From Actinomycetota bacterium (GTDB taxonomy: Bacteria; Actinomycetota; UBA4738; HRBIN12): 60,074 nucleotides of DNA. Below are positions 1-60,074 of the stretch, one piece after another; the first letter of the stretch is position 1, and every line of letters begins with the position of its first letter. Below the pieces are notes generated by a model that was given only the letters and a program-made list of their open reading frames with translations, did not search any database and was not told the DNA's origin. Location: positions 1-60,074 of the forward strand of contig JBJTIF010000006.1 in the NCBI GenBank assembly GCA_046094825.1. The letters run 5' to 3'. A program made the position numbers and the translations under genes.

Positions 1-535
1 CCGCGTACCGGAACGTCTGGTCGGTGTCGATGGTCGCCTCGACGGTGGCGACGGGTTCGCCGGCCTTCACGGCCGCGGTGAGCTTGTGGTCCGGGGCCTC
101 CTCGCCGGCGCCCTCACCGCCGGTGACGCCCCGGTAGAAGGTCGTCACGTACTGCTCGACGACGAGGCCGTCGTCGGCGGCGTCGCGCGACTCCACCTTC
201 ACGACGACGGTGGTGCCGTTCGGCTTCACGTGGACCCCGACGGCTGCGGCCCGGGACCGCAGCGTCATACCCGGGGTGATCGCGCGGTGGAAGCGCATGT
301 CCTGCTCGCCGTGCACGACGAACGCGAGGGCGTCGGGCGGGACGACGTCCATCATCGCGGTGCTCATGGTCCCCCACACCGGGACGACCGCGTAGACCGG
401 CGGTGCCTGCTCGCCGGCGAGGTGCGCAGGGATCGGGTCGTTCGTCGCCGCCGCGTAGGCGATCGTGCCGTCACGGTCGATCGTCGTCTCGACCGGATCG
501 GTCCAGCGGCCGAGGCTCTCGAGGCCGAACTGCAT
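1..535 (-). CDS. MaoC-like / hotdog-fold dehydratase family protein (5' part only; continues past window start)
   Basis: Minus-strand frame is open to the window edge with ATG at 535-533. Hand translation MQFGLESLGRWTDPVETTIDRDGTIAYAAATNDP...ATIDTDQTFRYA resembles N-terminal MaoC-like dehydratase domains. It is absent from the ORF track because no stop lies in the window. Confidence 0.5.
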   Translation of the reverse strand, partial: MQFGLESLGRWTDPVETTIDRDGTIAYAAATNDPIPAHLAGEQAPPVYAVVPVWGTMSTAMMDVVPPDALAFVVHGEQDMRFHRAITPGMTLRSRAAAVGVHVKPNGTTVVVKVESRDAADDGLVVEQYVTTFYRGVTGGEGAGEEAPDHKLTAAVKAGEPVATVEATIDTDQTFRYA

Positions 536-558
536 GTCGTCTCCCTCCGTCGGGTGCG

Positions 559-909
559 TCAGCGACGCGGGTCGGGGTGCACGTTCGTGCGGGCGGTCGG
601 CCGCGCCTCGAGCCGGGCCGGGTCGATCGGCTCCCCGGTCTCCTCGTCGATGCCGTAGGTGCCGGCCTCGATGCGGGCGATGGCCGTCTGGATCTCCGCG
701 AGCTCGGCCTCGAGGCTCTCGAGGATCGTGAGCTCCTTCTCCTTCTCGAAGAGTTCCGACCCTGCGTCGGCGGGGTGCTGGGACCGGGTCGAGAGCTCGG
801 CGTGCTCGCCCTCGACGGCGTCGGCCACCTCCTCCCGCAACTCGGCGATGAGACCCGAGACGCGATCGTTCTCGGCGTCGAGGCGGGCGCGGGCTGCTGC
901 TTCATCCAT
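559..909 (-). CDS. DksA/TraR-family-like protein lacking the C4 zinc ribbon
   Basis: 116-aa ORF. The core HPADAGSELFEKEKELTILESLEAELAEIQTAIARIEAGTYG is typical of actinobacterial TraR/DksA proteins. The expected CxxC...CxxC positions read GIDEETGEPI...ARTNVH, with no Cys in the protein. Confidence 0.7.
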   Translation of the reverse strand: MDEAAARARLDAENDRVSGLIAELREEVADAVEGEHAELSTRSQHPADAGSELFEKEKELTILESLEAELAEIQTAIARIEAGTYGIDEETGEPIDPARLEARPTARTNVHPDPRR

Positions 910-915
910 GGCATA

Positions 916-1563
916 TCAGGCTAGCGAGCCGTCGTCGTCGAGGCGATGCCGCAGCACCACCTCGAGGTCGTCGAGCGCGGCGAGCAGCACCTCGACCCGC
1001 GCCCCGAACGCATCGGTCGCAAGGAGGCGGTGCGCGTCGAGCGGTCCGATCGGCGTCCGCGCCGCCGCAGCCCAGACGGCCGCGACCGGGTCGTCGGGCA
1101 GCGTGGGGGCGAGTTCGACGTCGATGCCGGCGGCGACCGCCGCCGTGAGCACCCGATCGAGCGCGTCGGTGACGCGCCGACGGTCCCGTTCGCCCTCCGG
1201 ACCCGGATCGGGCTCGCTGAGGACCTCCACCACGGCGCTCGGGAAGGCCGTGTCGTCGCGCCATGCCTCGACCCGCAGACGGTGGACCCCGGTCGCGACG
1301 AGCGCGTACCGGCCGTCGGGGAAGCGGCTGGCCTCGACGATGCGGGCCAGGGTGCCCACGGCGAACCGGCGATCACCGCCGCCCACCTCCGACCCGCGCT
1401 CGATGAGCACGACACCGAACTCGCCGTCGCGCGCGAGGCAGTGCTCGACGAGGGCCCGGTACCGCGCCTCGAACACGTGGAGCGGCAGCATCGCCCCCGG
1501 CAGCAGCGCCGTGCCGAGCGGGAACATGGGGAGCCCCTCGATCAGTTCGCCCGGGCTCGCCAT
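916..1563 (-). CDS. LON N-terminal (substrate-binding) domain-containing protein
   Basis: In-frame ATG at 1563 inside a longer Arg-rich ORF (916..2562). The 215-aa product starts MASPGELIEGLPMFPLGTALLPGAMLPLHVFEARYRALV, the signature of the Lon protease N-domain family. Confidence 0.8.
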   Translation of the reverse strand: MASPGELIEGLPMFPLGTALLPGAMLPLHVFEARYRALVEHCLARDGEFGVVLIERGSEVGGGDRRFAVGTLARIVEASRFPDGRYALVATGVHRLRVEAWRDDTAFPSAVVEVLSEPDPGPEGERDRRRVTDALDRVLTAAVAAGIDVELAPTLPDDPVAAVWAAAARTPIGPLDAHRLLATDAFGARVEVLLAALDDLEVVLRHRLDDDGSLA

Positions 1564-2357
1564 CCGTCGGCCTCCGTCGTGACCGCCGCAGCCTCGTCGG
1601 CGGGGAGCGTGGCTGCGAGCGCGTCGAGCGCCCGGGCCGCCTCCGTGTAGCGACCGAACCCGCCGAGCACGTTCGCGCTCCGGCGCCGCTCGGGGCCGGG
1701 CAGGCCCGGGACGACCAGTCGCAGTCGGGCACTCCACACGCCCTCGGCGCTCCGGCGGGCGACGGCGCCCTGCTGGAGGTTGGTGAGCATCCGGGTGACG
1801 ATCTCCACGGGTCCGACCGGTGCGAGGAACGCCGGGTGCCACGGCGCGCCCGCACCGGCCACCGCGCGGAAGCGTGCGCGACACCCCTCCCCGTCGAGGC
1901 GATGCGGGCCGGTGAACGGGTCGAAGAACGCGTCCGGGTGGCGCGCGTCGCGTGCGAGGAAGTGCCCGGGCATCCCGATGCCGAGCACCGGCACGCCGAT
2001 GCGACGGCCGACCTCCATCATGACGACGACGAGGGTGATCGGGATCCCGAGGTGTCGGGCGAGCACGTCGTTCAGGTACGAGTTGCGGGGATCGTCGTAA
2101 CCCGCCGTGTTGCCGAGGAAGCGATCCCCCGCGAAGAGGTGCTCGGCGAGCGCCGCCGCGTCGATCCCCGCGACGTGCAGGTCCGGGTGCCGCGCGACCC
2201 GATCGAGGGCGACGAGTTGCTCGTCGATGTCGAGGCCCGGGTAGGCGTGCGCCGCGATCGCCATTGCGGCGACGTCGAGGCGCATCGCGTCGCCCCGCTC
2301 GACCTCCTCGATGAAGCGCAACGTCGCCGGTGCCGTCTCCCACTCCACGGTCCGCAC
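1542..2357 (-). CDS. SirB1/transglutaminase-like TPR-containing protein (UPF0162-like)
   Basis: 271-aa ORF with normal amino-acid composition. GIPITLVVVMMEVGRRIGVPVLGIGMPGHFL matches the transglutaminase-like core of SirB1-type proteins. It overlaps the downstream Lon-N gene by 22 nt, a commonly seen gene pair. Confidence 0.65.
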   Translation of the reverse strand: MRTVEWETAPATLRFIEEVERGDAMRLDVAAMAIAAHAYPGLDIDEQLVALDRVARHPDLHVAGIDAAALAEHLFAGDRFLGNTAGYDDPRNSYLNDVLARHLGIPITLVVVMMEVGRRIGVPVLGIGMPGHFLARDARHPDAFFDPFTGPHRLDGEGCRARFRAVAGAGAPWHPAFLAPVGPVEIVTRMLTNLQQGAVARRSAEGVWSARLRLVVPGLPGPERRRSANVLGGFGRYTEAARALDALAATLPADEAAAVTTEADGWRARAN

Positions 2358-2383
2358 GGTAGTGGCACGCGTACACTCGCCGG

Positions 2384-2818
2384 GTGCCCACCGAGCCCCG
2401 CGACGCAGCCATCGCCCGCCTGCGCGCGGCCGGCCAGCGCGTCACGAAGGGCCGCGAAGCGCTCATCGAGGTCCTCGCCGGGACGGACCACCCGCTCACG
2501 CTGCCCGAGATCCTCGCGGTGCGACCAGCGCTGGCGCAGTCGAGCGCGTACCGCAACCTCACGGCGCTCGAGCAGGCCGACGTCGTCCGCCGGATCAGCG
2601 GCGCCGACGAGTTCGCGCGCTACGAGCTCGCCGAGGATCTCACCGAGCATCACCACCACATCATCTGCGGACGGTGCGGCCGGGTCGTCGACGTCGGCGC
2701 GCCCGCGGGTCTCGAGGCCGCCGTCGCGCGTGCGGTGCGGGAGATCGAGCGTGCGCACGGGTTCGCCGTGCGCCACCACCGGGTCGACCTCGTCGGCGTC
2801 TGCGCCGACTGCCGCTAG
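2384..2818 (+). CDS. Fur-family metalloregulator (Zur-like)
   Basis: 144 aa with a winged-helix N-terminus, an HHHHIICGRCG motif and a C-terminal CADC second CxxC pair, as in Fur/Zur proteins. A znuA/znuCB locus lies 3.3 kb downstream. Confidence 0.8.
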   Translation: MPTEPRDAAIARLRAAGQRVTKGREALIEVLAGTDHPLTLPEILAVRPALAQSSAYRNLTALEQADVVRRISGADEFARYELAEDLTEHHHHIICGRCGRVVDVGAPAGLEAAVARAVREIERAHGFAVRHHRVDLVGVCADCR

Positions 2819-4602
2819 CGGATCGTCACGGTCGCGGTCGCCGTCTCCTCGGTGATCGGATCGGTGAGGATCTTGAGGGTCATCCGCCAGTCGCCCGCCA
2901 CGGGGAGCGCGAGGCCGGACGAGAGGTAGTGGTCGACGCCCGCCCGACGGAGCGGCACGTCGATCGGGTCGATGCCCTCGGCGGGGAGTTCGAACTCGAC
3001 GCTCACGTTGAGGGCACCGGCGGTCCGGCCGGTGCGCTGCGAGAGCGTGAGGTGGACCTCGTTGGGGCCGACCCGGGCCGGGGTCACGACGACGTCGGCG
3101 AGGATCGGGCCGGCGTCGAGCGTCGCCGAGTACGGCGCGGCCCCGACCGCGCCCGAGGGTGCGGTGTCGACGAGGAGTGCCGTCACGCCGAGCACGACGG
3201 TGAGCAGCACGACCTCGACGACGACCGAGCGGAGCAGGCGGCGGCGTGCCGAGTCCGCCGGGAGGACGTACCGCAGCGCATCGACCCCGTCGTCGTTCGG
3301 CACGAGGGAGTGCCCACGTCGGCTCGGCACCGGTTCACCCGCCGCGATGCGCTCGGCCCGCTCGCGATCGGCCGCCTCGAGTTCCTCGGCGTCGAGCGCC
3401 CACCGCCGGTGGACCGCGTCCCGGGCGACCGTGGCGACGAGGAGCGCCACGAGCACGAGCCCGACCTTGATCGCCAGCAACCGGCCGTACTCCGTGTCGA
3501 GCACCCCGGCCAGACCTCCGAGCTCGCGCCACCCGCGCGACACGCCGGTGAGCACCACGGCGAGCACGGCGAGCGTCGCGACCCGCGACCAGGTCGGCAT
3601 CACCGCGAGGGCGTCCTCGGCATCGGCCCGGGTGACGAGGAGCACGAGGAGGGTGAGCCCACCGAGCCACACCCCCATCGCCAGGACGTGGAGCGTGTCA
3701 ACGAGGATCGCGACGCCGTTGAGCGGGCCGACCCCCGCGTGGCCGCCCAGGCCCGGCGTCGCCGCGATGCCGACGAGCGCGGCGAGCGTGAGCCCGGTCG
3801 ACCAGCCCGGGCGCGGCTCGCGCCGGACGGTGAGCAGCACGGGGAGGAGGGCCAGGACGAGCCCGACGCGCACGAGCAGCACCGCACCGAGGCGGGTGCC
3901 GGCGACGTCGACCCAGAGCGACGGTCGGAACGCGTCGGCGAGACCCAGCCCGCCCGCGTACGGACCCTGCACGAGGAACGACAGCAGGGTGCCCGCGAGC
4001 AGCACGCCCCACGCGGTCCACAGGACGCGCCGGACTCGATCGAGCGCGAGCGCGCTGCGCCAGACGAAGGTGGCGCCGACGAGCAGGCCGATGACGAGGG
4101 CCATCGCGGCGAACACCAGGAACCGCAGCACCGTGTAGGTCGCGTCGACCGCGCCGTCGGAGGTGCCGCCCGCGAGGTAGTCGCCGGCGATGCGGTCCGC
4201 TGCGGCGCCCGCCGTCGCCGCCCCGACCGAGAAGGTGAACGCACCCCGGACCGGGTGCGAGTCGCCGGAGAGCACGCGCCAGGTGACGACGTAGGTGCCG
4301 TCGTCGAGGTCGGGGAGGGTTGCACGCACGACCGACGGCCGCCCGGGCACGGTCGCCGGCTCCCCCGTGCGGACGGTCTCGCCCCCGGCGGCGATCACCC
4401 GCACCCCACCGAGACCGATCGAGACCTCCTCGGTGAACCGGAGCTCCACGGCGGGCGGGGAGGTCGGCACGATGGCGCCGGCGGACGGGGCGGTGGTCTC
4501 GAGCGCGGCGTGGGCGAACGCCGGACCCGCGCCGAGCGCGAGCGCGAGCGAAGCCATCGACGCGACTGCGGCGATCCGGCGGAACCGTCCCCTCACCCCC
4601 AT
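2815..4602 (-). CDS. Copper resistance CopC-CopD fusion protein (YcnJ-like)
   Basis: ATG at 4602 within ORF 2815..5127. The signal peptide ends AFA|HAALE, then a CopC fold (DGTYVVTWRVLSGDSHPVRGAFTFSV). A multi-TM CopD region follows and then a C-terminal extracytoplasmic domain. Confidence 0.85.
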   Translation of the reverse strand: MGVRGRFRRIAAVASMASLALALGAGPAFAHAALETTAPSAGAIVPTSPPAVELRFTEEVSIGLGGVRVIAAGGETVRTGEPATVPGRPSVVRATLPDLDDGTYVVTWRVLSGDSHPVRGAFTFSVGAATAGAAADRIAGDYLAGGTSDGAVDATYTVLRFLVFAAMALVIGLLVGATFVWRSALALDRVRRVLWTAWGVLLAGTLLSFLVQGPYAGGLGLADAFRPSLWVDVAGTRLGAVLLVRVGLVLALLPVLLTVRREPRPGWSTGLTLAALVGIAATPGLGGHAGVGPLNGVAILVDTLHVLAMGVWLGGLTLLVLLVTRADAEDALAVMPTWSRVATLAVLAVVLTGVSRGWRELGGLAGVLDTEYGRLLAIKVGLVLVALLVATVARDAVHRRWALDAEELEAADRERAERIAAGEPVPSRRGHSLVPNDDGVDALRYVLPADSARRRLLRSVVVEVVLLTVVLGVTALLVDTAPSGAVGAAPYSATLDAGPILADVVVTPARVGPNEVHLTLSQRTGRTAGALNVSVEFELPAEGIDPIDVPLRRAGVDHYLSSGLALPVAGDWRMTLKILTDPITEETATATVTIR

Positions 4603-4662
4603 GAGCGGCCATTCTGCCCGCGCCGGGGAGTCGCCGATGGTCGCCGGTACGATCCGGACACT

Positions 4663-5721
4663 GTGGCCCGTTCCCCCCGCCGTCAATGCGCCCGCGGCAC
4701 GGCGGTGCGCCGCACCGCCGCCCTCGTCCTCGCGTGCGTTGCGTCGCTCGGTGTCGCCGCGGTGACCGCCGACCCGGCGGCCGCGCACGGGCTGGGTGCA
4801 CCGTCCCCGACCGATGAGGTCGTCACCGTCGACGGGCTCCGGCCGCCGGTACCCGGTGTGACCGTGCGCGTTGTCGACCTCGGGGCGCGCATCGAGCTCA
4901 CGAACCGCCGGACGTCGACGATCACCGTGCTCGGGTACGGGGGCGAGCCGTACCTGCGGATCGACCGGCGGGGCGTGTGGGAGAACCGTCGGTCGCCGGC
5001 CACGTTCCTCAACCGATCGGCCACCCCGGAGGGGACGCCACCGGCCGACCTCGACGCCGACGTGCCGCCCGAGTGGGAGCGCACCTCGACCTCGCCCACC
5101 GCTCGGTGGCACGACCACCGCGCCCACTGGATGGGTCGGGGCGCGGTGCGGGACGAACCGTGGGCGATCCCGTTACGGGTCGACGGGGCGGACGCGCGCA
5201 TCGTCGGGACCCTCGACACCCGGCCTGCTCCGTCGCCGCTGCCCTGGATCGGACTCGCCGCGGGGCTCGCGCTCACGCTCGGCCTGCTCGCCGGGACCCG
5301 CCGCTGGCCCACCGCGCTCGCCGTCGGCCTCGTGGTGGTGATCGTGAGCGAGGCCGTCCACACGGCGGGGGCCTGGGGAATCTCGTCGGCGGGACTCGGC
5401 GGACGCGCGTTCGGCGCCGCACCCTCGCTCATCGCCATCCTGCTCGCGGTCCTCGCGCTGATCCGCCTCCTGACGCATCGCGACCGCCCCGACGCCGCGA
5501 CCCCGTTCGTCCTGCTCGCCGGCCTCTTCATCGCGATCGCCGGCGGCGTCGCCGACCTCGGCTCGCTCACCCACGCCGTGGTGCCGAGCGATCTCGATCC
5601 GAGCGTGACCCGGCTCACGATCGCCGTCGCGCTCGGCGGCGGGATCGGGCTCGCGGTCGGCGCGGCGCGCCACCTCCGCCCGACCGTCGCAGCACCCGGT
5701 CCCGTTCCCGTGGGAGGCTGA
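4663..5721 (+). CDS. Hypothetical secreted-domain + multi-TM membrane protein (possible metal-binding)
   Basis: C-terminal third of the 1136-aa ORF 2311..5721. The in-frame GTG at 4663 (alternative GTG at 4705) gives a signal-like VRRTAALVLACVASLGVAAVTADPAAA|HG. This is followed by a soluble domain with WHDHRAHWMG and about five hydrophobic helices. It is divergent from copCD. Confidence 0.6.
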   Translation: MARSPRRQCARGTAVRRTAALVLACVASLGVAAVTADPAAAHGLGAPSPTDEVVTVDGLRPPVPGVTVRVVDLGARIELTNRRTSTITVLGYGGEPYLRIDRRGVWENRRSPATFLNRSATPEGTPPADLDADVPPEWERTSTSPTARWHDHRAHWMGRGAVRDEPWAIPLRVDGADARIVGTLDTRPAPSPLPWIGLAAGLALTLGLLAGTRRWPTALAVGLVVVIVSEAVHTAGAWGISSAGLGGRAFGAAPSLIAILLAVLALIRLLTHRDRPDAATPFVLLAGLFIAIAGGVADLGSLTHAVVPSDLDPSVTRLTIAVALGGGIGLAVGAARHLRPTVAAPGPVPVGG

Positions 5722-5727
5722 CCCACC

Positions 5728-6150
5728 GTGGCCACCATCTTCACCCGCATCATCGAGGGCGAGCTCCCCGGTCGGTTCGTGTGGCGGGACGACCGGTGCG
5801 TCGTGTTCCTCTCGATCAATCCGTTGCGGACGGGTCACGCGCTCGTCGTCCCGCGCGCCGAGGTCGACCACTGGGTCGATCTCGACCCCGCGACGAACGC
5901 GCACCTGATGGCGGTCGCCCAGGAGATCGCCCGCGCCCAGATGGACGCCTTCGCGCCGGCCCGCGTCGGCCTCATGATCGCCGGGCTCGAGGTGCCCCAC
6001 GTGCACCTGCACGTCGTGCCCATAGACGGCGTGCACGACCTCGACTTCGACAACGCCGAGCGCGAACCCGATCCCGCCGCACTGGATGCGGCGGCCGCGG
6101 CCATCCGCGACGCGCTGGCGGCCCGCGGCGCCCGCGGCGTCAGCGACTAG
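5728..6150 (+). CDS. HIT (histidine triad) family protein
   Basis: 140 aa with the HIT motif HVHLHVVP and the N-terminal IFTRIIEGELPGRFV typical of Hint-like proteins. Confidence 0.9.
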   Translation: MATIFTRIIEGELPGRFVWRDDRCVVFLSINPLRTGHALVVPRAEVDHWVDLDPATNAHLMAVAQEIARAQMDAFAPARVGLMIAGLEVPHVHLHVVPIDGVHDLDFDNAEREPDPAALDAAAAAIRDALAARGARGVSD

Positions 6151-7043
6151 TCACACCCGAGCGCCTCCCGCAGGCGCGTGAGGTTCCGCCGCATGAGGGA
6201 CTCGTAGTCCGCACCCGCCCGGCGCTGGGCCGGGGTCAACGACTCGATGGTGCTGAGGACCTCGGTGCGGACGCCGGCGTCCCGGGCGAGCACCTCGGCC
6301 ACGCGCGGGGACACCAACTCCTCGGTGAACACGGTCGTGATCCCCTCGGCGCGGACGAGCCGGGCCAGCGACGCGAGCCGACGCGGCTCCGGCTCCTCCT
6401 CCGGGGACAGCCCGGCGATCGATTCGACGCGCAGGTCGTAGCGCGCCGCAAGGCGTCCGAACGCGTCGTGGGCCGTGACGAGCGTGCGTCGATCGCACTG
6501 GGCGAGGCCGACGCGGTACTCGGCATCGAGCGAGCGCAGGCGGTCGAGCGCGCGCCGCGAACCCCGGCGGACCGAGGCCGCGTCGACACCGTCCACGTCG
6601 AGGAGCGCGTCACGGGTCGCCCGCACCACCGCACCCATCGTCACGGGATCGAGCCAGACGTGCGGATCGTCGCCCTCGATGCCCGGCACCTCGACCGCGA
6701 CGAGCGTCGGACCGTCACGTCGAGCCGCGGCATACTCGAGCGCGGGCTGGAACGCGCCGCCGGCGACGACCCCGAGGTCGGCGTCGAGCAGGGCGTCGGC
6801 GACGTCCGCGGTGACCTCGAGATCGTGCGGTTCGGTGCCCGGCGGCGTGAGGTCGTCGACGCGCACCGCGCCACCCCCGACCCAGCGGGCCGCCTCGGCG
6901 AAGGGGTAGGCCGCAGCGGCCACCCGGACGCCGTCGGCATCGGGCGAGGACGACCCCGGGGAGCAGGCCCCGAGCAGGCCGACGGCGATCGCCGCGGCGA
7001 GGGCGGCGGCGAGGACACGATCGCGGTGCTGGGCATTCCACAT
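6147..7043 (-). CDS. znuA: Metal (Zn-type) ABC transporter substrate-binding lipoprotein, ZnuA/TroA-like
   Basis: The lipobox LLGAC follows MWNAQHRDRVLAAALAAAIAVG (ATG at 7043; an upstream GTG at 7061 is also possible). Cluster A-I SBP ligand motifs are present: EPHDLEV, DPHVWLDP, AHDAFGRL. Confidence 0.8.
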   Translation of the reverse strand: MWNAQHRDRVLAAALAAAIAVGLLGACSPGSSSPDADGVRVAAAAYPFAEAARWVGGGAVRVDDLTPPGTEPHDLEVTADVADALLDADLGVVAGGAFQPALEYAAARRDGPTLVAVEVPGIEGDDPHVWLDPVTMGAVVRATRDALLDVDGVDAASVRRGSRRALDRLRSLDAEYRVGLAQCDRRTLVTAHDAFGRLAARYDLRVESIAGLSPEEEPEPRRLASLARLVRAEGITTVFTEELVSPRVAEVLARDAGVRTEVLSTIESLTPAQRRAGADYESLMRRNLTRLREALGCD

Positions 7044-7131
7044 GGGAATGGATCTTAACACGGACCATCGGTAAGATGGGAACGAGTCTCAGGAGGACCC
7101 CATCCCCGATCCGCTCCTCTCTGCCACCGAC

Positions 7132-7851
7132 GTGTCCCTCGGCTTCGGGCACGGCCCGATCCTCGACCGGGTCTCGGCCCGGGTCGACCGGGGTGAGTTC
7201 GTCGCGCTCGTCGGCCCGAACGGCAGCGGGAAGTCCACCCTGCTTCGGGTGCTGCTCGGCCTGCTCACCCCCGACGCCGGCGAGGTCTCGCTGCTCGGGG
7301 ACCGGCCCGGCTCCCTCGCCGACCCGGCCCGGCTCGGGTACGTGCCCCAACGCGGGCGGTTCGCACCGGACCTGCCCGCGACGGTCGCCGAGGTCGTCGC
7401 GACCGGTCGGCTGCGCCGCCGCGGCTGGTGGCGCGCACCCCGGGCCGCCGACCGCGCCGCGATCGACCACGCGATCGACGCCGTCGCGCTCGGACCCTGG
7501 CGGGATCGGCGGGTCGGCGAGCTCTCGGGTGGTCAGCAGCAGCGGGTGATGATCGCCAAGGCACTCGCGAGCGATCCGGAACTCCTCGTGCTCGACGAGC
7601 CGGTCGCCGGGGTCGACGCGGAGTCCCAGCGGCTCTTCCGCGACTCCCTCGTGCACCTCATCGAGGCGCACGACGGTGCGGTGCTGCTCGTCTCCCACGA
7701 ACTCGGCGCGGTGGCCGACGACCTCGACCGGGTGATCGTGCTCAAGCACCACGTGGTGTTCGACGGTCCGCCCCAGGAACTGCGGTCCCGCGGCGTCAGC
7801 CTCGGGGTCCATGCCGACGACCTCCCGCTCTGGCTCGAGGGTCTCGACTGA
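7132..7851 (+). CDS. znuC: Metal ABC transporter ATP-binding protein, ZnuC-like
   Basis: Walker A GPNGSGKST, signature LSGGQQQR and Walker B LLVLDEP. The start is uncertain: GTG at 7132 is the only canonical option, but the AGGAGG at 7091-7096 is better spaced for the in-frame ATC at 7102. Confidence 0.85.
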   Translation: MSLGFGHGPILDRVSARVDRGEFVALVGPNGSGKSTLLRVLLGLLTPDAGEVSLLGDRPGSLADPARLGYVPQRGRFAPDLPATVAEVVATGRLRRRGWWRAPRAADRAAIDHAIDAVALGPWRDRRVGELSGGQQQRVMIAKALASDPELLVLDEPVAGVDAESQRLFRDSLVHLIEAHDGAVLLVSHELGAVADDLDRVIVLKHHVVFDGPPQELRSRGVSLGVHADDLPLWLEGLD

Positions 7852-8696
7852 TGGCCCTGCCGCTGCCCTGGCCGTTCGAGCGCGAGTACATGCAACTCGC
7901 CCTCGTCGGTGGGCTCGTCGTCGGCGCGTGCGCACCGCTGGTCGGCGGCTTCCTCGTGCAACGCCGCATGTCGTTGCTGGGCGACGGCATCGGCCACGTC
8001 GCGTTCGCCGGCGTCGCCGCGGGTCTGCTCCTCGGCGTGTGGCCGGTGTGGACGGCCCTCGTGGCGGCGGTGCTCGCCGCGCTCGGCATCGAGTGGCTCC
8101 GCTCCCGGGGCCGGACCTCCGGCGACCTCGCGCTCGCCGTATTCTTCTACGGCGGCATCGCCGGCGGCGCGGTGATCGCGAGTCGCGCGGCGGCCGTCGG
8201 GCGGCCGGCCAACGTCCTGCCCTTCCTCTTCGGCTCCATCCTCACCGTCACCACCGGGGACACGATCGCGGTGGCGATCATCGGGTTCGTCATCGTCGCC
8301 ACGATCACGGTCTGCGGACGTGCGCTGCTCGCGGTGGTCGTCGACGAGGAGACCGCGAGGGTCGCGGGTCTCCCCGTCGACGCGCTCAACGCCGCCCTCG
8401 CCGTGCTCACCGCGGTGACCGTCGTCGCCGCGATGCGGGTCGTCGGTCTCCTGCTCGTGGCGGCGCTGCTCGTGCTCCCGATCGCGACGGCCCGGCTGCT
8501 CGCCCGGTCGTTCCGATCCACGATGCTCGTCGCGGTCGGCGTCGGGGTGCTCGCGGTGATCGTCGGCCTCGGTGCCGCCCGCGCGTGGGGCCTCGCGCCG
8601 GGCGGCACGATCGTGCTCGTGACGATCGCGGCGTTCGCCGTGACCTCGGTCGCGCGTCCCGCCCACGCCGCACCAGCGAGCCCGCACGACCACTGA
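7851..8696 (+). CDS. znuB: Metal ABC transporter permease, ZnuB-like
   Basis: ATG at 7851 overlaps the znuC TGA (ctgATG). The product is polytopic and hydrophobic, with MSLLGDGIGHVAFAG and ARVAG-containing regions typical of ABC-3 permeases. Confidence 0.85.
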   Translation: MALPLPWPFEREYMQLALVGGLVVGACAPLVGGFLVQRRMSLLGDGIGHVAFAGVAAGLLLGVWPVWTALVAAVLAALGIEWLRSRGRTSGDLALAVFFYGGIAGGAVIASRAAAVGRPANVLPFLFGSILTVTTGDTIAVAIIGFVIVATITVCGRALLAVVVDEETARVAGLPVDALNAALAVLTAVTVVAAMRVVGLLLVAALLVLPIATARLLARSFRSTMLVAVGVGVLAVIVGLGAARAWGLAPGGTIVLVTIAAFAVTSVARPAHAAPASPHDH

Positions 8697-8783
8697 CCCG
8701 CTGCGGGTCATCCGTTCGCGCCGGGCCCTCGCACCCCGGGGCTACGGTCACGCGCACCGCGCCCGGAACCCACGGAGGTCGTC

Positions 8784-9386
8784 ATGCCCGCACTCGCCAC
8801 CCTCGCCGCGCAGGCCTCGGTGACCCACGACCTGTTCCACCTCGAGACGCCGCTCGTCGAGAAGCTCGTGCGCACGGTGCTCGTCTACGCGGCCCTCATC
8901 CTCCTGCTGCGGTTCGTCGGCAAGCGGACGCTGGCCCAGCTCAACCCGTTCGACCTCATCGTGCTCCTGCTGCTCGCCAACGTGGTGCAGAACGCGGTCA
9001 TCGGCCCGGACGACTCGGTGACCGGAGGCGTCATCGGCGCACTCACGCTCGTCGCTGTGAACGAGGTCGTCGTGCGCTTGTCCAACCGCTCGCCCCGGTT
9101 CCGCGGCCTCCTCGCCGGCCGGCGGGCCCGGATCATCCGGGGCGGCCACCTCGACCGGGCCGAGTTGGCGCGGTCGGGCATCCGGGAGGAGGAACTCGAC
9201 CAGTTCGCGCACGTCGACGACCTCGGGAGCGTGCAGTCCCTCACCCTGCTGCCCGGCGGCAAGATCGAGGTCCACCTCGAGGACTTCGCCCGGCCCCCGA
9301 CCGAGGCCGACATCCGGGACATCGTCGAGCGCCTCTCGGGTCAGCTCACCCGGTTGCAGGCGAGCGTCGACGCGCTGGCCCGCTGA
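8784..9386 (+). CDS. DUF421 (YetF-like) membrane protein
   Basis: 200 aa with an SD (ggagg) 7 nt upstream. GKRTLAQLNPFDLIVLLLLANVVQNAVIG is the hallmark DUF421 N-terminal region. Confidence 0.75.
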   Translation: MPALATLAAQASVTHDLFHLETPLVEKLVRTVLVYAALILLLRFVGKRTLAQLNPFDLIVLLLLANVVQNAVIGPDDSVTGGVIGALTLVAVNEVVVRLSNRSPRFRGLLAGRRARIIRGGHLDRAELARSGIREEELDQFAHVDDLGSVQSLTLLPGGKIEVHLEDFARPPTEADIRDIVERLSGQLTRLQASVDALAR

Positions 9387-9431
9387 GCGTCGGCGGCATG
9401 ACCCGCCCGGGCGTGTCCTACGCTCCGCCGC

Positions 9432-10922
9432 ATGCGCACCATCACCCCCTGGGCCGACGGCGCTCCGTACGCGCCGGCCGGACCGACCGCCCCCGTCTTC
9501 GACCCGACCACCGGCACCGTCCAGGCCGAGGTCGCCCTCGCCGGACCGGCCGACGTCGACCACGTCGTCGCGTCGTCGGTCCGGGCGGCGGCCGAGTGGC
9601 GCGAGACCTCCCTCGCCCGGCGCTCCAAGCTGCTCTTCGAGTTCCGAGCCCTCGTCGAGGCCCGGACCGACGAACTCGCCCGCATCATCTCGACCGAGCA
9701 CGGCAAGGTCGTGAGCGACGCGGCGGGCGAGGTCGCCCGCGGGCTCGAGGTCATCGAGTTCGCGTGCGGCGTTCCCCACCTCCTCAAGGGCTCGCACTCC
9801 GAGAGCGTGTCGACCGAGACCGACGTCCACTCGATGCGCCAGCCCCTCGGTGTCGTCGCCGGCGTCACGCCGTTCAACTTCCCAGCGATGGTCCCGATGT
9901 GGATGTTCCCGATCGCCATCGCCTGCGGGAACGCGTTCATCCTCAAGCCCAGCGAACGCGACCCGTCGGCCGCGATCCGCATCGCCGAGCTGTGGGCCGA
10001 GGCCGGCCTCCCCGCCGGTGTGTTCAACGTGCTGCAGGGCGACAAGGGCGCGGTGGACGGTCTGCTCACCCACCCCGACGTGCGCGCCGTGTCGTTCGTG
10101 GGGTCCACCCCGATCGCCCGCTACGTCTACGAGCAGGGCACGGCGCACAGCAAGCGGGTGCAGGCCCTCGGCGGCGCCAAGAACCACATGGTCGTACTGC
10201 CCGACGCCGATCTCGAGGTCGCCGCGGACGCCGCAGTGAGCGCCGGGTACGGATCGGCGGGCGAGCGGTGCATGGCCATCTCGGTCGTCGTCGCGGTGGG
10301 CCGGACCGGGGACGCCCTGGTCGAGATGATCGCCGAGCGCACCCGACGTGTGCGGGTGGGACCGAGCCTCGACCCGGCCGCGGAGATGGGCCCGCTCGTC
10401 ACCGCCGCCCACCGTGACAAGGTCCGCGGGTACATCGACGCGGGCGCGGCCGAGGGTGCGACGGTCGTGATCGACGGCCGCGACCCCGTCGTGGACGGCG
10501 CACCGGACGGCTACTGGGTGGCGCCCACGCTCCTCGACCACGTGACCACCGACATGCGCGTGTACCAGGACGAGATCTTCGGGCCCGTCCTGTGCGTGGT
10601 GCGCGTCGACACGTACGAGGAGGCGGTCGACCTCGTCGCCCGCAACCCGTACGGCAACGGCGTGGCGGTGTTCACCCGCGACGGCGGGGCCGGACGCCGC
10701 TTCGCCCACGAGATCGACGCGGGCATGGTCGGCATCAACGTTCCGATCCCGGTGCCGATGGCGTACTACTCGTTCGGTGGGTGGGGGCAGTCCCTCTTCG
10801 GGGACACCCACGTGCACGGCACCGAGGGCGTGCACTTCTACACGCGCGGCAAGGTGGTCACGACCCGCTGGGCCGACCCCGCCACCCGCGGACCCGACCT
10901 CGGGTTCCCGACGAACCGGTAG
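9432..10922 (+). CDS. mmsA: CoA-acylating methylmalonate/malonate-semialdehyde dehydrogenase
   Basis: 496 aa in the ALDH superfamily. MmsA-type motifs include FNFPAMVPMWMFPIAIACGNAFILKPSERDP and the catalytic Cys in GERCMAIS, and the conserved Glu-Leu-Gly-Gly is replaced by ALGGAKNH. Confidence 0.85.
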   Translation: MRTITPWADGAPYAPAGPTAPVFDPTTGTVQAEVALAGPADVDHVVASSVRAAAEWRETSLARRSKLLFEFRALVEARTDELARIISTEHGKVVSDAAGEVARGLEVIEFACGVPHLLKGSHSESVSTETDVHSMRQPLGVVAGVTPFNFPAMVPMWMFPIAIACGNAFILKPSERDPSAAIRIAELWAEAGLPAGVFNVLQGDKGAVDGLLTHPDVRAVSFVGSTPIARYVYEQGTAHSKRVQALGGAKNHMVVLPDADLEVAADAAVSAGYGSAGERCMAISVVVAVGRTGDALVEMIAERTRRVRVGPSLDPAAEMGPLVTAAHRDKVRGYIDAGAAEGATVVIDGRDPVVDGAPDGYWVAPTLLDHVTTDMRVYQDEIFGPVLCVVRVDTYEEAVDLVARNPYGNGVAVFTRDGGAGRRFAHEIDAGMVGINVPIPVPMAYYSFGGWGQSLFGDTHVHGTEGVHFYTRGKVVTTRWADPATRGPDLGFPTNR

Positions 10923-10928
10923 CGGGGC

Positions 10929-11816
10929 TCAGGCGCCGGTGCGCCGACGTCGGCGCTCGCCGGCGAACGTGCTCACGGCGAGGATCGACACGCTGACGAT
11001 GAGGATCATCGTCGACAGCACGTTGATCTGCGGCGGGGTCGCGGTCCGCGACTGCCCGAAGATCCGCACGGGGAAGGTCGTCGTGCTCGGACCCGACACG
11101 AAGTACGTGATGATGAAGTCGTCGATCGACAGCGCGAACGACAGCAGGGCCGCCGCGAGGATCCCGGGCGTGATGAGCGGGAGCGTCACCTTCCAGAACG
11201 TTCGCGTCGGCGTGGCCCCGAGGTCCATCGCCGCGTCCTCGAGCGTCCAGTCGAAGCCGCGCAGGCGCGCCCGCACCGTCAGGGCCACGTACGACACGAG
11301 GAACATGATGTGTGCGATCACGATCGTGGCGAAGCCGAGCGCGAACGAGATGTTGAACAACCACAGGGTCGGCGAGAGGAAGAGCGTCAGCAACGACGCA
11401 CCCAGGACGATCTCAGGCGCCGTCAGCGGGAGCACGAGCAGGAAGTTGATCGGCTCGCCACCTCGGAACCGGTAGCGCACGAGGGCGATCGCGAGCAGCG
11501 TGCCGAGGATGGTCGCGACGACCGTGGAGATCGCGGCGACCCGGAGGCTCAGGAGCAGCGCGTCGACGAGCGCCTCGTCGGCGAACGGGTGGAGCCAGTT
11601 ATCGAGCGTGAACCGGTTCCACACCGCGTTGAACCGCCCCACCGGGGCGTTGAACGAGAACGCCACGATGACGAAGATCGGCAGGAAGAGGTAGAGCAGA
11701 CCCGCAGCCGCAGCGACGTTGACCGCGGTCCTGCCGGCCCGACCGCCCGGCGACATCACCGTGCCGTCGTGGGACCGCTTCGTCCGCCGGCGCCGGGTCG
11801 ACACCTGGGCGGTCAC
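10929..11816 (-). CDS. potC: Polyamine ABC transporter permease (PotC-like)
   Basis: 295 aa with 6 TM and the EAA-type loop LEDAAMDLGATPTRTFWKVTLP. It overlaps potB by 4 nt. Confidence 0.8.
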   Translation of the reverse strand: MTAQVSTRRRRTKRSHDGTVMSPGGRAGRTAVNVAAAAGLLYLFLPIFVIVAFSFNAPVGRFNAVWNRFTLDNWLHPFADEALVDALLLSLRVAAISTVVATILGTLLAIALVRYRFRGGEPINFLLVLPLTAPEIVLGASLLTLFLSPTLWLFNISFALGFATIVIAHIMFLVSYVALTVRARLRGFDWTLEDAAMDLGATPTRTFWKVTLPLITPGILAAALLSFALSIDDFIITYFVSGPSTTTFPVRIFGQSRTATPPQINVLSTMILIVSVSILAVSTFAGERRRRRTGA

Positions 11817-12691
11817 GTCAGGTCCTCCGTGCCGAGGAGCCGCGAGTACACCGCGACGATGACCATCACGATCGCGATGAAGACGAACGACAGCGCGGCC
11901 GCGACCGGGTAGTTGTTCTGGACCAGGAACTGGTCCTGCACGACGTTGCCGATCATCGTGGTCTTCGCGCTCCCGAGGTAGTAGGCGTTCACGAAGTCAC
12001 CGGCCGCCGGGATGAAGACGAGGAGGCTGCCCGCGAACACGCCGGGCAGCGAGAGCGGCAGGACGACCTTGCGGAAGGCGCGCCAGGTGTTCGAGTAGAG
12101 GTCACGCGCCGCGTCGAGCAGACGGGGATCGATCTTCTCGAGCGACACGTAGATCGGCAGCACCATGAACGGCAGGAAGTTGTAGGTGAGGCCGCCGATC
12201 ACGGCGATCGGCGTGCGGAGCAGGGCCTCGTTCGCGTCGAGCAGCCCGATGGACCGCAGCACGCTCACGACCGTCCCCTGATCGCCGAGGATCGTCTTCC
12301 AGGCGAGCGTACGGATGAGGAAGTTCGTGAAGAACGGCACCACGACGAGCCCGAGGAGGATGTTCCGGTATCGACCGCCCCGGAACGCGATCACGTAGGC
12401 GACCGGGTACGCGATGAAAAGGGCGAGGACGGTCGCCGCGAGCGCGTAGGTGAAGGAACGGGTGAACTGGGAGCCGTAGTCGGAGAACGCCTGCTCGTAG
12501 TTCGACCAGGCCCAGGAGAACTCGGGGATCGCGAACCGGCTCGGCTTGGTGCTCAACGACATGCGGAACAACGAGTAGAGCGGCAGGTAGAAGAACCAGA
12601 AGAGCCACAGGAACCCGGGCGCCAGCAGCAGCCACGGCGTCCAGCGCGCCCGCCGCCGGCCCTGCGCGTCGCGCTCGGTGGTCCCGCTCAC
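11813..12691 (-). CDS. potB: Polyamine ABC transporter permease (PotB-like)
   Basis: 292 aa from a GTG start, with the loop LLDAARDLYSNTWRAFRKVVLPLSLPG typical of PotB/PotH. Confidence 0.8.
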   Translation of the reverse strand: MSGTTERDAQGRRRARWTPWLLLAPGFLWLFWFFYLPLYSLFRMSLSTKPSRFAIPEFSWAWSNYEQAFSDYGSQFTRSFTYALAATVLALFIAYPVAYVIAFRGGRYRNILLGLVVVPFFTNFLIRTLAWKTILGDQGTVVSVLRSIGLLDANEALLRTPIAVIGGLTYNFLPFMVLPIYVSLEKIDPRLLDAARDLYSNTWRAFRKVVLPLSLPGVFAGSLLVFIPAAGDFVNAYYLGSAKTTMIGNVVQDQFLVQNNYPVAAALSFVFIAIVMVIVAVYSRLLGTEDLT

Positions 12692-13804
12692 CTAGGCCCC
12701 CGCCAGCGCGGCGAAGCGCGCGTCCATCGAGTCGGCGTCGGCGTCCGTGAGGATGCCGAACTCTGCGACCTCGGCGAGGAGGTCGGGGGTCGGGACCACG
12801 AGCGGGTCGTCGACCAGTCGGGCCGCCGCACCACCGAGCTTCGCGAGTTCCTCGGCCACCCCCTGCACCGGCGAGATGTACTGCACGTGGGCGGTCAGTC
12901 GGGCGGCGTTCGTCGGGTCGTAGAACCAGTCGATCCACTCCGTCGCCGCTGCGGGTCGCCGAGCTCCCCGGGGGATGATGTGGTTGTCCGCCCAGATGAG
13001 CCCACCGCTCTCCGGGAGCACGAAACGGACGTCCGGGTTGTCGCGCGTGATCTGGGCCACATCACCCGACCATGCGAACGCGGCCGCCAGGTTGCCGGTC
13101 GCCAGGTCGTTGACGTAGTCGTTCCCGGTGAACGCATCGATGCGACCGTCCTGCACCGCCTGCTCGAGCGTCTCGAACGCGGGCTCCGCGGCCGCAGCGG
13201 ACGGCCGGGTCACATCGGCTCCCGTGGCTCGCATCACGAGACCCACGGTGTCGCGCATCTCGGTGAGCACCGCCGTGGTTCCGTCGATGGCGAGGAACTC
13301 GTCGAACGTGCGGATCTCCCGACCCGTGATCGAGCGGTTGTAGGCGATGCCGGTGAGCCCCACCTGCCACGGGAGGCTGAAGCGCCGCTGCGGATCGTGC
13401 GGCGGGTTCGCGAGCTCGGGGAGCAGGTTCCCCCGGTTGGTGAGGCGGTCGGCTCGCATCGGCTCCGCCCAGCCGAGGCGATTGATGAGGCGGTTCGCGA
13501 TCCAGTCGTCGAGGACCACCGAGTCCCGACCGATCCAGCCCCGCTTCGCGAGCACCGCCCGGTTCTTGGCGAACCACTCGTTGTTGTCGTTGATGTCCTC
13601 GGTGTAGGTGACCCTGATCCCGGTGTCGCGCTCGAAGCGTCGGACCGCGCCCGGGTCGATGTAGGAGGTCCAGTTCGAGACCTGGAGCGATCCGTCGGAC
13701 CCGTCCCCTCCGCCGCACCCGGCGAGGAGCACCGCGCCGCCGACGCCCGCGCCGAGTGCAGCAGCACCCGCGAGGAACCGCCGGCGCGAGATGCCATCGG
13801 TCAC
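12692..13804 (-). CDS. potD: Polyamine (spermidine/putrescine-type) ABC substrate-binding protein, Tat-signal lipoprotein, copy 2
   Basis: GTG at 13804 overlaps the stop of the upstream paralog (GTGA). It has the Tat motif SRRRFLAG plus the lipobox LAGC, then VSNWTSYID...[14 protein letters not shown] as in PotD/PotF-like SBPs. Confidence 0.8.
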
Positions 13805-14928
13805 CCGGCGCCCTGGATCTCGTCGAAGCGCTCGTCGAACCGCTGCTCCTCGACGGCCGACAGCGGCCCGAAGATGGACACCTGCGCGAGGGCCGCCGCG
13901 TCCGGGTTCACGAGGGGGTCGTCGACGAGCTTGGCCGCATCGCCGCCGAGCTTCGTCAACTCGTCCGCGGTCCCCTCGACCGGGGAGATGTACTGGATGA
14001 AGGCGGTGAGACGGGCCGCGTTCACCGGGTCGTACCAGTAGTTGATCCACTCCGTGGCCAACGCGGGCTTCTCGCTCGACACCGGGATCATGAAGTTGTC
14101 CGACCACAGCGTGCCGCCGCTCTCGGGGATCACGAACCTGATCTTCGGGTTGTCGCGCGCGATCTGGGCCACGTCGCCCGACCAGGCGATCGCCGCGGCG
14201 AGGTTGCCGGTCGCGAGATCGTTCACGTACTCGTTCCCGTTGAAGCCGGCGATCTCGCCGTCCTCCACCGCGCGCTGCAGCCGGTCGAACGACGGCTCTG
14301 CGTCCGCGTAGCTCGGCTTCGTGATGTCCTTGCCGTCGGCGCGCATGAGCAGGCCGATGGTGTCGCGCATCTCGCTGAGCACGGTCTTCGTGCCATCGGC
14401 GCGGAAGAAGTCCGCCATGGTCCGGATCTCGCCGGTCTGCTCCGAGTTGTACGCGATGCCCGCGGTCCCACTGGCCCACGGGAGGCTGAATCTGCGGGTC
14501 GGGTCGAAGCCGGGCGCCGCGAGCGCCGCCCGGATGTTGCCCTTGTTCGTGGCCTTGGCCGCGTCCAGGGGCTGGGCCCACTCGACCTGGTTGATGATGC
14601 GGTTCGCCATCCAGTCGGTGAGCACGAACCCGTCCCGGCCAATGCTCTTGCCCTTCTGCAGGTTGGGCTGGATCTTGGCGAAGTACTCGTTGTTGTCGTT
14701 GATGTCCTCCGTGTAGGTGACCTTGATGCCGGTCGCCCGCTCGAAGTCCTTGATGCTCGCCTTCCCGATGTAGGAGGTCCAGTTCGAGAGCGAGATGGCG
14801 TTCGCGTCACCGCCACCCCCGCCCGAGTCCCCGCACGCCGCGAGCACCGAGGGCGCGAGGGCCACGCCGCCCACGACCAACCCGGTGCGGGTGATGAACT
14901 GACGACGGCTGAGGTTGGGACGGGCCAT
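13801..14928 (-). CDS. potD: Polyamine ABC substrate-binding protein, Tat-signal lipoprotein, copy 1
   Basis: 375 aa with [10 protein letters not shown] and the lipobox [13 protein letters not shown]...[14 protein letters not shown] is clearly paralogous to the next gene. Confidence 0.85.
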
Positions 14929-14937
14929 GGCGTTCTC

Positions 14938-16083
14938 CTACTCCTCGGGGTAGTTGCGGGGCGCGGCGCGCAGGAGGCAGGCCGCATCGGGTTCCCACGA
15001 CGCCCAGAGCCGGTCACCCGGGCGGAGCATCGGGAGGTCCTGCTCGGGCCCGACGTGGGCCACGAGTTCGGTGCCGGCGTCGGTGCGCAGCGTAGTGCGC
15101 ACGACCGGCCCCTGGAAGGTGAGGTCGGCGACGGCGACCTCGATCGCCGGGCCGTCGGACGTGGGGGCCGACGGCGTGAGGTGCAGTCGCTCCGGCCGGA
15201 CCATCACGACCGCGACGTCGCCGGCGCGCAGGTCGGCGTCGGTGCGCGGGACCGTGAGCCGCCGGCCCGCGGCGTCGACCTCCGCCGTGGCACCGCTCGC
15301 CGCAACGACGACCGCCGGGAGGAGGTTCGCGACCCCGATGAATCCGGCCACGAACACGCTGGCGGGCCGGTGGTAGATCTCCTCGGGCGTGCCGATCTGC
15401 TCGACCCGGCCCTCGTTCATCACTGCGATCCGGTCGCTCATCGTGAGCGCCTCCTCCTGATCGTGGGTGACGAACACGAAGGTGATCCCGACCTCGCGCT
15501 GGATGCGCTTCAGCTCGATCTGCATCGTCTGGCGGAGCTTGAGGTCGAGTGCGCCGAGGGGCTCATCGAGCAGCAACGCGCTCGGGTAGTTGACGAGGGC
15601 CCGGGCGAGCGCCACCCGCTGCTGCTGTCCGCCGGAGAGCTGGGCGGGCTTGCGGTGCGCGAAATCCGCGAGCCGGACGACCTCGAGCATCGTGCCGACC
15701 CGCTCGGCGATCTCGGCCTTCGGCACCTTCGTGCTGCGGGGACCGAACGCCACGTTGTCGAACACGCTCATGTGCGGGAACAGTTCGTACCGCTGGAACA
15801 CCGTGTTGACGTTGCGCTTGTACGGGGGGACCCGCGAGACGTCCCGACCGTCGAGGCGGACCTCGCCCTCGGTCGGCTGCTCGAACCCGGCGATCATCCG
15901 GAGGGTGGTCGTCTTGCCGCAGCCCGACGGCCCCAGCATCGAGAAGAACTCACCGCGGACGATCCCGAAGTCCGCGTCGTCGACCGCGACGAAGTCGTCG
16001 AAGCGCTTCGAGACGTGACTGATCTCGATGACGACGTCGTCGGCCCCTCGTGCGGACCCACCCTGCGTCCCGGGCTCGTTCAG
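14938..16083 (-). CDS. potA: Polyamine ABC transporter ATP-binding protein (PotA-like); start codon non-canonical or unresolved
   Basis: Walker [18 protein letters not shown] and LLLDEP are present. The first canonical start (ATG 15939) lies only 3 codons before Walker A. The frame stays open upstream to a TGA at 16131-16129 and encodes [35 protein letters not shown] at 16083 follows GGGGGAGG by 7 nt. Confidence 0.7.
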
Positions 16084-16224
16084 CCGATCGCCTCCCCCAT
16101 CAACCGGGTCGACCCGGCCCCACCTCGATCATCCCGGCCCCGCACCGTGACGGCGGGCCCGCGCCCGAGTCTGGCACCTGCGGCCACTTCGTCCCACTCG
16201 CCGAGGGGACACGGGACCGCCCGG

Positions 16225-16252
16225 GAGATCCTGCGAGATCCTGCGAGATCGA
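16225..16252. repeat. Tandem direct repeat (GAGATCCTGC x2 plus a partial third unit) in the potA / aldehyde-dehydrogenase divergent intergenic region
   Basis: The sequence reads gagatcctgc gagatcctgc gagatcga at 16225-16252, inside the 312-nt non-coding gap 16084-16395. Confidence 0.8.
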
Positions 16253-16395
16253 CCGGACCGAGCGAACGATACCGCCGTGCGAGGCGTGCCGCACGACGGA
16301 ATCCCTTGCGCCGTAGCCTGCACGCAACGCAACATTGCCGACATCGCCGCCGCGCCGGCCGGTCCGGAACCCACGCCACCGATCGAGGAGTCCCG

Positions 16396-17817
<1,422 letters not shown>

Positions 17818-17848
17818 CACCCGGCGCCGCCGGAGGGAGTTGATACCC

Positions 17849-19204
17849 GTGAGCAACGTCACGAGCACACACGCGGCCGACCTCGCCGCGGCCGAGACCG
17901 CCCGCATGGTCGCGGCGACCCCGCACTCCAAGGCGCTGTACGACCGCGCGACCCGGGTCCTGCCCGAGGGCGTCGGGTCATCGTTCCAGGCCGGCGACCC
18001 GTACCCGCTCTACCTCGAGCGCGGGCAGGGCAGCCACGTGTGGGACGTCGACGGGCACGAGTACCTCGACTTCCACAACGGCTTCGGCTGCATGATCGTC
18101 GGCCACGCGCACCCGAAGGTCGCCGAGGCCATCGAACGGGCCGCCCGCACCGGCACCCACTTCGCGGCGCCGACCGCGGCCACGGTCGAGTTCGCCGAGG
18201 TGCTCTGCGAGCGGTTCGCGTGCGACTCCGTCCGCTTCGCGAACTCCGGCACCGAGGCGACGATGGGGGCGATCCGGATCGCGCGTGCGGCCACCGGACG
18301 CGACGACATCGTGAAGATCGAGGGCTCGTACCACGGCCACCACGACCCGGTGATGTTCAGCGTCGTCCCGAACGCCGACATGATGGGCGGGCGCGACGCA
18401 CCGCACTCGACGCCGATGTCACTCGGGATCCCGCAGTCGACCTCGGCGCACACCCACGTCGTGCCCTTCAACGACCTCACGGTGCTGCGCCGTCTGCTCG
18501 AGGAGCGCGGCGACTCGATCGCGTGCCTGATCCTCGAGCCGGTGATGATGAACATCGGCATCTGCCAGCCCCAGCCCGGGTACCTCCAGGGTCTCAAGGA
18601 CCTGCTGCACGAGTTCGGCGCCCTCCTCATCTTCGACGAGGTCAAGAGCGGCGCAACGGTCGCGTACGGCGGGGCGGTCGAGCGCTACGGGGTCGTGCCC
18701 GACCTCGCCTGCTGGGCGAAGGCGATCTGCGGCGGCACCCCGGGGGCGGCCTTCGGTGGTCGGGCCGACGTCATGGACACCATCGGCCGCGGCGCGGCGC
18801 AGCAGGGCACGTTCAACGGCAACCCCCTCGTGGCGGCGGCCGGCCTCGCGACCCTCACCGAGGTCCTCACCCACGACGCCTACGCGTACCTCGCCGACCT
18901 CGGCACACGGCTCGCCACCGGGTGCGCCGACGCCCTCGCGGCGAACGGCATCCCCGGACACGCGGTCGACCTCGGCGCCAAGGGTTGCGTGTCCTACCGG
19001 CCCGAGCCCCTCACGAACTACCGGGACTTCCTCGAGACCGACACCGACCTCTACGCCGCCTCGTACCCGTGGGCGATCAACCGGGGCATCTTCATGACCC
19101 CCGGCGACGAGGAGCAGTGGACGATCTCGGTGCAGCACACCGAGGAGGACGTCCTCCGCTACGTCGACGCGTTCGCGGAGTACTGCGCGGCGCTCGTCGC
19201 GTAG
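17849..19204 (+). CDS. Class-III (GSA-aminomutase-like) PLP-dependent aminotransferase
   Basis: ORF 17840..19204. GTG at 17849 is better spaced from the GGAGGGAG at 17832-17839. Motifs are ANSGTEATMGAIRIARA and the PLP-Lys region LIFDEVKSG. Confidence 0.8.
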   Translation: MSNVTSTHAADLAAAETARMVAATPHSKALYDRATRVLPEGVGSSFQAGDPYPLYLERGQGSHVWDVDGHEYLDFHNGFGCMIVGHAHPKVAEAIERAARTGTHFAAPTAATVEFAEVLCERFACDSVRFANSGTEATMGAIRIARAATGRDDIVKIEGSYHGHHDPVMFSVVPNADMMGGRDAPHSTPMSLGIPQSTSAHTHVVPFNDLTVLRRLLEERGDSIACLILEPVMMNIGICQPQPGYLQGLKDLLHEFGALLIFDEVKSGATVAYGGAVERYGVVPDLACWAKAICGGTPGAAFGGRADVMDTIGRGAAQQGTFNGNPLVAAAGLATLTEVLTHDAYAYLADLGTRLATGCADALAANGIPGHAVDLGAKGCVSYRPEPLTNYRDFLETDTDLYAASYPWAINRGIFMTPGDEEQWTISVQHTEEDVLRYVDAFAEYCAALVA

Positions 19205-19214
19205 GTCGCTCCGG

Positions 19215-19868
19215 GTGCCACCCGCGGTCGCGCTGCTCGACCTGTACGACACGCTCGTCTGGAGCGAGTGGTCGAGCCTGCGCCTGCGGATGGAGGAACG
19301 GCTCGGGCTCCCGACGCACCGGCTCATGGACGCGTTCGCGGCGACGATCCGAGAACGCGGCACCGGGGCGTACGGGAGCCCCGAGGGCGACCTGCGGGCC
19401 GTCCTCGAGGCGGCCGAGGTCGAGCCCGACGCCGACCTCCTCGTCGAGCTCCTCGCGATGGAACGTGACCACCTCGAGACCGGCATCCACTTCCACGAAG
19501 ATGCCCTTCCCGTCCTGCGCGCCCTGCGCGAACGGGGCGTCCCGACGGCGCTCGTGAGCAACTGCTCGCACGGGACGCGGACGGTCGTCGACCGTCTCGG
19601 GCTGGAGGACGAGATGGACGTCGTCGTCCTGTCGTTCGAGGCGCGGACGATGAAGCCCGACCCCGAGATCTACCTCGAGGCGCTCCGGCGACTCGGCGCG
19701 GCACCGGAGGACGCCGTCTTCGTCGACGATCAGGTGGCCTTCATCGATGGAGCGGAGGCGCTCGGGATCCCGTCGCTCCGCATCGACCGCGACCTCGCCG
19801 AGCCGCCGACGGGCGTCGTGACGAGCCTCTACGCGCTCCTCGAGCCCGGAGGCCCCGTTCCGCGGTAG
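19215..19868 (+). CDS. HAD-superfamily hydrolase
   Basis: 217 aa with motif I LLDLYDTLV (DxD), motif II VSNCS and a motif III/IV region FVDD. Confidence 0.75.
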   Translation: MPPAVALLDLYDTLVWSEWSSLRLRMEERLGLPTHRLMDAFAATIRERGTGAYGSPEGDLRAVLEAAEVEPDADLLVELLAMERDHLETGIHFHEDALPVLRALRERGVPTALVSNCSHGTRTVVDRLGLEDEMDVVVLSFEARTMKPDPEIYLEALRRLGAAPEDAVFVDDQVAFIDGAEALGIPSLRIDRDLAEPPTGVVTSLYALLEPGGPVPR

Positions 19869-19914
19869 GCCCGCTTCCCGGGAGGCGAGGCCTCGGGCGC
19901 GCCGGCGGGGAGGA

Positions 19915-21387
19915 TCAGCCGCCGAGCAGGGCGGAGAGCGCGGGCAGGTCGGCGAGCGCCTGCGGGTAGACGCCGATCGCGAGCACCGCGAGACTCGCGA
20001 GCACCGTGACCGCCGTCACCAGGGCGGGCCGCGCGAACGGCCGATCGGTCGTCGGGTCCGCGAGGAGCATCTGCCGCGGGACGGCGAGGTAGTAGGCGAG
20101 ACTCACGACCGAGTTCACGACCATGACGATCGCGAGGGCGATCCCGATACCCCCGCGCTCGATGGCCGCCCCGAAGATGAAGAGCTTCGCCCAGAACCCG
20201 CCCGTCGGGGGGATCCCCGCGAGGGACACCATGCAGACCGTCATCCCGATCGCGAGGAGCGGGGCGCGTCGGCCGAGGCCCGCGACATCCGAGACGAGGA
20301 GACCACGCGACTCCCGCGAGACCGCGATGACGACAGCGAACGCTCCGAGCGTCATGACGGCGTAGATGAGCACGTACGTCACGGCCGAGGAGAAGGCGGC
20401 GGCGTTCACCCGTGGGTCCGCGGAGACGAGCGCGAAGGGAAGGAGGATGTAGCCCGCCTGCGCGATGCTCGAGTACGCGAGCAGTCGCACGACCTGCCGC
20501 TGCTGGAGGGCGACGAGGTTGCCGATCGTCATCGTCGCGACCGCGAGCGCCGCGAAGACCGGCGTCCAGAACGCGTGCTGTGCGGGGAAGGCCACGAACA
20601 TCACCTGGATGAGTCCGGCGAAGCCGGCGGCCTTCGAGGCGGTCGCGAGGAAGGCCGCGACGGGGACGGGCGATCCCTCGTACGTGTCCGGCGCCCAGAA
20701 CTGGAACGGTACGGCGGACACCTTGAACGCGAAGCCCGCGACGATGAAGAGGATCCCCGCGAGGGCGAGCGCGTCCTGCCCGGCCGGCAGCGGCGTGCGG
20801 AGCGCCTCGCCGATCCCGACGAGGTCGAGCGTCCCCGTGAGCCCGTAGATCAGGCTCATGCCGTAGAGCATGACCGCGGTCGACAGGACGCCGATGAGGA
20901 AGAACTTCATCCCCGCCTCGTTCGAGCGCGGGTCGGTCTTGCGGAACGAGGCGATGAGGAACCCGGGCGCGGAGACGAGCTCGAGCGCGATGAAGAGCAT
21001 GAGGAGGTTCCGGGACGAGGGCATCATCACGCAGCCGAGGAAGGCGGTGAGGAGCAGGAAGTAGTACTCGCCCTGGTAGAACCCGCCCTCGCGCATGTAC
21101 CGGAACGACACGAGGAGCACCGTCGCCCCGACCGCGAGGAAGAACACCTTGAAGAGCACCGCGAACCCGTCGACGACGTACATCCCGTCGAACGTCGAGC
21201 GGGTCTCCCCGACGAGGAGCAGCGTCGCCCCGAGGGCGGCGAGGACGCCGAGGAGGGCGAGCGGCATGCCGAGCCACGCGCGCTTCGGGGGCAGGAACGC
21301 GTCCGCGACGAGCATGAGCACGAGCGTCGCGGACAGGATGATCTCCGGCGCGATCGCGAGGAGGTCGATCCCGGGGTTCTGCGGCAC
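19915..21387 (-). CDS. nuoN: NADH-quinone oxidoreductase subunit N, operon 2
   Basis: 490 aa, polytopic antiporter-like, with FQFWAPDTYEGSPVPVAAFL and LLAYSSIAQAGYIL motifs. It is the last gene of the truncated operon. Confidence 0.9.
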   Translation of the reverse strand: MPQNPGIDLLAIAPEIILSATLVLMLVADAFLPPKRAWLGMPLALLGVLAALGATLLLVGETRSTFDGMYVVDGFAVLFKVFFLAVGATVLLVSFRYMREGGFYQGEYYFLLLTAFLGCVMMPSSRNLLMLFIALELVSAPGFLIASFRKTDPRSNEAGMKFFLIGVLSTAVMLYGMSLIYGLTGTLDLVGIGEALRTPLPAGQDALALAGILFIVAGFAFKVSAVPFQFWAPDTYEGSPVPVAAFLATASKAAGFAGLIQVMFVAFPAQHAFWTPVFAALAVATMTIGNLVALQQRQVVRLLAYSSIAQAGYILLPFALVSADPRVNAAAFSSAVTYVLIYAVMTLGAFAVVIAVSRESRGLLVSDVAGLGRRAPLLAIGMTVCMVSLAGIPPTGGFWAKLFIFGAAIERGGIGIALAIVMVVNSVVSLAYYLAVPRQMLLADPTTDRPFARPALVTAVTVLASLAVLAIGVYPQALADLPALSALLGG

Positions 21388-21388
21388 G

Positions 21389-22927
21389 TCAGGCCCCCAG
21401 CAGGCGCACGAGCGCCTCGACCGGCCCGTCCGTCACCGCGAACACGATGCGCGGGTACAGCCCGAGGACGACGATGCCGACGAGGAGCGGCGCCCAGGCC
21501 GCCCATTCGATCGGGAGCACGTCGTCGAAGGCGGCGTCCGTCCAGCGGTCCGGAACGGTGCCCATGTTCACCCGCTGGAGCATCCAGAGGAAGTAGCCGG
21601 CGGTGAGGATCGTCCCGATGCCGCCCGCCACCATGAACACCCGGAAGAGCCCCTCGGAGAGGACGCCCGCGGGCTGGAAGGCAGACAGGAGCGACATGAC
21701 CTCGCCCCAGAACCCGGCGAGCCCCGGGAGCCCGAGGGATGCGATCGAGACGAACGCGAAGATCCCCGCGAGGAACGGCATCTTCTGCATCATGCCGCCG
21801 CCGATCTCGGCGATCTCGCGCGTGTGGTAGCGGTCGTAGAGCGAGCCGACGGTGAAGAAGAGCATCCCGGTGATGAGGCCGTGGGCAACCATCCCGAAGA
21901 TCGCCGCGTTGATCCCGATCGTCGTGAGCGTCGCGATGCCGAGCATCACGAAGCCCATGTGGCCGACCGACGAGAAGGCGATGAGCCGCTTCAGGTCACG
22001 CTGAGCGAGGCACGCGAGCGCGGCGTAGACGATCGCGATCGCGGACAGGAGCCCGATCCACGGCGCGTACGCCCGGGCGCCGTCGGGCAGGAGCGGGAGG
22101 GCGATCCGCACGAAGCCGTACGTGCCCATCTTCAGCATGATGCCGGCGAGGAGCACCGAGCCGATCGTCGGGGCCTCCGTGTGCGCGTCCGGCAGCCACG
22201 TGTGGAACGGCCACATCGGGACCTTCACCGCGAACCCGAGGGCGACCGCGCCGAAGACGACCATCTGGAACCCCGCAGGGAAGCCGCCCTGCGCGGCGAA
22301 GGCCTGGAGCTGGAGGATGTCGAAGGTGTGCGCACCGCCACCGACATCCGAGCGGAAGTACATCGCGAGGAACCCGAGCAGCATGAACACCGATCCGAAC
22401 AGGGTGTAGAGGAAGAACTTGATCGCCGCGTACTCGCGGTTCGCGCTCCCCCAGACCGCGATGAGGAAGTACATCGGCACGAGCACGAGCTCCCAGAAGA
22501 CGAAGAACAGGATGAGGTCGAAGGCGATGAACGTGCCCGCCATCCCGGTCTCAAGGAGCAGCATGAGCGCGACGAAGGCCTTCGCGTTGCCCGGCTTCGG
22601 CACGAAGCGCCAGGTGTAGATCGCGCAGAGGAACGAGAGCGCGAACGTGAGGACGAACAGGGGCATCGAGATGCCGTCGATCCCGACGTGGTACCGGGCG
22701 GAGATCGCCGGGATCCAGGAGGCGTCGACGGCGAACTGGAGGTCCCCCGGTCGCGCGTAGTCGAACCCGAACGCGATCCCGAGCGCGACGAGGAGCGCCG
22801 CACCGGTCACCGCGATCCCGAGCCCGCGCGCGAGCCGGTCCCGGCTCGCCGGGACGAGCGCGATCACGATCGCGCCCACCAGCGGCAGGAAGGTCGCGAT
22901 CGAGATCGCCCAGTCGTTCCACGTCAT
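21389..22927 (-). CDS. nuoM: NADH-quinone oxidoreductase subunit M, operon 2
   Basis: 512 aa with VKVPMWPFHTWLPDAHTEAPT and LIAFSSVGHMGFV motifs. Confidence 0.9.
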   Translation of the reverse strand: MTWNDWAISIATFLPLVGAIVIALVPASRDRLARGLGIAVTGAALLVALGIAFGFDYARPGDLQFAVDASWIPAISARYHVGIDGISMPLFVLTFALSFLCAIYTWRFVPKPGNAKAFVALMLLLETGMAGTFIAFDLILFFVFWELVLVPMYFLIAVWGSANREYAAIKFFLYTLFGSVFMLLGFLAMYFRSDVGGGAHTFDILQLQAFAAQGGFPAGFQMVVFGAVALGFAVKVPMWPFHTWLPDAHTEAPTIGSVLLAGIMLKMGTYGFVRIALPLLPDGARAYAPWIGLLSAIAIVYAALACLAQRDLKRLIAFSSVGHMGFVMLGIATLTTIGINAAIFGMVAHGLITGMLFFTVGSLYDRYHTREIAEIGGGMMQKMPFLAGIFAFVSIASLGLPGLAGFWGEVMSLLSAFQPAGVLSEGLFRVFMVAGGIGTILTAGYFLWMLQRVNMGTVPDRWTDAAFDDVLPIEWAAWAPLLVGIVVLGLYPRIVFAVTDGPVEALVRLLGA

Positions 22928-22949
22928 GCCGTTCCCCCTCTGTCTCTCG

Positions 22950-24923
22950 TCAGACCCGCGTGAAGATGATGGCCAGGATCACCAGGCCGGTGAAGAGGAA
23001 CGCCGCGTAGCGCTGGACGTTCCCCGACTGCACGTACCGGAGCACCCCTCCGACGAACCCGAACACCCCTGCGGTGCCGTTCACCGCGCGATCGATGAGC
23101 CCCCGGTCGACCGCCATGACGGCGACCGAGGCCCGCCGCGCGGAGGTGGCCGCGCCGTTCACGATCCGGTCGAGGATCTGCTGGTTCGACCGGTAGACCG
23201 CGGCCGACGCGCGATCGCGGATCGGGAAGACGAGGCCACGCAGGTACACGTCGTCGAGGTAGTACTTCCGCTGGAGCACCCGCGCGAACGCGCCGAGACG
23301 GAACACCGGGTCGGGATCGCGGCGCTCGCGGTAGAGCCGCCAGCCGGCGCCGATGCCCGCGAGCGCCGCGGCGATCGAGACCGCCGCGACCCACGGGACG
23401 AAGAGGTGCTCCTCGTGCTCGCCGAAGTAGACCCAGTCGCCGAACACCGCGCCGAGCTGCGGGGCGCCGAGGAACCCGACGGAGACCGCGGCGGCGGCGA
23501 GGGCGATGAGCGGGCCCGTCATCGTCGCCGGAGACTCGTGCGGGTGACCCTGCCCGCGGTACGTGCCCGAGAACGTGAGGAGCACGGCGCGGGTCATGTA
23601 GAACGCGGTGAGGACTGCCGTCACGAGGAGCACGACGAACAGGACCGGGTGACCCTCCTTCGCGGCGACGACGAGGAGCTCGTCCTTCGACCAGAAGCCC
23701 GCGAGCGGCGGGACCCCTGCGAGGGCCACGGAGCCGATGAGGAACGTCCAGTACGTCCTCGGCATCGGACCCTTCAGGCCGCCCATGTCCGACATGTTGT
23801 TCGAGTGCGCGGCGTGGATCACCGAGCCCGCCCCGAGGAACAGGAGCGCCTTGAAGAACGCGTGGGTGAAGAGGTGGAAGAACCCGGCGGTGCGACCGCC
23901 CGGGCCCATCGACATGCCCGCGACCATGTACGCGAGCTGCGAGATCGTCGAGTACGCGAGGACCTTCTTGATGTCGTCTTGGACGAGCGCGAGGAGCGCC
24001 GCGCCGAGCATCGTGATCCCGCCGACGATGCCGACGACCTGGAGGACCGCCGCTCCGGCGTGCACGAAGACCTCGTACATCCGGCCGACGAGGTACACAC
24101 CGGCGGCGACCATCGTCGCCGCGTGGATGAGCGCCGAGACGGGCGTCGGACCGGCCATCGCGTCCGGCAGCCACACGTGGAGCGGGAACTGCGCGGACTT
24201 GCCGATCGTCCCCCCGAAGAGCAGGAGGGCGGCGGCCGCGACGAGCGCGGTCGAGAGCTCGCCCGACGCGACCTGCTCGCCGATCTCCGCGATGTTCGAC
24301 GTCCGCATCCCCGTGGCGGCGACGAGGACGAAGATCCCGAACATGAAGGGGATGTCGCCGACCCGCGTCGTGAGGAAGGCCTTCATCGCGGCGTTCGAGT
24401 TCGCCTTCTCCTCCCACCAGTGACCGATGAGGAGGTACGAGCAGACGCCCATGATCTCCCACCCGAGGAGGAGCTGGAAGAGGTTGTCGGCGATGACGAC
24501 GTTCAGCATCGCCCCGGTGAAGAGCGAGAGCACGACGTAGAACCACGTGAACCGCGCATCGCCGTGCATGTACCCGAGCGAGTACACGTGGACGCAGAGC
24601 GAGACCGAGGTGACGACGACGAGCATCACGGCCGTGAGGCCATCGATGTACTGCCCGACCGTCATCTCGAGGGGGCCGACCGAGAACCACGGGAGGGACG
24701 CCCCGGCGGGGCCGCCGCCCTGCACGAAGTGCCAGAGGATCCCGAGCGACAGGAGGAACGCCGCCCCGATCGCGAGGATGCCGTAGATCGGACCCTTCCC
24801 CGGGGTGCGCCTGCCGAGCGTGAGCGTGAGCACCGCGGACACGAACGGGAGGAGCACGACGAGCCAGGCGTTCGCGAGGAAGAAGCCCGGGTCGGTCGCG
24901 ATCGCGGTCTCAGCGCCTACCAC
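22950..24923 (-). CDS. nuoL: NADH-quinone oxidoreductase subunit L, operon 2
   Basis: 657 aa with [16 protein letters not shown] and [25 protein letters not shown] long C-terminal amphipathic segment plus a final TM corresponds to the lateral helix. Confidence 0.9.
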
Positions 24924-25219
24924 CGGAGGAGGTTCACCTCGTCCACGTTGATCGTCTCCCGGTTGCGGTAGATGAGGATCACGATCGCGAGCCCGATGCC
25001 CACCTCGGCGGCGGCCACGGCGATCACGAAGAGCGCGAAGGCCTGGCCGGCGAGGTCGCCGAGCTGCGCGGCGAAGGCGACGAGGTTCACGTTCACGGCG
25101 TTCAGCATGAGCTCGATCGACATGAGGACGAGGACGGCGTTGCGCCGCGCGAGGACCCCGTAGACGCCGACGGCGAAGAGGGCCGCGGAGAACAGGAGCG
25201 GGAGCGCGAGGCGGATCAC
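24917..25219 (-). CDS. nuoK: NADH-quinone oxidoreductase subunit K, operon 2
   Basis: GTG at 25219 (GTGA overlap with the nuoJ stop). 100 aa with 3 TM and [17 protein letters not shown]. Confidence 0.85.
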
Positions 25220-25716
25220 GGGCGGTCGTCCTTGCGGGAGAGGACGACGGCGCCGATTAGCGCCGCGAGGAGGAGGAACGAGATCGCCTCGAACGGCAGG
25301 ACGAAGTCCCGGAAGATCGCGGCCCCGATGTCGCCGGTCGAGGTGACCGTGCCGCCGCCGACCGCAGCCTCGGTGCCGAACGCGCCGACGAGGAGGAACG
25401 CGAGCCCGACGAGGATCGCGCCGGCGACGGCGACCGCGAGGCCCCGGCTCTGGTTGTCGAGCACCTCGCGCCCGATCGGCGCCTTCGTGAGCATGAGCCC
25501 GAAGAGGAAGAGGATCACGATCGCCCCGACGTAGATGAGGATCTGCACCCACGCGAGGAACTCGGCGCCGAGCAGGAGGTACGCGACGGCCATCGACGCG
25601 AGTGCGACGACGAGGGAGAGCGCGGCGTGGACGACGTTGCGCGCGGTCACGAGCCGGATGCCGCCCGCGACGCCGATCGCGGCCACGATCGAGAACGCGA
25701 TCTCCGCGCCGCTCAC
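25216..25716 (-). CDS. nuoJ: NADH-quinone oxidoreductase subunit J, operon 2
   Basis: GTG at 25716 (GTGA overlap with the nuoI stop). 166 aa with [26 protein letters not shown]. Confidence 0.85.
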
Positions 25717-26246
25717 GCGTCCTCCCCGGCGGGCCGCTCGGCGCCGACCTCGAGCTCGGGCGGCGGCAGGACGGTGTACGTCCAGGACTCGAGCTTCTCC
25801 TTCTCGTGGAGGAGCTCGGAGATGCCGTACTCGCTGTACTCGAACTCCGGGCTCCAGAAGAGCGCGTCGAACGGACAGACCTCGACGCAGATGCCGCAGT
25901 ACATGCAGAGCGAGTAGTCGATCGCGAACCGATCGAGGACCTTCACCGACCGGGCCTTGCCGCCGGAGGCGGGCTCGTGGGACTCCTTGTGGGCGTCGAT
26001 GTAGATGCACCAGTCCGGGCACTCGCGCGAGCACTTGTAGCAGACGGTGCAGTTGGCCTCCTTGAGGGCGATGACGCCGCGGGTCCGCGCCGGGAGGTCG
26101 GGCTTCACGTCGGGGTACGACTGCGTCACCGCGGGGCGCAGGAGGTGTCGGAGCGTCACCATGAGGCCCTTCAGGAGGCCGAGCCCCTTGCCGTCAGGCA
26201 GCTCCTGCTCGTCCATCGGCCGCACGTGTCGCTCGTCGATCGCCAT
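25713..26246 (-). CDS. nuoI: NADH-quinone oxidoreductase subunit I, operon 2
   Basis: ATG at 26246. 177 aa with two 4Fe-4S motifs, [12 protein letters not shown] and [12 protein letters not shown]. Confidence 0.9.
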
Positions 26247-26254
26247 CGTGCCCC

Positions 26255-27253
26255 CTACACCGCGACCTTGAGGATCGCCACGACGAGGATCTGCACGAGC
26301 GCGAGCGGGATGAGCGCGAGCCACGAGAACCGCTGGAGCTGGTCCTCGCGGAGCCGCGGGTAGGCGGTCCGCAACCAGATGATGAAGAACGAGAGGAGCC
26401 CGATCTTCGCGGCCATCCAGAGCGGCGCGGGGACCGCGCCGAGGAACGGCAGCGCCTGGTAGCCGCCGAGGAACAGCACGGACGCGATCGCGGAGAGGCC
26501 GACGATCCCCGCGTACTCCGCGAGGAGGAAGAACGCGAACTTCAGCCCCGTGTACTCCGTGAAGGCCCCGAAGATGATCTCCGAGTCGGCGATCGGCATG
26601 TCGAACGGCGGCCGGGTGAGCTCGGCGACCGACGCGATGAGGAAGATCGCGAACCCGATCGGCTGCGTGAGGACGAACCAGACGCTGTCCTGCGCCTCGG
26701 TGATGCCGATGAGGGAGAGCGTGCCCGCCTGCATGACGACGGCCGCCGCGGCGAGGACGAGCGGGAGCTCGTAGGCGATGAGCTGGGCCGCCGCGCGGAG
26801 CGCGCCGATGAGCGAGAACTTGTTCGCGGAGGCCCAGCCCGCCATGAGGACGCCGATCACGTTCACCGAGGTGATCGCCATGACGAAGAAGATCCCGATG
26901 TCGAGGTTCAGGATGAAGATCTGGTCGGAGAACGGGATCACGACGAAGAGCGCCATGTAGGGGACGAGCGCGACCGCCGGCGCGAGCGAGAACACGAGCC
27001 CGTCGGCGGCCTTCGGGATCACGTCCTCCTTCTGGACGAACTTCACGCCGTCCGCGACGAGCTGCGCCCACCCGTGGAAGCCGCCGGCCTCCATCGGTCC
27101 GAAGCGCGACTGCGAGTGCGCGAGGACCTTGTGCTCGACGTAGCCGACGAGGAGCGGCGCGACGAGGAAGAACCCGATCACGACGAGCGCCTTCACGACG
27201 ATGACGAGGCCCACGGGGCCGATGCCGTCGAGGAATCCGGTCGCGGAGATCAT
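26255..27253 (-). CDS. nuoH: NADH-quinone oxidoreductase subunit H, operon 2
   Basis: ATG at 27253 overlaps the nuoC stop (ATGA). 332 aa with [17 protein letters not shown] and LLAEYAGIV motifs. Confidence 0.9.
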
Positions 27254-27780
27254 TCCTCCTCGTCCTCCTCGCCTTCTCCTTCGGCGGCGCCGGGCCACGG
27301 CTTCGCGACGCGGCTCATGAGGGCGAAGTCCTTCCGCATCGGGAAGCCCTCGAACTGCTCGGGGAGCAGGAGCTTCACGGGCTCGGGATGCCCGACGACG
27401 TCGATGCCGAACATCTCCATGCACTCGCGCTCGTGCCAGTCCGCCGTCGGGTAGAGGTCGGAGATCGTCGCGATCGCCGGGGCCTCGCGGGGCAGGAGGA
27501 CCTTCACGCGAGCGCCGTGGTGGCGGGTCGTGGAGGCGAGGTGGGTCACGATCTCGAACCCATCGGCCTGCCGATCGACGACGGTCACGAAATCGCAGAA
27601 GTCGCACGCGAGCTCGGGGTCGTCGCGCAGGAACGCGATCGTCTCGTGGTACCGGGGTCCGGTCACCCGCACGACGGCGTGCCCGTGCTGCTCGTCGGCC
27701 TCGAGCAGCTCGTCGCCGAAGCGCGCGCGCAGCCGGGCCGCGATGTCAGGAGCCGACAGCGGGCGCGGCGTGCTTGCCAC
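27250..27780 (-). CDS. nuoC: NADH-quinone oxidoreductase subunit C (30-kDa), operon 2; not a NuoCD fusion
   Basis: 176 aa from a GTG start, with [14 protein letters not shown] and PMRKDF motifs and an acidic tail [12 protein letters not shown]. It is followed immediately by nuoH. Confidence 0.85.
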
Positions 27781-28261
27781 TCCACTTCTCCCTGATGTCC
27801 TCGTTCTTGATCTTCTCCTGGAGGAGCACGATCCCCTGGATCAGCGCCTCCGGGCGGGGCGGGCACCCCGGCACGTACACGTCCACGGGGACGATCTGGT
27901 CGACGCCCTTCGTCACCGAGTACGAGTCCCAGTACGGCCCGCCGCAGTTCGCGCACGAGCCCATCGAGATGACGTACTTCGGGTCAGGCATCTGGTCGTA
28001 CACCCGCTTCAGCGCCGGGGCCATCTTGTCCGTGAGCGTCCCGGCGACGACGAGGAGGTCCGCCTGCCGCGGCCCGTGCGCGAACGGGATGACACCGAGC
28101 CGCATGAAGTCGTGCTTCGAGGTCGAGGCGGCGATGAACTCGATCGCGCAGCAGGCGAGCCCGAAGTTCATCACCCACAGGGAGTAGCGGCGCCCCCAGT
28201 TCAGGAGGAACTTCACCGGCTGGATCGACGCGAGCGGCGTCTTCTCGGTGATCAGGCCCAC
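27746..28261 (-). CDS. nuoB: NADH-quinone oxidoreductase subunit B, operon 2
   Basis: GTG at 28261 in ORF 27746..28672. All N2-cluster ligand motifs are present: [25 protein letters not shown]. Confidence 0.9.
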
Positions 28262-28617
28262 CGGAGCACCCCCTTGCGCCACGCGTAGAGGAGCCCGGTC
28301 GCGAGGATCGCGATGAAGACGACCATCTCGATCACCGCCTGCCAGCCGAGGCTCTCGAAGACGCGGGCCCACGGGAAGAGGAACACGGCCTCGACGTCGA
28401 AGATCACGAAGAGGAAGCCGTAGACGTAGTACCGGACCTGGCTCTGCGCCCACCCCTCGCCGACGGGGTCGATCCCGCACTCGTAGGTCGTGAGCTTCGC
28501 CGGGAGCGGTCGCCGGGGGGCGATGAGCCGCGCGGCGAGGAAGGCGACCCCGACGAGGCCCGCGCCCGCGATGAGCACGGCGAGCACGACGGCGTAGGAC
28601 TCGAGGTACGGCGTCAT
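28252..28617 (-). CDS. nuoA: NADH-quinone oxidoreductase subunit A, operon 2
   Basis: 121 aa with 3 TM and YECGIDP and [12 protein letters not shown] motifs. The ATG overlaps the stop of the upstream polyprenyl synthase (ATGA). Confidence 0.9.
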
Positions 28618-29654
28618 CCGGTCGTCTCCCCCACGGTCGGGCGGAGTCTATCGGCCCCTCCCGCCTCCGCACCGCACCGGGACGCGAGGAACCGCGCGAG
28701 GTCGCCGAGCGCCCGGGTCGCGACCCCCGCGGGGAGGCGCTCGGCGAGGGCGACGGCCCGCTCCACCTCGGCCGAGACGGCGCGGCGGGCGTCGCCCAGG
28801 ACGGCCTCGGATCGCACGATCTCGAGCGCCCGATCCCTCCGCGGCCCCTGCGGCGGAGCGTCCCGGAGCAGGTCGGCGAGTTCGGCCCCGTCCGGACCGC
28901 GGAGCCCGAGCAGGACCGGGAGGGTGTAGACGCCCTCGTCGAGGTCGACGCCGGGTTCCTTGCCGAGGACCTCCGCCGAGGCGGTGAGGTCCATGATGTC
29001 GTCGGAGAGCTGGAAGGCCATCCCGAGCGCCTCGCCGAAGGCCTCGAGCGTGTCGAGGTGCTCCCGGGGCGCGTCGGAGACCATGCCCCCGAGCCGACAC
29101 GACGTCGCGGTGAGCACCGCCGTCTTGCGACGGATGATCTCGAGGTACGCCTCGGTGGACTGCTCGATCCGCCCCGACGCCTCCACCTCGCGGATCTGAC
29201 CGTCGCAGAGCGTCGCGATCGTCCGCGCGAGGAGCGCCGAGATGTCCGTCCCGAGCTCGGTCGAGATCTCGGAGGCCCGGGCGAAGAGGTAGTCCCCCGT
29301 GAGGATCGCCACCGTGTTCGACCAGCGAGCGTTCACGCTCGGCGTGCCGCGCCGCGAGTCCGCCTCGTCGATCACGTCGTCGTGGTACAGCGTCGCGAGG
29401 TGGACGAGCTCGATCGCGACCGCGCCGGGGACGAGCCGGGGATCCGTCGGATCGCCGACGTAGCCGGACAGGAGCACGAGCATCGGTCGGAACCGCTTGC
29501 CGCCGGCGGCGAGGAGGTACTGCGAGGTCTCGGCGAGGAGCCCCGCGTCGGCGCGTACCGCCTTCTCGAGCGCCGTCTCGACCTCCTCGAGCCGCGCGCG
29601 GACGTCGCGCTCGAGCACCGGGTCGGGCGACGCGAGGCCGGGGAGCGTCACCAT
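28614..29654 (-). CDS. Polyprenyl diphosphate synthase (long-chain trans-IPPS, quinone side-chain type)
   Basis: ATG at 29654 within ORF 28614..30413. 346 aa with [12 protein letters not shown] and [12 protein letters not shown] plus [11 protein letters not shown]. It overlaps the nuoN(1) stop and the nuoA(2) start. Confidence 0.85.
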
Positions 29655-31090
29655 CGGATCACCGAGGCGGCGCGGACGATGTCGAGGACCGGGCCCGGGA
29701 GCACTCCGAGGGCGACCGTCACGAATGCGGTGGCGGCGACGGCCGCGCGGAGCGCGGGCGTCGCCGCCGGGGACGCGGAGGCCTCGTCGGGTTCCTCCAT
29801 GTACATCCGGACGAGGACGCGGAGGTAGAAGAACGCCGACGCGACGCTCGCGAGGACGCCGACGAGGACCAGCCAGATCATCCCCGCGTCGACGGCCGCG
29901 CGGAACACCTGGAGCTTCGCGACGAACCCGGCCATCGGCGGGATCCCCGCCATCGACAGGAGGAACACCGTGAGGAGCGCGGCGAGGAGCGGATCGCGAC
30001 GGGCCAGCCCGCGGAACGCCGCGAGATCGCTGCGCTCCTCGGAACGCCCCTGGACGAGGAGGACGACGCCGAACGCCCCGAGGACCATCCCCGCGTACGC
30101 GACGAGGTAGAAGAGGGCCGCGGACATGCCCGTCTGGCCGGTCGCGACGAGGCCGGTGAGGATGAAGCCCGCGTGCGCGACGCTCGAGTACGCGAGCATG
30201 CGCTTCACGTCGGTCTGGGCGATCGCGAGGACCGATCCCACGACGATGGAGAGCGCCGCGATCCCGGCCACGATCGGCGTCCAGTCCCACGCGAGCGGCT
30301 GCAGGCCGACGTGGAACGTCCGCGCGAGGGCGGCGAACGCGGCGACCTTCGTGCCGGCGGCCATGAACGCGGTCACGGGCGTCGGCGCGCCCTCGTACAC
30401 GTCCGGCGTCCACATGTGGAACGGCGCCGCGCCGACCTTGAACGCGAACCCCACGGCGAGGAGCAGCACGGCGAGGAGTCCGAGGGCGCGGACCCCGGCG
30501 TCGCCGCCGGAGATCGCGGCGGCGACGCCGGCGAGTCGCGTGGTCCCCGCGGCGCCGTAGGCCATCGCGACGCCGAAGAGGAAGAACGCGGAGGAGAACG
30601 ACCCGAGGAGGAAGTACTTCAGGGCCGCCTCCGAGGCGCCGAGCCGCGCACCGAGTCCGGTGAGCACGTAGAGCGCGAGCGAGAGGATCTCGAGCGCGAG
30701 GAAGACGACGATGAGGTCGGTCGCCGACCCGATGAGCGTCATCCCGAACGTCGCGAACAGGACGAGCGCGCCGAACTCCGGTCGCAGGCGCTCCCCCTCC
30801 TGGTGGTGCGCGAACGCGAGCCCGAGCCCCGCGGCGGCGAGCACGACGAGCCGGACGACGATGCCGAATCGGTCCGACGCGACCGCGCCCGCGAGCACCG
30901 CCCCGCCGTCGGCGCCGTCCCAGCGCAGGACCGCGACCCCGGCCGCGAGCGCGAGACCGACCCCGGCGGCGCCGACGAGCGCGCCGCTCGAGGGACGTCG
31001 CGGCAGGACGCCCGCGATGAGGACCCCGATCGCGAACGCGAGGAGCACGAGTTCGGGAGCGATCGGCCCGAGCGCGATCGAGGGCGTCAC
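29648..31090 (-). CDS. nuoN: NADH-quinone oxidoreductase subunit N, operon 1
   Basis: GTG at 31090 (GTGA overlap with the nuoM stop). 480 aa with FHMWTPDVYEGAPTPVTAFM and MLAYSSVAHAGFIL. Confidence 0.9.
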   Translation of the reverse strand: MTPSIALGPIAPELVLLAFAIGVLIAGVLPRRPSSGALVGAAGVGLALAAGVAVLRWDGADGGAVLAGAVASDRFGIVVRLVVLAAAGLGLAFAHHQEGERLRPEFGALVLFATFGMTLIGSATDLIVVFLALEILSLALYVLTGLGARLGASEAALKYFLLGSFSSAFFLFGVAMAYGAAGTTRLAGVAAAISGGDAGVRALGLLAVLLLAVGFAFKVGAAPFHMWTPDVYEGAPTPVTAFMAAGTKVAAFAALARTFHVGLQPLAWDWTPIVAGIAALSIVVGSVLAIAQTDVKRMLAYSSVAHAGFILTGLVATGQTGMSAALFYLVAYAGMVLGAFGVVLLVQGRSEERSDLAAFRGLARRDPLLAALLTVFLLSMAGIPPMAGFVAKLQVFRAAVDAGMIWLVLVGVLASVASAFFYLRVLVRMYMEEPDEASASPAATPALRAAVAATAFVTVALGVLPGPVLDIVRAASVIRW

Positions 31091-32595
31091 GGCGTCGCCT
31101 CCCCCGCGAGCGCCGCGACGGGGGCCTCCTCCGTGACCCGCTCGACGACGGCCGCCGAGGTCGGCGCGATCCGCTCGAGCAGGGGCTTCGGGTACACGCC
31201 GAAGACGAGGAGGAGCGCGAGCACCGGCGCGAGGAGCGCCGCCTCGCGCACGGAGAGGTCGGGATGCGCGGCCTGGCCCACGGGCGGCTCGCCCTGCGCC
31301 ATCCGCTGGTAGGCCCACAGCAGGTAGATCGCCGCGAGGACGACCCCGGCGGCGGCGAGCGCTCCGAGGAGACGGTTCGTCGCGAGCGTGCCGACGATGA
31401 CGAGGAACTCCCCGACGAAGTTGTTCAGCCCGGGCAGGCCGAGGGACGAGAGCGACGCGACGAGGAAAGCCGCGGACAGGAGCGGCATCGTCGTCGCCGT
31501 CCCGCCGAGCTCGCCGAGTTCCCGCGTGTGCGTCCGCTCGTACACCATGCCGACGAGGAGGAAGAGCGCGCCCGTCGACAGGCCGTGGTTCACCATCTGG
31601 AGCACGCCGCCCGTCATCCCCTGTTCGGTGAACGCGAAGACGCCGAGCACGACGAACCCGAGGTGCGAGACGGACGAGTACGCGATGAGGCGCTTGAGAT
31701 CGGTCTGCGCGATGGCGACGACCGCCCCGTAGAGGATCCCGATGACCGCGAGCACCTGGATCGCGGTCCCGAACGCCCGGGAGGCCTCGGGGAACAGCGC
31801 GAGGTTGAAGCGGATCAGGCCGTAGCCGCCGAGCTTCAGGAGGATCGCGGCGAGGACGACCGACCCGGCGGTCGGCGCCTCCGTGTGCGCGTCGGGGAGC
31901 CACGTGTGGAGCGGAAAGAGCGGCACCTTCACCGCGAACGCGACGAAGAAGCCCACGAAGAGCCAGCGGGCGGTCGCCGTCGGGAGGTCGAGCGTGGCGA
32001 GGTCGCGGACGTCGAACGACGGCCCGCCAGGGAGCGCTCCCGAGTGCTGGTAGAGCACGAGGATCGACGCGAGGAGGAACGCCGAGCCGAACATCGTGTA
32101 GAGGAAGAACTTCACGGCCGCGTACACGCGACGGCCGTAGCCCCACACGCCGATGAGGAGGTACATCGGGAACAGGAGTGCCTCGAAGAAGAGGAAGAAC
32201 AGGAGGAGGTCGAGCGCGAGGAACGCCCCGATGCACGCGGTCTCGAGCAGGAGCAGCGCGGCGAGGAAGAGCGGCACGCGCGTCGCCACCTTCCATGAGG
32301 CGAGGATCGCGATCGGCGTGAGGAACGTCGTGAGCGCGACGAGGAAGATGCTCACCCCGTCCACCCCGAGGAGGTACTGCACGCGGGGCGAGGAGATCCA
32401 CGTCGCGCGCTCGACGAGCTGGAAGCCGTCGACGGCCGGGTCGAAGCGGCCGAGGAGCCCGAGGGAAGCGAGGAAGGCGAGGAGCGACGCGCCGAGCGCC
32501 ACCCACCGTGCCACGTCGTCCGGGATCCGGCGCCACGCGAGGAGGACGGGGACGCCGAGGAGCGGCAGGAACGTCACGAGCGTGAGCCACCTCAC
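31087..32595 (-). CDS. nuoM: NADH-quinone oxidoreductase subunit M, operon 1
   Basis: GTG at 32595 (GTGA overlap with the nuoL stop). 502 aa with VKVPLFPLHTWLPDAHTEAPT and LIAYSSVSHLGFV. Confidence 0.9.
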   Translation of the reverse strand: MRWLTLVTFLPLLGVPVLLAWRRIPDDVARWVALGASLLAFLASLGLLGRFDPAVDGFQLVERATWISSPRVQYLLGVDGVSIFLVALTTFLTPIAILASWKVATRVPLFLAALLLLETACIGAFLALDLLLFFLFFEALLFPMYLLIGVWGYGRRVYAAVKFFLYTMFGSAFLLASILVLYQHSGALPGGPSFDVRDLATLDLPTATARWLFVGFFVAFAVKVPLFPLHTWLPDAHTEAPTAGSVVLAAILLKLGGYGLIRFNLALFPEASRAFGTAIQVLAVIGILYGAVVAIAQTDLKRLIAYSSVSHLGFVVLGVFAFTEQGMTGGVLQMVNHGLSTGALFLLVGMVYERTHTRELGELGGTATTMPLLSAAFLVASLSSLGLPGLNNFVGEFLVIVGTLATNRLLGALAAAGVVLAAIYLLWAYQRMAQGEPPVGQAAHPDLSVREAALLAPVLALLLVFGVYPKPLLERIAPTSAAVVERVTEEAPVAALAGEATP

Positions 32596-34475
32596 GTGAG
32601 CCGCACCCCCACGTAGATGCCGAGGACGACCGCTCCGAGGAGGACCGCGAGCGCGTACGAGCGGACGAACCCGGTCTGGAGGCGGCGGCCGCGCTCCGCG
32701 AGGTCGGCGACGACCGCGCCCGTCCCATCGACGATCCGATCGACGATGCCGCGATCGATCGCACGGGCGGAGAACCGCGCGACGGCGGTCGACGGCGCGA
32801 CGACGAAGCGCGCGTAGGCGCGGTCGACGTACCCACCGGCCTCGAGGAACCGGTGGAACGGTGCGTTGCGCTCGCGCCGGGCGAGCCAGTCGACCCGTCC
32901 GGATCCGTAGACCCACCACGCGGCCGCGAGTCCGGCGCTCGCCACGACGAGGGAGATGAGCGTGAGCCCGAGCTCGGAGATCCCGTGCTCCGCCGCCTCG
33001 GCGACCTCGCCGAGGGACGGTGCGAGGAACCGCGCGAGGAGGCCCTCGCGGGCCGTGAGACCGAGGAGGCCCCCCGCGGCCGACAGGACCGCGAGGACGA
33101 CGAGCGGCGCGGTCATGATCGCCGGCGACTCGTGGACCGGCGTGTCCGAGCGACGGCCCCCGGCGAAGGCGAGGGTCACGAGCCGCACGATGTAGAGCGC
33201 GGAGAGGAAGGCCCCCACGAGCCCGAGGACCCAGACGCCCGGCTGTCCGGCCTCGAAGGCCGCCGCGATGACCTGATCCTTGCTGAAGAACCCGGCGAAC
33301 GGCGGGAGGCCGGCGAGCGCGAGCGCACCGACGACCATCACGCTCGAGGTCACCGGTAGGAGGCCGCGGAGACCACCCATGCGCTTCACATCCGTCTCGT
33401 CGTGCATCGCGTGCATCACCGAGCCCGCCGAGAGGAACAGGAGCGCCTTGTAGAACGCGTGCGTGACGAGGAGGAAGATCGCCGCCGCGTAGGCCCGCAG
33501 GCCGAGGGCGAGGAACATGAACCCGAGCTGGCTGATCGTCGAGTACGCGAGCACGCGCTTGCTGTCGTCCTGGCCGAGCGCGGCGACCGCCGCGTAGAGC
33601 GCGGTGATGAGCCCGACGACGAGCACGACGGTGAGCGCGACGCCCGATGCCTCGAAGAGGACGTGCGTCCGGGCGACGAGGTAGACGCCCGCCGTCACCA
33701 TCGTCGCGGCGTGGATGAGCGCGGAGACCGGCGTCGGTCCCTCCATCGCGTCGGGCAGCCAGACGTGGAGGGGGACCTGGGCGGACTTCCCGATCGCCCC
33801 GCCGAACAGCAGGAGCGCGATCGCCGTGAGCGTCCCCGTCGGGACCGCGCCGTAGGTCGCCGGGTCGAGGATGGTCGTGAGGTCGAGGGACCCGAGCTGC
33901 AGGAACGCGAGGGCGATCCCGAGCATGAGGAAGGTGTCGCCGACGCGGGTCGTGACGAACGCCTTCTTCGCGGCCTCCGCGGCGCGGTGGCGCTCGAACC
34001 AGAAGCCGATGAGGAGGTACGAGCAGAGGCCGACGCCCTCCCACCCGAGGTAGAGGAGGAGGAGGTTCTCCGCGAGGACGAGGACGAGCATGAACCCGAC
34101 GAAGAGGTTCAGGTACGCGAAGAAGCGGGAGAAGCGGGGATCGCCCTCCATGTAGCCGATCGCGTAGACGTGGATCAGGCTGCCGACGCCGGTGACGACG
34201 AGGAGCATCGTGGCGGCGAGCGGGTCGAGCCGAAGGTCGACGCCGACCCGCAGTCCCCCGACCGCGATCCACTCGAAGACGCGCGCGACGAGGATCCGCT
34301 CCTCGGCCGGTCGCGCGACGAGGTCGAGGAGCGCGCCGACGGACAGGGCGAAGGACGCCGCCATGACCGCGACCGCGAGCCACCCCGCGCCGCGCCCGAA
34401 CCGACGCCCCGCGGCGAAGTTCACGGCGCCACCGAGGAACGGCAGGAGCGGTACGAGCCACAGGAGGTCGGTCAC
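32592..34475 (-). CDS. nuoL: NADH-quinone oxidoreductase subunit L, operon 1
   Basis: 627 aa with WEGVGLCSYLLIGFWF and [24 protein letters not shown], plus a C-terminal lateral-helix region. Confidence 0.9.
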   Translation of the reverse strand: MTDLLWLVPLLPFLGGAVNFAAGRRFGRGAGWLAVAVMAASFALSVGALLDLVARPAEERILVARVFEWIAVGGLRVGVDLRLDPLAATMLLVVTGVGSLIHVYAIGYMEGDPRFSRFFAYLNLFVGFMLVLVLAENLLLLYLGWEGVGLCSYLLIGFWFERHRAAEAAKKAFVTTRVGDTFLMLGIALAFLQLGSLDLTTILDPATYGAVPTGTLTAIALLLFGGAIGKSAQVPLHVWLPDAMEGPTPVSALIHAATMVTAGVYLVARTHVLFEASGVALTVVLVVGLITALYAAVAALGQDDSKRVLAYSTISQLGFMFLALGLRAYAAAIFLLVTHAFYKALLFLSAGSVMHAMHDETDVKRMGGLRGLLPVTSSVMVVGALALAGLPPFAGFFSKDQVIAAAFEAGQPGVWVLGLVGAFLSALYIVRLVTLAFAGGRRSDTPVHESPAIMTAPLVVLAVLSAAGGLLGLTAREGLLARFLAPSLGEVAEAAEHGISELGLTLISLVVASAGLAAAWWVYGSGRVDWLARRERNAPFHRFLEAGGYVDRAYARFVVAPSTAVARFSARAIDRGIVDRIVDGTGAVVADLAERGRRLQTGFVRSYALAVLLGAVVLGIYVGVRLT

Positions 34476-34479
34476 CGCG

Positions 34480-34785
34480 TCACCACCGCAGCAGCGCAGC
34501 GTCGTCGACGTCGGCGGAGCGCCGCCGCCGGTACACGGAGACGATGATCGCGAGCCCGACGACGACCTCGGCGGCCGCCACCACCATCGAGAAGAACGCG
34601 AGGACCTGGCCGGTGAGGTTCCCGTGCATCCGGGAGAACGTCACGAGCGCGAGGTTCACGGCGTTCAGCTGGAGCTCGATCGACATGAACATGAGGAGCG
34701 CGTTGCGCCGCAGCAGGACGCCCAGGGAGCCGACGGCGAACAGCGCAGCGGAGACGACGAGGAAGTACGCGATCGGCGTCCTCAC
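34480..34785 (-). CDS. nuoK: NADH-quinone oxidoreductase subunit K, operon 1
   Basis: 101 aa with [17 protein letters not shown] and 3 TM. Confidence 0.9.
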
Positions 34786-35327
34786 GGGGCCGCGCCCTCC
34801 CCTCCGACCGACGTCGCGGGCTCCCGCCGCGCGAGGACCATCGCGGCGATCGCCGCGACGATGAGGAGCACGGACGTCACCTCGAAGGGGAAGAAGTACG
34901 ACCGGAAGAGCACGTCGGAGAGCGCCTGTGGGTTGCCCCCCTCGTTCGCGGCGAACTCCGCCGGGACGCGCGTCGCGAACCCGACACCGGCACGGATCGC
35001 GAGGACGAGCTCCGCGACGAACCCGACGCCGAGGAGGAGCGCGATCGGGCGTTGCCCTCGGAGGCGCTCGACGAGCGACTCGTGGCGATCGACGCCGAGG
35101 AGCATGATCACAAAGAGGAAGAGCACCATGATCGCCCCCGCGTACACGATGATCTGCACCGCGAAGAGGAACGGCGCGCCGAGCACGAGGTAGAAGACGG
35201 CGATCGTGAAGAAGTTCACGACGAGGAAGAGCGCGGCGTGGACCGCGTTGCGCTGGACGAGCATCGCGATCGCCGAACCGATCGAGATCGGCGCGAAGAC
35301 CCAGAACACGAGGTTGTCGAGCGGCAC
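34782..35327 (-). CDS. nuoJ: NADH-quinone oxidoreductase subunit J, operon 1
   Basis: 181 aa with [28 protein letters not shown]. Confidence 0.9.
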
Positions 35328-35328
35328 C

Positions 35329-35811
35329 TCAGGCCTCCCCGGTGCCCGGCGCGGTCCCGAGCGGCAGCGGCGGCTCGAGGAGCTCCGCCTTCGTGAGGAT
35401 CGCCTCGGTGCGTTCGCGGTACGCCATCTCGTAGACGCTCGTCATCGTGAGCGCCCGCGTCGGACAGGCCTCGACGCAGAAGCCGCACATGATGCAGCGC
35501 AGGTAGTTGATCTGGTAGTCCTTCGCGTACCGCTCGCCCGGCGACACCGGCGCCGCCGGATCGTTGTCGGCACCCTCGACCCAGATCGCATCCGCGGGGC
35601 ACGCGTACGCGCAGAGCTCGCACCCGATGCACTTCTCGAGCCCGTCGGGGTGGCGGTTCAGGAGGTGCCGCCCGATGTGCGACCGGGGCGGCGGCGGGAC
35701 GATCTCGTCCGGGTAGCGCTCGGTGACGTCGGGACGGAACACGTGCCGGAACACCGTCGCCATCCCCCGCAGGAGCGCGAGGACCGGACCCGTCGGGAGG
35801 GCTTCGCTCAT
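35329..35811 (-). CDS. nuoI: NADH-quinone oxidoreductase subunit I, operon 1
   Basis: ATG at 35811 (ATGA overlap with the nuoH stop). 160 aa with [12 protein letters not shown] and [12 protein letters not shown]. Confidence 0.9.
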
Positions 35812-36923
35812 CGGGCCACCTCCTCCGGCTTGCGGGAGACCGCGGGCGCGACGAGCGAGAGCAGCAGGACGATCCCGAGGAGCACGGCGGCACCGATGAT
35901 GACCGTCTGCCGATCGAAGACGTCGGGCAGGACCACGACGGCTCCGGTCGCGAGGACCCAGAGGAGCCCCGCCGGGATCATGAGCTTCCAGCCGAAGGCC
36001 ATGAGGCGGTCGTAGCGCATCCGCGGGAGCGTCGCGCGGACGAGCACGTAGAGGTAGATGACGGCGAGGATCTTCCCGACGAACCAGAGCACGGGCCAGA
36101 GCCACGGGAGGACGTCGGGCGCCGGGCCGTTCCACCCGCCGAGGAACAGCGTCGTCGCCACGGCGGCCACGGTCACCGTCGCGACGTACTCGCCGAGGTA
36201 GAACATCGCGAACCGCATCCCGCTGTACTCCGTGTGGAACCCGGCGACGAGCTCGGACTCCGCCTCCGCGAGGTCGAAGGGCGGGCGGTTCGTCTCGGCG
36301 AGCCCCGCGACGAGGTACGCGACGAAGGCCGGGAACTGCGGGATCACGTTCCACAGGCGCTCCTGCGACGCGACGATGTCGGAGAGCCGAAGCGACCCCG
36401 TGAACATCACGACTGCCACGATCGCGAGACCCATGCCGACCTCGTAGGAGATCATCTGCGCCGTCGAGCGGACGCCGCCGAGGAGCGGGTAGTTCGATCC
36501 GCTCGCCCACCCCGCGAGGACCACGCCGTAGACGCTCAGCGACGCCATCGCGAGCACCCAGAGGATGCCGACGTCGAGATCGGCGAGCTGGAGGGTGACC
36601 TCGCGACCGAAGAGCGTGATCGGCGCGCCGAAGGGGATCACGGCGACCGCGAGGAACGACGGGAGCATCGCGAGGACCGGCGCGATGCGGAACGTCCAGG
36701 GGTCGGCGGTCGACGGCATGACGCCCTCCTTGAAGAAGAGCTTCAGCCCGTCGGCGAGCGTGATGAGGATGCCGCGGGGGCCCGCGCGGAGCGGCCCCGG
36801 GCGCTGCTGCATGTCGGCGATCGTCTTGCGCTCCATCCAGATGAGGACGACGACGAGGAGCAGGAGGGCCACGAACACGACGACGACCTTGCCGACGAGG
36901 AGCGCCCAGTCGAGGAGGTCCAT
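35808..36923 (-). CDS. nuoH: NADH-quinone oxidoreductase subunit H, operon 1
   Basis: 371 aa with [28 protein letters not shown] and FYLGEY motifs. Confidence 0.9.
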
Positions 36924-39321
36924 CAGCCCTCCCCGCCGACGGTCGCGGCGACCGGCGCCGCGACGGGTGCGATCGTCGCCACGGTGACGAGGCCGCCGGA
37001 CAGGAGCGCGTTCGCGCGGAGTCCGGGGTTGTTGAACGGGACGAAGGCGACGCCCGCGGCGAGGTGGGGCGACACGCGGACGGGGAGCTCGGCCTCGCCG
37101 GCCTCGGTCGCGACGCGCGCCGACGCGCCCGCCTCGAGCCCGAGCCGCACGGCGTCCGCCGGGCCGATCTCGAGGAGCGCCGGCTCCCCGAGCGCGGCGT
37201 GGAGCTCGTCCGCTCCGGCGGCGAGCCGCCCGGCGTCGACGAGGAGCGGGTACGTGCAGAGCACGACGCCGTCCGCGGGCGCGACGGGCGCCGTCTCGGG
37301 CGAGGGCGGCGGCGCGGGGACGTCCGGTGCCCCGAGCGGGGCGAGGAGGTCGCCGAGCTCCGCGCGGAGCCCGTCGAGGTCATCCCAGCCGAGGTCGGCA
37401 CCGACCGCGCGCGCGAGCTCGGTCGCGAGCTGCCAGTCCGGGCGGGCGAGGAGGGGCGCCCCGCGGAGCGCGCGGATCCGCTGGCCGCGACCCTCCCAGT
37501 CCGTCACGTGCCCGTCCTGCTCGAGGAACGCGGCGGCCGGAAGCGCGACGTCGACGTAGGGCTCGAGGTCGCCGAGTTCGAGGGACTGGACGACGACGAA
37601 GGGGACGTTCTCGAGCGCGCGGCGCGCGAGGTCGGCGTCCGGGAGGTCGGTGAGGGGGTCGATCCCGATGCAGAAGAGCGCGTCGAGCTCGCGCGCAGCG
37701 CACGCCTCGAGGATCGCGCGCGCGTCGCGGCCGGGGACGATGCCATCGAGATCGCCCCAGCGCGCGACGACGGCGGCCGCGGCGTCCGATCCGAGCGGGC
37801 GGCCGCCGGGCAGGAGCGCGGGGTGGACGCCCGCGCGGAGCGCGCCTCGGTCGTTGGCGCGGCGAGGGACGAGCGCGAACCGCGCGCCGGTCGCGCGCGC
37901 GAAGGCGAGCGCGAGGTCCTGCGCGGCGGGATCGAGGCGCTCGCCGACGAGGATGACGGCCGCATCGCCCGCGTCGCGGATCGCGCCGGCCACGGCGTCG
38001 AGGTCCGGCGATCCCGCCGTCCGCCCCGCGACCGCCGCCGCGAGGAACGCCCCCTCCGCGCCCGGCGCGAGGAGCACGTGGTCGGCGACGTCGTGGAGGC
38101 GCGTCCGACGGGGATGGACGACCGCGATCCCCGCGCCGGACCGCGCGGCCTTGCGCAACCGCAGGTGGAGGATCGGCGACTCCTGCTCGGCGTCGAGGCC
38201 GAGGACGAGGATCGCACGCGCAGCCTCGACGTCCGCGTACGTCGTCGCCATCGGATCGGCCGCGACGGTGCGCTCCGCGGCGGGTCCCCCGGGCAGCCGG
38301 CGGTGGTCGACGTCGTGCGTCCGGTACGCGACGCGGGCGAGCTTCGCGACGGCGTACGCGCCCTCGTCCGTGAGCCGACCGCCGACGAGGAAGGCCACGC
38401 GGCGGCCCCGCGTCGCTGCGGCGATCGCGCCGAGCGCCTCCTCGTACGCCACGGGCTCGAGGCCGCGGTCGCGCAGGAGCGGCGTCGAGAGCCGGTCGGA
38501 CGCGTCGGGGAACCGGAACGCGTACCGCCCCTTGTCGCAGAGCCAGGCATCGTTCACGTCACCGTTGTCGCGCGCGAGGTGGCGGACGACCTCGCCGCGG
38601 CGGAGGTCCACGCGGAGGTTGCAGCCGCTCGCGCAGTGGGGGCAGATGGAGTCGCCGACCTCGAGGTCGAAGGGTCGGGCCGCGAAGCGGTACGACGTCG
38701 ACGTGAGCGCGCCGACCGGGCAGATCTGCACCGTGTTGCCCGAGAACGGCGACCGGAGGTCCTCGCCCGCGGCTATCCCGACCTGCTCGGCGGCCCCGCG
38801 CTCGAAGAGCTCGAGGAACCGGTCCCCGGAGATCTGATCGCAGAATCGCGTGCATCGCGTGCACAGGACGCAGCGCTCGCGGTCGAGTCCGACGAGCGGC
38901 GAGAGCGGGATGGGCTTGCGGTACGTGCGCTTGGGCTCCGTGTAGCGGCTCTCGCCCGGGCCGAAGGCCATCGCTTGGTCCTGGAGCGGACACTCGCCGC
39001 CGCGGTCGCAGATCGGACAGTCGAGGGGGTGGTTCAGCAGGAGGAACTCGAGGTTCGCGACCTGCGCCGTCTGCGCCTCCGGGGATGCGTTCTGCGTCCG
39101 GACGACCATGCCCGCGGCGACCGGCGTCGTGCACGACGTGATGAGCTTGCGCTGCCCTTCGACCTCGACGTAGCACTGCCGGCAGGCGCCGATCGGCTCG
39201 AGGAGCGGGTGCTCGCAGAACCGCGGGATCTCGATCCCGATCTGCTCGGCCGCGCGGATGATGAGCGTCCCGGCCGGAACCTCGACCTCGACGCCGTCGA
39301 TCGTGCAGCGGACGAGCTCGC

Positions 39322-39325
<4 letters not shown>
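36923..39325 (-). CDS. nuoG: NADH-quinone oxidoreductase subunit G
   Basis: GTG at 39325 (GTGA overlap with the nuoF stop). 800 aa with an N-terminal 2Fe-2S region (CRQC), [17 protein letters not shown] and [11 protein letters not shown], then a molybdopterin-oxidoreductase-like domain. Confidence 0.9.
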
Positions 39326-40670
<1,345 letters not shown>

Positions 40671-40671
<1 letters not shown>

Positions 40672-41291
40672 CAGTGCCCGCCTCCCGGACGGCGTGCCGG
40701 GGCCGCGACCGGCCGCGGCTCGGTCGCCACGCCACCCTCGAGCCCGGCGAGGATGCGTGACGCCGCGCGGAAGCCGCCCGGGGTGGTCCCGCGGGCCGCC
40801 GTGGGCACCTCGTCGCGACGGAGCCCCTCGAGGACGGTGAGGAGGTGCTCGCGCGTCACGCGGTCGAGGTTCGCGACGTTCACCTGGACGAGCGGGGCGG
40901 CGTCGCACGCCCCGAGGCACTCCTCCTCGACGACGGTCACCTTGCCGTCGGGGCTCGTGCCGGTCGCGTCGGCATCGATCGCCTCGAGCGCCGCCGCGTA
41001 GAGCTCGTTCGCGCCGCGGAGCGCGCAGGACAGGTTCGTGCACACGGCGACGAGGTGCTCGCCGGTCCGCCGGAGGCGGAGCATCGTGTAGAAGGAGGCG
41101 ACCGCCTGGACCTCCGCGGTCGTCGCGCCGACGAGGTCGGCGACCTCCCGCAGCCCATCGGGGGTGACGCGGCCCTCGACCGACTGCACGAGGTACAGGA
41201 GCGGCATGATCGCGCTCCGCTCGCGGCCCAGCGGGTAGCGGCCGCGGATGCGCTCCGCCTCGGCGCGATGCTCCTCCGTGAGGACGGCCAT
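40671..41291 (-). CDS. nuoE: NADH-quinone oxidoreductase subunit E
   Basis: ATG at 41291 (overlaps the nuoD stop). 206 aa with the 2Fe-2S ligand motifs VCTNLSC and ECLGACDAAP. Confidence 0.9.
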
Positions 41292-42559
41292 CAGCGATCC
41301 ACCCCGCCCATCACGGGATCGAGGCTCGCGATGCACGCGACGGCATCCGCGACGAGCCCTCCCTCGAGCATCGTCGGGATCGCCTGCAGGTTCACGAAGG
41401 ACGGCTCGCGGAGCCCGACGCGGTGGGGCCGCGGCGTGCCCGAGGACACGACGTAGGCGCCGAGCTCACCCCGCGGCGATTCGACCGGTAGGTAGACCTC
41501 GCCGGCCGGCACCGTGACGCCCTGCGTCACCATCTTGAAGTGGTGGATGAGCGCCTCCATGGATTCCTCCATGATGTGACGCACGTAGTCCGCGGAGTTG
41601 CCGATGCCATCGGGTCCGACCTCGAGGCGCGAAGGCCACGCGACCTTCGGGTCCGCGACCATGATCGGGCCCGGCTCGAGCCGGGCGACCGCCTGCCGGA
41701 CGATCCGCAGGGACTGGCGCATCTCCTCGATCCGGATGCGGTAGCGCGCGTAGCAGTCCGCCTCGGTCGCGGTCGGCACGTCGAACTCGAACGTCTCGTA
41801 GCCGAGGTAAGGCTCGTCGCGGCGCACGTCCTTCGCCAGCCCGGCGGACCGGAGCACCGGCCCGGTGATGCCGAGCGCGAGGCAGTCGTCGAGGGACAGG
41901 TAGCCGACATCGCGGTTGCGCTGGATCCAGATCGGGTTGTTCGTGAGGAGGGTCTCGTACTCGCCGATCCGCTCCTCGAGGATCCCGCACACGCCGAGGA
42001 TCTCCTCCTCGATCCCCTCGGGGAGATCCATCGGCAGCCCGCCGATCCGGATGAACGCGTGGTTCATCCGCAGGCCGGTGATCCGCTCGAAGAGATCGAG
42101 GACGAGCTCGCGCTCGCGGAAGCCGTAGAGCATCACGGAGACCGCGCCGAGCTCCATCCCGGCCGTCGCGAGCCCGACGAGGTGCGAGGACACGCGGTTC
42201 AGCTCGCACAGGAGCACGCGGATCGTCTGCGCTCGGGGCGGGGCCTCGATCCCGAGGAGCCGCTCGACCGCGAGCGAGTACGCGGTCTCGTTGAAGAACG
42301 GCGACAGGTAGTCCGCCCGCGTGAGGAACGCGACCGCCTGCTGCCACGTTCGGTACTCGGTGTTCTTCTCGATGCCCGTGTGGAGGTAGCCGATGATCGG
42401 CCGCGCCGACACGATCGTCTCCCCGTCGAGTTCGAGGAGGAGCCGCAGCACCCCGTGGGTCGAGGGGTGCTGCGGACCCATGTTGATGATCATCGTCTCC
42501 TCGCGCCGACCCTCCACGCGGAGCGCGTCGCCCTCGAGCGGCGGGACCGCGGCGCTCAC
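41291..42559 (-). CDS. nuoD: NADH-quinone oxidoreductase subunit D (49-kDa)
   Basis: GTG at 42559 (GTGA overlap with the nuoC stop). 422 aa with [16 protein letters not shown] near the N-terminus and a [12 protein letters not shown]-terminus. Confidence 0.9.
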
Positions 42560-43050
42560 CGGTTCCTCCGATCGACGGGCGGGATGAACGCGCCGCGGTA
42601 CGGGGTGTTCACGCCGCCGAGCTCCTCGGTCTTGCGGAGCGGGTGGCCCTCCCACCCGTCGGGCAGGAGGATGCGGCGGAGGTCGGGATGCCCCTCGAAC
42701 GTGATGCCGAAGAAGTCGTACGTCTCGCGCTCGTGCCAGTTCGCCGTCGGGAACCGATCGACGATCGAGGGGATGCGCGGGTCCTCGTCGGGGACGCCGA
42801 CCTTCACCCGGAGCCGGTGGTGGTGCGCGATCGACAGGAGCTCGTAGGCGACCCAGAACCGCGGCGTCGCGTCCGGCCAGTCGGTCGCGGTGACGTTCGC
42901 GAGGAACCCGAGGGCGAAGGGCTCCTCCGCGAGGAAGGCGAGCGCGTCGCGGAGGTCGTCGCGGTCGACGGTGAGGACGGCCTGCCCACGGGCGACGAGG
43001 ACGTCGGGGTAGCGCTCGGCGACCCGCGCGACGAGGTCCTCGGGGCTCAC
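42556..43050 (-). CDS. nuoC: NADH-quinone oxidoreductase subunit C, operon 1
   Basis: GTG at 43050 (GTGA overlap with the nuoB stop). 164 aa with [14 protein letters not shown] and PLRKT motifs. Confidence 0.9.
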
Positions 43051-43565
43051 CGGAACGGCTCCTCCGTCCGCACCTTCTCGTGGAGCCGGAGGATCCCGTA
43101 CATGAGCATCTCGGGACGCGGCGGACAGCCGGGCACGTAGATGTCGACGGGCACGACCGTGTCGACGCCCTGGACGAGCGCGTAGTTCGTGAACATGCCG
43201 CCCGAGGAGGCGCAGACCCCCATCGAGATGACCCACTTCGGTTCGGGCATCTGGTCGTAGATCGTCCGCAGGACGGGGGCCATCTTCTGCGAGAGGCGCC
43301 CGGCGACGATCATGAGGTCGGACTGCCGCGGGGAGGCGCGGAAGAGCTCCATCCCCCAGCGCGAGAGGTCGTACGTGCCGGCGCCGGTCGACATCATCTC
43401 GATCGCGCAGCAGGCGAGTCCGAAGGTGACCGGCCACATCGACTGCTTCCGCGCCCAGCCGACCGCGCGGTCGAGCGAGGTGAGGAGGACCCCGCGTCGG
43501 ACCTCCTCCTCGATCTCCGCGTCCGTCTGACCGGTGCGGAACCCCTCGATGCGTTCAACGGGCAC
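43047..43565 (-). CDS. nuoB: NADH-quinone oxidoreductase subunit B, operon 1
   Basis: 172 aa with [16 protein letters not shown] and VPGCPPRPE. Confidence 0.9.
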
Positions 43566-43983
43566 GGGCGACCTCCGGTGCGGCGACGGGCGCGTCCGCG
43601 CGGCTCGTCGCGCGGACGCGGGGGCGCTCCCAGTCGAGCCCGCCCGCGCGCCAGATGTACACGTACGCGACGAACACGAGCCCGAGGAAGACGAACATCT
43701 CGACGAGACCGAAGAGCCCGAGCGACCGGAACCCGATCGCCCACGGGTAGAGGAAGATCGTCTCGATGTCGAAGATGATGAACAGCATCGCGACGACGTA
43801 GAACTTCACGCTGAACCGCTCCCCCTTCGGGAGCCGTTCCGGCTCGATGCCGCACTCGTACGGCGCGGCCTTCCGCGGGTTCGGACGGTGCGGGCGCAGG
43901 AGCGACGACGCGACGAGCGAGAGCGCCGCGAAGAGGAACGCGAGGATGCCGAGGAGCAGGATCGGCAGGTACTCGGACAGCAC
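43555..43983 (-). CDS. nuoA: NADH-quinone oxidoreductase subunit A, operon 1
   Basis: 142 aa from a GTG start with GGAGG 6 nt upstream. Motifs are YECGIEP and [12 protein letters not shown]. Confidence 0.9.
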
Positions 43984-44001
43984 CTCAGGCCTCCGTCGTC
44001 G

Positions 44002-45246
44002 TCATCGGGCCGGTGCCAGTCGCTCGAGGGCGTAGAGGAGCTTGTCCTCGAAGTCACCCTTCGGACCGTCGGTGAGGTTGCCCATCGTGCGGAGCGCGAA
44101 GCGCATGAGCCACCGGCGCGGGAGGCCGTAGTCCGTGAGGGTCCGCATGACCGTGGGGTTGCCGATGAGCCGGACGAAGACCCGCCCGAGCGTGAAGTAG
44201 CGGCCGTACGTCTCCCGCAGGCGCGTCGGGTACGCGTGCGCGAGCGCCGGGCGGTCCTTCGCGACCGCCTCGTGGAGGAGCTCGGCGGCGATCTCGCCCG
44301 TCTCGATCGCGTACGCGATGCCCTCGCCGTTCCACGGGTTCACGACGCCCGCGGCGTCCCCGACGAGCAGGAGCCCCGGGAGGGCGGCCGGGACGCGGTT
44401 CATCCCCATCGGGAGCGGACCGGAGAGCGTCCGTCCCGTCGCCGTGTCCTCCGAGAAGCCCCACTCCGCGGGCAGCATCGCCGCGAACGCGTCGAGGATG
44501 CGCTGCGCGGAGAGCGACTTGAAGTTCGCGAACGTGTTCAGGATGCCGGCACCGAGGTTCATCGTCCCGTCGGCGAGCGGGAAGAGCCAGCCGTAGCCCG
44601 GCATGAGCTGGTCGCCGTCCCACAGGTCGAGCCACGACTCGAACCAGGGCCCGGGGTGCCGTTCGACGCGGTAGTAACGACGCGCGGCGATGCCGAGCGG
44701 TCGCGAGTCGTCGCGGCGGACCCCCAGCGGTGGCGCGAACCGCGACGCCGCGCCGCCCGCCGCGACGACGAACCGCGCACGGACGGTCTCCTCCGTGCCG
44801 CCGTCGGTCCGGATCCGCGCGCCGGTGACCCACCCGTTCGCGTCGACGACGGCGCCGACGGCCTCCGTGCGCTCACGGAGCGTCGCGCCGGCCTTCTCCG
44901 CGCGGCGCGCGAGGCGTTCGTCGAGTTCGTTGCGGCTCATGACGAGGCCGAAGGGCGGGAAGTCGTGGAGGTCGGGCCACGCGAGTTCGAGCGTCGTGCG
45001 GCGCGAGTAGATCCGCAGGCCGAGGCTGCGCTCGAACGCCGGGTCCTCGACGTCGACCCCCATGCGCTGGATCGCCGCGACCCCGCGCGGGGTGAGGCCG
45101 TCGCCGCAGACCTTCTCGCGGGGGAACGCCGCCTTCTCCACGAGGAGCACGTCGAGCCCGTGGCGGGCGAGGTGGTACGCGGTCGAGGAGCCGCCGGGAC
45201 CTGCGCCGACGACGAGGACGTCGACCTCGTGGACCCCACCAGCCAT
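44002..45246 (-). CDS. Geranylgeranyl-reductase-family FAD oxidoreductase (MenJ-like isoprenoid/quinone tail reductase)
   Basis: 414 aa with the FAD fold VLVVGAGPGGSSTAYHLA and a KVCGDGLTPRG motif. It ends 18 nt upstream of nuoA, so it is probably the first gene of the nuo transcription unit. Confidence 0.8.
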   Translation of the reverse strand: MAGGVHEVDVLVVGAGPGGSSTAYHLARHGLDVLLVEKAAFPREKVCGDGLTPRGVAAIQRMGVDVEDPAFERSLGLRIYSRRTTLELAWPDLHDFPPFGLVMSRNELDERLARRAEKAGATLRERTEAVGAVVDANGWVTGARIRTDGGTEETVRARFVVAAGGAASRFAPPLGVRRDDSRPLGIAARRYYRVERHPGPWFESWLDLWDGDQLMPGYGWLFPLADGTMNLGAGILNTFANFKSLSAQRILDAFAAMLPAEWGFSEDTATGRTLSGPLPMGMNRVPAALPGLLLVGDAAGVVNPWNGEGIAYAIETGEIAAELLHEAVAKDRPALAHAYPTRLRETYGRYFTLGRVFVRLIGNPTVMRTLTDYGLPRRWLMRFALRTMGNLTDGPKGDFEDKLLYALERLAPAR

Positions 45247-45264
45247 GCCGTCGCTCCTCCCGTG

Positions 45265-45284
45265 CTTGTGAAGGATTTCACAAG
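45265..45284. promoter_or_regulatory. Rex (redox-sensing repressor) operator, perfect palindrome
   Basis: CTTGTGAAGGATTTCACAAG is an 8-4-8 inverted repeat. The inner 18 nt equals the Rex operator consensus TTGTGAA-N4-TTCACAA. It starts 19 nt upstream of the ATG (45246) of the GGR-nuoA-N unit. Confidence 0.75.
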
Positions 45285-45324
45285 GATGCTACCGAGCGCC
45301 CCCGAGGACGTCCGGTGGCAGAGC

Positions 45325-45783
45325 CTAGTCCCCGGCTCCACGCAGGGGCAAGGCGGGGCCTGCGTGGTCCCACGCCCGGACCTCGCCGACCTCGACGCGG
45401 AGGAACCCCAGGCGCTCGACCGCCCCCGTGAGCCGCTCGAACCCCTCCCCGAGCAGGAGGTTCCGGTACTTCTCGTGCCAGGCCGAGATCGGTCCTCGCA
45501 TCCGGGCGTCCTCGGCGCGCAGGAGTTCGGCGGCGCCCCGGAGGGAGAACCCGGCGAGATCCCCCCAGGCGGTCCCGACGTCCCCCGCGATCGCGACGCG
45601 CGGGTCGGCCTCGGCGTTCGCCCACGTCCGTGCGTCCCGATCGCACGCGACCCAGAGCCCGTCCTCGCGCCAGACGAACCACCGCGGCACGACGTGCGGC
45701 GCTCCGTCGGCGTCGCGGGTCGCGACCCAGACCTCGGGGATCGGAGCGAACCGGCGGCGGAGGTCCTCGACCGTCGGGCTCAC
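45325..45783 (-). CDS. Pyridoxamine 5'-phosphate oxidase-like (FMN/F420-binding split-barrel) family protein
   Basis: GTG at 45783 (GTGA overlap with the upstream stop). 152 aa with EVWVATRDADGAPHVVPRWFVW typical of the PNPOx-like fold. Confidence 0.65.
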   Translation of the reverse strand: MSPTVEDLRRRFAPIPEVWVATRDADGAPHVVPRWFVWREDGLWVACDRDARTWANAEADPRVAIAGDVGTAWGDLAGFSLRGAAELLRAEDARMRGPISAWHEKYRNLLLGEGFERLTGAVERLGFLRVEVGEVRAWDHAGPALPLRGAGD

Positions 45784-46640
45784 GCGGCGGCCTCCCCCAT
45801 CGCGAGCGAGCGCGCGAGGGCGCGGAGGTCCGCGGCCGCGGAGGGATCGACCGCGTCGTCGAGCGCCTCGCAGGCGAGGTCGATCCGGGCATCGACGTCC
45901 GCGGGGCCGACGCCCGGCGCCGCGTCGCCGTCGTGGAGGTCGTCGCGGAGCTGGAAGGCCTCGCCGAGGCTCCGCCCGTACGCGGCGAGCGCGGCGTGGA
46001 CCGGCCCGCTCCCGTCGGCGAGCGCGGCACCGATGCCGAGCGGCCCCTCGACGGTGTAGGCCGCCGACTTCAGCCGGGCGACCCGCAGCGATGCCGCGAG
46101 GTCGGCGGGTGGCGACGCCGTCGCATCGAGGAACTGTCCGGCCGCGAGCGCCATCACCATCGCGTCCCACCGAGCGAACGCGTGGGCGAGCCGATCGGCC
46201 GGAGCCGGCGCGCTCCGCAGGAGCGCGCCGGCGAGCTCGGCGCCGAGATCGCCGACGAGGATCGCCGCCGCGCGCCCGCGGTCACCGCCGCCGAACGCGG
46301 CGACGGTCGTCGGCGCGCCGCGGCGCGTCGTCGCGCCGTCGATGACGTCGTCGTGGACGAGCGCGAACGTGTGGAAGAGCTCGAGCGCCGCGGCGGCGGG
46401 CCAGACGGTCGGATCGTCACCCGACCCCCCCGCGGCGCGGTACCCGAGGACGCAGAACGCCGGGCGCAACCGCTTCCCACCCGCCAGGACGAGGCGGAGG
46501 AGTTCGTCCACGAGGACGCCCGCATCCGGATCGAGGGCCGCGATCGCCCCCCGCCGCTCCTCGAGGAATCCACCGAGCACCGCGTCGGTCCGCTCCCGGA
46601 CCTGCGCGAGGACGCGCTCCGCGACCGCACCGTGGGTCAT
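45780..46640 (-). CDS. Polyprenyl synthetase family protein (second copy, short)
   Basis: 286 aa with GGKRLRPAF, FARM LVHDDVID and SARM QLRDDLHD. Confidence 0.8.
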   Translation of the reverse strand: MTHGAVAERVLAQVRERTDAVLGGFLEERRGAIAALDPDAGVLVDELLRLVLAGGKRLRPAFCVLGYRAAGGSGDDPTVWPAAAALELFHTFALVHDDVIDGATTRRGAPTTVAAFGGGDRGRAAAILVGDLGAELAGALLRSAPAPADRLAHAFARWDAMVMALAAGQFLDATASPPADLAASLRVARLKSAAYTVEGPLGIGAALADGSGPVHAALAAYGRSLGEAFQLRDDLHDGDAAPGVGPADVDARIDLACEALDDAVDPSAAADLRALARSLAMGEAAA

Positions 46641-46706
46641 CGTCGGAGTATCGCAGCGGCCCGTCCGGGGCGGGTGCGCACCGCGACGTCGGTATCATCG
46701 GGGGCG

Positions 46707-48527
46707 ATGCGAGCCCTCCGCTCCCCGCGCGCCTTCGCGCGACTCGCGCTCACCACCGCGGGCCTCACCGTCGCGCTCTTCGCGGTCGGCGGACTCGTCC
46801 GGGGCACCGGGTCGGGGCTCGGGTGCTCCACGTGGCCGAAGTGCGAGCCGGACAGCTGGCTCCCGTCCCCGACGATCGAATCGTTCATCGAGTACGGGCA
46901 CCGGAGCGTCGCGGCGCTCGTGGGCCTCCTCATCGTGACGCAGGCGTGGGCCGCGTGGCGGTACCACCGCGGGGAGCGCATCCTCTTCCGCGCGGCGGTC
47001 GCCGCGCTGCCCCTCGTCCTCCTCCAGGGGTCGCTCGGCGGCGTCGTCGTCCACACCGAACTGAGCCCCTGGTGGCTCACCGGGCACTTCGCGGTCGGCA
47101 TGACCCTCCTCGCGACAGTCGTCGTCGGCGCCGTCGCATCGCGCCGGGCCGCCCGCGGGCGCGACGACGGACCTGCGCCGGCGGGCTTCGCGCGCCTCGC
47201 GCGCTGGAGCGCCGCCTCGGTGCTGCTTCTGCTGCTCGTCGGCACCTACGTCCGCGCGACGCGGTCGGGACTCGCCTTCCGCGACTGGCCGCTCATGGAT
47301 GGCCGCATCGTGCCCGCCCTCGGGGGACCGGGCGACGCGATGTTCCTCCACCGCGTCGTCGCGCTCGTCGCCTTCCTCCTCGTGCTCTGGACGTTCGTCC
47401 GCGCCATGGTCGCTCCGCGCGTGCCCGTCCTCGCCCGGCTCGCGGGCGCGGCGCTCGCGATCATGGTCGCGCAGGTGCTCGTCGGTGCCGCGCAGATCTG
47501 GACCCTCCTCAGCCCCTGGACCGTGACGCTCCACGTCGCGATGGCCGCCGCGATGTGGGCGGTCGCCGTCGCGCTCGCCGTCGTCGCCGCGGACATGCCC
47601 GCGACCGCGCCCGCCGTGGGCGACCCGGGTCGCCGGACGACGGCCTCCGCCGCGGACCGCATCACCGCCTACGTCCGACTCACGAAGCCGCGCATCATCG
47701 TGCTCCTGCTCATCACGACGGTCCCCGCGATGCTCCTCGCCGAGGGCGGCTTCCCGTCGATCTGGCTCATCCTCGCGACGCTCATCGGCGGCGCGATCGC
47801 GGCCGGAGCGGCGAACGCCGTGAACTGCTACCTCGACCGCGACATCGACGAGGTCATGCGCCGCACCCGCGGTCGCCCGCTCCCCTCGCACGAGCTCCCG
47901 CCCGAGCGCGCGCTCGCGTTCGGATACGTCCTCGCCGCCGTGTCGTTCGTCTTCCTCTCCGTGACCGTGAACGTCCTGTCGGCGGCGCTCGCGCTCTCCG
48001 CGATCGCCTACTACGTCTTCGTCTACACCCTCTGGCTGAAGCGATCGACGGTCCAGAACATCGTGATCGGCGGCGCGGCCGGGGCGATCCCCGCGCTCGT
48101 CGGCTGGGCGGCGGTCCGCGGCGAGGTCGGGCTCCCCGCCTGGATCCTCTTCGCGGTCGTGTTCCTGTGGACCCCGCCCCACTTCTGGGCGCTCGCGATG
48201 CGCTTCTCCGGCGACTACGCGGACGCCGGCGTGCCGATGCTGCCCGTCGTCCGCGGCCCGGAGGCGACCCGGCGGCAGATCGTCGTCTACACGCTCCTCA
48301 CGGTCGCCACGTCGCTGTTCCTGTGGCCGGTCGCGGGGACCGGGCTCCTCTACGTCGTCCCGGCGGTCGTCCTCGGTGGGATGTTCCTGCGCCACGCGAT
48401 CACGCTCTGGCGCGAGGGCGAGGGCGGCGACCCGATGCGCCTCTTCCGCTTCTCCCTCGTGTACCTCGCCGCGCTCTTCGCGGCCGTCGCGCTCGACAGC
48501 GTCGTCGCCGTCGGTCGCCTCGCCTGA
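46707..48527 (+). CDS. ctaA-ctaB: Fused heme A synthase (CtaA/COX15) - heme O synthase (CtaB/COX10, protoheme IX farnesyltransferase)
   Basis: ATG at 46707 in ORF 45630..48527, giving one uninterrupted 606-aa frame. The N-terminal half has the CtaA Cys loop GCSTWPKCEP and His-bearing TMs (EYGHR, LTGHF, FLHR, TLHV). The C-terminal half has UbiA motifs NCYLDRDIDEVMRRTRGRPLP and WTPPHFWALA. Confidence 0.85.
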   Translation: MRALRSPRAFARLALTTAGLTVALFAVGGLVRGTGSGLGCSTWPKCEPDSWLPSPTIESFIEYGHRSVAALVGLLIVTQAWAAWRYHRGERILFRAAVAALPLVLLQGSLGGVVVHTELSPWWLTGHFAVGMTLLATVVVGAVASRRAARGRDDGPAPAGFARLARWSAASVLLLLLVGTYVRATRSGLAFRDWPLMDGRIVPALGGPGDAMFLHRVVALVAFLLVLWTFVRAMVAPRVPVLARLAGAALAIMVAQVLVGAAQIWTLLSPWTVTLHVAMAAAMWAVAVALAVVAADMPATAPAVGDPGRRTTASAADRITAYVRLTKPRIIVLLLITTVPAMLLAEGGFPSIWLILATLIGGAIAAGAANAVNCYLDRDIDEVMRRTRGRPLPSHELPPERALAFGYVLAAVSFVFLSVTVNVLSAALALSAIAYYVFVYTLWLKRSTVQNIVIGGAAGAIPALVGWAAVRGEVGLPAWILFAVVFLWTPPHFWALAMRFSGDYADAGVPMLPVVRGPEATRRQIVVYTLLTVATSLFLWPVAGTGLLYVVPAVVLGGMFLRHAITLWREGEGGDPMRLFRFSLVYLAALFAAVALDSVVAVGRLA

Positions 48528-48548
48528 TCCGGAGCGCTCCCTCGGGCG

Positions 48549-49076
48549 CTACCCCGGTTCGGACGCCTGCCGGATGAGGTCCTCGAGCGTCTCGCGGTCG
48601 ATCTCGCCGATCACCCGGAAGCGGAGGTCTCCGTCCGCGTCCGACACGAACGTCGCGGGCAGGTACGGCACCGCGAACGCGAAGGCGAGCGTCCCGGAAG
48701 GATCGGACACGCTCGGGTACGCGACGGCGAACTCCTCGAGGTAGGCGGCGGCGGCCGCGGCGTCGTCGCGGTAGTTCACGCCGACGAAGGCGGCATCGCC
48801 CTGCGCCGCGACCTCGGAGAGCACGGGCTGCTCGCGACGGCACGGCCCGCACCACGTCGCCCAGAAGTTCACGACCGTCACACGGCCGGCGATCGTCGGC
48901 AGGGACCCACCGCCGACGACCTCCCCCGCGAGGTCCGGGAGCGGGCCCGACGTCGGCACCGCGTTGCCGGCGGGATCGTCGGTCACCGCTGCGCCGCAGC
49001 CGGCGAGCGCGAGGACGAGGACGAACGCCGCGGCGACGCGGAGCGGGGTCAGGCGGCTGCGGCGGGGGTCGGTCAC
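48549..49076 (-). CDS. TlpA/ResA-like thiol-disulfide oxidoreductase lipoprotein
   Basis: GTG at 49076. 175 aa with the lipobox LAGC and the thioredoxin motif FWATWCGPCRRE. Confidence 0.85.
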   Translation of the reverse strand: MTDPRRSRLTPLRVAAAFVLVLALAGCGAAVTDDPAGNAVPTSGPLPDLAGEVVGGGSLPTIAGRVTVVNFWATWCGPCRREQPVLSEVAAQGDAAFVGVNYRDDAAAAAAYLEEFAVAYPSVSDPSGTLAFAFAVPYLPATFVSDADGDLRFRVIGEIDRETLEDLIRQASEPG

Positions 49077-49078
49077 CG

Positions 49079-49981
49079 TCAGGTGACGCGGACCTCGCCC
49101 GCCATCGTCGGGTGCACGTCGCAGTGGAAGTAGTACGTGCCCGCCGGGAGCGGCGGGATCACGTACTCGGCGATCGCGGGCCCGGTCACGAGCTCGGCCT
49201 TGTAGAGCTGCTCCGAGAGGGTCTCGTCGGTGTAGACGCTGATGTTGTGCGGCACGCCCGCGTCCTGGTTGTCCATCCGCACGATCGTCGCGGTCTCCGC
49301 CGCGAGCTCGATCACGTCGGTATCGAACGCGAGCCCCATCGCGACGACCGTCGGCCCTTCGACGGCCTCCCCCGCGCCGGCCGCCGCCTCGATCGTCCCG
49401 ACCATCGTCGGGTGGACGAGGCAGTTGAAGTAGTACGTGGCTGCCGCGAGCGCCGGGACCTCGTACGTGATCTGCGCGGGACCGGTGACGAGCTCGCCCT
49501 GGAAGAGCGGCTCCCCGGAGAAGTCCTCGGCCTCGAAGATCTCGACGTTGTGCTGGATGCCGGGGTCCTGGTTGTCGAACTCGATCGCGAACGGCGCATC
49601 GGCGGGGACGCGGAGCGCATCCGTCGTGAACGCGATGTCCTTCGCCGCGAGCACGACCGTGACCGCGGGACCCTCGGGCCCCTCCTCCGCGCCCTTCGCC
49701 GCGAGCAGGAGCGCCGCACCGCCCGCGAGCATCGCGACGCCGGCGACCGCCCCGACCATCGAGGCGACGGTCGACGCGCGGACCTGCGGACGGCTGGCCG
49801 CGACCGCGGCCACGACGACGACCGCCGCGGCGACGACGAGCGCGACGAGGGTCGCGGCCGAGTGGGTCACGGACAGGAGGATCTGCGCGAACCCGACCAT
49901 GACGAGCGCGAGCACGACGAGGAGGCCGAGCGGCAGGAGGATGGGCAGCAGGAACCGATCGCGGACCGGACGGTCGCTCAC
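49079..49981 (-). CDS. Membrane-anchored protein with two tandem type-1 (blue) copper cupredoxin domains
   Basis: 300 aa with about three N-terminal TM helices, then two repeats. Each repeat has a full T1Cu ligand set: DPGIQHNV...YYFNCLVHPTM and DAGVPHNI...YYFHCDVHPTM (amicyanin-like CxxHxxM). The GTG start overlaps the ctaG stop. Confidence 0.8.
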   Translation of the reverse strand: MSDRPVRDRFLLPILLPLGLLVVLALVMVGFAQILLSVTHSAATLVALVVAAAVVVVAAVAASRPQVRASTVASMVGAVAGVAMLAGGAALLLAAKGAEEGPEGPAVTVVLAAKDIAFTTDALRVPADAPFAIEFDNQDPGIQHNVEIFEAEDFSGEPLFQGELVTGPAQITYEVPALAAATYYFNCLVHPTMVGTIEAAAGAGEAVEGPTVVAMGLAFDTDVIELAAETATIVRMDNQDAGVPHNISVYTDETLSEQLYKAELVTGPAIAEYVIPPLPAGTYYFHCDVHPTMAGEVRVT

Positions 49982-50814
49982 TCACGCACCTCCAGGTGGA
50001 GTTCCCGCTCGAGCCGCGCCATCGCGATCGCGTCCCAGCCCTCGCGCTCCTCGCGCGCGTGCCAGCGGAAGAAGATCGCGGCGATCACGACCCAGAGGAT
50101 GAGGCCTCCGATGATCTTCATCTGGAGCCCCGCGAGGAGTTGATCCTCGAGCGGGCCGATCCCCCAGATGCGGGGGAAGGTGCCGTAGACCGGGTACAGG
50201 AGCGTGTGCCCGAACGTGAGGAACGACGCCGGGATCGTCGGCGCGAGCGACTGGAGGAACAGGTAGAGCATCTGCCCGGGCGGGCTGAGCGAGGGCAGCT
50301 CCGGGAGCGGCGACATGACCGGCCACCACATCGCGAGCGCCGAGGCGACGATGAGGACGTGGAGGGCGAGGTGGATCGGCTCCGAGGCGACCGACCGGGC
50401 GACGACCTCCGGCCAGTGCGTGAAGAGGAAGACCCCGTTGAAGAACACGAGCGCGACGAGCGGCCGCGTCACGAATCGGAAGACCTGCCGGACACCGGGC
50501 CGACGGAACGCCGCCCGGAGCATCCACGGCGGGGTTCCCGAGACGAGGAGCGGGGCGGCGACGAGCGTGAAGAGCATGTGCTGCACCATGTGCATCGAGT
50601 AGAGGTAGCCCTCGGCGAGGTCGTGGACCGGCCAGTCGGCGCCGACGAAGAGCACGGCCATCCCTCCGGAGAAGAGCTTCGCGCGCCGCGCCCAGGTGGG
50701 GTCCTCGCCGGGGAAGCGGCGCGCGTGCCGCCGCACCGCGAACAGGTAGCCCGCCCAGATGCCACCGAGGAGCGCCCAGACGTCGAGGTGCACGTGCCAG
50801 GGGGGCAGGACCAT
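49978..50814 (-). CDS. ctaG: Cytochrome c oxidase assembly factor CtaG (Bacillus/caa3 type)
   Basis: 278 aa, polytopic, with YLYSMHMVQHMLFTLVAAPLL typical of the CtaG_1 family. Confidence 0.8.
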   Translation of the reverse strand: MVLPPWHVHLDVWALLGGIWAGYLFAVRRHARRFPGEDPTWARRAKLFSGGMAVLFVGADWPVHDLAEGYLYSMHMVQHMLFTLVAAPLLVSGTPPWMLRAAFRRPGVRQVFRFVTRPLVALVFFNGVFLFTHWPEVVARSVASEPIHLALHVLIVASALAMWWPVMSPLPELPSLSPPGQMLYLFLQSLAPTIPASFLTFGHTLLYPVYGTFPRIWGIGPLEDQLLAGLQMKIIGGLILWVVIAAIFFRWHAREEREGWDAIAMARLERELHLEVRE

Positions 50815-51146
50815 CAGGCGCCCCCGCCGCCGAACACCCCGAACGTGAGGAGCACGATCACGTAGAGCGTGACCGCCCCCGCGATCCCGAGCATGAGGAA
50901 CCGTGAGTACGTGCGGCTCTCGAAGCGCAGGTGCATGAACCAGAGCACGACGAGGGCGAACTTCACGATCGCGAAGAGGAACAGGAGCGGCACGAGGAAC
51001 GCCTCGAGCGCCGGCACGTAGTAGACGGCCACCTCGAGCGCCGTGACGACGGCGAGGATGAGCGCGATCCGGATGTACTCGCGCGGGCTCGGGTGGGAAT
51101 CCCGTGCCCGGCGGAGCGTCGGCGTCGCGGAGGGGGCGTCGGCCAT
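50814..51146 (-). CDS. ctaF: Cytochrome c oxidase subunit IV (prokaryotic CoxIV/CtaF)
   Basis: ATG at 51146 overlaps the ctaE stop. 110 aa with 3 TM and IVKFALVVLWFMHLRFE characteristic of the bacterial subunit IV family. Confidence 0.75.
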   Translation of the reverse strand: MADAPSATPTLRRARDSHPSPREYIRIALILAVVTALEVAVYYVPALEAFLVPLLFLFAIVKFALVVLWFMHLRFESRTYSRFLMLGIAGAVTLYVIVLLTFGVFGGGGA

Positions 51147-51751
51147 CAGGGGATCAGGTAGACGACCGTGAAGATCACGATCCACACGACGTCGACGAAG
51201 TGCCAGTAGAGGCCGACGAGCTCCACGGTCTCGGTCCCGGTGTGATCGGTGCGCAGCCCACCGGTGAACGTGAGCCCGAAGAGCGAGAGGAGCATGAGGA
51301 TGCCGATCGCGACGTGGGCACCGTGGAACCCGGTGAGGACGAAGAACGTCGTCCCGAAGAGGTTCGTCGACAGGGTGAGGCCCTCACGGACGAACGTCGC
51401 GAACTCGTAGATCTGGCCGCCGACGAACGTCACCCCGAGGAGGCCGGTCGCGAGGAGCCACACGCGGAGCTGGCCGAGGTCACGACGCTGCGCGGCGGAG
51501 AGCGCGAGGACCATCGTGAGCGAACTCGCGAGGAGGACGAACGAGCTCACCGAGGTGTACGGGATGTCGAAGACGTCCTCGGGGTACGGGCCGACCGTGC
51601 TCGCCCCGCGGTAGAGGATGTACGTCGAGATGAGCGCCCCGAACAGCAGGACGTCGGAGGCGAGGAACAGCCACATCGCGAGCTTGCGGTTCGGCAGCCC
51701 CGTCGAGGTCTGCTCGCCGTGGACCGGCGCGTCGAGCGAGGCGTCCGCCAC
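51146..51751 (-). CDS. ctaE: Cytochrome c oxidase subunit III
   Basis: 201 aa with FFVLTGFHGAHVAIGILML and YWHFVDVVWIVIF motifs. Confidence 0.9.
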   Translation of the reverse strand: MADASLDAPVHGEQTSTGLPNRKLAMWLFLASDVLLFGALISTYILYRGASTVGPYPEDVFDIPYTSVSSFVLLASSLTMVLALSAAQRRDLGQLRVWLLATGLLGVTFVGGQIYEFATFVREGLTLSTNLFGTTFFVLTGFHGAHVAIGILMLLSLFGLTFTGGLRTDHTGTETVELVGLYWHFVDVVWIVIFTVVYLIP

Positions 51752-51760
51752 GATCCCCTC

Positions 51761-53629
51761 CTACTCCGCCGAGGGCTCGAGGGCCCACCCGTAGAGACCC
51801 GCGACGATCACGAGCCCTCCGACGATCGCGAGCCACCAGGCGCCCGGCAGCACGAGTCCGTACCCGAACGGCAGGAACCCGAGCGCGGAGACGAGCGGGA
51901 AGTACGAGGGCGACGGGAGGTGGATGCCGTGCCCGTCGTGGTGCGCGGGCGCGTCACCCGAGCCGCCCGCGGGGACGGGGACGACCGTGCCCTCCTTCGT
52001 CTCGGCGTACTTCCGGTGCCAGAACTCGTCGAGGGAGTGCACCGTCGGGATCTCGGCGAAGTTGTAGTCGGGCGGCGGCGAGGACGTCGTCCACTCGAGG
52101 GTCCGGGCGTCCCACGGGTCGGCGAGGGTGCCGCGGGGCTGGCGCATCGAGCGGAGCACGTTCGCGAGGAACACGAGGATCGAGACCGCGATCACGAACG
52201 ACCCGATGGTGGCGACGAGGTTCCAGAACCCGAGGTTCAGGGACGCCGGGTACGACTGGATCCGCCGCGGCATGCCCTCGAGCCCGAGGATGTGGAACGG
52301 CGCGAACGTGAGGTTGAACCCGACGAGCATGCTCCAGAAGTGCGCCTTGCCGATCCGTTCGTCGAGCATCCGTCCGAAGACCTTCGGCCACCAGAAGTAC
52401 ATGCCGCTGAACAGGCCGAAGATCGCGCCGCCGAAGAGCACGTAGTGGAAGTGCGCGACGATGTAGTACGTGTCCGTCTGCTGGTAGTCGGAGGGGACGA
52501 CCGCGTGCGTGACGCCCGAGAGCCCGCCGATCACGAACATCCCGACGAACCCGAGCGAGAACAGCATCGGCGTCGTGAGCCGCACGTCACCCTTCCAGAT
52601 CGTGCCGAGCCAGTTGAAGATCTTCACGCCGGTCGGGATCGCGATGATCATCGTCGAGACACCGAAGGCCGTGTTCGCGACGGGTCCGAGCCCGACGGCG
52701 AACATGTGGTGCGCCCACACGCCGAACCCGATGAACCCGATCGCGATGCCGCTGAAGACGACGAACTGGTAGCCGAAGAGCGGCTTGCGCGCGAACACCG
52801 GGAGGACCTCGGACACGATGCCCATCGCCGGCAGGATGAGGATGTAGACCTCGGGGTGCCCGAAGAGCCAGAACAGGTGCTGCCAGAGCACCGGGTCCCC
52901 GCCCGCGGCCGGGTCGAAGAAGTGCGTGCCGAACCGCCGGTCGAAGAGCATCTCGACGAGGCCGACCGTGATGATCGGCAGCGAGAACGCGAGCAGGAAC
53001 TGCACGACGAGCCCCATCCAGACGAACACCGGCATCCGGAACAGCGTCATGCCCGGCGCCCGCATGTTCAGGACGGTCACCGCGAGGTTCACCGCCGAGA
53101 CGGTCGAGGCGACACCGGCGATGAGGAGGCCGACGGAGTAGAACGTCATGCCCGGCGACAGGTCGAGCGTGGAGTTCGGCGCGTACCCGAACCACCCGCC
53201 GTTCGGCGCACCGCCGAGCAGGAAGCTCGAGTAGATGAAGATGCCGCCCGCGAGCCACACCCAGAAGCTGTACGCGTTCAGACGCGGGAACGCGACGTCG
53301 CGCGCGCCGATCATGAGCGGGATCAGGTAGTTCAGGAAGGCCGCGGAGAGCGGCATGACGACGAAGAACACCATCGTGATGCCGTGCATCGTGAAGATCT
53401 GGTTGTAGGTGTCGGGGTCGAGGACCGTCGCATCCGGCTGCGCGAGCTGGACGCGGATCAGGAGCGCCTCGATGCCCCCGACGAGGAAGAAGATGAAGGA
53501 CGCGATGCCGTAGAGGATCCCGATCTTCTTGTGGTCGACGGTCGTGAACCAACTCGCGAATCCCTCGGTCGCGGAGGGACGGCGGATCCACCTGCGGGTC
53601 GGGGCGGCAGGAACGGTCACGCTGGCCAT
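51761..53629 (-). CDS. ctaD: Cytochrome c oxidase subunit I
   Basis: 622 aa with WFFGHPEVYILILPAMG (here LFWLFGHPEVYILILPAMG) and the HHMF and HFHYVL heme/CuB ligand motifs. Confidence 0.95.
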   Translation of the reverse strand: MASVTVPAAPTRRWIRRPSATEGFASWFTTVDHKKIGILYGIASFIFFLVGGIEALLIRVQLAQPDATVLDPDTYNQIFTMHGITMVFFVVMPLSAAFLNYLIPLMIGARDVAFPRLNAYSFWVWLAGGIFIYSSFLLGGAPNGGWFGYAPNSTLDLSPGMTFYSVGLLIAGVASTVSAVNLAVTVLNMRAPGMTLFRMPVFVWMGLVVQFLLAFSLPIITVGLVEMLFDRRFGTHFFDPAAGGDPVLWQHLFWLFGHPEVYILILPAMGIVSEVLPVFARKPLFGYQFVVFSGIAIGFIGFGVWAHHMFAVGLGPVANTAFGVSTMIIAIPTGVKIFNWLGTIWKGDVRLTTPMLFSLGFVGMFVIGGLSGVTHAVVPSDYQQTDTYYIVAHFHYVLFGGAIFGLFSGMYFWWPKVFGRMLDERIGKAHFWSMLVGFNLTFAPFHILGLEGMPRRIQSYPASLNLGFWNLVATIGSFVIAVSILVFLANVLRSMRQPRGTLADPWDARTLEWTTSSPPPDYNFAEIPTVHSLDEFWHRKYAETKEGTVVPVPAGGSGDAPAHHDGHGIHLPSPSYFPLVSALGFLPFGYGLVLPGAWWLAIVGGLVIVAGLYGWALEPSAE

Positions 53630-53642
53630 CGGTCCTCCTCGA

Positions 53643-54746
53643 TCACTGCAGGGTCAGCAGGTACGCCGTGAGCGCCTCGATCTCATCGGGCGTGAGCCCG
53701 TAGTCGGGCATCCACGACCCCGCCTTCACGGCCGGCGGATTGTCGAGCCACTTGCGGAGGTTCTCGTCGTTCAGCTCGAGGATGCACCCCGCGAAGCAGT
53801 CGCGGCTCGCGAAGTGCGTGAGGTCGGGGCCGCCGTTCGCGACGAGCGGCTGGCCGTTCGCGGTCTCGAGCCCCTGGATCGCGTGGCAGGCGATGCACTG
53901 CCCGTTCAGGAAGAGCTGCGCTCCCGTCGCCGCGAGCGAGCCCTCGGCGGCGGTCACCGCGTCCTGCCGCTGCTCTGCGAGCCACCGCTCGTAGTCCTCG
54001 GCGGTGTGCACGACGACCCGGAAGCGCATGTACGCGTGGGACAGACCGCAGAACTCCTTGCACTGGCCGGAGTACGTGCCGGGCTCCGAACCCTCGAGGA
54101 GGAGCGTGTTCGCGCGCCCGGGCACGACGTCCTGCGTCCCCGCGAGCTCCGGGACCCAGAACGAGTGGATCACGTCGAACCCGACGCCCGCGGGCTGCGG
54201 TCCCTCCGCGCCGCCCGGCTGGCAGGGCGAGGCGACCGGCACCCCGCCGTACCCCGTGCCCGCCGCGCAGAGCGTGAGCAGGACCGGTCGATCCTCCGGG
54301 ATGTGGAGGACGTTCGCCGTGTTCACGCCGTCGCTCGGGTAGTCGAACTCCCACCAGAACTGGTGGCCGATCACGTTCACCTCGAGCGCGTTCGGCCCGG
54401 GGTCGCGCTTCAGGTCGAAGATCGTCGCGACGGTCGGGACCGCGACCCCGGCGAGGATGAGCGCCGGCAGGATCGTCCAGGCGATCTCGAGCCGCGTGTT
54501 GCCGTGGATCTGCGGCGGGATCACATCGCGGCCCTTGCGGTGGCGGAACCGCCAGGCGAAGTACACGAGGGCGACCTCGACGACGACGAAGATCACGCCG
54601 GCGATCGCGAAGACCGGGACCGAGAGGTCGTAGATGCTGCTCGCGTTCGGCCCGGCGGGCTCGAGGGCGCTCTGCCCGTTGTTCGCGCACGCGGCGAGGA
54701 CCGGCACGAGGGCAGCGAGCGCGGCGGAACGGCGGAGCGTGCGCAT
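53643..54746 (-). CDS. ctaC: Cytochrome c oxidase subunit II with C-terminal cytochrome c domain (caa3-type)
   Basis: ATG at 54746. 367 aa with a lipobox-like LAAC, the CuA motif HSFWVPELAG...CKEFCGLSHAYM and a C-terminal heme c site CIACH. Confidence 0.9.
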   Translation of the reverse strand: MRTLRRSAALAALVPVLAACANNGQSALEPAGPNASSIYDLSVPVFAIAGVIFVVVEVALVYFAWRFRHRKGRDVIPPQIHGNTRLEIAWTILPALILAGVAVPTVATIFDLKRDPGPNALEVNVIGHQFWWEFDYPSDGVNTANVLHIPEDRPVLLTLCAAGTGYGGVPVASPCQPGGAEGPQPAGVGFDVIHSFWVPELAGTQDVVPGRANTLLLEGSEPGTYSGQCKEFCGLSHAYMRFRVVVHTAEDYERWLAEQRQDAVTAAEGSLAATGAQLFLNGQCIACHAIQGLETANGQPLVANGGPDLTHFASRDCFAGCILELNDENLRKWLDNPPAVKAGSWMPDYGLTPDEIEALTAYLLTLQ

Positions 54747-54838
54747 CGGACCCTTTCTGCCGAACCCCCCGGGCGGGGTGAGCGCGATGCTATCACCGTG
54801 CCTACGACCACCCGGAACACCCCGGGTCACGTGCGCGG

Positions 54839-55734
54839 TCACGAGACGCCCGCGTACGAGTGGAGCCCGACGACCCAGAGGTTCACGGCGTAGTAGGTGA
54901 TGAGCAGGGACACGAACCCCACGAGGGCGATGACCGCCGCGCGGCGGCCGCGCCAGCCCGAGGTCGTCCGCGCGTGGAGGTACCCCGCGTAGATCGTCCA
55001 GGTGACGAAGGACCAGGTCTCCTTCGGATCCCAGCCCCAGTACCGGCCCCAGGCGTCCTCGGCCCAGATCGCGCCGGAGATGACCCCGAAGGTCCACAGC
55101 GGGAAGGCGAAGGCGAACAGCCGGTACGCGAGTCCGTCGAGCGCCTGGGCCGAGGGCAACCGTCCACGGCGCGTGGCCTCGGCGTCGATCGCGGCGACGG
55201 CGTCGGCTTCGAAGTCCGGCGGCGCTCCCGGCGTTCCTGCCACAGGTAGAGGATCGTGACGATCCCGCCGAGCGCGAGGAGCGAGGACGACCAGATCATC
55301 GCGTTCACGTGGATCGTGCGCCAGTACGAGTCGAGCGCCGGGACGAGCGGCGCGGGGCCGACGTAGAGGAAGAGCACCGCGACCGCGAGCGTGAGGACCG
55401 CGAACCCGAGGACGAAGCCGCCGACGGTGCGGATGCCCGCCCGGTACTCGACGACGACGAGATAGGCGACGACGAGAAGAAACGCGAGCGAGAGCGAGTA
55501 CTCGTACATGTTGCCGATCGGGAGGCGCTCTGCCGCGAGGCCGCGCGCGACGAGCGTCACCGCGTGCGCGATCCCACCGACGACCGTCGCCGCGATGCTC
55601 AGGCGCCACGCGGTGACGCGACGGAAGGCGAGGAAGTGGAACGCGAGGAGCATGCCCGCGAGGTACGCGAAGAACGTGACGTTGAACGCGTCGTTCGAGA
55701 TGCGGGCCCAGGCCTGCGCGGCGGCGTCGAGCAT
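54839..55734 (-). pseudogene. resC: Cytochrome c biogenesis protein CcsB/ResC (system II heme handling), interrupted by a frameshift near 55190-55240
   Basis: The N-terminal half is in the frame of ORF 54883..55734 (plausible up to ...ALGGIVTILYLWQER). The C-terminal half is in the frame of ORF 54839..55780 (LPSAQALDGLAYR...WGRYWGWDPKETW... WWD motif). Each frame becomes Arg/Pro-rich nonsense beyond the junction. Confidence 0.75.
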
Positions 55735-57239
55735 CAGGCGACCGGTTCTCGGAGCCGCTCGACGAGGTCGGCGAACTCACCCTCGAAGTCCTCGGTGCGC
55801 TGCACGGCGAACCCTCCGATCCGCAGGACCGACCCGCCCCCCGCGGGCACCGCGTCGACGTACACGCGGCGGCGCGAGCCGTAGAGCGAGAGGAGCAGCC
55901 CCCCGAGGACGAGGATAGCCGCGGCGAGCACGATGCCGACCCCTCGATCTCGGGTCACCTGGAGCACGGTGTACTGGCGGAGGTCGGTGAACGCGACGGT
56001 CAGACCGTCCCGGATCGAGACCGTCTGACCGGCACCGATCGCTCCTTCCCCGATGGGGCGCATGGCGCTCGTGTCGAGGTCGGCGATCCCCTGGGTGCGA
56101 TCGGCGCGCAGGTCGCCCTCGAAGGCCGTGTAGGAGAGGACCGGCTGGAACTCCATGATCATCGGCATCGGGAGGCCCTGGCCGAGGATCGCAGCGAGCG
56201 CGCGGCTGTCCGGCCACAGGCGGAACGCGACCCCGACCTGCGGGCGCACCGAGGCGACCTTCAGGACGCAGTCCCAGGGCAGCTGGAGTGGGCTCGTCCC
56301 CGCCGGCGGGACACCCTGCGTGCAGACGATCGGCGCGTCGGCGATCACCTCGCCGTCGCGTTCGACGCGGACGACCGGCGCCCACCCGTAGCCGTACTGG
56401 TAGAGCTTCACGTGGCCGATGCGCGCGGGATCGTTCACGCGGATGTCGACCTCGCGCGCGTCGCCCCCATCGGCGGCCGCGATCGTCGCGCGTGTCACGA
56501 AGTCCGCAGGCTGCCCCGTGATGCGGTACGTCGCCTCGAAGTCCTCGACGGCGACGGTCGCGCCCGAGTGGTCCTCGCCGAACCACGATCCCTCGCGGAG
56601 CGTGCCGTCGTAGTTCGCGTGCGTCTCGGTCCACGTCTGCCCCTCGACGATGACGGCCTTGCCGGTGAAGCCGGTACCTCGGCCCCACACGACGCCGACG
56701 AGCAGCAGGAGGAACGCCCAGTGGAAGACGAGGCTCCCCGCCTCGCGGAGCACGCCCTTGTCGGCGGCGATCGCGGGCGCGGCGGCGTCGTTCATCCGGA
56801 GCCAGCGCCGTCCGCGGAGGATGCGGCGCGCGCCCGCGATCGCCGCCGACGGATCGGACGCGACCGGCACCTCCGCGTAGTGCCGCATCGCGTCGAGGTC
56901 GCCGACCGGCGCGGGACGCGAGCGGATCGCGCGGAACGTCGCCCGCGTCCGCGGCAGCAGGCAGGTGACGAGCGACACGAGCAGGAGCGTGTACACGAGC
57001 GTGAACCACCACGACCCGTACACGTCGAAGAGCCCGAGCCGCGCGTAGACCGCGAACCGCAGCGGGTGCTCGGTCGCGATCTGCGCGATCCGCGCGTCGG
57101 CGAGGCCGACCTGCGGGACGAGCGATCCGGCGATCGACGCGAGCGCGAGGATGAGGAGGAGGACGAGCGCGGTGCGCATCGAGCGCAGCGAGCGCCAGGC
57201 GAGGGCCGCGGAGCGGCGGAGGGTCGGCCGACCCCTCAC
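55734..57239 (-). CDS. resB: Cytochrome c biogenesis protein ResB/Ccs1
   Basis: GTG at 57239 (GTGA overlap with the ccdA stop). 501 aa with the N-terminus LRSMRTALVLLLILALASIAGSLVPQ, a large extracytoplasmic domain and a C-terminal TM. Confidence 0.85.
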   Translation of the reverse strand: MRGRPTLRRSAALAWRSLRSMRTALVLLLILALASIAGSLVPQVGLADARIAQIATEHPLRFAVYARLGLFDVYGSWWFTLVYTLLLVSLVTCLLPRTRATFRAIRSRPAPVGDLDAMRHYAEVPVASDPSAAIAGARRILRGRRWLRMNDAAAPAIAADKGVLREAGSLVFHWAFLLLLVGVVWGRGTGFTGKAVIVEGQTWTETHANYDGTLREGSWFGEDHSGATVAVEDFEATYRITGQPADFVTRATIAAADGGDAREVDIRVNDPARIGHVKLYQYGYGWAPVVRVERDGEVIADAPIVCTQGVPPAGTSPLQLPWDCVLKVASVRPQVGVAFRLWPDSRALAAILGQGLPMPMIMEFQPVLSYTAFEGDLRADRTQGIADLDTSAMRPIGEGAIGAGQTVSIRDGLTVAFTDLRQYTVLQVTRDRGVGIVLAAAILVLGGLLLSLYGSRRRVYVDAVPAGGGSVLRIGGFAVQRTEDFEGEFADLVERLREPVA

Positions 57240-58024
57240 AGCGCCGGGGTGAAGCGACCGATCGCCCGCAGGAGCGGGGCGAGGAGCCTCGTCCAGGCAC
57301 CCGAGGCGACGAGGAGCCCGATCGCGAGCATCGCCCCGCCCGCGACCGCGGTGATCGCCCCGTGGTGCCGACGGACCGCCGCGAGGGCCCCGAGGCGGCC
57401 GACCCCGAGCCCGACGAGCACGAAGGGCACCCCGAGGCCGAGCGAGTAGGCGAGGAGGAGGAAGGCCGCCCTCGCGGCGTCCCCCTGCGACGCCGCGAGG
57501 GCGAGGACCCCCGCGAGCACCGGACCCACGCACGGGGTCCACCCGGCTCCGAAGGCGACCCCGAGCGGGAACGCCCAGGCGGGCCCGGCGGGGACGCGGC
57601 CGAGGAGCGGCCGGGCCTCGGCGTAGAGACCGGGCCGGCCGAGTCGGAAGGCGTACGCGAGGAGGAACGCCCCGAAGGCGGCGATGAGCAGGCCGCTCAC
57701 CCGGGTCCCGACCGCCGATCGCAGGATCCCCTGCACCGCACCGGTGAACGCCCCGAGCGCGACGAAGACCGTCGAGAACCCGGCCACGAACAGGAGCATC
57801 GGCGCGAGGCGGCGCGTTCCGCCCGCGGCCTCGACCGGACCCCCGGTCACCCCCGCGACGAAGGAGAGGTACCCGGGCACGAGGGGGAAGACGCAGGGCG
57901 AAGCGAACGACACGACGCCGGCCGCCGCCGCGAGGAGCGGCGCCCACCACGCGGCGAGACCGCGGGTCACCAGGTCGGCCAGGAGCACCTCCACGCCGGT
58001 CAGTGTAGGCAGGGCGCGGCGCAC
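57236..58024 (-). CDS. ccdA: Cytochrome c biogenesis thiol-reductant transporter CcdA (DsbD-family)
   Basis: 262 aa with 6 TM and the two conserved Cys motifs FASPCVFPLVPGY and GWTPCVGPVL. Confidence 0.85.
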   Translation of the reverse strand: MRRALPTLTGVEVLLADLVTRGLAAWWAPLLAAAAGVVSFASPCVFPLVPGYLSFVAGVTGGPVEAAGGTRRLAPMLLFVAGFSTVFVALGAFTGAVQGILRSAVGTRVSGLLIAAFGAFLLAYAFRLGRPGLYAEARPLLGRVPAGPAWAFPLGVAFGAGWTPCVGPVLAGVLALAASQGDAARAAFLLLAYSLGLGVPFVLVGLGVGRLGALAAVRRHHGAITAVAGGAMLAIGLLVASGAWTRLLAPLLRAIGRFTPAL

Positions 58025-58064
58025 CCTTGCCTGCCCCCGGGTCGGCTTGGCATGATGACCGCGC

Positions 58065-58082
58065 TCGTGAACCGCTTCACAA
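58065..58082. promoter_or_regulatory. Rex-like operator (one mismatch) in the ccdA / b6-cluster divergent promoter region
   Basis: TCGTGAACCGCTTCACAA versus the consensus TTGTGAA-N4-TTCACAA (position 2 is C instead of T). It lies in the 137-nt gap between the ccdA start (58024) and the 58162 ORF. Confidence 0.55.
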
Positions 58083-58161
58083 GGTCGCGCCGTGCGTGCG
58101 GCGGGCCTCCGTGTAGTAGGTTCGCGGAGACGTCCCGCGAGCAGACGAGGAACCGAACCGC

Positions 58162-58515
58162 ATGAAGCTCCCGAACCAGGTGGTCCGCCTCAAGGAGCGC
58201 GCCGAACCGTTCCTCCGGGAGTTCGAGTGGACCTGGACGACGGCCACCCTCTTCTCGCTCGGCGTCTTCTTCTACCTCATGATCTCGATGGCGGTCGTGC
58301 CGTCGTTCTGGCTCTACTTCGCCGACCAGCAGCTCGGGTGGGACGGCTCCGGGCCGAACGGGTTCTGGCTCATGCAGGCGCGGGACGCGGTCGCGATGGG
58401 GCTCACGACCGGCCCCTTCGTCACGATCCTCATCGGCGCCGCGGCGATGCAGAACTGGCGTCGCCGTCTCCGCGGTCAGACGGGCGACACGCGTCCGACG
58501 GGCGGCTACCGGTGA
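58162..58515 (+). CDS. Small hypothetical membrane protein (2 predicted TM)
   Basis: 117-aa ORF from an ATG start with normal composition and two hydrophobic helices (ATLFSLGVFFYLMISMAVVPSFWLYF, AMGLTTGPFVTILIGAAAM). It is the first gene of the ferredoxin/cytochrome b unit. I recognise no family. Confidence 0.55.
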   Translation: MKLPNQVVRLKERAEPFLREFEWTWTTATLFSLGVFFYLMISMAVVPSFWLYFADQQLGWDGSGPNGFWLMQARDAVAMGLTTGPFVTILIGAAAMQNWRRRLRGQTGDTRPTGGYR

Positions 58516-58528
58516 GGGGGGTCCGCTA

Positions 58529-58924
58529 GTGCCGTTCACGAAGACCGAGGTCGACATCAAGACCGACTACGTCCTCACGCCGGTGGACGCCGCCTGGCTC
58601 GCGCAGGGCGTGAAGTCGCCGAAGCACCTCATGCTCGACCCCGACAACTGCATCCTCTGCCGCGCGTGCGAGGACGTCTGCCCGTGGAACTGCATCTACA
58701 TGATGTCGAACGACATCGTCGAGGACAGCGCGTCGCCATCGGTCGCCTCCGAGGTCGAGAGCGCCTACGCCGTGTTCGTCGTCGACGACAACGCGTGCAC
58801 GCGGTGCTCCGTCTGCGTCGAACGGTGCCCGACGGACACGCTGTACTATGCGCGTCTGCCGGAGGGGACCTCGGGCCAGCGCACGATGGGGGCCGTGCCG
58901 ATGTCGCAGGCCGAGGACGAGTAG
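58529..58924 (+). CDS. 2x[4Fe-4S] dicluster ferredoxin-domain protein
   Basis: 131 aa from a GTG start with CILCRACEDVCP and CTRCSVCVERCP motifs. Confidence 0.8.
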   Translation: MPFTKTEVDIKTDYVLTPVDAAWLAQGVKSPKHLMLDPDNCILCRACEDVCPWNCIYMMSNDIVEDSASPSVASEVESAYAVFVVDDNACTRCSVCVERCPTDTLYYARLPEGTSGQRTMGAVPMSQAEDE

Positions 58925-58934
58925 GAGCGATCGC

Positions 58935-59705
58935 GTGAAGCTGAAGCCGCCGTCACCGGGCGAGGTGTTCGACCGCGTCCGCGAAACCGAGGTCTGGAAG
59001 TCGATCTTCCGACCCGGGTCGATCTTCCGGAAGGGCTACAAGGACACGTCGCGCGACCGCGCCCTCGCGACGATGAACAACGTGCTCTACCACCTCCACC
59101 CCGTGAAGATGAAGCGGCACGGGTTGAAGCTGACCTACACGTTCTGCCTCGGCGGCCTCTCCTTCTTCACGTTCATCGTGCTCACGATCACCGGCATCTT
59201 CCTCATGTTCTTCTACCGCCCCGCGGCCGAGCTCGGCGCGGCGCAGGCGTACGCGGACATGCAGGCCATCCGCACGAACGTGTTCTTCGGCGACCTCGTC
59301 CGCAACCTCCACCGCTGGGGCGCGCACATCATGGTCTTCACGGTGACGCTCCACATGGCGCGCGTCTTCTACACCGGGTCCTACAAGCCCCCGCGGGAGT
59401 TCAACTGGGTCGTCGGCGTCGTGCTCCTGTTCCTCACGCTCGGGCTCTCGTTCACGGGGTACCTCCTCCCCTGGGACCAGCTCGCGATCTGGGCGGTCAC
59501 GGTCGGCACCTCGCTCGGCGCCTACGCGCCGTTCATCGCGAAGCAGGTGAACTTCCTCCTGCTCGGCGGGGTCGTCGTCGGTCCCGAGACGCTCCTGCGC
59601 TGGTACGTGCTCCACGTCCTCGCCCTTCCGTTCGTCCTCGTGATCTTCCTCGCCGTCCACTTCTGGCGGATCCGCAAGGACGGCGGCATCTCCGGACCGC
59701 TGTAG
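58935..59705 (+). CDS. Cytochrome b6-like protein (cytochrome b N-terminal domain only, split-b type)
   Basis: GTG at 58935 with AGGAG 7 nt upstream. 256 aa with heme-ligand His pairs in RNLHRWGAHIMV and RWYVLHVLALPFVLVIFLAVHFW, plus a PWDQ-type motif (LLPWDQLAIWA). Confidence 0.85.
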   Translation: MKLKPPSPGEVFDRVRETEVWKSIFRPGSIFRKGYKDTSRDRALATMNNVLYHLHPVKMKRHGLKLTYTFCLGGLSFFTFIVLTITGIFLMFFYRPAAELGAAQAYADMQAIRTNVFFGDLVRNLHRWGAHIMVFTVTLHMARVFYTGSYKPPREFNWVVGVVLLFLTLGLSFTGYLLPWDQLAIWAVTVGTSLGAYAPFIAKQVNFLLLGGVVVGPETLLRWYVLHVLALPFVLVIFLAVHFWRIRKDGGISGPL

Positions 59706-59722
59706 GAACGAGGGAGCAGACG

Positions 59723-60074
59723 ATGGCCAAGGAAGAGACGCCGCTCGACCAGCCGACGTTCGACCGCGTCCTCGCGGAGGAACTCGCGAAGGGGACCGAT
59801 CGCCGCGTCGCCGAGGGCCGCGCGCGATCCGCCGCCGTCCGCGCCTCGCGCGGCGGCGCCGCACCCGCCGCGGCGCCGGCCGCGGCCCCCGCCGCCGCCC
59901 CCGCGGCCGCGGTCAGCGCCCCCGCCGCGCCGCCCGTCGCGTCCGCACCGGTCGCCGCGGCCGTCGCGACCACCGAGCGCGTCGCCCCCGCCCCGACCGG
60001 CAACGTGCCGTCCCCGAAGAAGGGTGCGCCCGACAAGCACCGGCTCCTCGCGCTCGTGCCGCCGGAGGGCATCC
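59723..60074 (+). CDS. Hypothetical protein with Ala/Pro-rich low-complexity region (5' part; runs off window end)
   Basis: ATG at 59723 with GAGGGAG 6 nt upstream. Hand translation: MAKEETPLDQPTFDRVLAEELAKGTDRRVAEGRARSAAVRASRGGAAPAAAPAAAPAAAPAAAVSAP...KHRLLALVPPEGI. By position it may be the next subunit of the b6-type complex. Confidence 0.5.
   Translation, partial: MAKEETPLDQPTFDRVLAEELAKGTDRRVAEGRARSAAVRASRGGAAPAAAPAAAPAAAPAAAVSAPAAPPVASAPVAAAVATTERVAPAPTGNVPSPKKGAPDKHRLLALVPPEGI

Follow-up and report, generated by a model that had tools for sequence, protein, structure and literature searches.

A nuoD-less second cluster of ten complex I genes behind a complete nuo operon in an uncultured Actinomycetota clade

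Streptomyces carries a contiguous nuoA2, B2, H2-N2 cluster of complex I genes whose nuoD2 is separate, elsewhere on the chromosome (PMC3765725, PMC8388888), and the proteins of the S. coelicolor cluster, SCO4599-SCO4608, have been detected by proteomics (PMC9739823). A sequenced Streptomyces sp. has nuoA2-B2-C2-H2-I2-J2-K2-L2-M2-N2 in this order, without nuoD, E, F or G, and Actinoplanes shows the same nuoD-less order. In the nuo2 cluster of Nonomuraea gerenzanensis nuoH2 directly follows nuoC2, with no nuoD; the genome does contain a solitary NuoD2-type gene, at a distance of about 740 kb, and no other nuo gene is found within 12 kb of it. The product of this gene is 55-57% identical to operon-encoded NuoD2 proteins and 39% identical to NuoD1, and reads YMHRGAEK where the operon type has YMHRGFEK. 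In both Streptomyces and Nonomuraea the nuo2 cluster is far from the nuo1 operon. Nitriliruptoria (for example Salsipaludibacter albus) and several soil Actinomycetota have an operon of eleven genes, nuoABCDHIJKLMN, that lacks nuoEFG and keeps a nuoD2 (393 aa) between nuoC2 and nuoH2; in many of these operons, NuoC2 and NuoI2 bear long disordered tails with a conserved basic motif.

An enzyme of comparable composition is the NDH-1 of cyanobacteria and chloroplasts, a complex-I-like enzyme of 11 core subunits that lacks NuoEFG. One group of its genes is ndhC-K-J (corresponding to A-B-C) and another ndhA-I-G-E (H-I-J-K), with ndhH, the counterpart of nuoD, encoded apart. NDH-1 isoforms share core subunits, and the enzyme uses plastoquinone and ferredoxin with the help of extra Ndh subunits. 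Those extra subunits are absent from the cluster described here, and by PDB scores NDH-1 is not the lineage nearest to it in sequence.

The window, as we call the whole 60,074-nucleotide stretch of DNA analysed, holds at 19915-28617 on the reverse strand ten tightly spaced collinear genes in the order nuoA2-B2-C2-H2-I2-J2-K2-L2-M2-N2. Each of the ten proteins clears its Pfam family cut-off. They are NuoA2 (28252..28617, 121 aa; Oxidored_q4, 125 bits); NuoB2, the carrier of cluster N2 (27746..28261, 171 aa; Oxidored_q6); NuoC2 (27250..27780, 176 aa; Complex1_30kDa, 122 bits); NuoH2 (26255..27253, 332 aa; NADHdh, 334 bits); NuoI2, with two [4Fe-4S] motifs (25713..26246, 177 aa; Fer4 families); NuoJ2 (25216..25716, 166 aa; Oxidored_q3, 124 bits); NuoK2 (24917..25219, 100 aa; Oxidored_q2, 111 bits); NuoL2, with its lateral helix and C-terminal anchor (22950..24923, 657 aa; Proton_antipo_N and Proton_antipo_M); NuoM2 (21389..22927, 512 aa); and NuoN2 (19915..21387, 490 aa), the last two being, with NuoL2, the three matches of the cluster to Proton_antipo_M. 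No frameshift or stop interrupts any of the genes, and start and stop codons overlap throughout: the nuoH2 ATG at 27253 overlaps the nuoC2 stop (27250-27252), and the nuoJ2 start overlaps the nuoI2 stop. A polyprenyl diphosphate synthase gene (28614..29654, reverse strand; polyprenyl_synt, 209 bits) lies between nuoN1 and nuoA2, overlapping the end of nuoN1 with its start and the nuoA2 ATG with its stop. Through it nuo2 is joined to the end of a complete nuo1 operon, nuoA1-N1 by ORF layout (29648..43983, same strand), whereas in Streptomyces nuo2 is a locus of its own beside the AbrC two-component system. The ten collinear genes, the nuoC/nuoH codon overlap at 27250-27253 and the adjacent full operon had all been noticed in a sequence-only reading, and the ORF coordinates and Pfam families agree with it on each point. 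It had also pointed to a similar partial nuo2 locus in Streptomyces, which the Streptomyces sequence and both papers (PMC3765725, PMC8388888) bear out.

That reading had also found nuoD, E, F and G missing. We searched the six frames of positions 19000-29000 by tblastn with NuoD1, NuoE1, NuoF1 and NuoG1 and found no hidden coding segment for any of them, the best E-values being only about 0.2-0.5. A NuoD2-type query against the whole window matched nuoD1 alone (41291..42559, reverse strand), the sole NuoD gene of the window, which scores 566 bits to NuoD of M. smegmatis and passes the NCBIfam NuoD models. Nor does a nuoD2 lie within 10 kb of nuo2 in any of 83 related loci. NuoC2 consists of the 30-kDa domain only and at 176 aa is, as first read, no NuoCD fusion; its Streptomyces counterpart has a disordered tail of repeats and reaches about 500 aa. 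The window does have a second, intact set of ten complex I genes, and nuoD is not one of them.

The residues expected of a working enzyme are present. NuoB2 retains all four Cys ligands (CC, GSC, GCPP), clears the NuoB subfamily models of NCBIfam with 232 bits (cut-off 116), and has mitochondrial PSST as its best match of solved structure (about 198 bits over 144 residues). NuoI2 has both CxxCxxCxxxCP motifs, each within a 12-residue stretch, and so all eight Cys; it falls under the NCBIfam NuoI cut-off and in the window lacks a C-terminal extension that about a quarter of its relatives carry. NuoA2 keeps the YECG and FDVE motifs but is under the NuoA equivalog cut-offs, and NuoK2 retains both conserved membrane Glu residues. 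NuoH2 passes NuoH equivalog NF004741, and ten residues of its TM5-6 loop differ from the FDLxEAESEL of canonical proteins. NuoL2 passes the NuoL equivalog (616 against 556), keeps the TM5 Glu, TM7 Lys, TM8 His and TM12 Lys, and aligns with NuoL1 through the long C-terminal helix and anchor. NuoM2 passes NDH_I_M and keeps the TM5 Glu, TM7 Lys, TM8 Lys and TM12 Glu; NuoN2 passes NDH_I_N and keeps the TM5 Glu, TM7 Lys, TM8 Lys and TM12 Lys. The N2-cluster Cys of NuoB2, the paired NuoI2 motifs and the NuoL2 C-terminal region pointed out earlier are all present. NuoC2 scores 94.7 against NuoC_fam, under the cut-off of 122.45; its AF2 model has pLDDT above 90 over residues 10-135 and finds complex I NuoC/30-kDa chains as best Foldseek matches. 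Compared with canonical 14-subunit complex I (nuo1 of the window; M. smegmatis 8e9g), nuo2 has the same ten families, cofactor ligands and pumping residues, but its locus lacks NuoD, E, F and G, its proteins are 33-59% identical to those of nuo1, and its quinone-pocket motifs are altered.

For comparison we used an uncultured clade of Actinomycetota, with more than 80 genomes at species level and 83 related loci. The nuo2 gene order is identical across all 83, and 80 of them combine it with the four-nucleotide nuoC2/nuoH2 overlap; the locus is therefore not a chance feature. The polyprenyl synthase gene occupies the same position in every related locus that has upstream sequence, separated from nuoA2 by a median of 45 nt and at most 120 nt. 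In 41 of 50 window relatives, as in Streptomyces, the gene after nuoN2 encodes an M48 peptidase; the window itself has no such gene. Within the clade, nuo2 subunits are at least as conserved as their nuo1 counterparts from the same genomes (nuo2/nuo1 identity: H 77/75, I 78/78, J 70/68, K 84/79, L 67/62 and M 79/66%). Because ligands and pumping residues are kept, gene order is fixed and conservation is no lower than that of nuo1, the nuo2 genes look functional, in line with the first impression, from the letters alone, of a locus that had not decayed.

The window proteins are orthologous to those of the eleven-gene operons of Nitriliruptoria and soil lineages, several of which likewise directly follow nuo1 and a polyprenyl synthase gene. 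Identities to these operons are 72-83% for B2, 62-73% for I2 and 54-69% for H2, against 30-54% to nuo1. Judged from these relationships, the nuo2 cluster descends from an EFG-less operon nuoABCDHIJKLMN. The nuo2-specific quinone-pocket signatures, CCAIEFI and a 19-residue segment in NuoB2 and EHK and FDMPxADSE in NuoH2, are the same whether or not the operon of a lineage includes nuoD; Streptomyces B2 and H2 carry these nuo2-specific motifs too. The most conserved part of NuoC2 is its C-terminal arm, residues 136-169, where 84 sequences agree fully at 22 of 34 positions, although the arm is predicted not to fold alone (pLDDT below 50 over residues 146-176). Pocket signatures and arm together suggest that a NuoD-type partner has been retained. 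Streptomyces proteins are just 37-81% identical to those of the window. Window-clade H2 and M2 share about 66% and 64% identity with lineages whose operon still includes nuoD2 but only 59% and 53% with Streptomyces, so nuoD2 may have left the operon independently in the two groups, and what holds for Streptomyces and Nonomuraea may not hold here.

Where, then, would the NuoD come from? The sequence-only reading had offered three answers: borrowing from nuo1, docking of a different unlinked electron-input partner, and a machine with no NuoD. It left out a cognate nuoD2 elsewhere in the genome, to which the Streptomyces papers, the lone Nonomuraea gene and the eleven-gene ancestry point. An unlinked nuoD2 is the most likely source and the leading candidate, with NuoD1 of the adjacent operon as the alternative; reported for Streptomyces, such a gene has in the window clade a putative counterpart only. 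All NuoD2 proteins among the best 120 matches listed (down to 68% identity), in six of six contexts inspected and on 83 metagenome contigs are operon-encoded, with no orphan, although these scans would miss one as divergent as that of Nonomuraea (55-57%, YMHRGAEK); they weaken the proposal of an unlinked nuoD2 without refuting it. The same lack of an orphan suits the recruitment of NuoD1, and possibly NuoE1, F1 and G1, from nuo1 just upstream, as do the single NuoD gene of the window, the close spacing of nuo1, synthase gene and nuo2, and the slightly greater nearness of clade NuoC2 to NuoC1 (about 39-42%, against 33-35% for NuoC2 of nuoD-containing operons). Two isoforms would then have peripheral subunits in common, much as NDH-1 variants share a core. 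NuoD1, however, is just 38-40% identical to NuoD2-type proteins, has an extra 41-residue segment and a Tyr where they have Trp, and yet the nuo2-specific pocket signatures of NuoB2 and NuoH2 are unchanged and NuoC2 shows no extra divergence tied to the loss of nuoD. Lineages that still have nuoD2 can also carry nuo2 next to nuo1, so this arrangement predates the loss, while the nuoD-less cluster of Streptomyces and Nonomuraea lies far from nuo1 with nuoD2 elsewhere (PMC3765725). We regard such sharing, in either form, as possible but doubtful.

To place NuoB2, C2 and I2 on the membrane arm with no NuoD at all, N2 exchanging electrons with quinone or another partner at a new type of site, would account for the absence of a cluster NuoD gene in more than 80 genomes and of any elsewhere for the clade among the matches listed and 83 metagenome contigs. 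The invariant NuoC2 tail, KPWPGAxEGE followed by poly-Glu, might be read the same way, but KPWPG is common to many actinobacterial NuoC proteins. The complex I quinone site is built largely from NuoD, and we know of no NuoD-less enzyme of this type. The main known role of NuoC is to bind NuoD, and here strong conservation extends over NuoC2 and its arm; the motifs with which B2 and H2 line the pocket, too, are those of relatives with a NuoD2. Since cultured relatives with the same cluster own a nuoD2 elsewhere (PMC3765725, PMC8388888), the window cluster is probably no NuoD-less machine; such an enzyme is conceivable but unlikely, and the least supported of the answers first offered. It is still less probable, indeed very improbable, that nuo2 has given up redox chemistry for Mrp-like cation/proton antiport with NuoB2, C2 and I2 as structural leftovers. 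NuoL2, M2 and N2 are homologous to Mrp subunits (with weaker NCBIfam matches) and NuoD, E, F and G are missing, but NuoI2 still has its eight Cys and NuoB2 its four, in motifs invariant in the clade, B2 (83-85%) and I2 (78-81%) are among the most conserved subunits, and NuoH2, A2, J2 and K2 are specific to complex I. A functionless duplicate in decay, suggested by the loss of four of fourteen canonical genes, can hardly be credited given uninterrupted genes with overlapping codons, one gene order in 83 loci, conservation no lower than in nuo1, and Streptomyces orthologues expressed as protein (PMC9739823).

The window cluster belongs to a known, functionally uncharacterised kind of actinobacterial nuo2. 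With moderate confidence we propose that its ten genes contribute to an 11-subunit complex-I-like proton-pumping quinone reductase whose NuoD is supplied by an unlinked nuoD2, as in Streptomyces and Nonomuraea. The genes would provide a membrane arm (A, H, J, K, L, M, N) and the Q-module subunits B, C and I. As NuoEFG is not encoded in the cluster, the donor would come from outside it, with reduced ferredoxin and the nuo1 N-module as candidates; electrons would enter at the two NuoI2 clusters and pass to N2 on NuoB2. NuoB2, NuoD2 and NuoH2 would together form the pocket where menaquinone is reduced, and this reduction would drive proton pumping through NuoH2, A2, J2 and K2 and the three antiporter-like subunits.

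Twenty-five genes follow one another without a break on the minus strand of the window (19915-43983; G+C content about 70%): an operon nuoA1-N1, complete in its ORF layout (43983-29648), a polyprenyl diphosphate synthase gene (29654-28614), and a second, ten-gene set, nuoA2, B2, C2, H2, I2, J2, K2, L2, M2, and N2 (28617-19915), designated nuo2. Both junctions are overlaps, the nuoN1 stop (29648) with the synthase ATG (29654) and the synthase stop (28614) with the nuoA2 ATG (28617), and neighboring nuo2 genes likewise overlap or almost abut. This arrangement points to a single, very long transcription unit that would unite both complex I gene sets with a menaquinone side-chain gene. A scan of 19000-30500 found no promoter or terminator, but says little at such a G+C content. 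Upstream of nuo1 lies a respiratory gene neighborhood (44002-53653) with a FAD-dependent geranylgeranyl-reductase-like gene (44002-45246, minus strand), a long plus-strand ORF with CtaA (heme A synthase) and UbiA/CtaB domains (45432-48527), whose first ~430 codons are domain-free and perhaps over-called, and minus-strand genes for a cupredoxin protein (49079-49981) and cytochrome oxidase subunit I (51761-53653).

Every one of the ten nuo2 proteins reaches its Pfam family threshold. By the curated NCBIfam scores, B2, H2, L2, M2, and N2 lie above the cut-offs and A2, C2, and I2 below them, though above those of Pfam. The details that a sequence-only reading had given for these genes are borne out: the nuoH2 ATG overlaps the nuoC2 stop, NuoC2 is a 176-residue protein with the 30-kDa domain alone and no NuoCD fusion, all four cysteine ligands of cluster N2 are present in NuoB2, the CxxCxxCxxxCP motif occurs twice in NuoI2, and NuoL2 retains the C-terminal lateral helix. 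In addition, the anchor of that helix is present, NuoK2 retains both membrane glutamates, and NuoL2, M2, and N2 retain the TM5 Glu, the TM7 Lys, the TM8 His/Lys, and the TM12 Lys/Glu/Lys.

The same reading held that the locus lacks nuoD, nuoE, nuoF, and nuoG, and six-frame searches of 19000-29000 with the NuoD1, E1, F1, and G1 of the window returned only noise. Genes for NuoE, F, and G occur in the window in nuo1 only, and a query of the NuoD type found in operons without nuoEFG (NuoD2) matched nothing in the whole window except nuoD1 (41291-42559, minus strand). A nuoD hidden in the locus or disrupted by a frameshift is ruled out by the six-frame searches with NuoD1 and NuoD2 together with the conserved four-nucleotide overlap of the nuoC2 stop and nuoH2 start, found in 80 of the 83 loci compared from uncultured Actinomycetota relatives. 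No second NuoD occurs within 10 kb of nuo2 in those 83 loci, nor in the window.

NuoC2 relatives of about 175 residues number more than 1000 in public data, and a one-genome-per-species scan found at least 242 species-level genomes with one; the best 80 of these 242 all belong to uncultured Actinomycetota, one labeled Solirubrobacterales and one Thermoleophilia. As far as contigs reach, the 83 loci keep a constant order of nuo1, polyprenyl synthase, and A2 B2 C2 H2 I2 J2 K2 L2 M2 N2. One locus (L073:1-9100) is the sole exception among those with upstream sequence: no nuo1 genes precede its synthase and nuo2 genes over ~8 kb. Within the same clade genomes, protein identity for nuo2 versus nuo1 is 77% versus 75% for H, 78% versus 78% for I, 70% versus 68% for J, 84% versus 79% for K, 67% versus 62% for L, and 79% versus 66% for M. 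Because nuo2 is thus at least as well conserved as nuo1 in the same genomes, and its gene order constant among relatives, the earlier impression that the locus is not decayed stands, and nuo2 is, by this comparative evidence, a maintained, functional gene set. As a separate feature of the neighborhood, the gene immediately downstream of nuoN2 encodes an M48 (HtpX-like) peptidase in Streptomyces and in 41 of 50 window relatives (L001:18271-19131 and L089:19707-20570). In Actinoplanes such a gene lies some 1.8 kb beyond nuoN2, and the window has a convergent HAD-family hydrolase gene in its place (19098-19868, plus strand).

The origin of the set is indicated by more distant homologs. Among cluster representatives, a search retrieved NuoC proteins 40-45% identical to NuoC2 in Euzebya, Salsipaludibacter, and Nitriliruptorales; they share its KPWPG motif and carry long tails. 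The motif itself is no hallmark of a nuoD-less family, since it occurs in 87 of 150 diverse NuoC representatives. The genes for NuoC of this Nitriliruptoria type lie in an 11-gene operon, nuoA-B-C-D-H-I-J-K-L-M-N, with a 393-residue NuoD and without nuoEFG. Identity to the operon of Salsipaludibacter albus (L085) is 76% for the window's B2, 71% for I2, and 56% for H2, while the corresponding nuo1 proteins of the window reach 47%, 30%, and 38%; the nuo2 proteins are therefore orthologous to those of the 11-gene operon rather than to nuo1. Further operons containing nuoD2 were found in metagenome contigs and MAGs; in several of them nuo1 and the polyprenyl synthase gene come immediately before, an arrangement that matches the window apart from the presence of nuoD2. 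The window cluster is therefore such an operon that has lost nuoD2 from between nuoC2 and nuoH2. It shares orthology and descent with the 11-subunit enzyme (NuoABCDHIJKLMN) but differs in that no NuoD is encoded with the other subunits. A precomputed Pfam label, PF27542 "ArfC", falls on low-complexity sequence in the NuoC2 tail of L085 (10001-11881) and, also as a low-complexity match, on a separate gene between nuoC2 and nuoD2 in another locus (L084:11281-12330).

Streptomyces, Actinoplanes, and Glycomyces supply another group of NuoC proteins of the KPWPG type. In Streptomyces sp. NPDC005774 (L089) the order is nuoA2-B2-C2-H2-I2-J2-K2-L2-M2-N2, followed by the M48 peptidase gene, and in Actinoplanes (L090) nuoH2 comes immediately after nuoC2. 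The partial nuo2 locus of Streptomyces that the sequence-only reading had mentioned is thus real, both in the L089 gene order and in the literature: streptomycetes carry extra copies of nuoA2, B2, D2, and H2-N2, contiguous save for nuoD2, which is located elsewhere (Moody et al. 2013, PMC3765725; Pinatel et al. 2021, PMC8388888), and the SCO4599-4608 proteins have been detected by proteomics (PMC9739823). Window and Streptomyces-type clusters share the same contiguous ten-gene order without nuoD, E, F, or G, as does Nonomuraea (L180), and the same B2 and H2 signature motifs; B2 and H2 on the window side are 73-81% and 58-61% identical to Streptomyces nuo2, against 51% and 38-42% to the window's nuo1, and the subunits are thus orthologous to Streptomyces nuo2 rather than to nuo1. 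The window nuo2 belongs to the already described, functionally uncharacterized actinobacterial nuo2 cluster. Streptomyces NuoC2 (L089:10001-11515, 504 residues) has a conserved segment, PGESEHGGPKRRQMLPPGVPDPNEWGP, after the 30-kDa domain, followed by a tail rich in Pro and Ala in which R(T/S)xxEGSAS(Q/R) is repeated about six times. This tail was considered as a degenerate NuoD and rejected, being of low complexity and lacking NuoD similarity. A divergent two-component system with two kinases adjoins the Streptomyces cluster (L089:1407-8609), and nearby in the same stretch are 2-oxoacid:ferredoxin oxidoreductase genes, whose products could supply reduced ferredoxin. In S. coelicolor the two-component system beside nuo2 is AbrC (PMC9739823).

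Sequence data from a single complete actinomycete genome, that of Nonomuraea gerenzanensis (11.85 Mb), confirm the separate siting of nuoD2. Its nuo2 cluster, in which nuoH2 directly follows nuoC2, lies at 1.21-1.22 Mb (L180). At 0.47 Mb (L179) the genome holds a solitary gene of the NuoD2 type, which no other nuo gene approaches to within 12 kb. Its product shares 57% identity with Salsipaludibacter NuoD2, against 39% with NuoD1, and has the short form, the RHDWLS motif, and an FFVVGDID ending. The PLSDB record used, NZ_LT559118.1, is labeled "Nonomuraea gerenzanensis plasmid I", with 11.85 Mb and only 10 annotated features; it is evidently a chromosome filed as a plasmid, given its chromosomal nuo genes. 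Departure of nuoD2 from the operon in several lineages can be read from these gene orders. The window nuo2 has higher identity to that of nuoD2-keeping soil lineages than to that of Streptomyces, so this exit may have happened more than once, and the fate of nuoD2 in the window's clade may differ from that in Streptomyces.

Operon-type NuoD2 is highly conserved inside its family but only 38-40% identical to NuoD1. It lacks about 41 residues present in NuoD1 and has Trp in place of the Tyr that binds quinone (RHDWLS versus RADYLS); genes of the NuoD2 type lie at L085:11878-13059, L134:3325-4479, and L179:11878-13119. Its presumptive neighbors in the pocket differ as well: NuoB2 (27746-28261) has CCAIEFI rather than canonical CCAxEMM, plus a second, nuo2-specific 19-residue motif, and NuoH2 (26255-27253) has EHK and FDMPxADSE rather than FDLxEAESE, with one conserved Glu fewer in the TM5-6 loop. 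The NuoB2 and NuoH2 signatures are identical in lineages keeping nuoD2, in Streptomyces, and in the window's clade, and the atypical pocket these motifs predict is a trait of the whole nuo2 lineage. Residues 10-135 of NuoC2 form a standard 30-kDa fold (pLDDT >90; best Foldseek matches to complex I NuoC chains), and the arm that follows (136-169) is invariant at 22 of 34 positions among 84 sequences, versus 34 of 135 in the globular domain, although residues 146-176 are modeled without confidence. In the model, this is the pattern of a segment predicted to be ordered only on a partner, and the partner on which the NuoC C-terminal arm packs in solved structures of complex I is NuoD. Because the pocket signatures are unchanged and a conserved arm is predicted to be unfolded alone, both observations suggest that a NuoD partner persists in the window's clade.

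Where that NuoD comes from admits several readings. Supply by an unlinked nuoD2 gene, the arrangement seen in Nonomuraea, has in our judgment about an even chance. Two homolog searches with operon-type NuoD2 found no orphan, all matches listed being at least 68% identical, and the genomic contexts of NuoD2 homologs were operons in six of six cases. A metagenome scan with a NuoD2-specific DNA pattern requiring YMHRGFEK found 85 stretches, 83 with a NuoD2-type gene, in C-D-H order wherever flanks suffice. For the window's clade, homolog, context, metagenome, and viral-contig searches for an orphan nuoD2 thus gave operon-encoded genes or nothing. These negatives are weak, because an orphan like that of Nonomuraea, 55-57% identical to operon-type NuoD2 and with YMHRGAEK instead of YMHRGFEK, falls outside the sensitivity of the searches.

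It is somewhat doubtful that nuoD1 is the only NuoD gene in the window's clade, in which case two co-transcribed isoforms would share one NuoD or the clade would have a proton pump without the 49-kDa subunit; to our knowledge, neither arrangement has been described for complex I. Sharing of NuoD1 from the adjacent nuo1 we regard as unlikely. Fusion to nuo1 might be taken as its mark, but the same adjacency occurs in lineages that keep nuoD2 and so predates the loss of nuoD2. Fixed-difference convergence toward nuo1 residues gave small and mixed counts, and the apparent extra divergence of NuoC2, which might have marked a burst upon nuoD2 loss, vanished under proper control, pairs of nuoD2-keeping lineages being equally low in NuoC2 identity (34-48%) at equal B/H/M divergence. 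No positive evidence for sharing was found. A truly NuoD-less nuo2 enzyme is improbable; the pocket signatures and the NuoC2 arm point to a persisting partner.

The best-supported product of nuo2 would be a complex-I-like enzyme of the 11-subunit type with its NuoD supplied in trans. Electrons would enter at NuoI2, the lineage never having had its own NuoEFG, and pass to N2 on NuoB2; menaquinone would then be reduced in the pocket formed with NuoD, driving proton pumping through the intact membrane arm. Of this scheme, the sequence features are what has been shown; assembly, donor, and pumping are inferred. Canonical 14-subunit complex I (NDH-1) differs in having NuoE, F, and G, and has the same NuoB N2 ligands, paired NuoI 4Fe-4S motifs, and conserved Glu/Lys residues in K, L, M, and N. 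Mrp antiporters (MrpA-G) have no Fe-S or NuoH-type subunits, whereas the window has NuoH, A, J, B, C, and I, and its L2, M2, and N2 pass the Nuo models and score far under the Mrp cut-offs. A group 4 membrane-bound [NiFe] hydrogenase (Mbh/Ech/Hyf) was rejected, as the locus encodes no homolog of its large subunit, which bears the NiFe-binding Cys pairs; complex I chains give B2, C2, and H2 far better scores than do those of Mbh or formate hydrogenlyase.

Some relatives carry a conserved basic motif of about 35 residues, (I/L)DQE(T/V)(Y/F)DxLIAEGKSERIARSKAKAA(F/W)VKK, ending Ala/Pro-rich linkers, for which no Pfam or PDB match was found. Lineages keeping nuoD2 have it on NuoI2 as a tandem array of two to three copies, and most of their NuoC2 tails (L084, L085, and L087, among tails in L084-L087) have a single copy. 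Roughly one in four members of the window's clade carry it on NuoI2, as a single copy, and the window itself has none; sites include L001:11542-12396, L002:11551-12408, L085:14162-15229, L087:10264-11307, and L088:10288-11571. An acidic electron donor might dock at this motif, and both the motif and the 2-oxoacid:ferredoxin oxidoreductase genes of Streptomyces, neither of which occurs in the window, may bear on the identity of the donor to NuoI2.

Actinobacterial nuo2 is widespread, extending to Streptomyces, Actinoplanes, and Nonomuraea besides the genomes of the scan, is conserved like canonical complex I, and is expressed. To this the window adds the derivation of the cluster from an 11-gene operon, the departure of nuoD2 from that operon in several lineages, and, in one large soil clade, the joining of the ten remaining genes to the end of nuo1 as a 25-gene string. 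If the clade has a second NuoD, it would be an ordinary case of dispersed genes; if it has only one, it would offer either natural subunit sharing between two complex I isoforms or a NuoD-less enzyme.
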